The notes: generated from the letters alone by a model not told the origin. Counted from the first letter of the stretch, positions 1 to 64,000 are shown. The stretch is DNA of 64,000 bases from Aulosira sp. ZfuVER01 (GCA_034530615.2 JAVRCV020000041.1:96001-160000); one strand, 5' to 3'. A program made the numbers and translations.

Positions 1-405
1 GTATTAATTTAAAATGAATTTCTCTATCAATTGGGTCACGGTTTTTAAGTTGTAGATGGGCTTGCTAAATAATTTGGACTGTATCAGAATTAAAAGCCCT
101 CGATCTGAACCGATGATCTCAATAGGTATTGGAAACAAAAGGAACTAGAAGCAGTAAACGTAGCTTTTTAAGAAACGGTGATGCGATCAATACAAGCACT
201 CAGGTTTTTTCACAATCGGAACATCAGGGTGGGATTTGGCTATGAATACACAACTTACGGATGGAATACTGAGCAAATGCTGATGTATTAAGTGTGTTGA
301 TTGCGATCGCTCTACTAAAAAGTTTGTGTAAAGGATGTTAAGCAAGACACTTCATAAGTATGTAATTTAACTCCCCTGCGACAATAAAAATTGCGGCTAA
401 AGTTG

Positions 406-642
406 TTAAACAGCAGGACGAACATTTCCGTAATATTCCATTAACTCTCTGCGCCCACTACCGCGATGCGGTGTAGGTTTTTCGGGTTGATTGGGCTTTG
501 GCTTAGGCCTGGTCGAGAGTAGCTGTTCTGAAGCCGAGGAGGCCAGCAACAGATGAGATACGCGATTGACCATTGCTTGATAGTCAAAAACTAAGGTAGC
601 CATTACCAGGCTTGAGGCTAAAAGTGAAATGACAGCACGCAT
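406..642 (-). CDS. patX: PatX-like heterocyst-inhibiting signalling peptide precursor
   Basis: 78 aa; hydrophobic N-terminus, Pro-rich linker (PKPKPNQPEKPTP), then HRGSGRR (RGSGR encoded at 451-465); lies downstream of an FAD oxidoreductase in the sepJ/hetR neighbourhood, the known patX context. Confidence 0.9.
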   Translation of the reverse strand: MRAVISLLASSLVMATLVFDYQAMVNRVSHLLLASSASEQLLSTRPKPKPNQPEKPTPHRGSGRRELMEYYGNVRPAV

Positions 643-675
643 AGCAAATGTTTATTTTAGAACTCACATATTCAC

Positions 676-705
676 TGCTACTGAGTTTTTATTAGTGCAT
701 CCGGA
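676..705 (-). promoter_or_regulatory. DIF1-type heterocyst-specific promoter upstream of patX
   Basis: TCCGGA at 700-705; on the minus strand it is followed 18 nt later by GTAGCA; about 60 nt upstream of the patX ATG. Confidence 0.7.
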
Positions 706-752
706 CAATTCCCTAAAAAGTATTGTTTTTTACTGAATAAAAATCAACTGTA

Positions 753-2519
753 TTAAACATCGATATGTTCTACTAGTAACCAATTACCAGCAGGGTTTAG
801 GCGACCCCAAACTGTTAGCAATTGCTTATGGTTACAAGCTTGTAGTTGTAAATCGATATGCGATCGCAAGGTCACAAGCTGCCAAATCTTTTGTTGATAA
901 ACTTTTGGTGAAATTACTGTGAATCTGTAATCTTGCCGATCCTGACGATAGAAAGTGCCTTTAAAGCAAGTTTTACTCCGTATTAATACTTGATTGTCTG
1001 TCTGGTGATAATACGGAGGCGATGATGAAGTAGGGCAATTGCCGTTGCAAGGATAGGCTTCTGGATGATTTAAGTAATATGTCTGCCACTGTGACCACTG
1101 AGTATCATAGGGCAACAAATTAAACAATGGCACGACTGCCGCAGGTGCGCGATTATCCTTAAGTAAAGCTGTTTGCAGTGTTTTTATTGGTAAATCTCTC
1201 GGTTGACAATTTAGTTCAATGCATATAGACGCCGCCATTCCAGCGGCTTGTCCAATACCCATCACCACAGGTTGCAATCTAGTTGCTCCATTGGCAATAT
1301 GAGAAACAGAAATATTCTTTTCACAGACTAAAAAACCATCGGTTGCTACTGGAACTAGACAACTGTAGGGAATGGTGAAGGGAGTTCCAGTCCAGCGTCC
1401 TCCCCAACGAATAGATTTAGGTTGGAGTGGAAAGTTGAAGCCAGGGTAGTGGTGATCGTTAGCATAGTTAGCGATCGCGATTGCATCTGTATGTAATAAT
1501 CCCACCTGACCCCCAGCGACAGGCAAAATATCCTGTTCTGTGACAGTTGAGATTCCCACTAAGCGGCGACTTTCCCGGTAGTAGGGATGTAGTGCAAAAG
1601 CTGTAGGAGAATGGGGAAACACCTGAGTAGCCAAGCCGTAGCGCCGTCCAAGCTGTTTTTGAATAAAATGGGCGAAATTTTGGCTATGCCAGCGAGATTC
1701 CTGAATAAATTCATCTCTCTTGCTCTTTGACTCTAATAGCCGCCCTAAGCCTTCGCCGTAGTCATTACCACAGATAGGCCAATTCATCATCAATAGACCG
1801 CCTGGTAAGCGGCCGTAATTCAAAAATTGCTCTGCGCCATAGCCATCCCAAGCACCTGTAAATAGAGATGGATCGTAGTTAGGGGCTGGAGGGATTTCTG
1901 GAGCTATATCTGCATCAAAATCCTGCATCAGCACCACCCCAGTAGGTGCTTGTACGGGATATTTCTCTGTGAGATGATTGGCGCTTTCTGGCGCGCTAGG
2001 TTCTCCCCATTGCGATCGCCATTCCCAGCCCCAACGATAAGGTATCTCAGCCAAAGCCAATAAATCGCCTAATTCTGTAGCGTCGAGACTAATCTTGGCT
2101 TTGACAATAAAATTACTAAACCGAACACCAGTTACACAACTTCCCTGACGGAAAACCTCTAAGGGAACTTCTCCGTCAATCCAATGCAGATTTGGTAATT
2201 CCTTAACCCAATCTGCAAAAATCTTCGCCCCAATCCGCGGATCGAAACTAAAAAAGCTGACCCAGCTATGATCTAAACCGCCTGGCTGACGCTGCTGTAA
2301 TTCTCGTAAAAACTCACCCCATAAACCCGTGTGAAAAGCTTCTAATTCATTCCCATCGGGAACAGAGACTCCGGCTGAGGTTAACATTCCCCCCAACCAA
2401 GAAAACTCACTCACCAGAATCGTTTTCGCGCCCCGTCGCGCCGCTTGAATCGCCGCCGCCGTACCACCAACTCCTCCACCCACAACTAAAACATCAGTTT
2501 GATATGTCTGATTCAGCAT
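753..2519 (-). CDS. FAD-dependent oxidoreductase
   Basis: N-terminal DVLVVGGGVGGTAAA dinucleotide-binding motif, DATELGDL, RESRRL; 588 aa. Confidence 0.85.
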   Translation of the reverse strand: MLNQTYQTDVLVVGGGVGGTAAAIQAARRGAKTILVSEFSWLGGMLTSAGVSVPDGNELEAFHTGLWGEFLRELQQRQPGGLDHSWVSFFSFDPRIGAKIFADWVKELPNLHWIDGEVPLEVFRQGSCVTGVRFSNFIVKAKISLDATELGDLLALAEIPYRWGWEWRSQWGEPSAPESANHLTEKYPVQAPTGVVLMQDFDADIAPEIPPAPNYDPSLFTGAWDGYGAEQFLNYGRLPGGLLMMNWPICGNDYGEGLGRLLESKSKRDEFIQESRWHSQNFAHFIQKQLGRRYGLATQVFPHSPTAFALHPYYRESRRLVGISTVTEQDILPVAGGQVGLLHTDAIAIANYANDHHYPGFNFPLQPKSIRWGGRWTGTPFTIPYSCLVPVATDGFLVCEKNISVSHIANGATRLQPVVMGIGQAAGMAASICIELNCQPRDLPIKTLQTALLKDNRAPAAVVPLFNLLPYDTQWSQWQTYYLNHPEAYPCNGNCPTSSSPPYYHQTDNQVLIRSKTCFKGTFYRQDRQDYRFTVISPKVYQQKIWQLVTLRSHIDLQLQACNHKQLLTVWGRLNPAGNWLLVEHIDV

Positions 2520-2744
2520 CTATTAACCCTGACTGGAATTAGGACATATTTAGGAATTACCCAAGTGTCATATTTTTTTCGCAGAGGTTTTTAACCCTCA
2601 CAACGAAAGATATATGTGCCAGTTGCGTAAGTCCTGATATTTTTACCAGTTGGGCGGACATTAGACAAGAGAATTTTTGATTTCGGATATTTCGTTTATG
2701 TAGTATGTAATATATGAGAGTAGCGATCGCTCACCAAAAATATC

Positions 2745-3212
2745 ATGTTCCAGCGAAACCGACCTCTAGATTTAGTCATACCTTCAGAGCAAGAAACCTA
2801 GTCGATCAAAGAACTAGAACGCATATTAAAAGTTGCAGGTTCTCAAGCAAAACTCGTAGGAGCTAATGGAGAACAAATCCCAATTCCGGAATCTGTTTAT
2901 CAAGCCTTGTGTAAAGTTGTCCATACAATGGCATTAGGTCAGGCTGTAGCTGTAGTCCCCGAAGAGAGAGAACTGACAACACAACAAGCCGCTAATTTTC
3001 TCAACGTGTCACGCCCCTATTTAATTAAGTTATTAGAACAAGGGGAAATTCCTTACATTCAGGTTGGTTCCCATCGCCGTGTGCTTTTCGATGATTTGAA
3101 GAAGTATAAACAGCAGCGAGATACTGAGCGTCAGCAAGGACTAAAAGAATTAACTCAGTTTTTTGAAGAAGAGGGGTTATACGCTGAAGAGGCTGGTGAA
3201 TTGAATCAGTAA
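2745..3212 (+). pseudogene. Excisionase-like (HTH_17) DNA-binding protein interrupted by an in-frame stop
   Basis: ATG 2745 is in frame with the 2907-3212 ORF but TAG at 2799-2801 interrupts it; C-terminal half has ELTTQQAANFLNVSRPYLIKLLEQGEIPY..VGSHRRV. Confidence 0.7.
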
Positions 3213-3283
3213 TCTCAAATCTGATAGCTTAACTTTGACCAGTAAATGTTACATCTAATAACGTTGAGAGGTGAAAAATCAAC

Positions 3284-4330
3284 GTGAAAGCACAGGTATT
3301 TAGAGGCGTCAATCAACTTTCCTACGAAGAGATCCCAGTACCAACTCTGGAACCGGATGAAGTGCTGGTACAGGTACGGGTGGTAGGGTTGTGTCAATCA
3401 GATATAAAAAAAATTCGTTATCCCCTTTACGAACCGCCGCGTATTTTTGGACATGAAACGGCGGGAACGATCGCATCTGTGGGTTCTGGGGTCAAAAATT
3501 GGCAAGTGGGACAAAGGGTGGCGGTAATGCACCACATCCCCTGTATGCGTTGTGCCTACTGCCTCAATGAAAATTATTCCATGTGTGATGTCTATAAAAA
3601 CATCTCCACGACTGCGGGATTTAACGCTAGTGGCGGCGGTTTTGCTGAATATGTCAAAGTACCAGGTCATATTGTGCAAAATGGCGGTTTAATTCCCATC
3701 CCTGACGATATAAGTTTTGAAGAAGCGAGTTTTGTAGAACCGACTAACTGCTGCTTAAAGGCAGTGAAAAAAGCGCAAATTGCACCTGGACAAACAGTAT
3801 TGGTAACTGGTGCGGGGCCGATTGGGTTAATGTTCATCATGTTGGTGAAGTATTTCGGAGCCAGAGCGATCGCTACCGATTTACTACCCTCTAGAATTGA
3901 AAAAGCTTTGAATGTTGGCGCAGAAGCCGCTTTTGACGCCCGCGATCCCGATTTAGCAGCCAAAATCCATGCTATTACTGATGGGTTGGGTGTTGATGTT
4001 ACCTTACTAGCTGTCCCTAGCGATAAAGCTTTCTTTCAGGCTTTGGACTGTACTCGTAAAGGTGGCAAAATCCTCTTTTTCGCGGAGTTCCCCGATGAAG
4101 TGTCAATTCCCATTAACCCTAATCTCCTTTACCGCCGGGAAATCGACTTGATGGGCAGTTATAGTTCATCCTATCGCCTGCAAAATCTCTCAGCGGACAT
4201 TGTATTTAATCGCCGCATTAATGTAGAAGCGTTAATTAGCGATCGCTATCCCTTACAAGATTTATCAAAAGCTGTGGATCAAGCGATCGCTCCCACAGCA
4301 GAAACATACAAAATTTTGATTTATCCATAA
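3284..4330 (+). CDS. Zinc-dependent alcohol/sorbitol dehydrogenase family (MDR)
   Basis: GLCQSD, GHE, CxxCxxCx7C structural Zn site, GAGPIG. Confidence 0.9.
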   Translation: MKAQVFRGVNQLSYEEIPVPTLEPDEVLVQVRVVGLCQSDIKKIRYPLYEPPRIFGHETAGTIASVGSGVKNWQVGQRVAVMHHIPCMRCAYCLNENYSMCDVYKNISTTAGFNASGGGFAEYVKVPGHIVQNGGLIPIPDDISFEEASFVEPTNCCLKAVKKAQIAPGQTVLVTGAGPIGLMFIMLVKYFGARAIATDLLPSRIEKALNVGAEAAFDARDPDLAAKIHAITDGLGVDVTLLAVPSDKAFFQALDCTRKGGKILFFAEFPDEVSIPINPNLLYRREIDLMGSYSSSYRLQNLSADIVFNRRINVEALISDRYPLQDLSKAVDQAIAPTAETYKILIYP

Positions 4331-4361
4331 TAACTGGGCATTGGGCATTTCTTCCTTGTCA

Positions 4362-4406
4362 ACGCCACTTGCTACAACGCGGGGAACCCGCGCAACGCAG
4401 TGGCTC
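4362..4406 (+). repeat. Short dispersed hairpin repeat (Nostocales SDR-like), copy 1
   Basis: ACGCCACTTGCTACAACGCGGGGAACCCGCGCAACGCAGTGGCTC; related copies at 25281, 26437 and 44772. Confidence 0.7.
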
Positions 4407-4458
4407 CTCCTTGTCCCCCCTGTCCCATTTCTCCCCACCCTCTCCCAGACTACCCAAA

Positions 4459-5724
4459 ATGCCCATCACTCTTGCACTAGTCGCCCTACTTGCTTTCTAC
4501 GTAGCCTTTAACCTTGGTGCTAACGATGTTGCTAATGCAATGGGAACTTCTGTCGGTTCCAAAGCTGTTACTTTGACACAGGCGTTAATCATTGCTGGGA
4601 CGTTAGAGTTTGCAGGTGCGGTATTGTTTGGGCATGAGGTAACGGAAACCCTAGCCACGAAAGTTGCTAATCCTGCTTTATTTGCTGCTACACCCCAAAT
4701 CTTAGTTATGGGGATGGTAACGGTGTTACTAGCCGCTGGAGTTTGGCTGCAAATTGCCACATCACGGGGCTTGCCTGTATCCTCATCTCATGCAGTGGTG
4801 GGTGCGATCGCCGGATTTAGTTGGGTGGCTTTGGGAGTCGGTGCAATTGATTGGTCATCCATTGGCTCAATTACTATTGGCTGGATTTTAACCCCTGTAA
4901 TTAGTGGTGCGATCGCTGCTCTCTTCTACAGTCAAATCAAACGCTGGATTTTAGAGCAGCCTAATCAATTGGTGCAGTTAAATGAGTGGCTTCCTTGGTT
5001 GAGTGCTTTACTTCTGGGGATATTTGGCGTGATTGTCCTCCCATCCCTGACTCAACCTCTGACAAATTTTTTAATTGACCGAGTTGGGATAAATATACCC
5101 AGTTACGATATTCCTTTATTCACAGGTGCAGTAGCAGCAGTTGGACTGACTGTTTATAGCTGGCAACAATTAGATAACAGTAAAATTCAAAATCTTAACT
5201 CCAAAATCCAAAATCCAACTGAGCGCATATTTGGGCGCTTTCAACTGCTGAGTGCTTGCTTTGTCGCCTTTGCTCATGGTTCTAATGATGTGGGGAATGC
5301 GATCGCTCCTTTAGCTGCGATCGTCTACATTAATCGTACTGGTAGCGTACCCATAGATGGCATTACCATACCCTTATGGATTTTAATCCTGGGTGGTGTG
5401 GGTATTGTGGGGGGTTTAGCCATCTGGGGTAAAAAAGTAATTGCCACCATTGGCGAAAATATTATTGCCTTGCAACCGAGTAGTGGATTTTGTGCCGAAC
5501 TCGCAACCGCCACGACTATCTTACTCGCCTCCCGTCTCGGCTTACCTGTATCTACTTCCCACGCTCTTGTTGGTGCTGTGGTTGGCATTGGACTGGTGCA
5601 AAATCTTAAGTCAATTCAATTTCAAACTCTTAAGGGGATCGCGGCTGCATGGCTAATTACGGTTCCTGCCAGTGCCATCCTCAGTGCTGCTATCTTTAGT
5701 ATTGCCAAGATATTTTTGCTGTAA
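4459..5724 (+). CDS. Inorganic phosphate transporter, PiT family
   Basis: GANDVANAMGT and HGSNDVGNAI signature motifs; many TM helices; ATG 4459 preferred over the TTG lying in the upstream repeat. Confidence 0.9.
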   Translation: MPITLALVALLAFYVAFNLGANDVANAMGTSVGSKAVTLTQALIIAGTLEFAGAVLFGHEVTETLATKVANPALFAATPQILVMGMVTVLLAAGVWLQIATSRGLPVSSSHAVVGAIAGFSWVALGVGAIDWSSIGSITIGWILTPVISGAIAALFYSQIKRWILEQPNQLVQLNEWLPWLSALLLGIFGVIVLPSLTQPLTNFLIDRVGINIPSYDIPLFTGAVAAVGLTVYSWQQLDNSKIQNLNSKIQNPTERIFGRFQLLSACFVAFAHGSNDVGNAIAPLAAIVYINRTGSVPIDGITIPLWILILGGVGIVGGLAIWGKKVIATIGENIIALQPSSGFCAELATATTILLASRLGLPVSTSHALVGAVVGIGLVQNLKSIQFQTLKGIAAAWLITVPASAILSAAIFSIAKIFLL

Positions 5725-5837
5725 AAATTACAATTGTAAAGGTTCTTTTATCCTAAAATTACACTAACCATAAACAGATTTATACAATTCAAATTTCTGC
5801 GATCAATTCCTACATAAATGATTTTTTGGCATCTACC

Positions 5838-5882
5838 ATAAATAGATAGGTCTTATTGGCAAAACTAGACCTATCTATTTAT
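5838..5882. terminator. Perfect 16-bp inverted repeat between convergent genes, likely bidirectional terminator
   Basis: ATAAATAGATAGGTCT (5838-5853) / AGACCTATCTATTTAT (5867-5882). Confidence 0.6.
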
Positions 5883-6003
5883 TTTAGAGCATTAATTGCT
5901 GCATTCTTCATCTCATAAGCTTTTTAGCTTATTTTATTGCCCTGTTAAAGATAGAAGCTGATCGATGATTCAGCTTCATTAGAGCAAATTTGAATTAGCT
6001 TAA

Positions 6004-6717
6004 TTAATGTGTATCAGCTATGTGGTTTATCGATGAAGTAAGACTAACATTTGATGAATTTTCTTTTGCAAGTTGTTTTCTTGCTAGTGACAATGCTTGA
6101 TAAGCTGTATTCAATTTTTTTTGGTCCTTAATATTCTTTTCATAACGCTGTAAATAAGCCTCAAGATATCTAATGCGTAAATGCAGATTATCTGTATTCT
6201 GCATGAAAGGAAGATCTGCTTCAGTCATGCAACGGATAACCAGCAAGGGAATAGGGCTGCGCAGTGGACGAAAGTTTGGATTATGTAGACCTGGACTTTC
6301 TGTACGTTTGTGGAATTCTCCTAACATCAGACCTGCATCGACAAAGAAAGGCTTAAGTTTTGCTTGAACAACATCAATTATTTTGGAAGCATCGTCTATA
6401 TTAACATCAGGAAAAACGAATACTATTGCTTTGTTTAGCATAGCTGGCCACTCTTTTGGTTCTAACTCCAAAAAAGTATTTAGGTGAGGTAAAACAATGT
6501 CTGCAATTTGCTGTATATCCAAATCTTTCGCACGAATAACTCTCAGCAAAATGCTATTTAACTTCATGGAAGGAGGAACATAAGGACAAACTGGACCAGG
6601 CCTACCTACATCTGCGTGAGGTTTTGCCACAAAATTTTTCAGCCACTCTGTGATTTCAATAAAATAGGGAAGGTCTTGTTGTAACTGCTCAATCTCATTC
6701 AGTGTGTATAGTTGCAT
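6004..6717 (-). CDS. DUF6875-like protein of unknown function
   Basis: WLKNFVAKPH.DVGRPGPVCPYV and GLMLGEFH...PGLHNPNFRPLRSPIPLLVIR motifs; ATG 6717 is the probable start. Confidence 0.7.
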   Translation of the reverse strand: MQLYTLNEIEQLQQDLPYFIEITEWLKNFVAKPHADVGRPGPVCPYVPPSMKLNSILLRVIRAKDLDIQQIADIVLPHLNTFLELEPKEWPAMLNKAIVFVFPDVNIDDASKIIDVVQAKLKPFFVDAGLMLGEFHKRTESPGLHNPNFRPLRSPIPLLVIRCMTEADLPFMQNTDNLHLRIRYLEAYLQRYEKNIKDQKKLNTAYQALSLARKQLAKENSSNVSLTSSINHIADTH

Positions 6718-7529
6718 CGTGTTCAAATTCTTTTTGTATTGTTTTCGTTGACGAAAAATAGCCAGGTGAATTTTCACCAGACAGGCAGAATTTAAACCAC
6801 GTCTATCTTGAAATTATTAGTTTTTTATAATAAAATTACAAGTCTACAATTGAACCTACAAACGAATAATATACTTTTTAAAAAACTACAAATTTCATGA
6901 TGGACAAGGTTTAGGCTTTTTTTTGCTTGCGTTTTTTTAGCTTTTATCACCTCCACTATTTATATAAATAAATGCTTAAATAAATGCTGCAATAATCGTA
7001 ATTTTCAAGATTTATTACAGCAAAAATATATGAGAAATCGATGTCTTGAAAAGACAATCATTCTCCTAATTTCTCTATATTTTTATTAATTAAAAGATTC
7101 TAAAATATCCTCAATTAATGTAACATAAACAATATTAATGATTTTTCATTTTTTGGATAATTAAATATTTTGTATTTAAGAATTTCCTAGATAAATATAC
7201 ACAGTTTTATGTTTATACTGCTTTTTTTAAAGTAAATTTTATGTATTTTTAAAATACCAAGTTCTCTCTTAAAGATTATCTAAATTATTACGTGTAGCAC
7301 TAGTTTTTATATACAAAGTATGTATGGCATTTTCCAATAATGTTCTTATCCACGTTTCAAGGCATGACTCGCTACAATATTTTGAGATCGCAGTGAGTCA
7401 TGGGGCTTTGTTAGATGATCCCAAAGAAAGTGCGATCGCTAAAGGTTATTTTAAGTAGTGTAGCTTTCAGTAAATAGGAATATTTTTCAAGAGAGTGAAC
7501 CTCAAGATTTTGTAACTCGTAAGCAGGGA

Positions 7530-7680
7530 TATAGGATTCATATTTGATTTTTGAAATACACGTAGGGTGTGTTGTCGCGTAGCGCAACGCACCAAGGTCT
7601 AGAATTCGGTGCGTTACACTTCGTGATAACGCACCCTACACATACTTAAATTTTTTCAGTAATCAAATCGGATTCCTATA
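7530..7680. mobile_element. MITE-like element with terminal inverted repeats enclosing an inverted REP pair
   Basis: TATAGGATTCATATTTGATT / AATCAAATCGGATTCCTATA termini; internal GTAGGGTG..CAACGCACC and GGTGCGTTA..TAACGCACCCTAC. Confidence 0.65.
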
Positions 7681-7886
7681 GATTAATTTTAGTTATGCTT
7701 AAGTAAATTTCAAAACTGTTCACTTTATAGCATATCAATACCTTCAAAAACTTGAGCTATAATGACGACATTTCTTTAAACAAAAAAATTTTATTATAAA
7801 TTAAATTTATACAGCAATTACAAATCATTGATTTTTTAGAACATTACTATTAGATAAGTTGCCATTATCTAAATTAAAGATTTTTG

Positions 7887-8085
7887 AAAAAGGCAGGAGG
7901 CAGAGGGCAGAGGACAGAAGGTTGCAATTAATTGTCAGGGGATTCAAACCCCCACCAATTGCTAACCACCAAATCAGAGATTGTGGTGGGTAACTCAGAC
8001 TATTGCTCCCTTTCAGTCGCGGCACGGAGCTTTATGGATGGGCAAAAGTTCCTTCTGTCTCCTGCCTCCTGCCCGCTGCCTTTTT
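7887..8085. repeat. Inverted GGCAGAG-type heptamer arrays flanking a hairpin-rich core (MITE-like)
   Basis: AAAAAGGCAGGAGGCAGAGGGCAGAGGACAGAAGG ... CCTTCTGTCTCCTGCCTCCTGCCCGCTGCCTTTTT with internal GGGGATTCAAACCCC and ACCACC..GTGGTGG hairpins. Confidence 0.55.
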
Positions 8086-8996
8086 TAGTTGATTGGCGAA
8101 GATTAATTCTAATTTTCTCAAAAAGATAAGTCAGGGTTTAAATTCGTTTTAAACTAATATTTATTACTAAATCGATTAGTGCCAAGTGTGTTGTTTATCT
8201 GAACTAGCGATCGCACCATACTTTGCAACTGTATCTAGACAAAGAATTATTATATTAAATATAACCAATCATTTTAAAATAGATAAAAACATTGAATTTC
8301 TGCTAGAAGCATTATCTGGTTTATCTAAGGTTATTTGACGTTGAACTATATAAAGAAGCTGGTAACATCTCACCTTTGCAAAAATATCAAAAGAAAGTTA
8401 CCATACCATTCGCGAAGCTTTACTCTACGGCATCCACAACTGCTAAATGCGAATTTAAGAACGCTAAAGCCAAAATTTTTTTGCACAATGGCTGGTAATT
8501 CACTAGAATATCTTCCAGAGGTTAGCAATATTCTTAGTTTGCGCAAACCAATAATTTAATCCCGATTACAGATATAAACTGTCGCTTAAGTTACATTCAA
8601 CACGAATTAGTAAGTCTCATCTAAATAATTGAGACAACCTTGTGGTAGCAAAGTATTCATTCACAAGTCTTTAACAATTACTATCTGTACAAAAAGAATA
8701 CGTATTTATTTGGGGTAAGATTTTTTCTCTGCAAAAAATCCTGCTAAAAACATAGATGATTGAAATAAGACTGACAGAATGTTTACCTGTGATGCTGAAC
8801 GAAACACACTTTAATAAGTAATAAGCTAAATTATATGCTTTGCCAACTCTGTGTTCAGCATGACAGAATTACGTTGTTATGCGTAAGTCCTGTTAAAATT
8901 TTTGGTTTATCTGACGAACTCTAGGAAATTAGTATGAACGCCAAGCAGTTACACGGGAAGCAGCTTTATCGTCAAGGTGTTAGAGGTTAAAAGCGA

Positions 8997-11177
8997 ATGG
9001 GGCGATTTGAGAAGCAACCAGACAACCCGCGAGTTAGAGGCGATTTATCCAGAGCAGCCGAAAATGCTCTCTGGGCAGTTGTTGAGGACTTAGAAAATCT
9101 TCAGCAGCACGTACTGCGGTCGTTACAGGAAGAAGTAAAGCGGCTTCAGGCGGAAAAAAATCGTTTAAGTGATGATATTCAACGACTGCTTGATGAGAAA
9201 GAACAGTTACAACAGGCGCGCCAAATCACCGAGCAGCAGGTGTTAATCCGTCAGTTAGCAGAAGCTTTGGCAAAGCATATATCTTCGCAACTGCAATCCT
9301 CGTTGACGACTTTAGCTAACCAAGCAATAGAGACTAACTCCTCTGAAAAAGCAACTTTAGGCTCAGAACAGAACAATGAAAAAGTAGAAAAACTGCTTGG
9401 CTCCCTAGATGATACCCTCACCATCACCTTTACCTCACTGCAACAAGAGCTAAAGAACTATCAAAGCAATCTTTCCCAACAGTTGTCTAGGATGCAAAAT
9501 CAACAACAGCAAGGGGAAGCGATCGTAGCGGAGTTAATCAATCGGTTGCAAGATCTGGAAAAAACAATTGTAGAAACTCCACTAAAAGCCGTACAAGTAT
9601 CACCGCCTACTGTGTTGCAGTTATCTGAGCAGCCAAAAGCCAAAGTCTCACCACCCACAGTTTTGCAACTACCGCAAGAGCAACAAAACATTTCTTGGAA
9701 TTCCCCGCAGTCAGAACAGAAAAATAGCCAAGCTACCGAAGCCCTGACATTTACTCAGAGTCAAACTGCTTTACAGCCGGAGAGTTTAGCAGCACCACCA
9801 GAAGCAACTGTCACCGAACCAAGTTTTGTCATTTCTCCAGATTTGTCGGAGAGTGAATCTACACCGGAGCCTACTTTACCTTCCACGGAAGTAATATATC
9901 CACCCTTCAGGAGAAATGACCCTGAGCCAAGTTCTGTGATATCTGGGGATGCGTTCGAGAGTGAATCTACATCGGAGTCTGCTTTTCCATTACCAGAAGC
10001 TACTCCCCCACCAGTCAGGAATAATCCTGATGAGCCAAGTTCTGTCATTTCCCCAGATTTTTCGGAGAGTGAAACTACACCGGAGCCTGTTTCATCCCGC
10101 AAGCAGGGAGTAGCACCACCATCACTAAGTTTACCTAGTTCATCAAGCTTATCGTCTATTCAGATAGGTTTTGTGCTGATTGTGTTGTCAGCGGTAGTGT
10201 CATCGCTTTACAACGTAGCTATTAAGGTGATTTTTCACCAAGGTTCTGAGATTCTGGGATTAGTGGAAGTAGAGCGTTTGCTATTACCAACTTTAGGCAA
10301 TACGCTATTAATTTTAATGCTGCGGTTATTGGTGGTTGTACCGCTAATGTTGCTGTTAGCGCCGATGATGCATCCACGAGTATGGGAAGACTTACAAACA
10401 CTATTTAGCTCAGTACGTGGAAATTCTTCTGCTAGCAATAACAAGACACGAAAGATTTTGCAGTTATCGATCGCTAGCGGATGTTTTTTGTTTTTATCGC
10501 AAGTGCTGATTTACATTGCTATCAGCCAAGTCACTACTGGGATGGCGATCGCACTTTTCTTTATCTATCCAGTAATTAGCGGACTCTTGTCTTGGTTTTT
10601 ATTCCGCGATCGCCCTAGCAGATTCCGCACTGCTGCTATTGGTGGTGTTTTTTGCGGCGAGTTGCTGATATTGGGAGGTGCTACCAGCATTGCTCTTGGT
10701 AATGTTCCCCTCGGAAGTATTACAGCAATTTTGTCAGGAGTAGCTTTTGCTGTCTACGTCGTCCTCACACGCATTTGTGCTAGCAAACTGCATCCGGTTT
10801 CTTTTACTTTGATTAACTTCGCCACCATGTTGCTGTTAAGTTTGATCGGTTTGATGATACCTTTACCCAGCGACTTAGGTTTAGTTATCGACAAACCCTC
10901 TAAGTTATTGGAAATTATTTTAAGTGCTTTTATTTTGGGTGTCCTAACTCTCTTAGGCTACGTGTTCAATAATGTTGGCATTCGCAAACTAGGTGCGCCA
11001 CGTTCGGCAATTATCGGTGCAAGCGTGCCATTCTTAACTGTGATTTTTGCTGGGTTGCTGATTCAAGAAAACTTAGAGCTTGCACAAATTTTGGGAGTGG
11101 TGCTAGTAACTTTCGGTGCAGCAGCTTTTAGCTTTGACAAAGTGCGAAATCAGCTTAATTCTAATCCACCCAATTAA
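8997..11177 (+). CDS. sepJ: Septal junction protein SepJ (FraG)
   Basis: N-terminal coiled coil (MGRFEK..ALWAVVEDLENLQQ), Pro/Ser/Glu-rich linker, C-terminal DMT/EamA permease domain; upstream of hetR. Confidence 0.93.
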   Translation: MGRFEKQPDNPRVRGDLSRAAENALWAVVEDLENLQQHVLRSLQEEVKRLQAEKNRLSDDIQRLLDEKEQLQQARQITEQQVLIRQLAEALAKHISSQLQSSLTTLANQAIETNSSEKATLGSEQNNEKVEKLLGSLDDTLTITFTSLQQELKNYQSNLSQQLSRMQNQQQQGEAIVAELINRLQDLEKTIVETPLKAVQVSPPTVLQLSEQPKAKVSPPTVLQLPQEQQNISWNSPQSEQKNSQATEALTFTQSQTALQPESLAAPPEATVTEPSFVISPDLSESESTPEPTLPSTEVIYPPFRRNDPEPSSVISGDAFESESTSESAFPLPEATPPPVRNNPDEPSSVISPDFSESETTPEPVSSRKQGVAPPSLSLPSSSSLSSIQIGFVLIVLSAVVSSLYNVAIKVIFHQGSEILGLVEVERLLLPTLGNTLLILMLRLLVVVPLMLLLAPMMHPRVWEDLQTLFSSVRGNSSASNNKTRKILQLSIASGCFLFLSQVLIYIAISQVTTGMAIALFFIYPVISGLLSWFLFRDRPSRFRTAAIGGVFCGELLILGGATSIALGNVPLGSITAILSGVAFAVYVVLTRICASKLHPVSFTLINFATMLLLSLIGLMIPLPSDLGLVIDKPSKLLEIILSAFILGVLTLLGYVFNNVGIRKLGAPRSAIIGASVPFLTVIFAGLLIQENLELAQILGVVLVTFGAAAFSFDKVRNQLNSNPPN

Positions 11178-12403
11178 ATTGGTAGTAGCAGCTAACCCAC
11201 CCTACTTTAAGATACTCAACTTCTTGCAGACAGTTGTAGGGTGGCTTGCCGCAGGAAAGCGACTGGCATAGCAGAGAGCAGAGGAAAGAGAATTTTGGTT
11301 TTTTACATAGAATTATTTGTTAATATTATGACACCATTGTGTGAGGATTTGGCTCTACCAATCTTTAGCTCAACTGCGGGGCAGCCATTTATCTCTACAA
11401 AAAATATAATTATACGTTTTATAAGTATAATTATTTACTTTGATATGTTTTCTACGATCTGTGCAGCAAAACTATATATTTATTAATTATTTTTATCTAT
11501 ATTGAAATTTATTACAATCTTTATGCCCTGTATCAGTTATTGATTTTTTTGATTATAAATAGGTTTAAGCCGTTAGTGGTAAAGCCCCTGGCAAATACCT
11601 GGTACTCAATTTATTTAACAAAACATAATTGTATAACTGGTAGCATACTGTTAAAATCAAATGCTGAGTTAAATTCGGTCAGATAAAACCTAATAGTTCT
11701 ATTGGCATAGTTGGCCCTGACATTGAAAAGCAATTTCATAAAATCTTTGTTAAATTATTCTTGGTTAGTGTTGATTCTGCTAGATTTTATCAAGGTTGAA
11801 GTTATTGCCAAAATTGGCAAATTATAATTCCGTCTTGTTAGCCATTGCTCAGTCTTTCAATTTATAAATCAATCAAGCTCATAGCAGTTAAGCTATCAAA
11901 ACCTGCTAAACATGAGATGCGCTTGCCGTCTTCACCTTTTAAGAAAATAATTGCTGCCGAAATTGTTTGTTTCAGCAATTACAGAGAATCTCACGTTAGT
12001 GAAGTACACAATATAGGCCTTTAAGTCAAATAGAAAGCCTGTTTTACTTCTAAATTCTGAATTCTGCTGTAATTATTTCCAACGAAAAAACTTTGGTATT
12101 AAATAATGCCATTAGTTATCCTTATATCCTTAAAATTCAACCAAAATCTAAATTTTGTTGCGTCTTAATTCATCAAGTGCAATTCATTGACTTATTTGGG
12201 TGAGAAAATTATTGATCTATGGGAAGTTTACGAATGCAACCTTGGCATTGTTACAAATCTTAGCCTCCCAAACCGATATTTTCCTTCTTTGATAGATACC
12301 TGAGCTTGTAGGTGCAGAAGACTGGTTGGTAAATCATTGCAGCCCTTAATCTAGTCCTTTTTTACCTCACTATCAAGTGCGCGCTTCTTTAAAGGAGGCT
12401 TTA

Positions 12404-12769
12404 ATGAAACATATTTTAGTTGTAGATGATTCGGCAACAATGCGGCGGATGGTGATGGCATCGCTGCGAGATTTAACAGATGTGAGTTTTACCCAAGCCA
12501 GTAACGGTTTAGAAGCGATTGAATCCTTGGTAATCGCACCAGTGGATTTGATGATTTTGGACTTAAATATGCCGGAAATGCACGGACTGGAAGTATTACA
12601 GTTTGTGCGCGCACATCAAAACTATGACAAAATTCCCATCATTGTTTTAACTACCAGAGGCGATGAAGCAAGCCGTACCGCAGCGCTGAATGCTGGTGCG
12701 TCGCGCTATTTAACAAAACCATTTGAACCTCAGACATTTGTTGTTGAGGCACAGGATTTATTGAATTAA
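12404..12769 (+). CDS. cheY: CheY-like single-domain response regulator
   Basis: ILVVDDS, DLNMP, T and KP receiver motifs; AAGGAGG RBS before ATG 12404. Confidence 0.85.
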   Translation: MKHILVVDDSATMRRMVMASLRDLTDVSFTQASNGLEAIESLVIAPVDLMILDLNMPEMHGLEVLQFVRAHQNYDKIPIIVLTTRGDEASRTAALNAGASRYLTKPFEPQTFVVEAQDLLN

Positions 12770-12785
12770 ATATCGAGAAAATTAC

Positions 12786-14948
12786 GTGTCTACTACTGAT
12801 ACAGAAACCAACAATTTATTCGTTGAATTTCTTGACGATTATTTTGCCGAATCAGAAGAACACCTAGCGGTTATACGCCAAAATTTACTGACGCTGGAGG
12901 CGTTTGTAGATCGATCGAGTATTGAGCGATCGCTAGTTGACGAACTTTTCCGCAGTTTTCACACACTTAAAGGTCTGTCAGGCATGGTTGGCCTCAAAGA
13001 GGCAGAGCAACTTGCACACCAAATGGAAAGTTATCTACGGGAACTGCGCGACAACCAAGTAGTTCTCACAGCACAGGGAATGGATGCCCTGATCGGTGGC
13101 ACCAAAATGTTGGATCTGACGATCGCCAACCACCGTACCCATAATCCACTGCCTGATATCGCGCCTGCGATCGCTAAATTAACAGCTGTGTTTACCGATG
13201 ATTCTTCCCCAACAGGGGATGGAAATGAAGAGATAGGGAAACAGGGAAATGGGGTTGTACAAGAGGCAAAGACAACCAGATGCGAAGCCGATCAAATTTC
13301 CCCTGCTGTGCCACTGCTGAAACTTAAACCAGAAGAAAGCGCGCAGATTGCTGCCGCCCTTGCTAGCGGCAAACAGGCTTGGTGCTTTACCTTCATGCCT
13401 AACGCTGCACTCGCCCAACGCGGAATCAACGTCAACAACTTGCGCCAACGCTTACAATCAATTGGTGAACTAATTCACGCCTCGCCACGAATGACTGCAA
13501 CTGGCGGTGTTGTGTTTGATTTTGTCGTCGCTACCCAGACAGATCCAGAGACATTTGCTAGCTGGCATGAAGACGGACTGAGCTTTACGCCCTATTTGGA
13601 AGAAGCAAGAGAGCAGGAAGCAGGTGAGGAACAAGAAAAAATACCAGCAGAACTTCCTCCATCTGTTGTCAGTCTCCCTATTTCCCCATCAGCCTCTTCT
13701 CCCGTTACCCCTGCTACTGCATCGTCAAATTTTGTGCGTGTGGATTTAGCACGTTTGGATGAATTGATGCGGATGGTGGGCGAACTGGTAATTAGCCGCG
13801 CTCGCTTGGAAGATAACCTGAACCGCTTACCCAATACCGTTCCTGCGCTGCAATTACGTACCTTGAGAGAAACTAACTTAATGCTTGAACGCCAGTTGCG
13901 TGAGTTGCGCGAAGGCGTGATGCGAGTGCGTTTAGTACAGATTGGCGAAATTTTCGCACGAATGCAATTTGTCATCCGTGACATAGCACGAGAAAGTCAA
14001 AAGCAGATTGCCCTCGAACTCAGCGGTCAAGATACGGAAATTGATAAATTTGTAGTTGAGCGGATGATGGAACCGCTTTTGCATCTGGTACGTAACGCCG
14101 TCAGTCATGGCTTGGAATCTGAAACTGAGCGGATAGCACGGGGTAAATCACCAGCCGGAACGATCGCCTTGCGCGCTTCCACCGCCGGAGAAATGGTGGT
14201 GATTGAAATTGAAGATGATGGGCGTGGCGTTGACTTAGAAAAAGTAGTTCAGCGTGCGCGATCGCTAGGGTTAATTGGCTCTGAAGTCCAACCCGACGCG
14301 GCTACTGTGCTGGATATCATCTGCTCATCTGGCTTTTCCACCCGCGAAGAAGCTGATTTAACGAGTGGACGCGGCGTGGGTATGGCAGTCGTGAAAAATA
14401 CGGTGCAAGAACTGGGTGGCTTTTTGACGCTCGATACCCAAGTTGGCATCGGTACACGTTTTAGAATTCAACTGCCACTGACTTTGGCGATCGCAGATGC
14501 GCTGATTGTCTCTGTCGGCGGGCAAACTTTTGCCGTACCACAATCTTCGGTGCGTGAGGTTTTGGAAATACAACCCAACGCGATCGCCAAGTTGGAAAAC
14601 AACGAAATTTTTTCCTACCGGGGCAGTGTATTACCACTGGTTCGCCTTGCTGGCTGCTTTGGGTTAGCTGAATCTCAAACAACAGGAAATTACCGTTGTT
14701 GGCACGCGATTGTAGTTGGTAACGGCTTAAATGCCGTAGCTATCTTGGTAGATCGCATTGTTGGGCAGCAAGAAATTGTCGTGCGTCCCCTAACAGATCC
14801 CCTAGTTCAAGTCATGGGCATTGCTGGTGCAACTGAACTCGGTGATGGGCGCGTAGTTTTGATTCTTGATACATCTGCTTTATTACAAGTTGCCAGGTTA
14901 GCAAGTTTGAAAGTTGGCAAGTTGAAGAGTTTAAAAGCGGTTAATTAG
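12786..14948 (+). CDS. cheA: Chemotaxis histidine kinase CheA
   Basis: HPt LFRSFHTLKG, dimerisation VRVDLARLDELM, HLVRNAVSHG, DDGRG, SGRGVGM, C-terminal CheW domain; no receiver domain. Confidence 0.95.
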   Translation: MSTTDTETNNLFVEFLDDYFAESEEHLAVIRQNLLTLEAFVDRSSIERSLVDELFRSFHTLKGLSGMVGLKEAEQLAHQMESYLRELRDNQVVLTAQGMDALIGGTKMLDLTIANHRTHNPLPDIAPAIAKLTAVFTDDSSPTGDGNEEIGKQGNGVVQEAKTTRCEADQISPAVPLLKLKPEESAQIAAALASGKQAWCFTFMPNAALAQRGINVNNLRQRLQSIGELIHASPRMTATGGVVFDFVVATQTDPETFASWHEDGLSFTPYLEEAREQEAGEEQEKIPAELPPSVVSLPISPSASSPVTPATASSNFVRVDLARLDELMRMVGELVISRARLEDNLNRLPNTVPALQLRTLRETNLMLERQLRELREGVMRVRLVQIGEIFARMQFVIRDIARESQKQIALELSGQDTEIDKFVVERMMEPLLHLVRNAVSHGLESETERIARGKSPAGTIALRASTAGEMVVIEIEDDGRGVDLEKVVQRARSLGLIGSEVQPDAATVLDIICSSGFSTREEADLTSGRGVGMAVVKNTVQELGGFLTLDTQVGIGTRFRIQLPLTLAIADALIVSVGGQTFAVPQSSVREVLEIQPNAIAKLENNEIFSYRGSVLPLVRLAGCFGLAESQTTGNYRCWHAIVVGNGLNAVAILVDRIVGQQEIVVRPLTDPLVQVMGIAGATELGDGRVVLILDTSALLQVARLASLKVGKLKSLKAVN

Positions 14949-14977
14949 ATCGGTATTAAAAATTGTCGCGATCGCAA

Positions 14978-15199
14978 GGCAGAGGGCAGATGGCAGAGGG
15001 CAGAGGGCAGAAGAAAAAGCAGGGGACAAAGGGGACAAGAGAGACAAGGGAGACAAGGGAGACAAGGGAGACAAGGAAGCAGGGGAGGAAAGAATAACTA
15101 TTGCCCAATGCCCAATGCCCAATGCCCAATGCCCAATGCCCAATGCCCAATAACAAATGACTAATGACTAATGACTAATGACTAATGACTAATGACAAA
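14978..15199 (+). repeat. Compound short tandem repeat (STRR) array between cheA and cheW
   Basis: (GGCAGAG)n, (GGGAGACAA)n, (TGCCCAA)x7 at 15102-15150 and (TGACTAA)x5 at 15158-15192 in one heptamer phase. Confidence 0.9.
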
Positions 15200-15213
15200 T
15201 AAGGAATTTCATC

Positions 15214-15705
15214 ATGTCAGATTCGCAAACAATTTCTGAACCTTTTATTCTTTTTGAGCTTGCAGGCACAATCTACGCCATGCCTACGAAGGTCGTTCAA
15301 CAGATGGAAATGGTTGAACGGATCACGCCAGTACCAAATGCAGCACCTTTTGTTGAAGGTGTAGTATTTTCTCGCGGTAAGGTGATCCCCGCAATCAATC
15401 TGCGCTCACGATTCGGGTTTGAGAAAATTCCCTACGACGCACGCACGCGCTTGATTGTCATTCACACTAGTAACCGCACAGTTGGCTTAATTGCTGATAC
15501 TGCCAGAGAATTTGTTTCGATTCCGAAGAGCGCCATCCAACCACCACCGGAAGGAATTAGCGGATTAAGTGGCAAGTATTTGTCAAGTATTGCGAATTTA
15601 GGCGATGCCTCCAGCGGGCAAAGCCAACGCATGGTGTTGATTCTCAATCCTGACGAAGTGCTGAATATGACCAGCACTATCTCACCTGTAGCAGTAGGAA
15701 ATTAA
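15214..15705 (+). CDS. cheW: CheW adaptor protein
   Basis: ITPVPNAAPFVEGV..RGKVIPAINLRSRF, VGLIAD. Confidence 0.92.
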   Translation: MSDSQTISEPFILFELAGTIYAMPTKVVQQMEMVERITPVPNAAPFVEGVVFSRGKVIPAINLRSRFGFEKIPYDARTRLIVIHTSNRTVGLIADTAREFVSIPKSAIQPPPEGISGLSGKYLSSIANLGDASSGQSQRMVLILNPDEVLNMTSTISPVAVGN

Positions 15706-15792
15706 TTATTTAAAAATGTATTTCCGTTTTTAGTTTTTAATTTCATTTTTTCATAGTTCATTGATTGAAACTTTGTTAAATAGGAAAATCTC

Positions 15793-17919
15793 ATGGCAAA
15801 AAAATTTCGCAATTCTAATGGTCATACTGCTAACGGTAATCACAATAATTCTCACGATAGAGACACAATAGTTCGCGATTCTCGAGCTTTTGAAATCACT
15901 CGCGTTCGCGACCAAGCAGAACAAGTCAGCCATGCCGCCGATCAAATTTCGCGGACGATGGATCAAATTTCCTTGGGTGCAGACTCACAGTTGCGATCGC
16001 TCGATGAAACTGTCAGTGGCACCAACCAAATGGTGGTATCCCTCAAAGAAACTGCTAATCAAGCCGAATCAATTGCAGGTTCTACCGAAGAACTCATTTC
16101 ATCAATTAATGAAATGGCAGCTTCCATCGAACAAATTACCGCTACTACAGTTGATACCGCCGCAGCCGTTAATCAAACAGCCAGTTCCATCCAAGAAACA
16201 ACCAATTCAATTCGCTCTGTTGCCGATACTGCCCAAGAAATGTCAACTTCGGCTTCCCAAGTCTCTGCCTCAATGACCGAAGTCTCTGCCTCGGTGAAAA
16301 GCGTCAGTCGAGATACAGAAGTACTTGCCACCTCAATCACCGAAACTGCCGCTTCCATCGAAGAAATGTCCCGTTCAATTCAAGGTGTAGCGCAGAATGC
16401 TACCGATTTGACTATATCTGCCGAAACGACTACTAGTTCAATCAACGAAATGGCAGCTTCCATTGAGCAAGTCTCGGCAACCACAGAAAACTTAGCGGGG
16501 ACGGTAGAAGAAGTCTCTACTTCCATCGAAGAAATAGCGCGATCGGTCGAGGGAGTAGCACAAAACGCTGCCCAAATCACCGAAGTGGCAACAGGCGCTG
16601 CTACCAGTGCGATACAACTCGATCGCTCGATCCGTTCAGTCACAAATCTCACCAAACAAGCCGATGAAATCACCAAACGGGTAGCGCGGAATGCTGAAGT
16701 TGGCGGGGTGACGGTAGAAAAATCAATTCAAGGTTTGAATCGCGTGCGTGACTCAATAGTGCAATCCGCTGACGTTATCCGAGATATGGGCAAGCGCACC
16801 CACGAAATCAGCAGCATTGTCGATACGATTAATTTGATTGCCGAACGCACGAATTTACTGTCGTTAAATGCCTCGATTGAAGCCGCACGCGCTGGGGATG
16901 CAGGGCGAGGTTTTGCCGTCGTTGCGGAGGAAATCCGCAACCTTGCCGAACGTGCCGCTCAAGCAACCACAGACATCGGCACGATCATTAAAGGGCTGCA
17001 AGATGTAGTGCAAGAAGCCGTCACTAAGTCGAACGATGGATTGCGGGTTGCTGACGAAAGCAGTCGCCTGGCTGAAAATGGCGTGAACGGTTTAAAGACA
17101 ATCCTCAAAGGAGTGGAAGAAACCACAGAAGTAGTGCGTCAAATTAGCCATGCTGCTGACGAACAAGTACTGGCGGGACAGACTGTGGTGAATGCAATCA
17201 ACACTACGGCAATGCAAGCCAAAGAAGTGGCGATCGCTACTTCTGAACAAGCCAAAACAACCCAAGGCATTGTTAAGTCCACAACACAAATGCGTAAAAT
17301 TGCCCAGCAAGTTTCCCAGGCAATGAACGAACAAGGACGAGCAGCACGGGACATTATCAAAGCAGCGCAAAATACCACTACCTTGGCAATGCAAGTCAGC
17401 AAAGCCACCTCAGAACAAGCTAAGGGCGCGAATCAAGCCGTGCAAGCAGTAGAATCTATGCGGCGTGGTGCAGCAAACACAACCCGCGCCATCGCTGAAC
17501 AATCCACTGCTAGCGACCAAGTTGCCAAAGAAGCTGAACGCCTAGCACGCCTGATTGCCAACGTCACCAAGGCTATGAACGAACAAGCCACCGCTGCCAC
17601 ACAAATTACAACGGCAGTAGACAATTTGCGACGACAATCCGATCAAACTGCCAAAGCAATGAACGAACAAACACGCGCCGTTAAAGATATGACCTTTGGC
17701 GCACAAAACATTTCAAAACAGATTGGCATGATTACCCGCGCCAATCGAGACCATTCCAATGCCTCAGCCGGAATTCTCAACTCTCTGGCAAATATTCGGC
17801 AAATTAGCGATCGCAATTTCCAAGGAGTCAAAGAAACTCAACGCGCTACTGCTAGTTTGCTAGAACGCTCTCAAGCTCTAGGCGAAATCATGGATCGCAT
17901 GAGTAGAAACGGTAATTAA
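15793..17919 (+). CDS. Soluble methyl-accepting chemotaxis protein with very long coiled-coil hairpin
   Basis: IAERTNLLSLNASIEAARAGDAGRGFAVVAEEIR signalling tip near the protein centre; no TM segment or recognisable sensor domain. Confidence 0.93.
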   Translation: MAKKFRNSNGHTANGNHNNSHDRDTIVRDSRAFEITRVRDQAEQVSHAADQISRTMDQISLGADSQLRSLDETVSGTNQMVVSLKETANQAESIAGSTEELISSINEMAASIEQITATTVDTAAAVNQTASSIQETTNSIRSVADTAQEMSTSASQVSASMTEVSASVKSVSRDTEVLATSITETAASIEEMSRSIQGVAQNATDLTISAETTTSSINEMAASIEQVSATTENLAGTVEEVSTSIEEIARSVEGVAQNAAQITEVATGAATSAIQLDRSIRSVTNLTKQADEITKRVARNAEVGGVTVEKSIQGLNRVRDSIVQSADVIRDMGKRTHEISSIVDTINLIAERTNLLSLNASIEAARAGDAGRGFAVVAEEIRNLAERAAQATTDIGTIIKGLQDVVQEAVTKSNDGLRVADESSRLAENGVNGLKTILKGVEETTEVVRQISHAADEQVLAGQTVVNAINTTAMQAKEVAIATSEQAKTTQGIVKSTTQMRKIAQQVSQAMNEQGRAARDIIKAAQNTTTLAMQVSKATSEQAKGANQAVQAVESMRRGAANTTRAIAEQSTASDQVAKEAERLARLIANVTKAMNEQATAATQITTAVDNLRRQSDQTAKAMNEQTRAVKDMTFGAQNISKQIGMITRANRDHSNASAGILNSLANIRQISDRNFQGVKETQRATASLLERSQALGEIMDRMSRNGN

Positions 17920-18033
17920 TTGCACAAGGCAGTCCCAATGCCCCTATGAGTGCTGAGTAGTTTACTTCTTGACTCAAAACTCAGTACTCGGAACTCGGAA
18001 CTGTTTTGCCCAATCCCCCATCCCCAATGACAA

Positions 18034-18666
18034 ATGACAACTGACCATACATTAGATATTGCCATTCAACTTGCCAGCCCTGATGAAGAAATACGACTGC
18101 GAGCTGCTCAAACACTAGCTACAGCTGAAGTGAACGACGCTGAACAAATGCTTGTAAGTGCCTTGGGCGATGCTAGCTGGCAAGTGCGAAGGGCGGTAGT
18201 AAATAGTTTGATTCAGCGCCAAGGGACATCTACTGGCACATTGCTATTGCGATCGCTCCGCCAACATCACCACAACCCCAGTATCTTAAATGGTGTGTTA
18301 CAGGTGTTAAACCACTACCATATAGACACTGTTCCAGCGCTGATTGAATGTCTCAAAGATGCCGATGTGGATTTGCGGATCTATGCAGCACAAGCATTGG
18401 GAGGACAGCACGACAACCGCGCCATCCTCGCCCTCATCTGTGCTCTAGAGGATAGCAACATAAATGTGCGCTATCACGCGATTGATGCTTTAGGGCATCT
18501 ACAGGCAGATGAAGCAGTGGCAGCAATGTTAAAGATTGCCAAATCAGGGGATTGCTTTTTAGCGTTTGCGGCTCTTGATACCCTCAAGCGCATCGGAGAT
18601 CGCACAAAGATACCTCTGCTGGAAGATGAAATCTTCCATACCAGCGCTGCTAATACCCTTAGTTAA
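18034..18666 (+). CDS. HEAT-repeat (PBS lyase-like) protein
   Basis: Repeated L..D.D..VR..A..ALG units. Confidence 0.85.
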   Translation: MTTDHTLDIAIQLASPDEEIRLRAAQTLATAEVNDAEQMLVSALGDASWQVRRAVVNSLIQRQGTSTGTLLLRSLRQHHHNPSILNGVLQVLNHYHIDTVPALIECLKDADVDLRIYAAQALGGQHDNRAILALICALEDSNINVRYHAIDALGHLQADEAVAAMLKIAKSGDCFLAFAALDTLKRIGDRTKIPLLEDEIFHTSAANTLS

Positions 18667-18818
18667 TTGAGAGATCCAAAATAGGAAGTTAAAAAAACAA
18701 CAAACAAATCTTTAGATTTATAGCAGTTGCCGCTTCTCTCTAAATTTATTTATGGGGATTCCCCTTCTGCCTCCTACCTCCTGCCTCCTGCCTTCTTAAT
18801 TTTTAGAGTGAGTTAGTA

Positions 18819-19682
18819 ATGCAACTAATGTCAAAAAACTTTTTAACAAATCCAACTTTATCTGATAGCACGTTCATACTGTTGCGTGACTTAATTCACG
18901 AACGCATCGGTATTCACTATGAAAACTCTATGCGCGATTTGTTCGCAGAAAAGCTTTCACCCAGAGTGAGTGCTTGTAGTTTGGATTCATTTTTAGACTA
19001 CTACTACTTGCTGAAATATGACTCAGCAGGGGCATCAGAGTGGAAGCACTTAATGGATGCTATTTCAGTTCAGGAAACTTTTTTCTGGCGGGAGATGGAT
19101 CAGGTGCGGGCGCTGGTGGATGTGTTGGTACCCCAACATTTTGCTAGAAATCCGTTAGAGCCACTGCGGATTTGGAGTGCTGCTTGCGCTACTGGGGAAG
19201 AACCACTGACGATCGCTATGGCTTTGAATGAAGCAGGCTGGTTTGAGCGGGCACCGATTGAAATTTACGCCAGTGATGCTAGCCCAAAAGCGATCGCTAA
19301 AGCAAAAGAGGGTGTATACCAGCAGCGTTCTTTTCGGAATTTATCACTCACCTTGCAGGCAAAATACTTCCAGGAAGTACAGCACGGCTGGCGAGTGATG
19401 CCAGAACTCCATTCGCGAATTCAGTGGCAGATAGCAAATTTGATGCTACCAGATGAAATTAAGCATTTAGCCACCGCATCGGTGATATTTTGCCGAAATG
19501 TATTTATTTACTTTTCAGAAAAAACGATCGGTCAAACAGTGCGCTTGTTTTTTGAGGCGATGCCAACACCAGGATATTTATGTATTGCCGCCTCAGAGTC
19601 CCTCTTGAAGCTAACAACTGATTTTGAATTGCAAGAGATAGGAGGTGCATTTGTATATGTAAAACCGGAGCGAGCAAAGTAG
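18819..19682 (+). CDS. cheR: CheR protein-glutamate methyltransferase
   Basis: ETFFWRE, IWSAACATGEEP, VIFCRNVFIYF. Confidence 0.93.
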   Translation: MQLMSKNFLTNPTLSDSTFILLRDLIHERIGIHYENSMRDLFAEKLSPRVSACSLDSFLDYYYLLKYDSAGASEWKHLMDAISVQETFFWREMDQVRALVDVLVPQHFARNPLEPLRIWSAACATGEEPLTIAMALNEAGWFERAPIEIYASDASPKAIAKAKEGVYQQRSFRNLSLTLQAKYFQEVQHGWRVMPELHSRIQWQIANLMLPDEIKHLATASVIFCRNVFIYFSEKTIGQTVRLFFEAMPTPGYLCIAASESLLKLTTDFELQEIGGAFVYVKPERAK

Positions 19683-19709
19683 AGCTCGGAGTAAAAAATC
19701 AAGAAGATC

Positions 19710-20756
19710 ATGGAGAAAGTAGTTCGTGTTTTGGTAGTAGATGATTCTGCCTACATCCGCAAGGTAATCAAGCAGATGTTATCCCGCAACCCGTTGATTG
19801 AAGTTGTGGGCATTGCTCGTGATGGCAAGGAAGCTTTGGAATTGGTAGAGCAACTTCATCCTGATGTGGTGACAACGGACTTAATTATGCCCACTATGAA
19901 CGGGGTGGAGTTCTTACGCGAGCAAATGAAGCGGTGTCCAGTGCCAACGATCGTTGTCAGCATTACCGACGAGAATACTGAAATGGCGCTGGAGGCACTT
20001 GATGCTGGGGCAGTTGATTTTGTGCAGAAGCCAACTGCACTGGCAACAGAAAAAGTCTTAGAAATCAGTGACGAGTTGATCCAAAAAGTACAAGCTGCTA
20101 CCAATGTGCGCTTGCCAAAGCTAGCAACTATACCGACATCTCGTGCAACAGTTTCACCTTTGGTACGTACACGCAACAAATTAAGGGCGGTGGATATTGT
20201 CGTCATTGGAATTTCCACTGGTGGCCCCCAAGCTCTCAATTTTTTGATTCCCCAGTTGCCGCAAAATCTGAGCGTGCCTGTGGCGATTGTCTTGCACATG
20301 CCAGTTGGTTATACGCAAATGTATGCCGACAGGCTAAATGAGATTTCGCCACTCAAAGTAATAGAGGCACAGGAAGGAGATGTAGTAGAAGCAGGTGTGG
20401 TGTTAATTGCTCCTGCCGGACGGCATCTGAGCTTCATCCGTCAAGCTAATGGCACCGTAGTCACCCATCTAGATTTCCGTCCCTTCGATATGTTGCATCG
20501 TCCGGCGGTGGATGTATTGTTTCAATCGACAGCAGAAGTGTTTGGCGATCGCGTCTTGGGTGTAGTGATGACTGGCATGGGGTCAGATGGCAAAAAAGGT
20601 GCAGCTTGGATCAAAGCCCAAGGAGGCTTGATATTTACTGAAGCTGAGTCAACCTGCGTCGTCTATGGTATGCCGCGATCGGTAGACGAAGCAGACTTGA
20701 GTGACAAAAGCGTGCCGCTCAACCAAATGGCAACAGCAATTCTGGAGGTGCTGTGA
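19710..20756 (+). CDS. cheB: CheB methylesterase with receiver domain
   Basis: N-terminal REC; GISTGGP, VLHMP, MTGMGSDG (Ser-His-Asp triad present). Confidence 0.95.
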   Translation: MEKVVRVLVVDDSAYIRKVIKQMLSRNPLIEVVGIARDGKEALELVEQLHPDVVTTDLIMPTMNGVEFLREQMKRCPVPTIVVSITDENTEMALEALDAGAVDFVQKPTALATEKVLEISDELIQKVQAATNVRLPKLATIPTSRATVSPLVRTRNKLRAVDIVVIGISTGGPQALNFLIPQLPQNLSVPVAIVLHMPVGYTQMYADRLNEISPLKVIEAQEGDVVEAGVVLIAPAGRHLSFIRQANGTVVTHLDFRPFDMLHRPAVDVLFQSTAEVFGDRVLGVVMTGMGSDGKKGAAWIKAQGGLIFTEAESTCVVYGMPRSVDEADLSDKSVPLNQMATAILEVL

Positions 20757-21121
20757 TGGCGAAAATTTTGATAGTGGATGATTCTAGCCTATCCCGCCGC
20801 ATGATGCGGGGAATCTTGCAATCAAGCGGGCATGAAGTGATTGAGGCGACCGATGGCATCGCTGCGATCGAAAATTATTTTCTGGAAAAACCCGATTTGG
20901 TCTTGCTCGATCTAGTGATGACCGGAATGCAGGGAGAAGAAGTACTAGAAAAATTACGCCAAATGGATGAAAATGCCAGGGTAATTGTCGCTAGTGCCGA
21001 TATTCAGACTTTTACACACACAATGGTTGAGAAAGCAGGGGCGGTAGGCTTTATTAACAAACCATTTGTGGCTGCTAATGTACTCAACACCGTGAATGCA
21101 GTGCTACAAGGAGAGTCGTAA
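20756..21121 (+). CDS. Second CheY-like response regulator
   Basis: ILIVDDS, LLDLVM, KPF; TGATG overlap with the cheB stop; GGAGG RBS. Confidence 0.85.
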   Translation: MAKILIVDDSSLSRRMMRGILQSSGHEVIEATDGIAAIENYFLEKPDLVLLDLVMTGMQGEEVLEKLRQMDENARVIVASADIQTFTHTMVEKAGAVGFINKPFVAANVLNTVNAVLQGES

Positions 21122-21747
21122 TGGTACTGACAGATGAACAAAAGGATGCATTAACTGAATTAATTAACATTGGCTTCTCACGCACTGCCTCTTCACTCTC
21201 AGAACTAACAGGCTACCGAGTGATGCTGGACGTACCCCAGATTTCCATTCATCCGATTCGAGAATTAGCTCCGAAGCTAGCCACTTTTGTGCAAGGTGAA
21301 GTTGCTACGGTACAGCAGATTTTCAAGGGACCTGTATCAGGCAACGCCTTATTGCTGTTGAACTATGAGGGAGCCGTGACGCTTACAGATTTATTCACAC
21401 CAGAGAACAACCTGCGTACCCATCGCCTGGATGCCGCAGCTAGCGAAGTACTGACCGAAGTTGGAAATATTCTGTTGAACGCTTGTCTGGGAATTTTTGG
21501 TAATCTGCTAGAAATTCAAATTTCTTTCTCAGTACCGCGTTTGCATCTGGAAGCGCTAGATGGACTGCTCAACTCCCTTGTCATTGGTAAGGAAGAATTG
21601 CGTTACGCGATGGTGATTTATACAGCCTTTCACATCCGAGAAAACTCGGTGAGTGGATATTTAGTCATGGTGTTGGGCGTTGCCTCCCTAGAGTGCTTGA
21701 TTCAGGCCGTAGACAGATGGGCAAACGTACCAATTTACAACGGATAA
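21121..21747 (+). CDS. cheC: CheC-like phosphatase
   Basis: Two E-x-x-N motifs (DALTELINIG, EVLTEVGNI); TAATG overlap with the upstream gene. Confidence 0.85.
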   Translation: MVLTDEQKDALTELINIGFSRTASSLSELTGYRVMLDVPQISIHPIRELAPKLATFVQGEVATVQQIFKGPVSGNALLLLNYEGAVTLTDLFTPENNLRTHRLDAAASEVLTEVGNILLNACLGIFGNLLEIQISFSVPRLHLEALDGLLNSLVIGKEELRYAMVIYTAFHIRENSVSGYLVMVLGVASLECLIQAVDRWANVPIYNG

Positions 21748-21750
21748 ATT

Positions 21751-23721
21751 ATGGAGAGCTTGAGTCAGGTCGTACAACAAAACGAAATCATGCTGCACTG
21801 GCTGAATGACCTTGCAGACCAGGGTATCTTGATTACGGATACTGAATTGAAGATTCGGAGTTGGAACCATTGGTTGGAAATCCACACCGGGTTAAGCAGT
21901 ATAGAAATCATTGGGCGCAATTTACTAGAAGTCTATCCAGAACTTACCCAGCGTCGATTAGATCGTTTTTATCATCAAGCATTAAACGGTCAAGTCGTGG
22001 TACTCTCGCAACGCTTACATGGTTATCTACTCCCGATTCCATCAAGGATCGACAACGGCATATCACCGTATATGCTACAAAGTGTACGCATTGCACCTTT
22101 AATAGAAAACGGTTGCTGCATCGGCACAACTACTGTGATTGGTGATGTAACTGAACGGGTAATACAAGAGGCAGAACTACAACACCAAATTGAGGTACTA
22201 AAACGCGCAGAAGAGCAACTACAAGAACAAGCTGCCCTGCTCAACATTGCCACAGACGCGATTATCGTTCAAGATTTAAAAAACCAAATTGTATTCTGGA
22301 ACAAAAGTGCCGAGCAGTTGTATGGTTGGACAGCCGAGGAAGCCCTAGGCAAGCAAGCTAATCAGCTTTTATACCAAACAACTTCACCTCAACTCAAAGA
22401 TGCTCTGCTCAACATTACCCAGAAACAGGAGTGGCAAGGCGAACTGCGTCAAGTGACAAAAGACGGCAGGGAAGTCATCGTTGAAAGCCGTTGGACAATT
22501 GTACCTGACTCGCAAAAAAACCCAAAATCAATACTTGTTGTTAATACCGACATTACCCAGAAAAAACAACTTGAAGCCCAGTTTCTGCGTATCCAACGAA
22601 TGGATAGCATTGGTACCCTTGCTGGTGGTATTGCACACGACCTCAACAATCTGCTAACACCAATTCTGACAGCCGCTCAACTTCTACAAAAGCAAGTTTA
22701 TCCTGATAACAAGCACCAGCATTTGTTATCAATGATCGAAACCAGCGCTAAACGTGGAGCTAATTTAGTCAAGCAAGTGCTATCTTTTGCACGAGGAATT
22801 GAAGGAAAGCATACAGCTATTCTGGTAGGCGATTTAATTTCGGAAATTCGGCAAATTGTCCAAGCAACATTTCCTAAGCCAATTCAAGTTTACATTGGTG
22901 AGATTCCCAAAAATCTTTTGCCTATTTCTGGAGATTTTACGCAACTGAGTCAGGTTTTTATGAACCTGTGTGTAAATGCTCGCGATGCTATGCCCGATGG
23001 CGGTATTCTGACTATCTGTGCAGAAAATATTTTCATTGATGAAAATTATGCTCGGATGAATATTGAAGCTAAAATTGGTTTTCACGTTGCCATTACTATT
23101 TCAGATACAGGATCTGGTATTTCTCCCACAATAATAGATAGAATTTTTGAACCATTTTTTACGAGCAAAGAGTTTGGACAAGGTGCAGGGCTTGGTCTTT
23201 CAACTGCAATTGGGATTGTCAAAAGTCATGGTGGTTTTGTAAATGTACGCAGCGAAGTGGGAAAAGGAACCGAATTTAAGGTGTTCTTACCAGCAGCACC
23301 GGAATTCCAAACGCCGCCACTAGATGACTTAGATCTGGTAAAAGGGCATAGAGAATTGATCTTAGTTGTGGATGACGAAACCTCAATTCTAGAAACTACA
23401 AAAATATCGCTGGAAGCTAATAACTATAGGGTGCTAATAGCCCACGATGGAATTCAAGCGATCGCACTGTATGCCCAGCATCAACATAAAATTAGTATAG
23501 TGTTGATGGATATGATGATGCCCTCAATAGACGGTCTGACAACCATTCGGACGTTGCAAAAAATTAATCCGCAGGTCAAAATTATTGCCTCTAGCGGATT
23601 CGCTTCCAGTTCAATGAAAGCTGAAGTTACTAACCAGGGCATTAAAACATTTTTGTCGAAGCCTTACACTATGCAAGAATTATTGTCAAGCATTAGTGGA
23701 GTTTTGAGTTGTCAAGGCTAA
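21751..23721 (+). CDS. PAS-PAS hybrid histidine kinase with C-terminal receiver
   Basis: Two PAS domains, GIAHDLNN H-box, NLCVNARDAM, GAGLGL, C-terminal ILVVDD..DMMMP..KP. Confidence 0.92.
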   Translation: MESLSQVVQQNEIMLHWLNDLADQGILITDTELKIRSWNHWLEIHTGLSSIEIIGRNLLEVYPELTQRRLDRFYHQALNGQVVVLSQRLHGYLLPIPSRIDNGISPYMLQSVRIAPLIENGCCIGTTTVIGDVTERVIQEAELQHQIEVLKRAEEQLQEQAALLNIATDAIIVQDLKNQIVFWNKSAEQLYGWTAEEALGKQANQLLYQTTSPQLKDALLNITQKQEWQGELRQVTKDGREVIVESRWTIVPDSQKNPKSILVVNTDITQKKQLEAQFLRIQRMDSIGTLAGGIAHDLNNLLTPILTAAQLLQKQVYPDNKHQHLLSMIETSAKRGANLVKQVLSFARGIEGKHTAILVGDLISEIRQIVQATFPKPIQVYIGEIPKNLLPISGDFTQLSQVFMNLCVNARDAMPDGGILTICAENIFIDENYARMNIEAKIGFHVAITISDTGSGISPTIIDRIFEPFFTSKEFGQGAGLGLSTAIGIVKSHGGFVNVRSEVGKGTEFKVFLPAAPEFQTPPLDDLDLVKGHRELILVVDDETSILETTKISLEANNYRVLIAHDGIQAIALYAQHQHKISIVLMDMMMPSIDGLTTIRTLQKINPQVKIIASSGFASSSMKAEVTNQGIKTFLSKPYTMQELLSSISGVLSCQG

Positions 23722-24287
23722 GATATTGTTTGGTTAAAGACTATAAAATAGCCAGTTTTGCAGTTGGAAGACAAATCTTCTCACTAGTATCAGTAGTAAG
23801 TTTGAGTTCCCAATCTTGAACTCAAAGTTTTCTTGCTGAGTACGGAGATTTATTACCTCTACTAGCTAACGTCTACATAGAGTTCAGTCGTAGCAGATTA
23901 TATTTACGCCATCCGATCTAAAATCCTGTTTATCATCCCTAGGTAAAAAATAGGTATAAGCATATATCTTGCATTAAGTTATTTATGTAACAAATTTTTG
24001 ATATTGGCTGTAAGGCTCTACTTATCGTAGCATCCCACCTATTCATGGCATTGAAAGGATGAAGTTGACAATAATTACAGTATTTTTACTGATAAAGGCT
24101 AAATAAATAGCAGCAAAAGTCATCTTTTGAGCTATGTGCTAGAAATTACGCGGAAATTCATAATTTTGACTAGCAACAACCTTATAGTTGAAGCATAATA
24201 AATAATCTGGAGTGACAATATTGCCTTCAGTCGGGTGTATACTACTTACTTTCCTACGGCTAATAAATTTGTAAACGTGCTATTTAA

Positions 24288-25199
<912 letters not shown>

Positions 25200-25280
25200 A
25201 TAAATTAGATCGAGGTTCAAGGGACAAGAGTCAAGGATGATAGTTATTTCTTCCTTGCCCCTCTCATCCCCCTGTTCCCC

Positions 25281-25340
25281 TTCGGGTTCGCCACTTTGCC
25301 ATCGTGACGGGAACCGCCAAGACGGCAAGTAGACTCACCT
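25281..25340 (+). repeat. SDR-like hairpin repeat, divergent copy
   Basis: TTCGGGTTCGCCACTT...CTCACCT flanks shared with the 44772 copy. Confidence 0.55.
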
Positions 25341-25369
25341 GCTCCCTGCTCTCTGCTTGAGAGCGTCAA

Positions 25370-26011
25370 TTATGGTTGTGTAGGAATTGGCACTGCTTCA
25401 AAAGTAGGGCGAAATTCAGTTGCGCTTCCGGGAACTTGCGGTAAAGCTGAAGGTGTAAAGGTACTAACTGTGTCACTGCCACTGATACAAGTATCTAGTG
25501 CTTGATTGAGAGCAAACTTAATTTCACTGCGCAAGCCTACCACGCACTGACCAAAGCGGACGGGTAACAAACTCCGACCGCAGTAATTTAAAATTGCTGG
25601 GTTAGGTGGCTCTTTACTGGGAATAAGGCTAATACCAATTACACAGCTAGCTAACTCTTCAGGTCGTCGAGCCTGTCTACAGGTAGTGAGAGCATCTACA
25701 GCGCTGATTTGTGTCCTTCTGCTAATTGAAACTACACAAGAAGACAAATCCCGTGGACGGAGTGCGCCTGCACAAGCTTGTGATGCAGAGTTTGCATTAA
25801 TATTTACACGCAAGAGCTGACCAGCACAGGCACGGTAATCATTGTTGCTGTAGGAGGCGGTGATAGCCATAGTGGGAACTATCGTTGCCAACCATCCGGC
25901 GATCGCTAAAACTGGCACTGTCACCTTAACTGCTTTAGCCGACAACATTTTATAGTTAGAACCACCTTTTTTGCTCATCGATTTTTGCTCCTTAACATTA
26001 CCGTTCTCCAA
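25370..26011 (-). CDS. Putative secreted Cys-repeat hypothetical protein
   Basis: Signal-like hydrophobic segment and repeated C..(A/R)..P..L..CV units; start codon uncertain. Confidence 0.7.
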   Translation of the reverse strand: MENGNVKEQKSMSKKGGSNYKMLSAKAVKVTVPVLAIAGWLATIVPTMAITASYSNNDYRACAGQLLRVNINANSASQACAGALRPRDLSSCVVSISRRTQISAVDALTTCRQARRPEELASCVIGISLIPSKEPPNPAILNYCGRSLLPVRFGQCVVGLRSEIKFALNQALDTCISGSDTVSTFTPSALPQVPGSATEFRPTFEAVPIPTQP

Positions 26012-26436
26012 ACACCCAAGGCTATGCTAACTCAATAAGTGCAACCAATCTTCTCTATCTAGGCAATTTTAGCGACATAGTTGAGGATAACTCAGGTTAT
26101 TTGTCATTTGTCAATTGTTATTTATCTCCCTCATCCCTCTTGTCCCTCCGAAGTTTTGATGCCTGCGGCAACCCCTCTGGTGTACGGAGGAAGCCTCCGC
26201 TCAGACTTTTCTCCTTGTCCCCCTGCCTCTTTGTCGGGGATCAAAACCCCTGTAGGAGGATTTCTCATGTTTTGATATGCTACGATATTTTGATCGAAGA
26301 TAAGTAGACAACGTAAAAAGTATTTCTTGGTTGAAATACTGCGTGAACCAATCTAGCGATTGAGTAGTCTACGAAACTAGGAAACAAAAAACTAATGGCA
26401 TCGAGTACCTAGGGACACTGGGGAATTTATGCTTGG

Positions 26437-26526
26437 GAGCCAGTGCGTTGGGGAGGCAGTGCGTTGCGCGGGTTCGCCGCGTTGAAGCAACTGCCGTCGG
26501 TTATACCGACTTAAAGCAACTGGCGT
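26437..26526 (-). repeat. Nested SDR-like repeat (one copy inside another)
   Basis: Minus strand ACGCCAGTTGCTTT..CCG[ACGGCAGTTGCTTCAACGCGGCGAACCCGCGCAACGCACTGCCTC]CCCAACGCACTGGCTC. Confidence 0.65.
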
Positions 26527-26587
26527 GGAGAAGATACCTCTACTCTGGTTGAATCAATTCTGCTGGAGGAGGCATTTTCGTAGAACC

Positions 26588-26652
26588 AAGAATCCTCCGA
26601 CTTGACAAACAAATCAGCGATCGCGTTATTTGTTCAGTCGGGGGAGTGTCAA
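26588..26652 (+). mobile_element. Probable IS200/IS605-type right-end remnant hairpin
   Basis: AAGAATCCTCCGACT...AGTCGGGGGAGTGTCAA, a subterminal hairpin ending in TCAA; no transposase nearby. Confidence 0.5.
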
Positions 26653-26700
26653 AATGGAATGTCTGGGTAAAGTTGAAACAGGATTAGATTAAGGAAACAC

Positions 26701-27309
26701 ATGTCCCGATATAGAGGGCCTCGCCTCAGAATTGTACGTCGCTTGGGCGACCTACCAGGATTAACTCGTAAAAGCGCTAGACGCGCTTATCCACCTGGTC
26801 AGCATGGTCAGAACCGCAAAAAGCGTTCTGAGTATGCTATCCGTCTAGAAGAAAAGCAAAAGCTGCGCTTAAACTACGGTCTGACCGAGAAGCAACTGCT
26901 ACGCTATGTCCGTAAAGCCAGACGTGTGACTGGTTCTACCGGACAAGTGCTGTTGCAACTTCTAGAAATGCGCCTAGATAATACGGTTTTCCGCTTGGGT
27001 CTAGCTCCGACTATTCCCGCAGCGCGGCAACTAGTGAATCATGGTCATATCACTGTGAACGGACGTGTAGTTAATATTGCTAGCTATCAGTGCCGTCCTG
27101 GTGAAGTCATCGCTGTCAAGGATAAAGAAGCATCGCGGAAGTTGGTAGAAACCAACCTCCAATATCCTGGACTAGCTAACCTCCCCAGTCATCTGGAGTT
27201 TGATAAAGCCAAGCTGGTTGGTAAAGTCAACGGTGTTATTGAAAGAGAATGGGTGGCACTACAAGTTAACGAACTGCTCGTGGTGGAATACTACTCACGG
27301 CAAGCGTAA
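26701..27309 (+). CDS. rpsD: 30S ribosomal protein S4
   Basis: [32 protein letters not shown]. Confidence 0.99.
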
Positions 27310-27313
27310 GAGA

Positions 27314-27381
27314 GTGCTGAGTGTTGAGTACCGAGTACTGAGTTTTGATTACTCAGGACTCAGGACTCATTACTCAGAACT
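27314..27381. repeat. Inverted heptamer arrays between convergent rpsD and moaA (possible terminator)
   Basis: (GTGCTGA/GTACTGA)n facing (ACTCAGG/ACTCAG)n. Confidence 0.6.
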
Positions 27382-27385
27382 AAAT

Positions 27386-28372
27386 TCATCCGCCAATTTG
27401 TGACATAGTACGGGTATATGTACCCGCAGTGCCAGATTCGCGTTGTTTAAAATTAATTTCTGGCTTCATCGTTAGTAAATTTCTTACCTGCTCTTGTAAT
27501 TGTGCGGTGCTGATACCAGCCCTGAGAGCAGTTTTTAAATCAATTTGACCAGTTTCATTTAATAAACAGGGACGCAGCCAACCGTCAGCGCTCAGACGCA
27601 TCCGATTACAGCGATCGCAAAAACACTCGGACATCTGACTGATAAATCCCAGTGTTCCCTTGGCTTGGGGAATTTGAAATACATCGGCAGGCCCAGCACC
27701 ACGAACTTGAGAATCTGTCAATCCCCAGCGATCGCGGATTTGTTGCCGTAATTGTGCGGAAGAAACCCAACCGCGATCGCCAAATAATTGCTCGTTACCA
27801 ATCGGCATAAACTCAATAAACCGGACGTGCCAGTTGCGGTCAAGGGTTAGGGCAGCTAAATCTAGCACTTCATGGTCATTCACCCCCGGAATTACCACTA
27901 CATTCAGCTTCAGTGGGTCGAAGCCGACACGATAGGCTGCTTGAATCCCATCCCATACTTGTTGCCATCGTCCACGACCGCGATTGCCGATAATTTGCTC
28001 AAATGTATCTGCTTCCAAAGAGTCCAGGCTAATATTGATGCGCCGCAACCCAGCATCGTAGAGATTTTGGGCGATGGGGGCCAATAAAAACCCGTTGGTT
28101 GTCATTGACAAATCTTGGGTTTGGGGAAAAGATGCGATCGCCCCGACTAATTTCACCACATGGGGACGCAGTAAAGGTTCCCCACCAGTTAAACGAAATC
28201 GGGTAAAACCTACAGGGATAAATACTTCTTGAATCAGGGTGAGGAGTTCCTCATCTGTGAGAAGTTGTTGCTTGAGAATATAGTCTACTTCTGCACCTTC
28301 CGGCATACAGTATTGACATCGGAAATTGCAGCGGTCGATTAAGCTAATCCTGAGGTAATCTACCTGGTTCAT
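27386..28372 (-). CDS. moaA: GTP 3',8-cyclase MoaA
   Basis: [17 protein letters not shown] radical-SAM motif, FCDRCNR, C-terminal MSQIGG. Confidence 0.97.
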
Positions 28373-28634
28373 TTTTTTGTGTTTATTTCTATTCTATTTT
28401 TGTATCCGGGTAGTAACCGGATAGCAGGCGATCGCCTTTGTAAAAAATGGGTATATCCAAAATGCCCACAAGCAACTAGAATGGGGTATTCTTTTAGCGT
28501 CTTCAGTAATTACTATATGCTTTTAGTATTTCATTGGATTAAATGCATACAGTCAATTCCTCTGAGTTAATCTTTTACATCAATCAAATTTTAAACCCAG
28601 CGAATTTTTAACAATAATGTTGAGGAATTACTAG

Positions 28635-29420
28635 ATGGTAGTAAAAATACAACCTAGAAAAAATATAAAACAATTTTCGATTTCGCGCTGTTTTGCCGTA
28701 ATGCTGCTCTTGGGTCAAGTTTTGCTTCATATACTCCAAGGAAAAACTTATCACCGAAAAATTCTAGAACACATGGTGACTGCTGGGCCTGCTTCTTTGC
28801 CTCCAGTTCTCCTGGTTAGTGGTTTTGCCGGGATGATTTTTACTATTCAAACAGCCAGAGAATTAGTACAATTTGGGGCTGTAAATGCTGTAGGTGGTGC
28901 TTTTGCCTTAGCTTTTTGCAGAGAATTGGCTCCCATATTGTCTGCTAGTATTATTGCTGGTCAAGTAGGTTCAGCGTTTGCAGCAGAGATAGGTGCAATG
29001 CGAGTCACAGACCAGATTGATGCACTGCATATGCTCAGAACAGATCCGATTGATTATTTAGTACTTCCGAGAGTCATTGCTTGCTGCTTGATGACTCCAT
29101 TATTGACAATTTTTGGTTTAGTTACAGGTATCATCGGTGGAATTTTTGCCGCATCACAGTTTTATCAAGTTCCTCCAGAGGCATTTTTAGAGTCAGTCAG
29201 AAGTTTTTTAGAACCATCAGATTTATGGATTGTTTTGCTCAAAGGGTTTATTTTTGGAGCTATAGTTGCTGTCAATGGTTGTAGTTGGGGGCTAACTACT
29301 AGAGGAGGAGCAAAAGAAGTAGGAGAGTCAGCAACAACAGCAGTTGTCACCACCTGGGTAGCAATTTTTATGATGGATTTCTTTTTATCTTTATTACTAT
29401 TTGAAAAGCCTACATTTTAA
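28635..29420 (+). CDS. mlaE: MlaE family lipid ABC transporter permease
   Basis: RELAP, GSAFAAEIGAMRVTDQIDAL, GGAKEVG. Confidence 0.9.
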   Translation: MVVKIQPRKNIKQFSISRCFAVMLLLGQVLLHILQGKTYHRKILEHMVTAGPASLPPVLLVSGFAGMIFTIQTARELVQFGAVNAVGGAFALAFCRELAPILSASIIAGQVGSAFAAEIGAMRVTDQIDALHMLRTDPIDYLVLPRVIACCLMTPLLTIFGLVTGIIGGIFAASQFYQVPPEAFLESVRSFLEPSDLWIVLLKGFIFGAIVAVNGCSWGLTTRGGAKEVGESATTAVVTTWVAIFMMDFFLSLLLFEKPTF

Positions 29421-29479
29421 AACTATTTTGTTATCTCTCCCAGAGTTTTTACATAAATTGCGTTACCATCGCTTGCTTT

Positions 29480-29668
29480 TCACACCGACTCATTCGTTCG
29501 TGTGGGTATTGGCTTTTCTTGAGACTTGGACGCAAGATAGGCCACCGTACCAATTCCAGCCATTCCCCCGCCTATGGCATACATAATATTCTTATTCAAG
29601 TATTGAGAGCCGAGGTAGCCAAAAGTAATTGCCACAACTATTGTGACAATCATTTGAGGTATTTTCAT
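29480..29668 (-). CDS. Small two-TM membrane protein, hypothetical
   Basis: 62 aa from ATG 29668 with an AAAGGA RBS; two hydrophobic segments. Confidence 0.5.
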   Translation of the reverse strand: MKIPQMIVTIVVAITFGYLGSQYLNKNIMYAIGGGMAGIGTVAYLASKSQEKPIPTRTNESV

Positions 29669-29890
29669 AAAATGCCGTCCTTTGATTAATGCTCTTGTCG
29701 ATGCAGATAGTGAGAAATTTGTTGTTCTACTATGTACATTCATTCATCTGAGTGGTCACATAGTAAACTTTCACCAGAGCTTACACTACAATCTACAGAG
29801 AGAGAATCATATATTCTTGGGTAGAAAAACAAGAGCGATCGCTTCTCAAACAGACCTCATTAAAGGTAACGCTAGAGCTTTTCTGTACAC

Positions 29891-31453
29891 TCACCCAGCA
29901 GCTACCAAAGGCTTTGGTGTTTCTTGTTTTCGCCGCACAGCTTGCCCTGTCAGCATTTCCACTACATCCATGCCGTTACCAATGACACCAGGTACGCTGG
30001 GATAGCCAGCACTCGCTCCCACAAAGAAGAGATTAGGTAATTCTGTTTTATATCCTAAGCGCTCCAAACCTACCTGCCTGGGTACTAACTTTGCACCGTA
30101 AATATTACCTTGGGGCTGCCCTAGATAAAATTCACTAGTGGTAGGTGTGCCGTAAAGTTTCATCCGTGCATAATTATCTACATCTGGAATCAAATCTCGC
30201 ACACTGGTCATAATTTGCTGATACACTTCCCGCTTTTTCGCTTTATAAGCTTTGGGGTCGTGTTTGTGCAGGTGTTCAAATGGTTCATAAGGACAGACGG
30301 TAGCAATTTCCAGAATATGATGCCCTTGAGGTCTTATCCCTGGTTCCTGAGACTTCATAGTTGGACAAGAAAGGAAAATCCACGGACGGCTAAAGTCTCC
30401 TGCTAATTGTTGTTGATATTCTCTGTTGAGGTCGCCTGTGGGGTAGTACCAGACATTCCAGTTACCGATACCATAGTGTTCTGGGTCAAAGCGACTATCT
30501 AAACCTAGGTAAATATTAAAAGCACTAGTTGAGTATTCGTAAGTAGTTAAGCGTTGACGTTCATTCAAGCTCAAGGCTTCAGAATCATGCATTAACTCAA
30601 CTGTTAATTTGGGGTCGAGGTCACTGATGTAGGCTTTACTCGCACTGTAGGTTTTACTATTAGCAATAACGCTGTGGATAGTATTTTTAGTCACTTGGAT
30701 ATGCTCAACAGGAGTTGAGTACTTGATTACGCCTCCACCGGAAGTAATTGCTTCAGTAATCGTGTTAACAAAGTGTTTGAAGTGATGTTTTGGATAGTAT
30801 GCGCCTTCTGAATAGTCCCAAACTAGAGAGGTATGGGTGATTAATGCAATTTCATTGGGTGGTAGCGCGTAATCACCACTTTGACCCGCCAGGATCGCTT
30901 GCAGCTTGGGCGACAATCCCACATAGTTATATAAATCTTGTAGAGTCCAATTCCGTTTCCAAAATAGATTCCAATATTTTGGTAACTTCAACCAATCAGA
31001 CCATTTGCGATCGAACCAACGCACTTCTCGCACTAGGCTCCGAATTTCTTGACGGAGTTGCTTAATTTCATCGCAGTAGCGGTTGATGGCTAGTTTTTCT
31101 TCGGGAAAGCTAGATAGCAAAGCTGTACGCAAATTTTCCCATCCCAAGGGAATTTGAAAGTCTGCCTCTGATGTAATCACTCGGTCAATGCAGTCTGGAT
31201 TGAGGCTATTAAAGGCGACATTCCGTTCAATATATTTGAGAAATTGGTCTATGGTTTTACCAGGGCCACATTGGGAAATATAATGCACATCAGCACAAAA
31301 GCTGTATTCACCATAATCAAACGTGTGACAGCAGCCACCAGGTAAGTAATGTTTCTCCAAAACTATTACCCGGTATCCTTGCTTAGTTAAACAGGCTGCG
31401 GCCGAAAGTCCACCTAATCCAGCTCCTAAAATCACATAATCAAAGATTTCCAT
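29891..31453 (-). CDS. Phytoene desaturase / retinol saturase-like FAD oxidoreductase
   Basis: DYVILGAGLGGL..EKHYLPGG, GTPTT..GNIYG, NLFFVGAS. Confidence 0.8.
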   Translation of the reverse strand: MEIFDYVILGAGLGGLSAAACLTKQGYRVIVLEKHYLPGGCCHTFDYGEYSFCADVHYISQCGPGKTIDQFLKYIERNVAFNSLNPDCIDRVITSEADFQIPLGWENLRTALLSSFPEEKLAINRYCDEIKQLRQEIRSLVREVRWFDRKWSDWLKLPKYWNLFWKRNWTLQDLYNYVGLSPKLQAILAGQSGDYALPPNEIALITHTSLVWDYSEGAYYPKHHFKHFVNTITEAITSGGGVIKYSTPVEHIQVTKNTIHSVIANSKTYSASKAYISDLDPKLTVELMHDSEALSLNERQRLTTYEYSTSAFNIYLGLDSRFDPEHYGIGNWNVWYYPTGDLNREYQQQLAGDFSRPWIFLSCPTMKSQEPGIRPQGHHILEIATVCPYEPFEHLHKHDPKAYKAKKREVYQQIMTSVRDLIPDVDNYARMKLYGTPTTSEFYLGQPQGNIYGAKLVPRQVGLERLGYKTELPNLFFVGASAGYPSVPGVIGNGMDVVEMLTGQAVRRKQETPKPLVAAG

Positions 31454-32100
31454 TTCAAACTCCTCTGGTAATCTTGATATCTCTTGATTTCGGCGGTATG
31501 GTTTTTTATTGCCGTTTTTTGAGTGAAAACTTCCTAAAAATCTCAGCAGTTATTCGCCTAGCTTGAATATTTTCAATCTTGAATTAGAGACTAGGTAAAA
31601 CCTAAATGAGCGAGGTCAACATTAGTTATCAAGCAAAATCTCTTCAATCACTCAGATAGCTATATAATGAGCAACCGAGCGTCAATCAATACAAAAGATT
31701 TGTCTTCAAATAATCTCAAACTAATTAAACCAAGCAATTTTGATTCAAACTTAAGCTAGCCGGAGGTAAGATATTTTTTCAAACTCAGGTTTTAAGGCTA
31801 TTTTTGAAAAAATACACTAATCAAGCTATAGCTTGCCTTGTATTCCTTGCAAGGACTATAAATGTTTTGCAGTATGGTATTTATACTAGATGTCTTCAGC
31901 TTATCAAAGACGGCAAGATTTATTTGTTAAGCTTTAAAATTGTTTGTTTTTCTTAACAAAAGTCAGTCAATAAAGATAGAGGGCAGAGGGAAGAAGGCAG
32001 AAAGAATAATATGAGAAGACTAAATAAAAAAGATGATTTTTAATAGCTGAAAATCTAAACAATTACCATGTGTTTGTCAAAAGTTATGCTAATATATAGG

Positions 32101-32320
32101 TGGGATCGTAAAGAACCTCTCAAATAGGAGGACGTGGCGACACCCTTAGCAGAAGTCTTGAGTTAAGAGTCATGCCAAACCAGGATCTTAGGAAGAGACG
32201 ACTATGAGAGGTTTAGGCTAATAAAGCGATACCTGTAAACTCATGTTCGTGATGGAGGAACAGTTGGATCAAATTGTATTGCAAAACTGAGGGGTTTAGT
32301 TGCTATCAACTAGACCCCTT
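32101..32320 (+). ncRNA. Candidate structured non-coding RNA or leader
   Basis: Extended -10 TGcTAATAT (32087-32095); long-range stem AACCTCTC..ATAG / CTATGAGAGGTT; terminal hairpin AGGGGTTTAGTTG/CAACTAGACCCCT. Confidence 0.35.
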
Positions 32321-32359
32321 AGTTTATGGGAACTCCAAAAAAAATTATCCGAATTATAT

Positions 32360-32923
32360 ATGAAAAATAAAAACGATCGCTATTATCTGATAGTAGATTT
32401 GGAAGCTACCTGTTGTGACGAAGGCACAGTTCCCAGGCATGAAATGGAAATCATTGAGATTGGTGCAGTAATGCTGAATCGCACAACATGGGAAATTGAT
32501 TCAGAGTTTCAGCGATTTATCCAGCCTGTGAGACATCCGCAATTAACAAAATTTTGTACAAAATTAACTAGTATTACACAGCAAGATGTTGAGAAAGCAC
32601 CACAATTTATAGATGCAATTTCTCACTTCCAAGAATGGATGAACTCATTTCCTAATCATATTTTTTGTTCTTGGGGAAACTACGATAAAAATCAATTTAT
32701 TCAAGATTGTAAATATCACAATATTCCTTATCCTTTTGGGTCAGAGCATAAAAATATTAAAGAGGAATTCTCAGAATATCTTGGTGTATCCAAAAGATTT
32801 GGTATGGCTCAGGCTCTAGAACATTTAGGTTTGGAGTTGCAAGGCACACACCATCGAGGTATTGATGATGCTCGCAATATCGCGGCTATCTATAGATATA
32901 TGCAGACCCAAGCACGAAGTTAA
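32360..32923 (+). CDS. DEDDh 3'-5' exonuclease (ERI-1/KapD-like)
   Basis: IVDLEATC, EIIEIGAV, SWGNYD, HRGIDDARN. Confidence 0.9.
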   Translation: MKNKNDRYYLIVDLEATCCDEGTVPRHEMEIIEIGAVMLNRTTWEIDSEFQRFIQPVRHPQLTKFCTKLTSITQQDVEKAPQFIDAISHFQEWMNSFPNHIFCSWGNYDKNQFIQDCKYHNIPYPFGSEHKNIKEEFSEYLGVSKRFGMAQALEHLGLELQGTHHRGIDDARNIAAIYRYMQTQARS

Positions 32924-32988
32924 GTTATTGGCGAGAGAAAAAAGGTACACTGCATATTTAGCACAGGCGTGAATTAACCTGTTTTGAT

Positions 32989-34398
32989 ATGCAATTACCT
33001 AATCTTCTCAAAACTTCTGCCATTCTCCAAAAGCTGCATTGGATTGCCGATCCTATTGGATATATGGAAAAAGCAGCGCAACAATATCCGGATATTTTTA
33101 CAACTGTTCTTCTGAGTTCTCAAGACCCTTGGGTATTCGTAAATCATCCCCAAGCTATTCAAGAAATTTTAACAAACGATGCCTCCGGTAGTGGGCGAAG
33201 CGCCGGACGCAAGAAATTTGCTGCTTTAGGTATAAAAAACCAGATTTTGCAACCGTTAATTGGCGACTATTCAGTAGTTATGCTGGATGGCGATCGCCAC
33301 AAGCGGCGACGACAAATGGTAATGCCCTCATTTCATGGCGATCGGATGCGTTCCTATGGTGAGATTATTGGTAACATCACCGAAAAAGTGTTGCTTCAGT
33401 TACCAACAAACCAGCCCTTTACAGCTCGGACGGCGATGCAGGATATTTCCTTACAAGTCATTTTAGAAGCTGTATTTGGCTTGTATGAGGGAGAACGTTG
33501 CCAAAAACTCAAGCATCTGATGGCGTTGATGTCAGATGTATTTCGCTCACCTTTGACTTCTAGCTTCCTATTTTTTCCCTTTCTGCAAAAGGATTTAGGA
33601 GCTTGGAGTCCTTGGGGTAAATTTTTGCGCGATCGCGAGCAAATAGATCAATTGCTTTATGCAGAAATTGCCGAACGACGAGAAAAACCCAATCCCAATA
33701 GTATCGATATCCTCTCCTTACTGATGTCAGCGAGGGATGAAGAAGGCGAGCCGATGTCCGATCGAGAGTTACGGGATGAGTTGATGACTCTGCTATTTGC
33801 TGGACATGAAACTACAGCAACAGCAATGGCTTGGGCATTATATTGGATTCATCACCAGCCGGAAGTCCGCGAAAAATTGCTCCAAGAACTCGATACCTTG
33901 GGAGAAAATCCGGACCCCATGAGTATATTCCGCCTACCTTATCTCACCGCTGTTTGTAATGAAACCTTGCGGATTTACCCAGTTGCAATGTTGACCTTTG
34001 CTAGGGTAGTGCAAGAACCTGTGGAATTACTAGGACATTTGTTAGAGCCTGAGACAACAGTTGTTGGCTGTATGTATCTCGTTCATCAGCGTGAAGATTT
34101 ATATCCAGAACCGAAGCAGTTTAAACCAGAACGCTTTTTAGAACGGCAATTTTCTCCCTACGAATTTATTCCCTTTGGTGGTGGTTCCCGTCGCTGTATT
34201 GGCGAAGCTTTGGCTCAGTTTGAAATGAAGTTAGTAATAGCAAAAATCCTCTCAACTTATCAGCTGGCGCTAGTTGATAATCAACCAGAGCAACCCAAGC
34301 GCCGAGGTGTGACCCTTGCACCTGCCAATGGTGTCAAAATGGTGATTACAGGACAGCGTGCGCGTCAAGAGTCGCAACTGAGTATGGCAAGTACTTGA
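32989..34398 (+). CDS. Cytochrome P450 (CYP110-like)
   Basis: AGHETT I-helix, ETLR, PERF, FGGGSRRCIG heme motif. Confidence 0.95.
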   Translation: MQLPNLLKTSAILQKLHWIADPIGYMEKAAQQYPDIFTTVLLSSQDPWVFVNHPQAIQEILTNDASGSGRSAGRKKFAALGIKNQILQPLIGDYSVVMLDGDRHKRRRQMVMPSFHGDRMRSYGEIIGNITEKVLLQLPTNQPFTARTAMQDISLQVILEAVFGLYEGERCQKLKHLMALMSDVFRSPLTSSFLFFPFLQKDLGAWSPWGKFLRDREQIDQLLYAEIAERREKPNPNSIDILSLLMSARDEEGEPMSDRELRDELMTLLFAGHETTATAMAWALYWIHHQPEVREKLLQELDTLGENPDPMSIFRLPYLTAVCNETLRIYPVAMLTFARVVQEPVELLGHLLEPETTVVGCMYLVHQREDLYPEPKQFKPERFLERQFSPYEFIPFGGGSRRCIGEALAQFEMKLVIAKILSTYQLALVDNQPEQPKRRGVTLAPANGVKMVITGQRARQESQLSMAST

Positions 34399-34497
34399 GG
34401 AGATAGGGGGAAGGAAGCAGGGGTGCAAAGGAACAAGGAGGATAACTCTTTACTATTGCCTTTTAACTGTTGACCCTTGACTTTTGGCTCTGATTAA

Positions 34498-35634
34498 CTA
34501 TCTTGCCATTTGATTTAATTGCGTCCTCAATGTACCTTCTGCGGTATTCACAAAAGTGTCTCTATCTTGAATGATTGCCTGAGGTATGAGCAGAGGAGAA
34601 TTTGTGCTTACCCCAGGCATTTTTTTCACAGCAGTACCGATCGCCATAAATTCAATAATGCCACTGCCCAACTGATAAACGTAAGTTTTGATACCAACTA
34701 CTTGGTCAGCACCGCATTTGCGCGCATCTTCAGCAATGTGGGCGATCGCTTGTTCGCGGGCTTCATAAATTAGGGTAGTTAGTTCTGTAATCTCACCGCG
34801 TACAAAAGATTTGAAGGCTGATGTAATTCCCCCTACCAAGCCAAGAGAATACACTGAAACACCTAATACCAACTGCAACGGCATATAACCCAGATTGATC
34901 AGGTTCCACATTTCTTGATTAGTTAAATCGCTGGCGATCGGACTCTGGCTAAAACCTGGTGCTAGTGCTGGATGATGTGAAGCCGTCCCAATCATTACCA
35001 TCTCTTGCATACCAGCGAACGGCACAATCGAAGTTTTGATTCCTACTACGGCATTGGCTCCCGCAGTCCGGGCTTCAGATTTAATTCGCTTCAGCGCTAA
35101 ATGGCGAGTTTCATTGAATATCTGCGAAAATTCCTTGATTTCTCCCCGCTTTAAACTTTTTAGTGACCCGATTATGCCACCACTTAACCCAGTCGAGTAC
35201 GCAACGTTTCCAAAGACAAACTTTTTAGGTTCAAATCCCGCATCTATTTGGCAGTAAAGTTCCTGTCCATCTGCTGAGGAAGAAAATTTCAATTGCTCAG
35301 ACTTTTCCGCCTCTTGGTGTACGCAGGAGCCGATAGAAAGAAATTCCACATTACCGACTTGTTGTACTAATTCATTTGTAACGCCTGTAATCCCAATACC
35401 ACCGTGCTTCTGTGCTTCAGCTACCATCCTGGCATAAGCTTTTTCCCTTCCTTCATGAATGATGCTGGTAACTTGGGTTACTTCTCCCCCCACAATCGTT
35501 TTCAACCCAGATGCGATTCCCCCAATTAGCCCCAGAGAAAAAACACTATTGCCAATCACCAAATCTCCTGGATGCATACCTTGTTGGTGTAGGCAGAAGA
35601 TTTCATTTCCTGACAGTCCACTAATTGCAGCCAT
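34498..35634 (-). CDS. Triple YbjQ/UPF0145 (putative heavy-metal-binding) domain protein
   Basis: Three repeats of G...SLG..GGI...K....GE........E.R..A...M..EA...G...V.G. Confidence 0.8.
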   Translation of the reverse strand: MAAISGLSGNEIFCLHQQGMHPGDLVIGNSVFSLGLIGGIASGLKTIVGGEVTQVTSIIHEGREKAYARMVAEAQKHGGIGITGVTNELVQQVGNVEFLSIGSCVHQEAEKSEQLKFSSSADGQELYCQIDAGFEPKKFVFGNVAYSTGLSGGIIGSLKSLKRGEIKEFSQIFNETRHLALKRIKSEARTAGANAVVGIKTSIVPFAGMQEMVMIGTASHHPALAPGFSQSPIASDLTNQEMWNLINLGYMPLQLVLGVSVYSLGLVGGITSAFKSFVRGEITELTTLIYEAREQAIAHIAEDARKCGADQVVGIKTYVYQLGSGIIEFMAIGTAVKKMPGVSTNSPLLIPQAIIQDRDTFVNTAEGTLRTQLNQMAR

Positions 35635-35842
35635 ATCTTAATTTTTAGTTATTTTAAATACAGTATCAATTCTAAGTACAAGATATTAGGTATCAGACCA
35701 AATGGGTATTTGATTTTTGACTACCAAGATAGTGGTACTCGAGTTAATTCGAGCTTAAATTATCTAACCTGTCGTAATATTACCGATTACTAAATTAATT
35801 ATTAGCCGTTATATAGATAATATCAGTATTAAAAAACTAGAT

Positions 35843-37453
35843 ATGATTCAAATCAGCCTAAAAAAGCTTCTTGCGAAAGAAACCGTGGCTGCTATTGTTA
35901 AAAGCACTATCAATGTTTTAGATCGACCTACAGCAATTTTGGATAGTTCTGGCAAATTATTGCTGGGAGAAATTAGTGAAAATTCGACATTTTCATATCC
36001 TGTAGAAATAAGAGAAGAATTGATTGGAGCAGTAAATGGTAGTGAAGATGCTGCTTTGCTAGCAGATCTGCTCGTTCATTTAGCAACTCAAGAGATTGAG
36101 AAAAAAGCTCTGGCATCTGAACTTCTAGATAAATATCGAGAAATTAGCCTTCTTTATAACCTTTCTGAAGAATTATCTGGAAGCCTAGATATTCAACACA
36201 TCGCCAAGTTGGTATTTGAAGAAGCGCAAAAACTGATCAAAGTTACAGATACCTCACTAATATTATTAAATAAAGACACAAATAATCTAGACATAGTCTT
36301 CACGTATGGAACACGTTATAAACCACAAGCCAGCATAAAAGCTGAGGAGGGAATTGTTGGTAGCGTTGTGCATACGGGAAGGGCAGAAATCGTGAATGAT
36401 GTATTGTCCGATCCTAGATATATTGAGAGAGAAACCCAAATCAGTTCTTTAATTTGTGCTCCTTTGAAGATTAGAAATGAGGTAATTGGCGCCATCGAAC
36501 TGAGCAGTAAAATATTTGTTGAATATACCTCAGCAGATCTCAAACTACTTACGACCTTAGCCTCACAAGCTGCTGCTGCAATTGAAAATGCGATTCGGCA
36601 TAAAAATCAGATTAAAGAAGCGATCGCTCGCAGCGAGATGCTAAAAGGTCAGCAAATGCAGAAAGACTTTTTACCAGAGCGATTACCAGAAATTCCCGGT
36701 TGGAATTTAGCAGCAGTTTTTGCTCCAGCTCGTCAAGTTGCAGGTGATTTCTATGACGCTTTTTTACTTCCTAATAACCACTTGGGTTTAGTAATTGCTG
36801 ATGTTTGCGATAAAGGTGTGGGTTCGGCACTTTTTATGGCGCTATTCCGTAGTCTAATTCGGATATTTTCTGGTCAAACATATCTCAGTAAAGATTGTCA
36901 TCCTTATCAAGAGACAACAACTAATTTAACTCTAGATTCCCATCAGCATTTAGCTCATAAGCATGAGATTGGCAATCCTTTAAAAACTGTGGAGATGACT
37001 AACAATTATGTGGCTCACAATCATAGTAATTTAAATATGTTCGCCACCCTATTCTTTGGGGTATTAGACATTAATACAGGACTATTAAATTATGTTAATG
37101 GCGGACACGAACCTCTATTAATTATTGACGTAAAAGGAGTGAAACAACATCTGAAACCGACTGGACCAGCAGTTGGTATTATGCCGAACATGCAATTTAA
37201 AATGGAACAGATTTACCTAGAAGCAGGTGATATTTTATTTGGTTATACAGATGGGGTGACAGATGCCCGCAATCCTCAAGGAAAATTTTTCAGTCAAGAT
37301 AGATTGTTATCTATATTAGATAGAGCAGAACTACAATTTACTAACTTACTAGACAAAATTCAAGGCAATTTAATGGCTCATATTGATGAAGCAGATCAAT
37401 TTGATGACATTACAATGCTAGCAATACACAGAGAATATTTAGCTAATGAATGA
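35843..37453 (+). CDS. GAF + SpoIIE/PP2C phosphatase (RsbU-like)
   Basis: GAF domain, then VAGDFYD, IADVCDKGVGSA, GYTDGVTDA, DDITML. Confidence 0.92.
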   Translation: MIQISLKKLLAKETVAAIVKSTINVLDRPTAILDSSGKLLLGEISENSTFSYPVEIREELIGAVNGSEDAALLADLLVHLATQEIEKKALASELLDKYREISLLYNLSEELSGSLDIQHIAKLVFEEAQKLIKVTDTSLILLNKDTNNLDIVFTYGTRYKPQASIKAEEGIVGSVVHTGRAEIVNDVLSDPRYIERETQISSLICAPLKIRNEVIGAIELSSKIFVEYTSADLKLLTTLASQAAAAIENAIRHKNQIKEAIARSEMLKGQQMQKDFLPERLPEIPGWNLAAVFAPARQVAGDFYDAFLLPNNHLGLVIADVCDKGVGSALFMALFRSLIRIFSGQTYLSKDCHPYQETTTNLTLDSHQHLAHKHEIGNPLKTVEMTNNYVAHNHSNLNMFATLFFGVLDINTGLLNYVNGGHEPLLIIDVKGVKQHLKPTGPAVGIMPNMQFKMEQIYLEAGDILFGYTDGVTDARNPQGKFFSQDRLLSILDRAELQFTNLLDKIQGNLMAHIDEADQFDDITMLAIHREYLANE

Positions 37454-38588
37454 TTTGGGCTTGCAAAAAGCATTTCCCTTACTATTATTAATTGCTGCTG
37501 GCTATTGCCTGCAAAACAAGTTTCAAGAAGCGGCTGCTGTTGGGGCTTTAAAAACATTTATTGTAAATGCTGCATTGCCAGGAATGATTTTTTTATCAAT
37601 TCTAGATATTGATACCAAAATTTCTTTATTATATTTAGCATTATTAGCATTATTAATTAATATTTATTTCTTAGCAGTCAGCTTTGGATTAGCGCGTCTG
37701 ATTATCCCTAATAAAGAGCAACGCAAAGCTCGTTCGCTAATTTTGATGTTTCCATCTTTAGGTACTGGATTAACAACTTACCCATTTGTCGAAGAATTTT
37801 TAGGAAAAACAAGCCTAGCAGAAGTAGCAGTAGCAGATATTGGTAACAAAATGTTTGTGCTGATTGGACTTTATGCTTTAGCAATGTATTGGTTTTATCA
37901 AAGAACGGCTGCATCTACAAAACAACCAACTCAATGGCACAAAGTGATGTTGGGTTTATTAAACGAACCGATGAACATGGCGATTCTTTTAGGACTGTTC
38001 TTAGTAATATTTAATCTCAACACAGCTGTTCCTGCAATAGCTTTAGATGCGGTAAAAAAATTAGCAGCTTGTAGTACACCGCTAATTCTATTTTTTGTGG
38101 GTGTTTCCCTGAATATTCAGGGGTTGGAATTAAAAACAATCGGTACTGTTTTGTTGCTGCGATCGTCATTGGGATTTTGGTTTAGTGCAGCAGCGATCGC
38201 ATTTATTCACCCCAGTTCGGGAATTAATTTCTTACTCATCGCCATCTTACCTCAAGCTGGTTTAAGCGTTTGGCCTTTAATTTATGCTTCTCAAATCAAC
38301 ACCCAAGAAATCCAGCAAATGCAAGGCGAAAATCTCCGTCGTCCAACAACTTTTGATACAGAATTTGCCTTGGGGCTATTAGCGATCTCGATTCCCTTTT
38401 CAATCTGCATTATTTTATTTGTTTTATGTCAAGGTAGTTTCTTTACTACTTCACAACATTTATTTTTGCTTGGGAGTTTAGTTTTGCTAGCTGCAGGATT
38501 ATGGCAATTTGGTTGGCAATTTATGAAATCAAAGTTATCAATTTTTAAACATCAAAATCTATTAAAAGCTGACACCAGTGATAGCTAA
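37446..38588 (+). CDS. AEC (auxin efflux carrier)-like permease
   Basis: About 10-11 TM helices with two-fold repeat (ALPGMIF; TPLILFFVG); overlaps the upstream stop by 8 nt. Confidence 0.7.
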   Translation: MNDLGLQKAFPLLLLIAAGYCLQNKFQEAAAVGALKTFIVNAALPGMIFLSILDIDTKISLLYLALLALLINIYFLAVSFGLARLIIPNKEQRKARSLILMFPSLGTGLTTYPFVEEFLGKTSLAEVAVADIGNKMFVLIGLYALAMYWFYQRTAASTKQPTQWHKVMLGLLNEPMNMAILLGLFLVIFNLNTAVPAIALDAVKKLAACSTPLILFFVGVSLNIQGLELKTIGTVLLLRSSLGFWFSAAAIAFIHPSSGINFLLIAILPQAGLSVWPLIYASQINTQEIQQMQGENLRRPTTFDTEFALGLLAISIPFSICIILFVLCQGSFFTTSQHLFLLGSLVLLAAGLWQFGWQFMKSKLSIFKHQNLLKADTSDS

Positions 38589-38622
38589 TTTTTAATTTTT
38601 AATTAAAAAGGGTAGTAAGATT

Positions 38623-41600
38623 ATGTCTAATTGGTGCAACCTAAAGTTCTGGCGGCATAAATATAAATACCCGTGGCAGTCTCGCCGTGATGTTTCCTTA
38701 TTATTAATCGCTGGCATGATTTTAGTAGTAGGAACAACTGCTGTAGCCAGCTATTGGTTTGTCAGGAACCTGATATTAAAAGGGTTACAGGAAAATGCCC
38801 TGTTGCGCGTACAGCAGGCGGGATATGAAATCGATCAGTGGTTGGCGACGCTGTTAGCACAAGTGGAAGTTGTAGCTAATAATCAAACAGTACGCAGTTT
38901 AAACTGGTCGCAGGCAGAACCTTACTTGCAACTGGAAATTAATCATTTGCCAGATATAAATTCATTTTTGCTGGCTCTACCAAATGGCTCTTACTACACT
39001 ACTAAAGCTGGTTTTGTTAGGGATCGAAATATTAGCGATCGCCGTCATTTTCAGCAAGCAATCACCGGAAATACCCTCGTAGACGATCCTGTAGTTTCTC
39101 GCTCTACAGGTATCCGCCATGTCAACATTGCCGTACCGATTTGGTCAGTGTCGCCTTTACGGCACATTCCACTGGATGCCGAAGCCGCTCAAGTTCGTGC
39201 CCGTAGTTTACAAGCATTAGGTTTTGCTATTACTGCCGATCAAAAGCCCAAACCTATTGGCGAACTCTCCGGTCAAGTAGCTGTAGACCGAATTTCGCAA
39301 GTAATTGCTTCTACCCACTTCAGCCAAGGAAGTTATGCCTTTGCCCTCGATTCCCAAGGATTTCCGATCGCGCATCAGGATACAACTATCGACCAGAAAA
39401 AAAGTTTCTTTAATGCACCAGATCCAGTGTTAGCCAAAATTGCCCAGAACATGGTTAATGGCAAGCACGGAACTCAATTAGTGCGGTTTCAGGGGCAGGA
39501 AAGCTCGGTTTACGTAGCCTATGCTCCTCTCAAGTATGCCAAGTGGTCAGTGGCATTAGTGATTCCCCGTGAGAAGCTAGAAGAAAATCTTTATGCTCTT
39601 AATCTGCTAGCTGTAGTGGTAGGAGGTTTGTTGGTATTAGCTACCATTACAGCTATACGCCAAATCAAAGCTTTTGAGCGCACCCGTGCCCAAGCCGAGC
39701 AGGAGGGGCTGGTGAATCGCATCACAGCTCGCATTCGGGAGTCTTTGGATCTACAAACCACCTTGCAAACTACGGTGAAAGAAGTAGCCAATCTCCTGGA
39801 TCTCAACCGCGTCATGTTCGGTTGGTATCACCCAGAAAATCGCAGTCTAGAAGTCACTTGCGAGCATCGGTTGCCAAATCTGGATGCGATCGCTGGAATT
39901 TTGAACTTGGATGACTTTGGCGACTTGGCCGAACGCTTGGGGCAAAAGCAGATTGTACGTTGCAACGAAGTAAAGGTGAATACTGCCAGTCAGCAAGCGC
40001 AAATCGGTAGTTGTATAGCTTTACCTGTCTTAATTCCTGGCGATCGAGATCCTGGTTATCTGATATGCTCTCGCTCCCATGCTTGGGTGTGGCAAGAATG
40101 GGAAGTTGAACTGTTGGAAGTTGTAGCCGAGCGAGTAGCGATCGCCATCAAACAAGCACAACTTTATACCCAAACCCAAGAACAGTTTGCGATTGTCAGC
40201 AATCAAGCCGAGCAATTAACAGCAACCACCACCCAATTACAAGATACTTTGGGGTACGTCAGCGCCATTATCAAGAGTTTGGGCGATGCTTTGCTAGTCG
40301 TAGATCCTGATGGCAAGATTGCTCAATATAACCCAGCGCTTACCTGCTTTTTAGAGCTAGCAGACGAGAATTTAGTCGGTATGGATGCACAAACGCTATT
40401 TAATGGTGCGATCGCTAAACTCGTAGCCCTAACTAGCAGTAACTGTCAGGAAATGTTCGCTGCTGAGGTAGAACTGGCTCAAGGACGTGTTGGTAAAGCT
40501 GTAGCTACAGCTATGCTGAAAGACTCGCAACATAATGGTGATATTAGCTACATTGGCTCCGTAATTTTAATCCGGGATATTACTTTTGAAAAAGAAGTAG
40601 ATCGCATGAAGACGGACTTTATTTCTACGGTCTCCCATGAATTAAGAACTCCCCTCACCTCTGTGATTGGTTTTGCCAAATTAATTAAGAAAAAACTCGA
40701 CGAAACTTTATTTCCCTTATTATCTACCGATGATAAAAAGATACAGCGTTCTATGCGGCAGGTGTCAGAAAATGTCAGCATCATCATTTCCGAAGGTGAG
40801 CGACTAAAAGCTCTGATTAACGACATCCTCGACTTGGCAAAAATTGAGGCGGGGAAGGTGCAGTGGAATATGCAATCTCTCTGTGTCCCAAAAATGCTAG
40901 AGCAAGCATTTGCTGCTACTACTGCTCTATTTGAACAAAAAAGTCTACAGCTAATCCCAGAGATAGAACCAGAATTACCAGAAATCATTGGCGATCGCGA
41001 ACGTCTGATTCAAGTCATCATTAATCTCATCTCTAATGCAGTCAAATTTACAACCACGGGTTCGATTATTTGTCAAGCCAAAGTAATAGATAAAGAAATA
41101 ATTATTAGTATTATTGATAGCGGTATTGGTATTGCTCAAGAAGACCAAAATAAAGTTTTTGAAAAATTTAAACAAGTAGGTGATACCCTCACTGATAAAC
41201 CTCAAGGGACTGGTTTAGGGCTACCGATTTCTAAAGAAATTATCGAACATCACAATGGGCGTATTTGGGTAGAAAGCGAACTGGGTAAAGGTAGTAATTT
41301 TTCTTTCAGCTTACCTATTCCTCAGGAACCAATCAAGGGTGTCAAAACCATCGATATCGAAAGTTTAATTCAGCAATTAAATTTCCCTAATCCTCTTCCT
41401 CAAAACGTTGCTGAAAATGAGCAGAAAACTATTCTAATCGTAGATGATGAAGCTGCAATGCGAGAATTGGCTAAACAATATCTCAGTTCGGAAGGCTATA
41501 AAATTATCGAAGCAAAAGATGGTTTAGAGGCTATCGAATTAGTCAAACAAGAGCTTCCAGATTTGATATTACTTGATGTGATGATGCCTAGAATGAACGG

Positions 41601-42036
41601 TTTTGACACAGCCGCAGTCCTCAAAAACGATCCGCATACCATGCATATTCCCATTATTATTTTGTCAGTTGTAGAAGACGAAAATCGTGGTTATGCACTT
41701 GGAGTAGATCGATTTTTAAACAAGCCGATTAATGCTGAAGAATTGCTGAAAGAAGTAGCTAATTTGATGTCTTTTGGACGCTCGCAAAAACGTGTGCTAA
41801 TCGTAGATGAAAATGTTCCTACTAGCAAAACTTTAGCTGAGGCATTACGAGCAAAAGGTTTCGGCATTGTAGAAGCGTTCAACTATCAAGATTCTATTGA
41901 AAAAGCTATGTCTGACAGACCCGATTTAATTATTGTAGATTCCTTAGTTTCTTCTCGTCATAGTCTGGTCAGAACCTTACGATTTGAGAAAGGTTTAGAA
42001 AATTTATTTTTTATACTTTTAGAGGAAAAAAAATAA
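38623..42036 (+). CDS. Membrane hybrid histidine kinase (Cache-GAF-PAS-HK-REC-degenerate REC)
   Basis: Two TMs around a Cache-like domain (DRRHFQQA, YAFALD), GAF, PAS, VSHELRTPL, NLISNAVKF, GTGLGL, receiver plus truncated receiver. Confidence 0.92.
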   Translation: MSNWCNLKFWRHKYKYPWQSRRDVSLLLIAGMILVVGTTAVASYWFVRNLILKGLQENALLRVQQAGYEIDQWLATLLAQVEVVANNQTVRSLNWSQAEPYLQLEINHLPDINSFLLALPNGSYYTTKAGFVRDRNISDRRHFQQAITGNTLVDDPVVSRSTGIRHVNIAVPIWSVSPLRHIPLDAEAAQVRARSLQALGFAITADQKPKPIGELSGQVAVDRISQVIASTHFSQGSYAFALDSQGFPIAHQDTTIDQKKSFFNAPDPVLAKIAQNMVNGKHGTQLVRFQGQESSVYVAYAPLKYAKWSVALVIPREKLEENLYALNLLAVVVGGLLVLATITAIRQIKAFERTRAQAEQEGLVNRITARIRESLDLQTTLQTTVKEVANLLDLNRVMFGWYHPENRSLEVTCEHRLPNLDAIAGILNLDDFGDLAERLGQKQIVRCNEVKVNTASQQAQIGSCIALPVLIPGDRDPGYLICSRSHAWVWQEWEVELLEVVAERVAIAIKQAQLYTQTQEQFAIVSNQAEQLTATTTQLQDTLGYVSAIIKSLGDALLVVDPDGKIAQYNPALTCFLELADENLVGMDAQTLFNGAIAKLVALTSSNCQEMFAAEVELAQGRVGKAVATAMLKDSQHNGDISYIGSVILIRDITFEKEVDRMKTDFISTVSHELRTPLTSVIGFAKLIKKKLDETLFPLLSTDDKKIQRSMRQVSENVSIIISEGERLKALINDILDLAKIEAGKVQWNMQSLCVPKMLEQAFAATTALFEQKSLQLIPEIEPELPEIIGDRERLIQVIINLISNAVKFTTTGSIICQAKVIDKEIIISIIDSGIGIAQEDQNKVFEKFKQVGDTLTDKPQGTGLGLPISKEIIEHHNGRIWVESELGKGSNFSFSLPIPQEPIKGVKTIDIESLIQQLNFPNPLPQNVAENEQKTILIVDDEAAMRELAKQYLSSEGYKIIEAKDGLEAIELVKQELPDLILLDVMMPRMNGFDTAAVLKNDPHTMHIPIIILSVVEDENRGYALGVDRFLNKPINAEELLKEVANLMSFGRSQKRVLIVDENVPTSKTLAEALRAKGFGIVEAFNYQDSIEKAMSDRPDLIIVDSLVSSRHSLVRTLRFEKGLENLFFILLEEKK

Positions 42037-42849
42037 ATGAAGACTTTGAATCTGAAAAAGTTACTAGCTCAACCAGAAGTATTGTCAATCATCCAAGAGA
42101 TGTTAAATATTACTGGTAATAATATTGGTATCTATGATAGTCATGAAAAACTTTTATTAGGGAAAGAGCAAGAAAAATTTTCCATATCAGTACCCATTCA
42201 AATAGAAGGTTTAGTAATTGGTTGGATTCGAGGAGATTCTACAGCTACGGCAATTGCATCGCTGCTAAACTATTTAACAAATCGGGAATTAGAACGGAAA
42301 AAGCTCGCTCAAGAAGCACTGGATAAATATCAAGAGATTAATCTCATCTATAGTATTTCGGATAAACTAACTGCTAATTTAAAATTACAAGAAGTTACCC
42401 AAATTCTCATTGAAGAAATCAAAAAGAGAATTGCTGCGACTAGTGGAGCAATTATGCTTCTCGATCCCGATAAGCGACAATTAGAAATTATTTCTGCATT
42501 CGGTCAGCAATATCACCACAAATCAACTGTAATACCAATCACTGGAATTATTGGTCATGTACTCCTTGAAGGTAGAGGCGAAATTGTCAATGATGTCCTT
42601 GCCGATCCGAGATTTGTGCGTGCAACTGACCCGCTTAACTCGCTCATTTGTGTGCCACTTTTGAGTAAAGATAAAGCGATTGGCGTTATTACTATTAGCA
42701 GTGAAGAATCAACTTTTTACAAAGCAGCAGATCTGAAAATTATTAAGGCTTTAGCTACTCAAGTAACATCAGCGATCGCTAATGCTATTCTCCATGAAAA
42801 GATGCTGCGAGAACAGCAGGTTATTAGCAAAATGGAAAGATATTTTTAA
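42037..42849 (+). CDS. GAF domain protein lacking an output domain
   Basis: Colinear with the N-terminal half of the 35843 protein (LKKLLA, DKY.EI.L.Y, G.EIVNDVL.DPR); ends at ERYF. Confidence 0.8.
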   Translation: MKTLNLKKLLAQPEVLSIIQEMLNITGNNIGIYDSHEKLLLGKEQEKFSISVPIQIEGLVIGWIRGDSTATAIASLLNYLTNRELERKKLAQEALDKYQEINLIYSISDKLTANLKLQEVTQILIEEIKKRIAATSGAIMLLDPDKRQLEIISAFGQQYHHKSTVIPITGIIGHVLLEGRGEIVNDVLADPRFVRATDPLNSLICVPLLSKDKAIGVITISSEESTFYKAADLKIIKALATQVTSAIANAILHEKMLREQQVISKMERYF

Positions 42850-42869
42850 ATTTAAATAGGGTTTTGTAG

Positions 42870-43643
42870 ATGAATATTTTTCTTGAACTCCCATTACGCA
42901 CCAAAAAAAATAGACAAGCTGGATTAACAGTTTTAATTGATAATGGTGTACCCACTGGATATTTTGCTGATGTAATTAATAGTCATAGAGACTTTATTGA
43001 TATTGTCAAATTTGGCTGGTGTAGTTCCTTAATTACAAAAGATATTTATCAAAAAATTGAATGTCTGCAATTAAATGGGGTGCAATTTTATTTTGGCGGA
43101 ACTTTCTTTGAAAAATGTCTCATCCAGGGCAAGCTGAATGATTTTTATAATTATCACAAGGCTTTTGGCTGCACTCACATGGAGATTTCTAACGGTACTA
43201 TCAACCTCAGCAACCGCGAAAAAGCTAAATATGTTGCGGAGTTCTCCCTAGAGTTCACAATCTTGAGTGAAGTTGGTTACAAGGATTCAGAAAAATCCCA
43301 AGAATTATCTGCAAATAGTTGGGTGGAATATATTTGGCAAGACTTAGAAGCAGGTGCATCCAAAGTAATTACCGAAGCCAGAGAAAGTGGTAGATCTGGT
43401 ATATGCCAAAAAAATGGAGAATTGCGTTATGCAATTATCTCTGAAATTCTCAACTCGGGAATTAATCCAGACAACTTGATTTTTGAAGCGCCAACGAAGG
43501 ATTTACAAACATACTTTATTACCGAAGTGGGAGCAAATGTCAACTTAGCAAATATCAGCTTTGATGGGGTTCTAAGTTTAGAAAGTCTGAGATTAGGATT
43601 GAGATCGGATACTTTACTTTTGTTTGAAGGAACTTTAGTATGA
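42870..43643 (+). CDS. comA: Phosphosulfolactate synthase (ComA/HSA32 family)
   Basis: R..GLTVLIDNG, DIVKFGW, GGTFFE, EISNG, SEVG.K, VITEARESG, FEAP, NVNLANI, LESLRLGLRSDT. Confidence 0.88.
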   Translation: MNIFLELPLRTKKNRQAGLTVLIDNGVPTGYFADVINSHRDFIDIVKFGWCSSLITKDIYQKIECLQLNGVQFYFGGTFFEKCLIQGKLNDFYNYHKAFGCTHMEISNGTINLSNREKAKYVAEFSLEFTILSEVGYKDSEKSQELSANSWVEYIWQDLEAGASKVITEARESGRSGICQKNGELRYAIISEILNSGINPDNLIFEAPTKDLQTYFITEVGANVNLANISFDGVLSLESLRLGLRSDTLLLFEGTLV

Positions 43644-44041
43644 GAAGTTCAGAAAATGTCTTTCATTTAGCAATTCCCTGTAAAGAACTTGAGGAAACAG
43701 TAGATTTTTATGTAAATAAACTTAATTGTCAGTTGGCTCGTAGATATGCAGATCGCGCCACTTTTAATTTTTTTGGCGATCAGTTAGTTTGTCATCTCGA
43801 TCCCGAAAAGATAGATTTAAATCCCCAAATTTATCCTCGACATTTTGGTATTACTTTTAAACATAAAAGCGATTTTGACTATCTGCTGAGTTTGGTTGAG
43901 CAGCGGCAAATTAAACTCTTCCAAAAACTTATGCTAAGGTTTGCCGGAAAACCAGAAGAACACATGACATTTTTCTTAAAAGACCCTTCTAATAATTTAT
44001 TGGAATTTAAATATTATTTAAATTCAGAGATGATGTATTGA
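43640..44041 (+). CDS. VOC/glyoxalase family protein
   Basis: FHLAIP, FFGDQLVCH, HFG, DPSNNLLEFK; ATGA overlap with comA. Confidence 0.88.
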   Translation: MRSSENVFHLAIPCKELEETVDFYVNKLNCQLARRYADRATFNFFGDQLVCHLDPEKIDLNPQIYPRHFGITFKHKSDFDYLLSLVEQRQIKLFQKLMLRFAGKPEEHMTFFLKDPSNNLLEFKYYLNSEMMY

Positions 44042-44216
44042 CAAAATAAGAGTTTAGATGCCATAGTATTAGCCTAATTTTGTTTTTTGAGAGATAAAAA
44101 TGTCATCAAAATTCTTAGATCTCTTAGCAAGATTGGCAGATTTATCTGTTTTATGCGTTGCCAATAACCGATAAAATAATTGAAATAATATATTTACAAA
44201 AAAATTAGAGGTAATT

Positions 44217-44609
44217 ATGAGTAAAAAAATTTTAATTGTAGATGATGAAGTACATATCCGGTTGTTGTTAGAGCAAACCCTAGAAGAATTAGAAGATGTA
44301 GGAGTAGAGTTGCTAGTTGCTGATAATGGTGAGAGCGGCTTAGAAAAGATTAAATCTGAACAACCGAACCTCGTATTTTTAGATGTAATGATGCCCAAAC
44401 TCAGTGGATTTGATGTGTGTAATGAAGTGAAAAATGTCCTGGGTATGAAAGATATTTACATCATTATGCTGACGGCTAAAGGACAGGAGTTTGACCAACA
44501 AAAAGGTAAAGAAGTAGGTGCAGATCTATACTTAACTAAGCCTTTTGACCCCGATGAAGTGTTAGAAAAGTCGCAAGAAGTTTTAGGGCTTGTAGGGACT
44601 TCCAATTAA
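44217..44609 (+). CDS. Single-domain response regulator
   Basis: ILIVDDE, LDVMMP, LTAKG, KPF. Confidence 0.9.
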   Translation: MSKKILIVDDEVHIRLLLEQTLEELEDVGVELLVADNGESGLEKIKSEQPNLVFLDVMMPKLSGFDVCNEVKNVLGMKDIYIIMLTAKGQEFDQQKGKEVGADLYLTKPFDPDEVLEKSQEVLGLVGTSN

Positions 44610-44771
44610 AAAAATACCCCATCGCACAGAAGAGGGACAAAGAAGACAAGAAAGACAAATTCTTGTCGATCATACAAATTGTATAATTTATTTTTTGAGT
44701 ACTCGTATACGAACTATAGCAAAAGTAAGATAGCTGCGATCAAGTCTATTTTCTTTCTTTTGCCTTTTACC

Positions 44772-44837
44772 TTCGGGTTCGCCACTTGACGGCAGTTGTT
44801 ACAACGGGGGGAACCCGTCCACCGCAGTGGCTCACCT
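44772..44837 (+). repeat. SDR-like hairpin repeat, composite copy
   Basis: TTCGGGTTCGCCACTTGACGGCAGTTGTTACAACGGGGGGAACCCGTCCACCGCAGTGGCTCACCT. Confidence 0.6.
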
Positions 44838-44892
44838 TTTAACTTTTAACTTATTCGGTGATACGATTTGGATCGTATTACTTATTAGCAGT

Positions 44893-45231
44893 ATGACACT
44901 GGCACTTGGCATGATTGAAGTTTATGGCGTTCCCGCAGCAGTCGAAGCCGGAGATGCTATGTGTAAAGCTGCCCGCATCACTCTTGTAGGGTATGAAAAT
45001 ACTGATTTAGGACGGATTACAGTATTAATTCGCGGGGAAGTGGGAGAGGTAAATGTTGCTGTAATCTCAGGATTAGGGGCGGTAGGGCGAGTTAATGGTG
45101 GCGAGGTGCTTTCGCATCATATTATTCCGCGTCCCCATGAAAATTTAGAATATGTGTTACCGATTCATCGCAGTGCCAATGTTGAGCAGTTCAGTGCCGA
45201 TATCCGGTTTCCTCCGCCCCTATCAGCGTAA
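44893..45231 (+). CDS. ccmK: Bacterial microcompartment hexamer protein, satellite CcmK paralog (possibly CcmK6 class)
   Basis: [29 protein letters not shown]...[24 protein letters not shown]. Confidence 0.85.
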
Positions 45232-45240
45232 AAAACTCCT

Positions 45241-46410
45241 ATGAAATCCTTAACATCTCGTATGCAGGCGGTACAGTCGCCAATCATTCCTGTTGTTGGG
45301 GAACTGATTAAAAACTCTCCCGGAACCATTTCTTTAGGACAAGGTGTGGTTTCTTACAATCCTCCACCCCAAGCAACAGAGTTTTTAGCTAAATTCTTGG
45401 CTGAACCGACAAATAATTTATATAAAGCAGTTGAAGGAATTCCGCCATTAGTAGCAGCATTAGCCGCTAAGTTACAAGCTTTCAATGGCATAGAAATTAA
45501 CAAAGAAAACTTTATAGTTGTCACGGCTGGGAGCAACATGGGTTTTATCAACGCCATTCTGGCAATCACTAGCCCAGGTGACGAGATTATTTTGAATAAG
45601 CCTTACTATTTCAACCACGAAATGGCCATTACAATGGCAGGTTGTCATCCGGTATTAGTAGAGACGGATGAAAATTACCAACTGCGTCTAGAAGCGATCA
45701 CCCAAGCAATTACGCCCAAAACACGTGCTATAGTCACAGTTTCCCCCAATAATCCCACAGGGGTGGTGTATTCAGAAACAGCATTGCGGGAAGTTAACCA
45801 ATTATGTTGCGATCGCGGGATTTATCATATTAGCGATGAAGCCTATGAATACTTTACCTATAACGGAGTAAAACACATTTCTCCTGGTGCTTTTGCTGGT
45901 AGTAGCGACTACACCATTTCTCTTTACAGCCTTTCTAAAGCTTATGGTTTTGCTAGTTGGCGTATTGGTTATATGGTAATTCCCCAACACCTGCTGGTTC
46001 CTGTCAAAAAAGTCCAAGATACGATTTTGATTTGTGCCCCAGTAATTTCTCAGTATGCAGCGTTGGGCGCATTACAAGCAAAAGACGAGTATTTAAAAGA
46101 AAATATTGGTGCGATTGCCCAAGTACGACAATTGGTACTGAAATCTCTCAATCGCTTACAAGGCTTATGTACTATTACTCCTGCTGATGGTGCTTTCTAC
46201 TTTTTCTTGAGAGTTCATACTCAAATTAATGCTTTCGAGTTAGTGAAAAGATTAATCCAAGAACATCAAGTAGCCGTTATTCCCGGTACAACCTTTGGCA
46301 TGGAAGACGGATGTTATCTGCGTGTAGCCTACGGTGCGCTGCAACAAGAGACAGCAAAAGAAGGTATAGAAAGATTAGTCCAAGGCTTGCAAACGATATT
46401 GGTTAATTAG
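45241..46410 (+). CDS. PLP-dependent aminotransferase class I/II
   Basis: SPNNPTG, SDEAYE, SLSKAYGFASWRIG. Confidence 0.92.
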   Translation: MKSLTSRMQAVQSPIIPVVGELIKNSPGTISLGQGVVSYNPPPQATEFLAKFLAEPTNNLYKAVEGIPPLVAALAAKLQAFNGIEINKENFIVVTAGSNMGFINAILAITSPGDEIILNKPYYFNHEMAITMAGCHPVLVETDENYQLRLEAITQAITPKTRAIVTVSPNNPTGVVYSETALREVNQLCCDRGIYHISDEAYEYFTYNGVKHISPGAFAGSSDYTISLYSLSKAYGFASWRIGYMVIPQHLLVPVKKVQDTILICAPVISQYAALGALQAKDEYLKENIGAIAQVRQLVLKSLNRLQGLCTITPADGAFYFFLRVHTQINAFELVKRLIQEHQVAVIPGTTFGMEDGCYLRVAYGALQQETAKEGIERLVQGLQTILVN

Positions 46411-46434
46411 GTAAGATAATTCGTAATTGAAGAT

Positions 46435-46872
46435 ATGAAAATTTTTAATCAGCTAATTGAAATCGCAACTAATGAAGGAATTAATATTCATAACATTACC
46501 CCGCAAATTCAAGATTTAATTAATTCCACAGCGATTCAAAATGGACAAGCTTTAGTGTTTTCTCGACACACGACAACTGCTTTGGCTATCAATGAAAATG
46601 AAGAACGCTTATTAGAAGATGTAAAAGTATTTTTACGAAAATTAGCACCGGAATCGGAGCGATACTTACATAACGATCTGCATTTAAGGGTTGTCCCAGA
46701 AGATGAACCGATGAATGCTCACTCTCACTTAATGGCTATGATGCTAACCACTAGCGAAGTTATTCCGATTGTCGATGGCAAATTAGCCTTGGGAACTTGG
46801 CAATCAGTATTGTTTTTTGAGTTAGATGGCCCGCGTAACCGTACAGTGTTTGTACAAATTTCTGGCGAGTAA
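46435..46872 (+). CDS. YjbQ family (secondary thiamine-phosphate synthase-like) protein
   Basis: HTTTALAINE, NAHSHL, LGTWQ..FFELDGPR. Confidence 0.9.
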   Translation: MKIFNQLIEIATNEGINIHNITPQIQDLINSTAIQNGQALVFSRHTTTALAINENEERLLEDVKVFLRKLAPESERYLHNDLHLRVVPEDEPMNAHSHLMAMMLTTSEVIPIVDGKLALGTWQSVLFFELDGPRNRTVFVQISGE

Positions 46873-46972
46873 AGGCTGTAGCGATCGCTTCTGCTGTGTC
46901 GTATTGACTGGTATGCTGTCACGAGAAATGCGATCGCCAGAGTAATTGATTCAGCTAGGATCGCACTGAGAA

Positions 46973-47650
46973 CTAATCCAAACTAAATTCCACAAACTCT
47001 ATTGGCCCAAACAACTGTTTTTTATCGATTGCCGATAAAACTTTATTATTAGTACGGTCAGAATTTAAAGCACGGACAACAAACTGCGCCACATCTGCAC
47101 GATGGATACTACCAACAACCCGCGCATCTTCAGTTAAAACTCCATTGCCAGTTGCAGGTTCCGACTTTAACCCACCAGGACGGATAATTGTATAAATGAG
47201 TCCACTAGTAATCAGATGTTGTTCGGCCTTATCTTTTTCAACCAAAACTTCTTTCAAGGCTTCCAAAGCTTGCGGGGACAAAGCACCAACACTATTGCCA
47301 GTGCCAATGGAAGATACAAGAATAAACTTTTGTACCCCAGCTTTGACTGCTGCATCAATCAGATTTTTATTACCAAGATAATCAGGACGCTCAGTATTAT
47401 TCGGTAAACCACCTATAGTACTGATAACGGTATCGACGGGTTCACCTGTCAGTATTGCACGTTCTACATCATCTACGTTCAAAGCATCTCCAAAAACCAC
47501 CTGAATACCTAATGCTTCTAGTTCAGGAGCAGTAGTTTCCTTTCTCAGCAGTGCTTTAACTTTTAGCTGTTGTGCTGTTAGGTATTTAGCAATTTCCCGC
47601 CCAACACCACGGCTTGCTCCTGCCAGAAAAATGTAAGATGTCTTTGTCAT
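46973..47650 (-). CDS. NAD(P)H-binding atypical SDR / epimerase family protein
   Basis: AGASRGVG, VSSIG, IIRPGGL, IHRADVA. Confidence 0.88.
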   Translation of the reverse strand: MTKTSYIFLAGASRGVGREIAKYLTAQQLKVKALLRKETTAPELEALGIQVVFGDALNVDDVERAILTGEPVDTVISTIGGLPNNTERPDYLGNKNLIDAAVKAGVQKFILVSSIGTGNSVGALSPQALEALKEVLVEKDKAEQHLITSGLIYTIIRPGGLKSEPATGNGVLTEDARVVGSIHRADVAQFVVRALNSDRTNNKVLSAIDKKQLFGPIEFVEFSLD

Positions 47651-48194
47651 AATTGACTGTTATTTCTCTTGAACGACTGAATTGCTGACATTCCAAGGAT
47701 TTTACCAAAGGATGAACAGTATTTAGTAAATACATTAATTGCTGGGGATGGTTGCGAAATACGTACTAGCACTGTTAAAAAATATCTTGTTTACAGGTTG
47801 TGGTACTGAATATTTCCTTACTGATTCAATTTACTACTTAATATAGAAGCCCTTTGATATATATGTAATTGGGTAGAGATTTGAGTATCACATTCATAAA
47901 GAAAAGAACAACTATTTCAGGACTAGATGCAGGTGTAATGTCTGCTAAAAAAGCAATTGTTGCTCTAAGCATAAATACTGTTTCTGTCCCTCAATTTGTC
48001 CTATATTGAAGATACAGCCTACCCATGAACTGCTGATAACAAGGGACACCTTATCTATAGTAATACACTGATTATGTCAAGAAAATATGACATTCAAGTA
48101 TTAATCCTTAAATTGTTAAGTAATTATTATTACATTTTTATATCAGATTCTCTTATAATTAAAAAATTTATCATTAAGTTTTACTTATTATTTT

Positions 48195-48350
48195 TGTAGT
48201 TGTACATACATTATTTATAAGCAAAATTTATCACATTTGCTTGAATGAGACGCATATATACAGCTTTTCAAGGATAAAGCTACGGTGTATCAATTTTGAT
48301 GTAGTAACCGTATTTTTTATTACAAAGTGTTTGAGAACTTTAATTATTCT
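48195..48350 (+). promoter_or_regulatory. Two NtcA-consensus-like sites
   Basis: TGTA-N8-TACA at 48195-48210; GTA-N8-TAC at 48310-48323 followed 21 nt later by TATTCT; AT-rich background lowers significance. Confidence 0.3.
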
Positions 48351-49099
48351 TAGTAATTACAGAGAATTACGGATACTTTTTTTAATAAAAAATTTAACAA
48401 TAATTTTATGAATTAATTTTTGGAACTTTAAATAATGCATATTACATACTGCCAGCAGTGAAATTAAATGCTATTTACGAACTGTGAGCAAGGTAGTATA
48501 AAGTTTAATTTTTCCAAGAAAGTGCCTAATGGCTATTAAGAAATAGATTTGTTCTGTGTGACTGAGATTGCTGTTATAACGGTGCATTTATACCTCACAG
48601 TCATTAAGGAGTAACTAGTTTTCTATGCTGAAAAATTGTCTTGTTTTCTGTTAATACTATATGTTCATGTTCTAGAACAATATGTTTACTTATAGGTGCT
48701 TCACTTCAACTTCTAGAACAAAAGTCAAAATATAGAACTGCTATTTAATTTGAATGCGGCTCTTTTGAAAAGACAATCTTTGCTTTGGTACAAAACCTGA
48801 ATTTAATATTTAACAAGAGAGTGAGGTTTTAAATCACTCAAGAATAGCTTTGTTCAAAATTTAAAAATCTTTATTTTTAGGCTATAGCTTACCATTACGA
48901 AAATAAGCTGATAAGTAAAAGTTCAGTATGGAAAAAGATTGAAAATTGTATTACGTCTTCCTAAAATAACTGCATCTTTTTGATTAATAACATGAGGCTT
49001 AAATAAGCATTTTAATATGCCTATTTGAGTTCAATTATGCTGAAAATGCTAGAGAGTTTAGTTGAATTTAACACTAGTTTGAAGAGAAAAATATAGCTT

Positions 49100-50014
49100 A
49101 TGAATACACAAGCAAAAGCGTTACTTTCACCGCTATTTGGGCTAATACGCATTTATCATAATTTGCAGTGGGAACTAGTTCTCATGTGGCAATTTATCTG
49201 GCGTGATTACTCAAGCGCCTTGCTACCTGGATTACTATTTTTAATAGCTGCTTGGAAAGTTAACTTATTGCCTTTAAATGAATTACCGTTGCAAATAGGC
49301 CGCGGCATCATTTATTTTTGGCTTTATATTTTGTCATTTTGTATTCCAAACCAAATTGTTGGCATAGAAGAAGATAAGCTGAATAAACCTAATCGTCCCC
49401 TTGTGACAGGACTTGTTTCTGTTCATGGAGCTTTGGTAAGGTGGGTTGTAAGCATGATTTTCTTTTCGTGTGTAGGATGGTGGTTTGGGGTTTTAGAGTG
49501 GGCACTACTCTGGCAAATCTGCATTATTTTGAATAACTTTGGCAGATGGGACAAGCACTGGATTACCAAAAACATAATCATGGGAGTAGGCACAGTTGCT
49601 CAACTTGCAGCGGCTTATCAACTAGTAGCACCTTTAACTCCTATTGCATGGCGTTGGATTTTAGTGTTGGCTGGTGTGTGGCTAACTATCTCTGCTGTTC
49701 AGGATTTGCGAGATATTGAAGGCGATCGCGCTATTGGTAGAAACACATTGCCAATTGCTTTTGGAGAAACTGCAAGCCGAGTAATACTGAGTTTAGGCTT
49801 TGCATTGTTGCCATTCGCGACTCATTTATTATTAATGATGCCTGTAGGAATAACAGCAAAAGTATTACTTTGCGATATGGCTCTTGCAGTTTTGAGTTTG
49901 ATAGTTGCAGTACGGATTATCTTTTATCGTTCTCCACAAGCAGATCATCGCACCTATATGCTATTCACATACTGGTTTTGTCTAATCCTAGCTAGTGCGA
50001 TCGTTATCCTGTAA
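49100..50014 (+). CDS. UbiA-superfamily membrane protein with terpene-cyclase-type motifs
   Basis: NQIVGIEEDKLNKPNRPL and QDLRDIEGDRAIGRNTLP; multiple TM helices. Confidence 0.8.
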   Translation: MNTQAKALLSPLFGLIRIYHNLQWELVLMWQFIWRDYSSALLPGLLFLIAAWKVNLLPLNELPLQIGRGIIYFWLYILSFCIPNQIVGIEEDKLNKPNRPLVTGLVSVHGALVRWVVSMIFFSCVGWWFGVLEWALLWQICIILNNFGRWDKHWITKNIIMGVGTVAQLAAAYQLVAPLTPIAWRWILVLAGVWLTISAVQDLRDIEGDRAIGRNTLPIAFGETASRVILSLGFALLPFATHLLLMMPVGITAKVLLCDMALAVLSLIVAVRIIFYRSPQADHRTYMLFTYWFCLILASAIVIL

Positions 50015-50088
50015 ATTTATGCCATTAACACTAGTAATACTTCAAAAATCAAAGAAAAACATTGAGCACAATTTTTGGAGAAACATAA

Positions 50089-51483
50089 ATGCAACTACCT
50101 AATCGTCTCAAAACTCCCTCTTTTCTACAAAAGCTCCAATGGATTGCCAATCCTGTAAAATACCTAGAAAAAGCCTTCCAACAGTATCCTGATATTTTCA
50201 CTGCTGAAGTGATTGGTTTTGGGGACACCCTAGTATTTGTGAACCATCCCCAAGCAATAAAAGAAATTTTAACTAACGATAGAAGAACATTTACAGCCTC
50301 CAGTGAAGTGAATAGAATTTTGCGACCCATAGTAGGTGACTATTCACTCATGATGTTGGATGGCGAATACCATAAACAACGACGACAATTGTTGATGCCC
50401 TCCTTTCATGGAGAACGGATGCGAGCTTACGGTCAGTTAATTATTCATCTGACAGAAAATATCTTTAGTCAGTTACCGTTAAACAAGCCCTTTGCTGCGG
50501 TTTATACAATGCAAGAGATTTCCTTGCAAGTTATATTACAGACTGTTTTTGGCTTTTATGAAGGAGAACGTTGCCAAAAACTCAAGCATTTAATACCAAA
50601 CTTAGTTATGCAGTTGTTTCGTTCTCCATTAGTTTCTAGCTTCTTGTTTTTTCCTTTTCTACAACGAGATTTAGGATCTTTGACACCTTGGGGGAATTTT
50701 CTGCGCTTAAGAGAGCAAGTTGATGAATTGCTTTATGCAGAAATTGCTGAACGCCGAAAGCATATCGATCCAGATCGCTTTGATATTCTTTCCTCCTTGA
50801 TGTTAGCGAGGGATGAAGCTGGCAAGCAAATGACAGATCGGGAGTTGCGCGATGAATTGATTAATTTAATGATTTCCGGGCATGAAACTACAGCAACAGC
50901 AATGGCTTGGGGACTATATTGGTTTCTTAAGAAACCAGAAGTTGGTGAAAAAATTCTTCACGAACTGCATAGCTTGGGTGATTCTCAAGATCCTATGAAA
51001 ATTTTTCAGTTACCTTATCTCACTGCTGTCTGTAATGAAACCATGCGCATTTACCCAGTGACAGTTATGACACTCCCAAGGGTAGTGCAAGAACCAGTGG
51101 AACTACTGGGACATCAATTAGAACCTGGTACAACAGTCGTGGGTAGTATTTATCTGGCACATCGGCGTCAGGATGTATATCCACAGCCCGACGAGTTTAG
51201 ACCAGAGCGTTTTCTGGAAAAACAATTTTCTCCCTATGAATTTCTGCCTTTTGGTGGTGGTGCCCGTGGTTGTATTGGTCAGGCTTTGGCTACATTTGAA
51301 ATGAAGCTAGTATTGGCAACTATTCTCTCTAAATATCAACTGGCACTAGCAGACCAACGCTCTGAGAAACCTCAACGTAGAGGTGTTGTAATTAGACCTG
51401 GAAATGGAGTCAACGTAGTAATTACAGGGCAGCGTACACCTCAACAGTCTCCAACTGCTATGGTAACTACACCAACTCTATAG
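50089..51483 (+). CDS. Cytochrome P450 (CYP110-like), paralog of 32989
   Basis: SGHETT, ETMR, PERF, FGGGARGCIG. Confidence 0.95.
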   Translation: MQLPNRLKTPSFLQKLQWIANPVKYLEKAFQQYPDIFTAEVIGFGDTLVFVNHPQAIKEILTNDRRTFTASSEVNRILRPIVGDYSLMMLDGEYHKQRRQLLMPSFHGERMRAYGQLIIHLTENIFSQLPLNKPFAAVYTMQEISLQVILQTVFGFYEGERCQKLKHLIPNLVMQLFRSPLVSSFLFFPFLQRDLGSLTPWGNFLRLREQVDELLYAEIAERRKHIDPDRFDILSSLMLARDEAGKQMTDRELRDELINLMISGHETTATAMAWGLYWFLKKPEVGEKILHELHSLGDSQDPMKIFQLPYLTAVCNETMRIYPVTVMTLPRVVQEPVELLGHQLEPGTTVVGSIYLAHRRQDVYPQPDEFRPERFLEKQFSPYEFLPFGGGARGCIGQALATFEMKLVLATILSKYQLALADQRSEKPQRRGVVIRPGNGVNVVITGQRTPQQSPTAMVTTPTL

Positions 51484-51496
51484 TTCTAATACTTCT

Positions 51497-54400
51497 TCAC
51501 TGTCTCATTGGAATTTCAATCACAAACTCAGTTCCCTCTCCTGGTGTAGACTCACAGAACAACTTTCCTTTGTGTTTATCTACAACAATTTGATAGCTAA
51601 TTGACAATCCTAGTCCTGTACCGCTCCCAACTGGCTTGGTGGTAAAAAATGGGTCAAAGATTTTTTGTTGCACCTCAGGATTCATACCAAGACCATTATC
51701 AACAATCCGAATCCTGACAGTATTTTTGTCTGCTAACTCGGTGAGAATGCGAATTTTAGGAACTTTTAATTGATGGTTTTTCCCATTTTTCATATTCCCT
51801 TCTTTATTTCTATCATCCAACGCATCGATCGCATTACTCAGGATATTCATAAACATCTGATTTAACTGACCAGCATAACAAGTCACCTCTGGCAGATCGC
51901 CATATTCTTTGATAACTTCTATCTCAGGACGGTCATTATTTGCTTGAAGTTTGTGTTGCAAAATCATTAAACTATTATCGATTCCCTCATGAATATCTAC
52001 GAGCTTCATGTCAGCTTCGTCTAATCGAGAGAAGTTGCGTAAACCTAAAACAATATTCCGGATGCGTGATGTTCCTATCTTCATAGAATCCAAAACCTTT
52101 GGCAAATCTTGCGCTAAGAAATTCAGGTCTATTTCTTCAGACTTTTCAGCAATTTGAGCCGAGGGATTGGGATATTCTTGCTGATAAATAGCAATCAAAT
52201 CTAATAGATCTTGCACGTACTCTTGTGTATGATTAATATTGCCGTGAATAAAGTTGATGGGGTTATTTATTTCATGGGCAACTCCCGCTACCATTTGCCC
52301 CAAACTAGACATTTTTTCACTTTGAATCAGTTGCGTTTGGGCGTTTTTTAAATCCAGTATTACTTGTTTTAATCGCTGATTATTCTCATTGAGTTCCTGT
52401 GTTCTACGTTCAACTTTCTCTTCTAAGTTATGGCTATATTCTTCTAAGCGTTCTTTTGCTTGTGCCAAGTCCTTGTAGAGGATAGCATTCTCTAGAGAGA
52501 TTGCCGCTTGGGTAGTAATTATTTGTAAAAGTTCTAGGCGATCGCGTGTAAACGCTCCTGTTGTCAGATTATTTTCTAGATACAATATCCCAATAAGTTT
52601 TCCTTGGTTGAGAATGGGAATACATAACAGACTCTTAGGTCGCTCGCGAATAATATAGCGATCGTTTGCTATAAATTCTTCTAATTTGGCATCATCAACA
52701 ATAAATCTTTCTTTTGTACGTTTGACATAATTAATCAAAGCAATTGGCAGAGCGGAGCTACCAGAAAGGCTAATTGATGGGAATTGCGTGCAAATGGATG
52801 ACAAAGCAGAATTGTAACTGATAGCAGTAACAGTTAAATCTAAATTTTCACCGGGATTGAGCATTAAAGCACATTTAGAAGCCCCAGCATTTTCCATAAC
52901 TACTTTCATTAAAGTAGATAACAATTGCTCTAGTTCAATTTCTCCAGAAAGTGCTTGTGAGGCTTTAATTACAGATGTCAAATCCAAAGAATCAGAAATA
53001 CTCTTACGAGAGCTAATAAAAGTTTGGTGGCTGCTTTGACTAGATAAAGTGGCGTGATGAGAAAAACTATTGTTTTCAGTGGTAGATGGACTTAGTTGAC
53101 CTTGCTGAAAAATTTGAGTAAGTAATTGGGGATAACGTTTCTCCAAATCGTCAACTTTGGCTTTTGCTCCCCAACGCAAATAACAATAATATGCATCAGT
53201 GAGGTAAGTTTGAGCTATCTTGTGTTTGCCCCATTCTAGATAAAATCGAGCAGCTAGTTCGTTAGCAAGAGCTTCTTCATTAATGTACTCATTTTCTCTA
53301 GCAAGCTCGATGGCGCGCTCATAATCATCCATTGCTTCAAGATATTTACTAAAAACCCGATTTATTTCTGCCTCGACTAAATAATACTTGTGTAAATTAT
53401 TCATTGGAGCATTATTTGCCCAATGATGCATTTTTTGCTGATTGGCTTTTACTCTGTCAATAATGTACTTTTGTTGAGATTCGCCTACATCAGAATACAC
53501 CGCGAGTTGTGCGAGAGAATCGTAAAAATAAAACAGAGGGAAAACAAGATTTCCTACACCAGCATATAAATATTTTTCTGCCAATGTGGCATTTTCAACT
53601 GCTTGACTAAAATCCTTAAATAGGTAACTTAGCTGAAGCTTGGAGCAATATAGATATAACAGTCCACTTCCATCCTTAGCTTCAAGATGAATCGGCAGTA
53701 TTTTCTCTTCGTCGTATGCATTACCAATTAAACAATCAGGATTTTCTGCACCTTCAAGCAAGTTCAACACTGTTTGGTGATAAATACTATTCCAGTAACA
53801 AGCTCTTTCTTGTTTAATTTGATTAATTGCATTTCCGTAGTTTGCTATCTGCAATTCCAGCCCTATCAGTTCACTACCAATAAAATATGAATAGGAAGAA
53901 TAATTGTAAAGGGCAAAAGCTGCAAATTCCAAATCTCCAGTTTCTAGTCCCCTAGAGTAAGCCTCTAATAAGTACTGTAAACTTTCTTTTGTATGCTTTT
54001 TAAAATGTCTGATAGCACCATAAAATACCATCATTATCTTAGCTTGTACTTCTCTGAAGTTATAACGATCTACCAAACATAAAGCCAGCTTGCCAAATTT
54101 ATACCCCGATTCAATATCTCCTACTACCCCACAAAGTATAAATCCGTAAGTAACATAGGCATAAGCAGATAAAGGAGCGTTACCATATTTAAGCGATAAG
54201 TCAATTTGTTTCAAAATAACCAGTGGGAATAGCTCTGGAGCCACTGCATAAGAAAAAGTACCTGTAGTAGCTAGAATACGCATAGCTGCTAATTGTTGAG
54301 CTTCTACCATTTCTGGCAGATTGATTAAGCCTTCAATAGACTTATCAGTCAAGTGTGATGTTATTTCTTGCATTGCCAGTTGCACATCAGATTGACATGG

Positions 54401-57115
54401 ATTTTCAGGGAAGTAAACTCCCAAATCTTTAAGAACAGTCAGAGCAATTGTTACAGCTTCAAGAGTTCGGTTTTGGACTCCATAAGCTTTAATAATTAGT
54501 TCATAAACTTTCACTTTTTCTAGCAGCGTTTTGGTCTTTGACAATACTATTTCTGCTAATTGCTCTATCTCCTCAAATTCGCCTGCCAAGTAAGCAGCTT
54601 CTGCTGCTGTCTCATACAAAGCTAGGGTTAGCTCATATTTTTTATCCCAGCTATCATCAGCAAGTAATTCGATTCCAGTTTTTAAATAGTTAAGCGCAGA
54701 TGAATAAGCTGTTGATGCCAAAGCTTTACGTCCAGCAGTCAGATTCATTTCAGCTAAATGATCGCGTTTAGACTGGTGAGTAATGAACTCTAACGCGATA
54801 TTGAACTGATTGACAAGCTCAAAGATTTTTTCTTCTCGTTCTGCAATTGGGGTATTACTTAATAACAAGAGTCCAATTTTTAAGTGAATTGGCTTTTTTT
54901 GTTCTACAGGAATTAAAGAATAAGCAGCCTGCTGTACCCGGTCATGTACAAATTTATATTTGGGAAATTGGAAATCTGGAATTTGTGAATGTTGCTCTTC
55001 TTGAGGATTAAGATCCATTCCTAAATCATGCTCATCTTGAAATAACTTATAAGCATCATTTTGAGCTAAAACTAACCCATCACGTAATGCTGGCAATAAG
55101 TCAAATGATGTATCTAGGGTAGATTTTTCATGGACGATCGCCAGAGTTTTTAAATCAAACTCATTACCAATACACGCTGCTAGCATCAAGGCTTTTTGAG
55201 TATGTATTGGCAATTTTTCTATTTGGTTTGCCATGAACTTGACAACATCATCTGTTAGAGATAACGCTTCTATCTCTACAAGGTCATACTGCCAAAATCC
55301 TCCATTGAAGTTAAATTTAATTAAATTATCATCATGCAGAGTATTAAGAAATTGATTGCTAAAAAAGGGATTACCTTTAGTTTTGGCAAACACCATCTGG
55401 GTGAGAGGAGCAGCAGCAGCTTCTTGGCAATGCAGAGTATCAGCAATCAACCGGTTTAAATCTTCTTGAATTAAGGGTGCGAGACTAATATTATTAATAG
55501 TCACTCCCATTTTCTCAATCTCTTGGATTTTTAAATAAAGTGGGTGTGCATTTGAAACTTCGTTATCTCGATATGCACCAATCAGCAGCATTCCTCCACT
55601 TTCTGCTTTATTTCCTGCTTCACCTACAAGTTGGGAAGATGTGTTTTCACTCATTAATAGTTGAATGAATTTTAAAGAAGTCACATCTGCCCATTGCAAA
55701 TCATCTAAAAAAATTACCAGAGGATGTTCTTTTGTGGCGAATACTTGAATAAATCGCTGGAATAATAAATGAAACCGATTTTGATTAGCGCTACCAGAGA
55801 GTTCTATTACCTCAGGTTGCTTGCCAAGAATTAGTTCTAGTTCGGGTATCACATCAGTAATTACCTGACTTTGCTCACCTAATGCTGACAGAATATTAGT
55901 TTTCCACTGTTGAATTTGGGCATCAGTTTCACTGAGTAATTGCCCAATTAAATCTCGAAAGGCTTGCACTAATCCTGATAAAGGAATATCACGTTGAAAC
56001 TGATCGAATTTTCCTTTAATGAAGTAACTACGCTGCCGCACAATCGGTTTGTGGACTTCGTTAACCACAGCCGTTTTGCCTATCCCAGATAAACCCGTGA
56101 CTAACATCATTTCAGTTGTACCGCCTGCTACCCTTTCAAAAGCAGCAAGTAGGGTTTCTACTTCTTGTTGGCGACCATAGAGTTTTTCGGGGATGAGGAA
56201 ATTGTCTGAAAAATCGCGCACTCCCAACTCAAAAGCGGGAATATTTCCTGTGTCTTGCCACAAACAGCGACACTTCTCTAAGTCATGCTTAAGTCCGTGT
56301 GTACTCTGATAGCGGTCTTCCGCATTTTTCGCCATCAGCTTGTTAACGATCTCAGACAACATCAGGGGTATATTAGAGTTAATCTTGTTAGCTTTTAGCG
56401 GTTCTTTGGCAATGTGGGAATAAACTAACTCCATTGGGTCAGTGGTGGTGAAGGGTAACTGTCCAGTGAGGAGTTCAAAGAAGGTGACACCCAAAGAATA
56501 AAAATCAGTACGGTAGTCGATACCTCGGTTCATCCTTCCCGTCTGTTCGGGCGAAATGTATGCTAACGTGCCTTCTAAGACGTTGGGATTGGTAAGGAAT
56601 TGAATTTCTCTTGGTAAAAGAGTAGCCAGACTAAAGTCAATGATTTTTACCTCGCCTGTAGTGGGATTTATCAGAATGTTGGCGGGTTTGATATCTTTGT
56701 GGATGATGCGATCGCGATGCAGACCCTCCAAGATTGATGTAATTTCGATGGACATAGAAAAAAACTCGCTCAGAGACACAGAATTTTTGCCTATTCTCTG
56801 ATTAGCCAATTGCCAGTCTTTGAGGGAAACGCCCCCATAATCTTCCATGACTAAGGCATAGCTGTTGCGATAGTTTTCTAAGCTTAAGGGTTTGACTATG
56901 CCAGGAATTTCGAGGTTTTTGGTGATGTTGTATTGATTGCGGAATTGAGCAATTTCAGTGAAGGTAGGATACTCACTCCGCATCAGTTTAATAATGACTG
57001 GTTTTTGGTCTTGTTCTCTAATACCCCGATAAACAATAGTTTTACTACCTGAGTAAATTTTTTCTGTAATCCGATAGCCTGCAATATTATTTAATGAATT
57101 AATTACAATTGACAT
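51497..57115 (-). CDS. Ser/Thr kinase - AAA ATPase - GAF - histidine kinase fusion (HstK-like)
   Basis: [20 protein letters not shown]-loop [33 protein letters not shown]. Confidence 0.95.
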
Positions 57116-57527
57116 TTTACTTTAGGTTAATAGTCTTGGTGCTATTTAGTATTCCCATTTCATAATTTCGACTATCATTAAAATTTTATAAAATTGTATA
57201 TAAATACACACCTTTACCGAACTAAGTAAATACCGTAAGCTATTGAAAATAGTTATTTAATAATATGAATTTTGTAATTCACAAGACATTTTTTTAAACC
57301 AGAAAGATGTAGATCTGCGCGTAGAAAATGGTAGAGCTTGGTTCTTCGTTAATTTTGAGCTACTGTTAAAATTTAATGTTGTACTTGTTACTTAATGTGT
57401 TTACTAAGTTCAACAGATAGTTTGAGGATGCGATCGCATAGGTAGAGTAGATCTACTTAACCCAAATGTAGGAAGTATTTTTACAGGTATCGTGCGAACC
57501 TAGAAATAATTCATCTAGGATAAATTT

Positions 57528-57899
57528 ATGGCGAAAGAATCACAAAACAGCCTAGAGTCATCCCACGATGTCAGAGTCGCTGCTACCTCAAAAATCTGGG
57601 GAACTACAGTAGGAATCCTAGCGTTATGCATTCCGCTTTCAGCGGTAACAAGAAGTGGTGCTATTCTACCTTTAGCTGCTATTGGTGGTGCAGCAGCGGG
57701 TACGGTGGCTGTATGGCGTTCTGATGATAAAAAATCAAAACCTAACTATCTGCAACAGCAGCAGATAGAACTTTTAGAAACAAGAATAGCGAATTTAGAA
57801 ACGATTATTAGCAGCAATGACTTTGATTTACATATGAAAATTCAAAAATTAGAGGCAAGCAATAGCACTCAACAGTCACTTCCTGAACATCAAGCTTAA
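57528..57899 (+). CDS. Hypothetical membrane protein with C-terminal coiled coil
   Basis: Two hydrophobic helices followed by LETRIANLETII. Confidence 0.7.
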   Translation: MAKESQNSLESSHDVRVAATSKIWGTTVGILALCIPLSAVTRSGAILPLAAIGGAAAGTVAVWRSDDKKSKPNYLQQQQIELLETRIANLETIISSNDFDLHMKIQKLEASNSTQQSLPEHQA

Positions 57900-58302
57900 A
57901 ATTTAACGTATATTCTAATTTATACACATCTGATATCGTAATCCTTTGAGCCAGCGAAATCAGATGATTTTGACATAGTTATTAATAGCGTACCACCGTT
58001 GCGCCCCTTTTTGTCAGCCTTTGATTGCACTATTTTTTGCTGCTAGAACTGTTTCCATCGAAACAATATATTGCTCTGCATTTTAGTTAGAATGATTTGA
58101 CATCAATTAACTCTCTATACCTTAGACATATCAGTTAATGGTATGTTTGGGCGCTACTAGGTGTATCTCTACTGTGAACTCATGCTTTGTGCTTGTGTTC
58201 TATTAGACTGCTAAAATTACTGAATTTTAATCAATAACGATTATAAACTTGAGTAATTGTTTGGTATAGCTTACCTTAGGTATGCAATAGTGTTTGCCTC
58301 TC

Positions 58303-60096
58303 ATGCAGATGGATTGGATTAGCTTACTCAAAGCTCAACAAGCTGACTTCCTACAACGTGTCAAAAAGCTGAAAACACATGACTTATCTTTACTGAAAAG
58401 CCAAATTAAAGGTTGTCACAGTGAAATCATGACCTTTTGGGGTGAGCCATTGGCCAAAATAATGGAATTGTCTTGTCAACAAGCAGAAATTTTGGCTAAA
58501 AATCCACCACCAATACCACCTGAATATCCTGAACCACCTGACTGGACGATACCCTTTCCCCAGCACTTTCAACAACAAGCGCAAGATTATATTTTGCGCG
58601 AACAAATTGTCGATCGGGTGATGACGGAACGCCTGGGTAAGTTGGTGAAAAAGGTGTCGCAAGACACTATAAAAAATATGGTTTTAGATGATGAGGGAAA
58701 TTTACGCAGTCATAGTAAATTTTCTTATATACTCACAGCTAACCAAAAACTGAGTATTCAAGTTTACGCGGCTGATGGCGAAAGTTTTAATGCAATTAAG
58801 AAGAATAAAATTAAGTGGTCAGTTACTCAAGAAGATCTGCAAAAACATCAAGTATTAATTTTTCTGGCTTTATTTTATCCAGAGCATGGTAAATTAGGAT
58901 ACGAAAAACAAGTAGTAATTACTGGATTTTTACCTAGCGCTCAACTGGAATTTACTGAACAAAAAATTTCCATTACTCCTGGTAACTTATTGTATGGAGG
59001 TGGATTAAGTTGGTATTTAGAATCACTAGTAAATAAAAAAGATGTGGTACTACTGCTTAATGAAGGGGCGATCGCAGAAACAGTTGTAACTGTACCAGCA
59101 GAACATCCGCTAAAGAAGATCGTCGGTGACTGGGAATACTGGCAGACCTTGAAAGGGCATACTAGAGGAATTAATTGCCTTGCCTATTCTGCTAGAACGC
59201 ATACCACTAACATTGATAGATGTAGTCTGAACACAACACCGCCGATATTAGCCAGTGGAAGTCGTGGCGAAACAAAGCTATGGGATTTAACTAAGGGTGA
59301 ATTAATCGAGACATTATCAGAGTCGCCTTGGGTTGTATCTGGACTAGTAGATGAAGTCAACTCCTTAGCTTTTAGTTCGGATGGACAGACTTTAGCTAGT
59401 GTGGGTGCAGATTCGACAATTAAAATTTGGCACGTAGGTGCATTAGATTTGATCGATATCTTGCACAAGCATAATGGAGTAGTCAGATGTGTTGCCTTTA
59501 CCCCAGATGGCAGAATGTTGGCTACTGGTGGGGATGACCGCAAAATTCTGTTTTGGGATTTGATGAAGCGTCAAGTCGCGATCGCTCTTTCTTTAGATGA
59601 TACAGCAGCTCATTCTTTGGCATTGAGCCAAGATGGTCAAACTCTCGTCACCGGTAGCTACCGCAAAATCAAAGTCTGGTGTACTTCTCACCTAGCAGGT
59701 GTGACAGATTTAAAAGATGTGCAACCCCTATACAACCTCATGGGTCATTCTCACATCGTTCGTGCCCTGGCTATCAGTGGCGATGGTAAACTACTCGTCA
59801 GTGGTAGCCGCGATCAAACAATTAAAATTTGGCAGTTGGAAACAGGGGAATTAATTCGTACCCTAAAGGGACATCAGGATGAAGTCTGCGCGATCGCCCT
59901 CAGTCCCGATGAACGAATTATCGCTAGTGGTAGTGCTGATAAAACTATCAAATTATGGCATTTAGAAACCGGAGAACTTCTAAGTACTTTTACTGGGCAT
60001 ACTGACACGGTAACAGCAGTGGCCTTTACTACTTCCGGTGAAATGCTAGTCAGTGGGAGTTTGGATAAAACAATTAAAATGTGGCAGCGAAGTTGA
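58303..60096 (+). CDS. WD40 repeat protein with uncharacterised N-terminal domain
   Basis: About seven GH..V..(L/V)A.S.DG..L.SGS.D.TIK.W repeats in the C-terminal half; start 58294-58309 uncertain. Confidence 0.9.
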   Translation: MQMDWISLLKAQQADFLQRVKKLKTHDLSLLKSQIKGCHSEIMTFWGEPLAKIMELSCQQAEILAKNPPPIPPEYPEPPDWTIPFPQHFQQQAQDYILREQIVDRVMTERLGKLVKKVSQDTIKNMVLDDEGNLRSHSKFSYILTANQKLSIQVYAADGESFNAIKKNKIKWSVTQEDLQKHQVLIFLALFYPEHGKLGYEKQVVITGFLPSAQLEFTEQKISITPGNLLYGGGLSWYLESLVNKKDVVLLLNEGAIAETVVTVPAEHPLKKIVGDWEYWQTLKGHTRGINCLAYSARTHTTNIDRCSLNTTPPILASGSRGETKLWDLTKGELIETLSESPWVVSGLVDEVNSLAFSSDGQTLASVGADSTIKIWHVGALDLIDILHKHNGVVRCVAFTPDGRMLATGGDDRKILFWDLMKRQVAIALSLDDTAAHSLALSQDGQTLVTGSYRKIKVWCTSHLAGVTDLKDVQPLYNLMGHSHIVRALAISGDGKLLVSGSRDQTIKIWQLETGELIRTLKGHQDEVCAIALSPDERIIASGSADKTIKLWHLETGELLSTFTGHTDTVTAVAFTTSGEMLVSGSLDKTIKMWQRS

Positions 60097-60687
60097 ATAT
60101 CTCCAGAAATACTCCCAAAAGTAACTCGCAAGTGTTTATACTATTTTGCCAGACAGGGTGCTTCCTAATATTTGGCATAATTTCAACGCCTTGTGAGTTA
60201 CCAAACAGGGTGCCACTTTTTTAATATCACACGTATTAAAAATCACTTACTTTACTAAAACTTTATAAAGTATTTCAGCTTATCTAGTTGTTGGCTAATA
60301 AGTAAAAATCTATCCTTTAGCGTATTTACATAGCTATAAGGTAGCTGAACTAATATATTTTTTACGTAAAGAGACGGAATAAAGTTGTTTTTTTTACCAA
60401 ATTTTCGTAAATTAAGTAAGTTCTCTAAGTGCAAATAATTTATACATAAATCGTCTGCGCGCGAAAAAGCTAATTTAAAGGCTGAAATTGTCTTTAAACA
60501 TAAGTTCGCCTGCCAGGTGTGCAGCTACTAATACTTTTGTATTTGTCTAACTTTTAGCACCTATCCGCTGTTAATTTACTTGTCATGAATTTGCGGTGGG
60601 TAGGTACTACAAGTGTGATTGCGTAAAGTATGCAATCACACGCAACTTTTGTATACTCAATTTTCCACAACACCTAATTTTTCAGGA

Positions 60688-61338
60688 ATGAATTCCATGA
60701 CTAGTGCAACTCTCTTCAAGAAGTTATCAATTGCTACTGCTGGAGCAGTGTTTATCGGTATGGGGATGGGAGGAACCGCCCATGCTGCCGCAATTAACTT
60801 TGATTCACCTACAGTAGACTTTACTAATGGTGCTTGGAGCCTTGGTTTTAAATTTTCTACCAATAAACAAGTAACGGTTAATCAACTTGGTTTTTACGAT
60901 GACCAAAAAAATGATTTAACTCAAACCCATGATGTTGGTATATTTAATGACGCTGGCGCTCTACTAGTATCAGGAACGGTGAAACCAGGCGATACATTAG
61001 ATGGTTGGTTTCGCTATACATCTGTTGCTCAAACAATATTAGATGCTGGCAAAACCTTTGTGATCGCTGCTACTACTGGATCGGAAAATTACACTTGGAA
61101 CCCAAATGGCTTTACAGTAGACCCAGCCATAAACTTAATCAATGATATATATAAGAGCAGCGCTGCTTTAGCTTTCCCAACTGACGGGCCCGATCAAGTA
61201 AAAGGATACTTTGGGCCGAACTTCAAAACGGCTGAATCCGTTCCTGAACCCCTAACTCTAGGTGGTACAGTACTAGCTGGTGGCATTGGCTTGCTAATAA
61301 AGAAGAGAAAAGCAGCTTCTCAGCAGGCTAAAGCTTAA
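60688..61338 (+). CDS. PEP-CTERM sorted surface protein (DUF4082-like domain)
   Basis: Signal peptide ending AHA; SLGFKF...V.VNQLGFYD; C-terminal VPEP-TM-KKRK. Confidence 0.85.
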   Translation: MNSMTSATLFKKLSIATAGAVFIGMGMGGTAHAAAINFDSPTVDFTNGAWSLGFKFSTNKQVTVNQLGFYDDQKNDLTQTHDVGIFNDAGALLVSGTVKPGDTLDGWFRYTSVAQTILDAGKTFVIAATTGSENYTWNPNGFTVDPAINLINDIYKSSAALAFPTDGPDQVKGYFGPNFKTAESVPEPLTLGGTVLAGGIGLLIKKRKAASQQAKA

Positions 61339-61654
61339 CAATAATCCGATTTCAGCGACAAGCACCCGATCGCTTATTTCAATGGGGGAGTCAGAGATAT
61401 TGTAAATTAGCTGGATAAGTATTTTTTACTAACAAGCCAAGATGCAAAAATTTTCTTTGTGTCTTGGTTTTTTAGCACAATATTCTTAATTCTTTCTAAA
61501 AATAGAAAATTACATATATAGCAGAATCTCATAGCCTTAATCAAAAAAAGCCAATTATAAAGTAATATTACAAACCTTGGAAAAATATTGAGAAATTGGC
61601 TGCTAGCCAAACCTGGCTCTAAGGTAGAACCTATAGGAGAGACTTGAGGCGAAT

Positions 61655-61975
61655 GTGATGAACATGAATAATATTCAAAACTATCGATTTGTCTGTACGT
61701 TGACCTTTGGTGATATCTACGGTCAAATAATTGTTTGGTTAATTACAATTACCATTAGTTTGGCGTCAGCATTGGCACTCATGGGTGCCAGAAGACCAGT
61801 TTATGCTTTAGCCACAGTTGGCCTCGTAGTTCTGCTATCGCTGCCTTTCTTGTTATTTGCGTTTGTAACTACATTGTTAAATCATATTGAATTAACTGCT
61901 GTAGAGCCAAGGACAAAAACTGAACCTATACCAGGTAATGTTTCCCAGCAAAAACCCGTACAAGCAACCAGCTGA
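61655..61975 (+). CDS. Conserved cyanobacterial two-TM hypothetical protein
   Basis: CTLTFGDIYGQIIVWL..PFLLFAFVTTL; start uncertain (61655-61664). Confidence 0.7.
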   Translation: MMNMNNIQNYRFVCTLTFGDIYGQIIVWLITITISLASALALMGARRPVYALATVGLVVLLSLPFLLFAFVTTLLNHIELTAVEPRTKTEPIPGNVSQQKPVQATS

Positions 61976-62333
61976 ACAGATGTAAAAAGTGGAGATTTGC
62001 GTTTTGGGATTGAGTCGTCTGGCTAAAGAATTATAAATATCCAACCGACGAGTTGCCTAATTTATGCAAAATCTCAAATTACAATCCAAAATCGCAATCA
62101 TCTCCCTGTCGTCCTGTGGCAGGGAATTTCTTTCTTAGGGCTAAAGCTGCGTACCATATTTTTCTCGTGGAGATTGTCTCAAGTCAAGAGTCCAAAGTCC
62201 AAAGTCAAGAGTAAATTAACTCTTGACTATTGACTATTGAGCATTAAACTTCTTGCATGAATATTTAAGAACAAGAACAAAGGGATAGTTTTTTATTCAT
62301 AATTCATAATTCACGGAAGAGTAAAAATTAATT

Positions 62334-64000
62334 ATGCTTGAACATGATGTAATTATTGTCGGGGGTGGCTTGGCTGGATGCCGTGCGGCTGTGGAAATTG
62401 CCCGTATTAACCCCAGTTTAAATATTGCTGTGGTTGCTAAAACTCACCCAATTCGTTCGCACTCGGTGGCAGCGCAAGGTGGTATGGCAGCATCTTTGAA
62501 AAATGTTGATTCAGAAGATAGTTGGGAAGCGCACGCATTTGATACTGTCAAGGGTTCCGACTATTTGGCAGACCAAGACGCTGTAGCCATTCTCGCCCAG
62601 GAAGCGCCAGATGTGGTAATTGACTTAGAACACATGGGCGTCTTGTTCTCGCGTTTGCCAGATGGGCGGATTGCCCAAAGAGCTTTTGGCGGACATTCCC
62701 ATAACCGTACTTGCTACGCCGCTGATAAAACTGGTCACGCAATTTTGCACGAATTGGTGAATAACTTACGACGTTATGGTGTGCAAGTTTACCAAGAATG
62801 GTACGTAATGCGCCTGATTTTGGAAGAGGCTCAGGCAAAGGGTGTAGTGATGTACAGCCTCTTGGATGGCCGGATAGAGGTGTTACGGGCTAAGGCAGTA
62901 ATGTTTGCCACTGGAGGCTATGGTCGCGTTTATAACACTACCTCTAATGATTACGCTTCCACTGGCGACGGTTTGGCAATGACTGCGATCGCAGGTTTAC
63001 CTCTCGAAGATATGGAATTTGTACAATTCCATCCTACAGGCTTATATCCGGTAGGGGTGCTGATTTCCGAAGCAGTGCGGGGAGAAGGGGCATATCTGAT
63101 CAACTCCCTTGGCGATCGCTTTATGGCTAACTACGCACCCAGCCGCATGGAACTGGCTCCCCGTGATATTACTTCAAGAGCGATCGCTTACGAAATTCGC
63201 GCTGGGCGTGGTATCCATCCTGATGGTAGTGCGGGAGGGCCGTTTGTCTATCTGGACTTGCGCCACATGGGCAAAGAAAAAATTATGAGTCGCGTTCCCT
63301 TCTGTTGGGAAGAAGCCCATCGCTTAGTTGGTGTTGATGCTGTGACTCAACCTATGCCTGTACGTCCTACCATTCATTATTGTATGGGTGGTATCCCGGT
63401 TAACACTGATGGTAGAGTCCGCAGTAATGGTGATGAATTCGTAGAAGGCTTTTTTGCTGCGGGCGAAACATCTTGTGTTTCCGTGCATGGTGCCAACCGC
63501 CTTGGTAGTAATTCCCTACTAGAATGTGTAGTTTATGGTAAGCGAACGGGGGCAGCGATCGCGCAATTTGTGCAAAACCGCAAATTACCCACAGTAGACG
63601 AACAACGGTACATCAAAGAAGCTAAGGAACAAATCCAAGCTTTGCTAGAACAGCCGGGAAAATACCGGATTAACCAAGTCCGTCAAGCCTTCCAAGATTG
63701 TATGACTCAGTACTGTGGCGTTTTCCGCACCGCAGAATTAATGCAGGAGGGTTTACATAAACTCGCAGAATTACAACAGCAATATCCACAAGTATACTTA
63801 GACGATAAAGGCAATTCTTGGAATACAGAAATTGTAGAAGCATTGGAATTACGGAGTTTAATGGTAGTGGGGCAGACAATTCTCGCATCCGCACTGAACC
63901 GTCAAGAAAGCCGCGGTGCACACTTCCGCGAGGATTATCCCCAAAGAGATGATGAAAAATTCCTTCAGCATACAATGGCTTACTATTCCCCAGCAGGCAT
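62334..64000 (+). CDS. sdhA: Succinate dehydrogenase/fumarate reductase flavoprotein subunit (runs off the window)
   Basis: Absent from the ORF track; read manually from ATG 62334: MLEHDVIIVGGGLAG..RSHSVAAQGG, QFHPT, HYCMGG, VHGANRLGSNSL, ESRGAH. Confidence 0.95.
   Translation, partial: MLEHDVIIVGGGLAGCRAAVEIARINPSLNIAVVAKTHPIRSHSVAAQGGMAASLKNVDSEDSWEAHAFDTVKGSDYLADQDAVAILAQEAPDVVIDLEHMGVLFSRLPDGRIAQRAFGGHSHNRTCYAADKTGHAILHELVNNLRRYGVQVYQEWYVMRLILEEAQAKGVVMYSLLDGRIEVLRAKAVMFATGGYGRVYNTTSNDYASTGDGLAMTAIAGLPLEDMEFVQFHPTGLYPVGVLISEAVRGEGAYLINSLGDRFMANYAPSRMELAPRDITSRAIAYEIRAGRGIHPDGSAGGPFVYLDLRHMGKEKIMSRVPFCWEEAHRLVGVDAVTQPMPVRPTIHYCMGGIPVNTDGRVRSNGDEFVEGFFAAGETSCVSVHGANRLGSNSLLECVVYGKRTGAAIAQFVQNRKLPTVDEQRYIKEAKEQIQALLEQPGKYRINQVRQAFQDCMTQYCGVFRTAELMQEGLHKLAELQQQYPQVYLDDKGNSWNTEIVEALELRSLMVVGQTILASALNRQESRGAHFREDYPQRDDEKFLQHTMAYYSPAG

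Follow-up and report, generated by a model that had tools for sequence, protein, structure and literature searches.

The 64,000-nucleotide stretch of Aulosira sp. ZfuVER01 DNA that was analysed, here called the window, holds a cassette of ten genes on the plus strand at 12404–23721, and ORF analysis combined with Pfam and NCBIfam searches confirmed that all ten are present and co-oriented, with the domains assigned to them in an earlier note on this DNA. On the left they are flanked by a host gene with an EamA domain (8997..11177, plus strand) that lies outside the cassette and that, also from synteny with relatives, we take to be sepJ (fraG); its best C-terminal match in 15 relatives was to the gene upstream of hetR, at 51–88% identity. 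Then follows an AT-rich spacer of 1226 nt (11178..12403) without a match to the sepJ–hetR spacers of relatives, which likely arrived with the cassette and would contain its putative promoter.

The cassette begins with cheY1 (12404..12769), a single receiver domain (Pfam REC) in the position of CheY7 and with the acidic pocket, Asp, Thr and Lys motifs, followed by cheA (12786..14948), with the architecture HPt-dimer-HATPase-CheW, an HPt His motif and no C-terminal receiver, and by cheW (15214..15705), identified by its domain match. Next are a soluble, sensorless chemoreceptor of 708 residues with an MCPsignal domain (15793..17919), a HEAT-repeat remnant of 210 residues (18034..18666), identified by its HEAT domain and by comparison with the PAS-HEAT proteins of relatives, a stand-alone cheR methyltransferase (18819..19682) changed at 0 of 85 conserved columns, and cheB (19710..20756), a receiver plus methylesterase with Ser, His and Asp motifs that scored above the NCBIfam cut-off. 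The last three genes encode a second single receiver domain with its motifs, cheY2 (20753..21121), a CheC-family phosphatase with two active-site motifs (21121..21747) and a soluble hybrid kinase, PAS-PAS-HisKA-HATPase-REC (21751..23721), the first PAS spanning residues 25–140. Catalytic motifs were intact throughout the cassette, and with those of CheR and CheB preserved the system would be adaptation-competent, as previously proposed. The noted coupling of the last four genes was also seen, with junctions of -4 nt (cheB/cheY2), -1 nt (cheY2/cheC) and +3 nt (cheC/kinase), the remaining ones being 16–265 nt. To the right, a retained native hetR upstream region (23755..24299, plus strand) leads into the host gene hetR (24300..25199, plus strand; NCBIfam HetR above cut-off). 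A promoter scan gave 15 candidates, below the 24.3 expected by chance, and a terminator scan gave 17 against 12.8 expected, which was judged to be chance level.

Receptor, CheA and relation to known chemosensory systems

No transmembrane segment was found in the receptor, for which the best 19-residue hydropathy was 0.84 as compared to 2.87 for SepJ. Its hairpin tip is at residue 369, with 339 residues after it, or about 48 heptads per arm, and it bears 28-residue repeats with EQ/EE methylation-like sites. The post-tip arm had 319–371 residues in 33 of 33 copies of the cassette, versus 121–146 in eight other receptors of the genome. The sequence suggests about 96 heptads for this sensorless hairpin, if unbroken. 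Chemoreceptor hairpins of up to 64 heptads are known, and the cassette receptor would also fall outside the range of 24–44 heptads of the described cytoplasmic hairpin classes (PMC2577667). Because the receptor has no sensor domain, its input might, as a tentative reading, be an internal physical or stress cue and not a ligand.

The first seven genes have the order cheY-cheA-cheW-mcp-HEAT-cheR-cheB, which had been likened to that of Che7 in Myxococcus xanthus, and we take MXAN_6961 (Cpc7) to be the HEAT-repeat partner of Che7. The likeness, which concerns gene order and tabulated protein sizes, was borne out by the tables of PMC3945109, with the order cheY-cheA-cheW-mcp-6961-cheR-cheB at MXAN_6965–6959, a CheA that likewise lacks a receiver (683 residues versus 720 in the cassette), CheR of 273 versus 287 residues and CheB of 348 residues in both. 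Mcp7 is similarly listed there as a long-tailed protein without transmembrane segment, having 821 residues, a domain at 317–534 and 287 residues after it, and a HEAT-repeat partner of Che7 is reported in PMC9040617. The cassette differs from che7, which has one CheY in those tables (PMC3945109), by its additional tail of cheY2, cheC and PAS kinase, and by the truncation of its HEAT gene.

Cyanobacterial Tfp-class systems (Tax/Pix/Hmp/Ptx) occur in the same host and share the MCP-CheW-CheA core with the cassette. In bioRxiv 10.1101/2021.06.11.447907 they are described with PatA-type regulators and without CheR and CheB, and their CheAs mostly have a receiver domain (PMC10782961); the cassette, in contrast, lacks a PatA regulator and a CheA-receiver fusion, has CheR and CheB, and has its CheA in a separate clade. 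Cassette CheAs excluded the other six CheAs of the genome (100/99), among them three of PatA type and the receiver-fused CheAs of two clusters with CheR/CheB (C33 and C7), and a second tree grouped them alike, so that the CheA proved to be outside the PatA/pilus type. The presence of CheR and CheB is less exceptional than had been assumed, since four of the seven CheA clusters in the genome (the cassette and three others) have both. The alpha and beta clusters of Geobacter, which have no mcp gene (PMC2577667), were rejected as counterparts. Two other assignments appear unlikely: the ACF class, in which a C-terminal receiver on CheA is common (PMC10782961) and is lacking in the cassette CheA; and the flagellar classes F1–F17 (MiST), as the flagellar switch target is missing, with no FliM match in the 99.99% complete genome.

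It had also been stated that no pilus genes are present in the window, which is true but uninformative, as the genome has three PilT-family matches above cut-off. These matches, the altered social motility upon cheA7 deletion in M. xanthus (PMC3945109) and the many cyanobacterial carriers from filamentous groups (one labelled Oscillatoriales) would suit a modulating role in the gliding of hormogonia by type IV pili, alongside the PatA-type systems. We consider such a role quite unlikely, considering that the cassette has neither a PatA-type regulator nor a CheA-receiver fusion, that its CheA does not group with the three PatA-type CheAs, and that it is found with the same kinase output in unrelated phyla.

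CheC, its linked PAS subtype and the truncated HEAT gene

The active-site motif of CheC is D/S/E-x3-E-x2-N-x22-P. In the cassette protein it occurs twice, at residues 9–39 and 109–139, and all 61 aligned rows agree at E13, N16, P39, E113, N116 and P139; the CheCs of Thermotoga maritima and Bacillus subtilis (PDB 2f9z, 1xkr) likewise have two E-x2-N-x22-P motifs. The cassette CheC profile matched T. maritima CheC (2f9z) over its full length (E 1.6e-27). It differs from these systems in that the ten genes do not include cheD and the genome has no match to FliM, and in that the gene after a cassette-type cheC nearly always begins with one particular PAS subtype.

The PAS-HEAT protein and the kinase each start with this subtype, the two domains being 35% identical, and it was found after cheC in 60 of 65 loci. 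Of 49 metagenome loci, most of which represent the same cassette and are hence not independent, 46 had it at most 1.5 kb downstream of cheC; in another phylum this held for 14 of 16 loci. In the reverse search, cheC was just upstream of 9 of 11 strong PAS hits, the other two having no cheC within 1.5 kb, versus none of five weak hits. The host genome has two CheCs and two PAS domains of this subtype, each CheC being paired with one of them, and distant CheC homologues outside the cassette (30–39% identity) were in most cases likewise followed by the subtype. In many cyanobacterial copies cheY2, cheC and the kinase are absent while PAS-HEAT is kept, meaning that the subtype must also work without a neighbouring cheC. 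The cheY-cheC-PAS kinase module may be linked to H-NOX gene clusters. When modelled, the subtype was predicted to have an ordinary PAS fold, and the PAS domain of a sensory-box kinase of V. cholerae (PDB 3mxq) gave the best profile match among solved structures (E 1.2e-12) and was among the top fold matches, at about 20% identity. The literature searched described neither the cheC-PAS pairing nor a cyanobacterial copy of the cassette, though either may have been described elsewhere.

We suggest, tentatively, that CheC proteins act, besides being phosphatases, as CheY~P-gated adaptors that dock on the dedicated PAS subtype, a new output that would connect Che arrays with kinases as well as with giant PAS-HEAT scaffolds, with as its input a roughly 50-nm sensorless receptor having about twice the usual methylation helices. 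With a low though appreciable probability, the subtype is instead a small-ligand sensor, or a surface for PAS-PAS docking between HEAT protein and kinase, and CheC is a CheY phosphatase only. The identity between the two PAS domains, the several copies having PAS-HEAT without cheC and the ordinary modelled fold all agree with this, but it leaves unexplained why the subtype follows distant CheC homologues and why the kinase was kept after loss of the HEAT PAS.

The cluster had been described as complete, which does not hold for its HEAT gene. In the 32 other copies covered at this position, 27 had a single ORF of 737–1109 residues, one had it split in two and four had no HEAT gene. The 210 residues of the remnant aligned with residues of about 125–335 of the relatives' PAS-HEAT protein, with the PAS domain and some 580 residues of the C-terminal part missing. 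The ORF stops inside a repeat, homology continues for three codons beyond the stop, and elsewhere in the genome no match of comparable identity to the rest of the protein was found. Among contigs aligned to the cheW-to-hetR part none spanned the stretch, and the insertion junctions, like the point at which the HEAT gene ends, are those of one assembly.

Such a break, together with the lack of the cassette in all 14 congeners searched, could indicate a decaying passenger, in which pseudogenisation began with the loss of HEAT and the other genes are out of use. We regard this as unlikely, as the other nine ORFs have kept their full length and their motifs, the core genes deviated at conserved columns no more than their orthologs did, and the four carriers mentioned above keep the core without any HEAT gene. 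Compared with a near-identical relative from a soil metagenome, 24 of 31 changed codons were synonymous, with about 24% expected by chance; this count covers a subset of the differences and comes from single, low-depth contigs of one run. In the HEAT remnant by itself 8 of 9 changes were synonymous. The best reading of these patterns is that the cassette remains under selection, and the remnant may still have some role. With the HEAT gene cut to a quarter of its usual length, signalling is likely to proceed via the intact CheY-CheC-kinase branch.

Insertion site, distribution and origin

Adjacency of sepJ and hetR, as noted earlier, was seen in 15 of 20 relatives. The native hetR upstream region aligned with three relatives (G006, G003 and G009) from about 23755–23800 up to hetR, and retention of this leader places the insertion upstream of it. 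The position of the cassette is, as judged from these alignments, a derived insertion. Neither terminal repeats nor a target duplication stood out at its ends, and no ORF of transposase or integrase size was found in the flanks.

From this position the earlier note had proposed a possible tie to heterocyst, akinete or hormogonium differentiation. The cassette is co-oriented with hetR at 578 nt upstream, Che7 is reported to couple aggregation and sporulation (PMC9040617), and one NtcA-like GTA-N8-TAC box is present at 11425; that box is at chance level, with about 0.4 expected by estimate in 1.2 kb of AT-rich DNA. The position was found to vary freely among carriers: none of the 33 others had sepJ or hetR beside the cassette within the fetched stretches, the distance to hetR was about 2.9 Mb in one (G033), and two (G044 and G060) had no hetR match. 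Since, in addition, the cassette is missing from 387 of 389 genomes of the family, the native hetR leader is retained and this copy has a truncated form of the HEAT protein tied to the Che7 phenotype, a pathway feeding differentiation, with a site reflecting that function, appears very improbable. No evidence for control of heterocyst development by the cassette was found, and its placement beside hetR is most likely incidental, through chance insertion.

The two positive genomes of the window's family compare with 52 of 373 other genomes of the order, and the cassette also occurs in four other phyla, with the gene order kept in the 33 other carriers (five phyla) and tail genes variable. The window CheA grouped with those of G564 and G033 (100/94) inside a cyanobacterial clade, the support of which (94/98) is just below the starred threshold in a tree with long outgroup branches. 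The density of HIP1 was 1.15 per kb in the cassette, 0.96 genome-wide and 0–0.14 in six non-cyanobacterial copies, and host-type heptamer repeats occur inside the cluster; together with both trees, this led us to reject a recent non-cyanobacterial donor. GC3 was high for most cassette genes (90th–98th percentile), and equally so for hetR. The derived insertion at sepJ–hetR bears out part of the earlier interpretation, but the cassette is not foreign to cyanobacteria, where its closest copies are found. Acquisition from another cyanobacterium is likely, with ancient presence followed by loss in nearly all family members as a less probable alternative.

Proposed pathway and its implications

We consider it reasonably probable that the locus is a Che7-like, non-flagellar cassette from a likely cyanobacterial donor, inserted upstream of the hetR leader and likely signalling via CheY2-CheC to the hybrid kinase. 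In this pathway the long sensorless receptor would form a predicted cytoplasmic array with CheW and CheA. By analogy with known chemosensory pathways, CheA would pass phosphate to CheY1, CheY2 and CheB, and CheR and CheB would adjust the receptor at its 28-residue repeats. Going by the gene pairing, CheC may capture and dephosphorylate CheY2~P and may dock on the first PAS of the kinase, whereby the Che signal would become a two-component signal. A second branch of Che7 type, from CheY1 to PAS-HEAT, is likely crippled in this copy.

The main point is the wide occurrence among cyanobacteria of a classical chemosensory class equipped for adaptation, with the sepJ–hetR site being a distraction. 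About one in seven genomes of the order outside the family carries this system, in contrast to the cyanobacterial systems described in bioRxiv 10.1101/2021.06.11.447907, which are without CheR and CheB. This raises the questions of how a sensorless receptor of about 96 heptads gets stimulated and whether CheC-family proteins pass a signal to a dedicated PAS domain. If the proposed output is true, the copy studied here would amount to a natural mutant in which the HEAT branch is lost and the CheC-PAS-kinase branch alone still operates; lacking most of the HEAT protein, it isolates the CheC-PAS branch in a heterocyst-type host.

The Che7-like cassette and its HEAT gene

Using ORF calling and domain scans, we found all ten genes claimed for window 12404–23721 by the earlier note, each on the + strand: cheY1 (12404–12769), a receiver-less cheA (12786–14948), cheW, a soluble receptor of 708 aa, a HEAT ORF of 210 aa, then cheR, cheB, cheY2 and cheC in this order, and a PAS-PAS hybrid kinase (21751–23721). 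They are flanked by an EamA-domain gene, which we take to be sepJ (as synteny supports), on one side and hetR on the other, and the junctions of the last four genes are –4, –1 and +3 nt. The expected motifs were present: the HPt histidine of CheA, Ser/His/Asp of CheB, those of CheR, the pockets of both receivers, two sites in CheC and the boxes of the kinase. At conserved columns the eight non-HEAT genes (a set excluding the kinase) deviated no more than orthologs do. An independent soil run yielded a nearly identical relative; against it, 24 of 31 changed codons were synonymous (about 24% expected by chance), these being codons among the differences listed on short low-depth contigs, with 18 further differences besides; for the HEAT remnant it was eight of nine changes.

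The cluster had been called complete, which its HEAT gene contradicts. Among 32 other copies covering this position, 27 have a single ORF of 737–1109 aa, one is split and four are without the gene. The 210-aa ORF aligns with residues ≈125–335 of its homologues, lacks their N-terminal PAS domain (seen by Pfam in two of four scanned, and by our own profile) and ends within a repeat; homology extends three codons beyond the stop, and the remainder was not found elsewhere in the genome. The HEAT protein of G033, the other carrier in the family, likewise lacks the PAS. The proposed match to Myxococcus xanthus Che7, as tabulated in PMC3945109, held for gene order, sizes, the receiver-less CheA and the long soluble receptor, but not for the truncated HEAT gene or the added cheY2-cheC-kinase tail. 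Since, moreover, likeness was judged by order and sizes rather than by sequence, the cassette is Che7-like, not Che7. A partial literature search found no account of it in cyanobacteria, and an earlier description may exist.

Distribution, position and origin

A CheR or CheC query matched two of 389 genomes of the family (the window's own and G033), which HetR identity and repeats suggest is Nostocaceae, and none of 14 congeners; when genomes were drawn evenly across the order, the query hit 52 of 373 from other families and none of 27 from this one. Further records, from Acidobacteriota, Verrucomicrobiota, Syntrophobacteraceae and Bacteroidetes, came from scanning a genome collection. Gene order was read in 33 distinct other carriers (five from a separate search, 20 picked from the 52 order matches and eight from the genome collection, leaving out one duplicate and one unrelated match), and showed a conserved core with a variable tail, being cheY2-cheC-kinase, cheC alone, another kinase or none. 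Among the tail variants (loci L036, L116, L109, L110), G055 and G441 have a tandem cheC pair, and in G503 and G520 the cassette is followed by a second cheY-cheC-PAS set of genes, which is divergent. Seven loci (L035, L112, L114, L119, L120, L123, L124) have cheB followed by a divergent CheC (37–46% identity) with the second active-site motif only, and no cheY2. In G060 (L033:10962–14273) two genes on the opposite strand take the HEAT position, a kinase gene and one that by its start sequence is presumably KaiC-like, and no cheY1 was called.

Of 46 relatives with a hetR match, 20 neighbourhoods were fetched. In 15 of these sepJ lies upstream of hetR, its end 459–2051 nt away, and no che genes intervene; four have other genes there and one is cut by a contig end; for 13 congeners the corresponding counts were nine adjacent, three different and one cut. 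Because these relatives lack che genes there, the native hetR leader is retained from ≈23755 onward and the 1.2 kb preceding cheY1 matched nothing in any relative compared, the position of the cassette is derived: it was inserted ahead of the hetR leader. Another insertion, ≈2.7 kb long and unrelated to the first (5731–8416, GC ≈30–34%), carries a DUF6875 ORF (6004–6777, – strand); it separates sepJ from a PHO4 phosphate-transporter gene and is absent from G003, G006 and G009. Among the relatives nearest by HetR (99%), three (G013, G012 and G011; loci L050, L051 and L053) carry other genes upstream of hetR, and no sepJ was found in the fetched stretch. Given this second insertion and these relatives, the region upstream of hetR is rearranged often. 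The earlier note had counted varying position among carriers against its reading, and the position does vary: sepJ or hetR adjoins the cassette in none of the 33 other carriers, whose fetched stretches reach only a few kb beyond it, some stopping at contig ends. Two carriers, G044 and G060, gave no hetR match at E 1e-40 (92% complete).

Elsewhere in the window, 35843–44609 is a run of signalling genes including a ComA-family gene (42870–43643) and an ORF without Pfam match (37446–38588), and 49100–51483 holds a UbiA prenyltransferase gene (49100–50014) followed by a gene that we presume to be P450-like.

In a CheA tree of 37 rows, the cassette CheAs formed one clade (100/99) apart from the six other CheAs of the genome, three of them PatA-linked. 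The window's CheA grouped with those of G564, from another family, and G033 (100/94), inside a group of 25 cyanobacterial rows (94/98). The long outgroup branches leave the mutual order of the outgroups unsure. A concatenated CheA-MCP-CheR-CheB tree (33 rows) agreed. HIP1 sites number 13 across the 11.3 kb of the cluster (1.15 per kb, against 0.96 for the whole genome), and six non-cyanobacterial copies have 0–0.14 per kb. The spacers of the cluster contain host-type short tandem repeats of 7- and 9-nt units, at 15022–15198 and 18006–18047. Lateral acquisition had been proposed by the earlier note. The simplest reading is that the cassette came from another cyanobacterium and has long been resident; that it was present anciently and lost nearly everywhere would be less parsimonious.

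CheR and CheB are said to be lacking from described cyanobacterial systems (bioRxiv 10.1101/2021.06.11.447907). In this genome, however, both are carried by four of seven CheA clusters. CheR of the type in C7, another of these clusters, had a match at 55–75% identity in nine of 24 relatives' loci. C73 (G000:C73:52522–63767, – strand) is a second receiver-less CheA cluster, cheA-cheW-mcp-cheB-cheR, with its own divergently read cheY-cheC-PAS kinase, and its CheR and CheB matched those of G006 at 89%. It also contains a CRISPR-like array of 20 repeats between cheA and cheW (spacing mostly 70–78 nt) and an ORF, presumably IS1-like, between cheA and cheY. PilT genes are present in the genome, and FliM gave no match there.

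Receptor, shared PAS subtype and proposed signalling

The receptor tip lies at residue 369, with 339 residues beyond it; this length is 319–371 in all 33 cassette copies versus 121–146 in the eight other receptors of the genome, and M. xanthus Mcp7 has a long tail too, according to PMC3945109. Both arms show repeat periods of 28 and 56 residues, their methylation-site matches numbered four strict and 11 relaxed, and a search for a transmembrane segment and a sensor domain found neither. If unbroken, the hairpin would comprise ≈96 heptads and span ≈50 nm, the 36H and 44H receptors being given as ≈21 and ≈26 nm in PMC2577667. At E 1e-60, the sole receptor match among 72,556 plasmid records was on a Gemmatirosa kalamazoonensis plasmid (H1, NZ_CP007130.1:428534–430390; 54% over 87% of length).

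A profile of 21 N-termini of PAS-HEAT, the PAS-bearing form at the HEAT position, matched the first PAS of the kinase (E ≈1e-22) and, elsewhere in the genome, only the cheC-adjacent kinase of C73 (4e-10); the PAS-HEAT and kinase domain types are 35% identical. Taking only CheC loci whose downstream sequence reached 600 nt or more, this PAS subtype occurred within 1.5 kb downstream of cheC in 46 of 49 metagenome loci (from the best 80 of 515) and, in the phylum of G763, at 14 of 16 loci, most of these having 30–39% CheC identity. Conversely, in a cyanobacterial draw, cheC lay just upstream in nine of 11 strong PAS matches and none of five weak ones. These counts are not independent, since kin share gene order. 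The structure model was a confident PAS fold (pLDDT 91), with no close cofactor family among profile and fold matches.

By analogy with known pathways, receptor, CheW and CheA most likely form a cytoplasmic array, which CheR and CheB would adapt, and CheA would phosphorylate CheY1, CheY2 and CheB. Gene pairing suggests that CheC may take up phosphorylated CheY2 and is predicted to dock on the first PAS of the kinase, passing the signal into a two-component relay; the CheY1-HEAT branch is likely crippled in the window's copy. Because CheY7 is reported to be important for temperature-stress resistance and viable spores (PMC9040617), we would guess that the output of the pathway lies in stress physiology.
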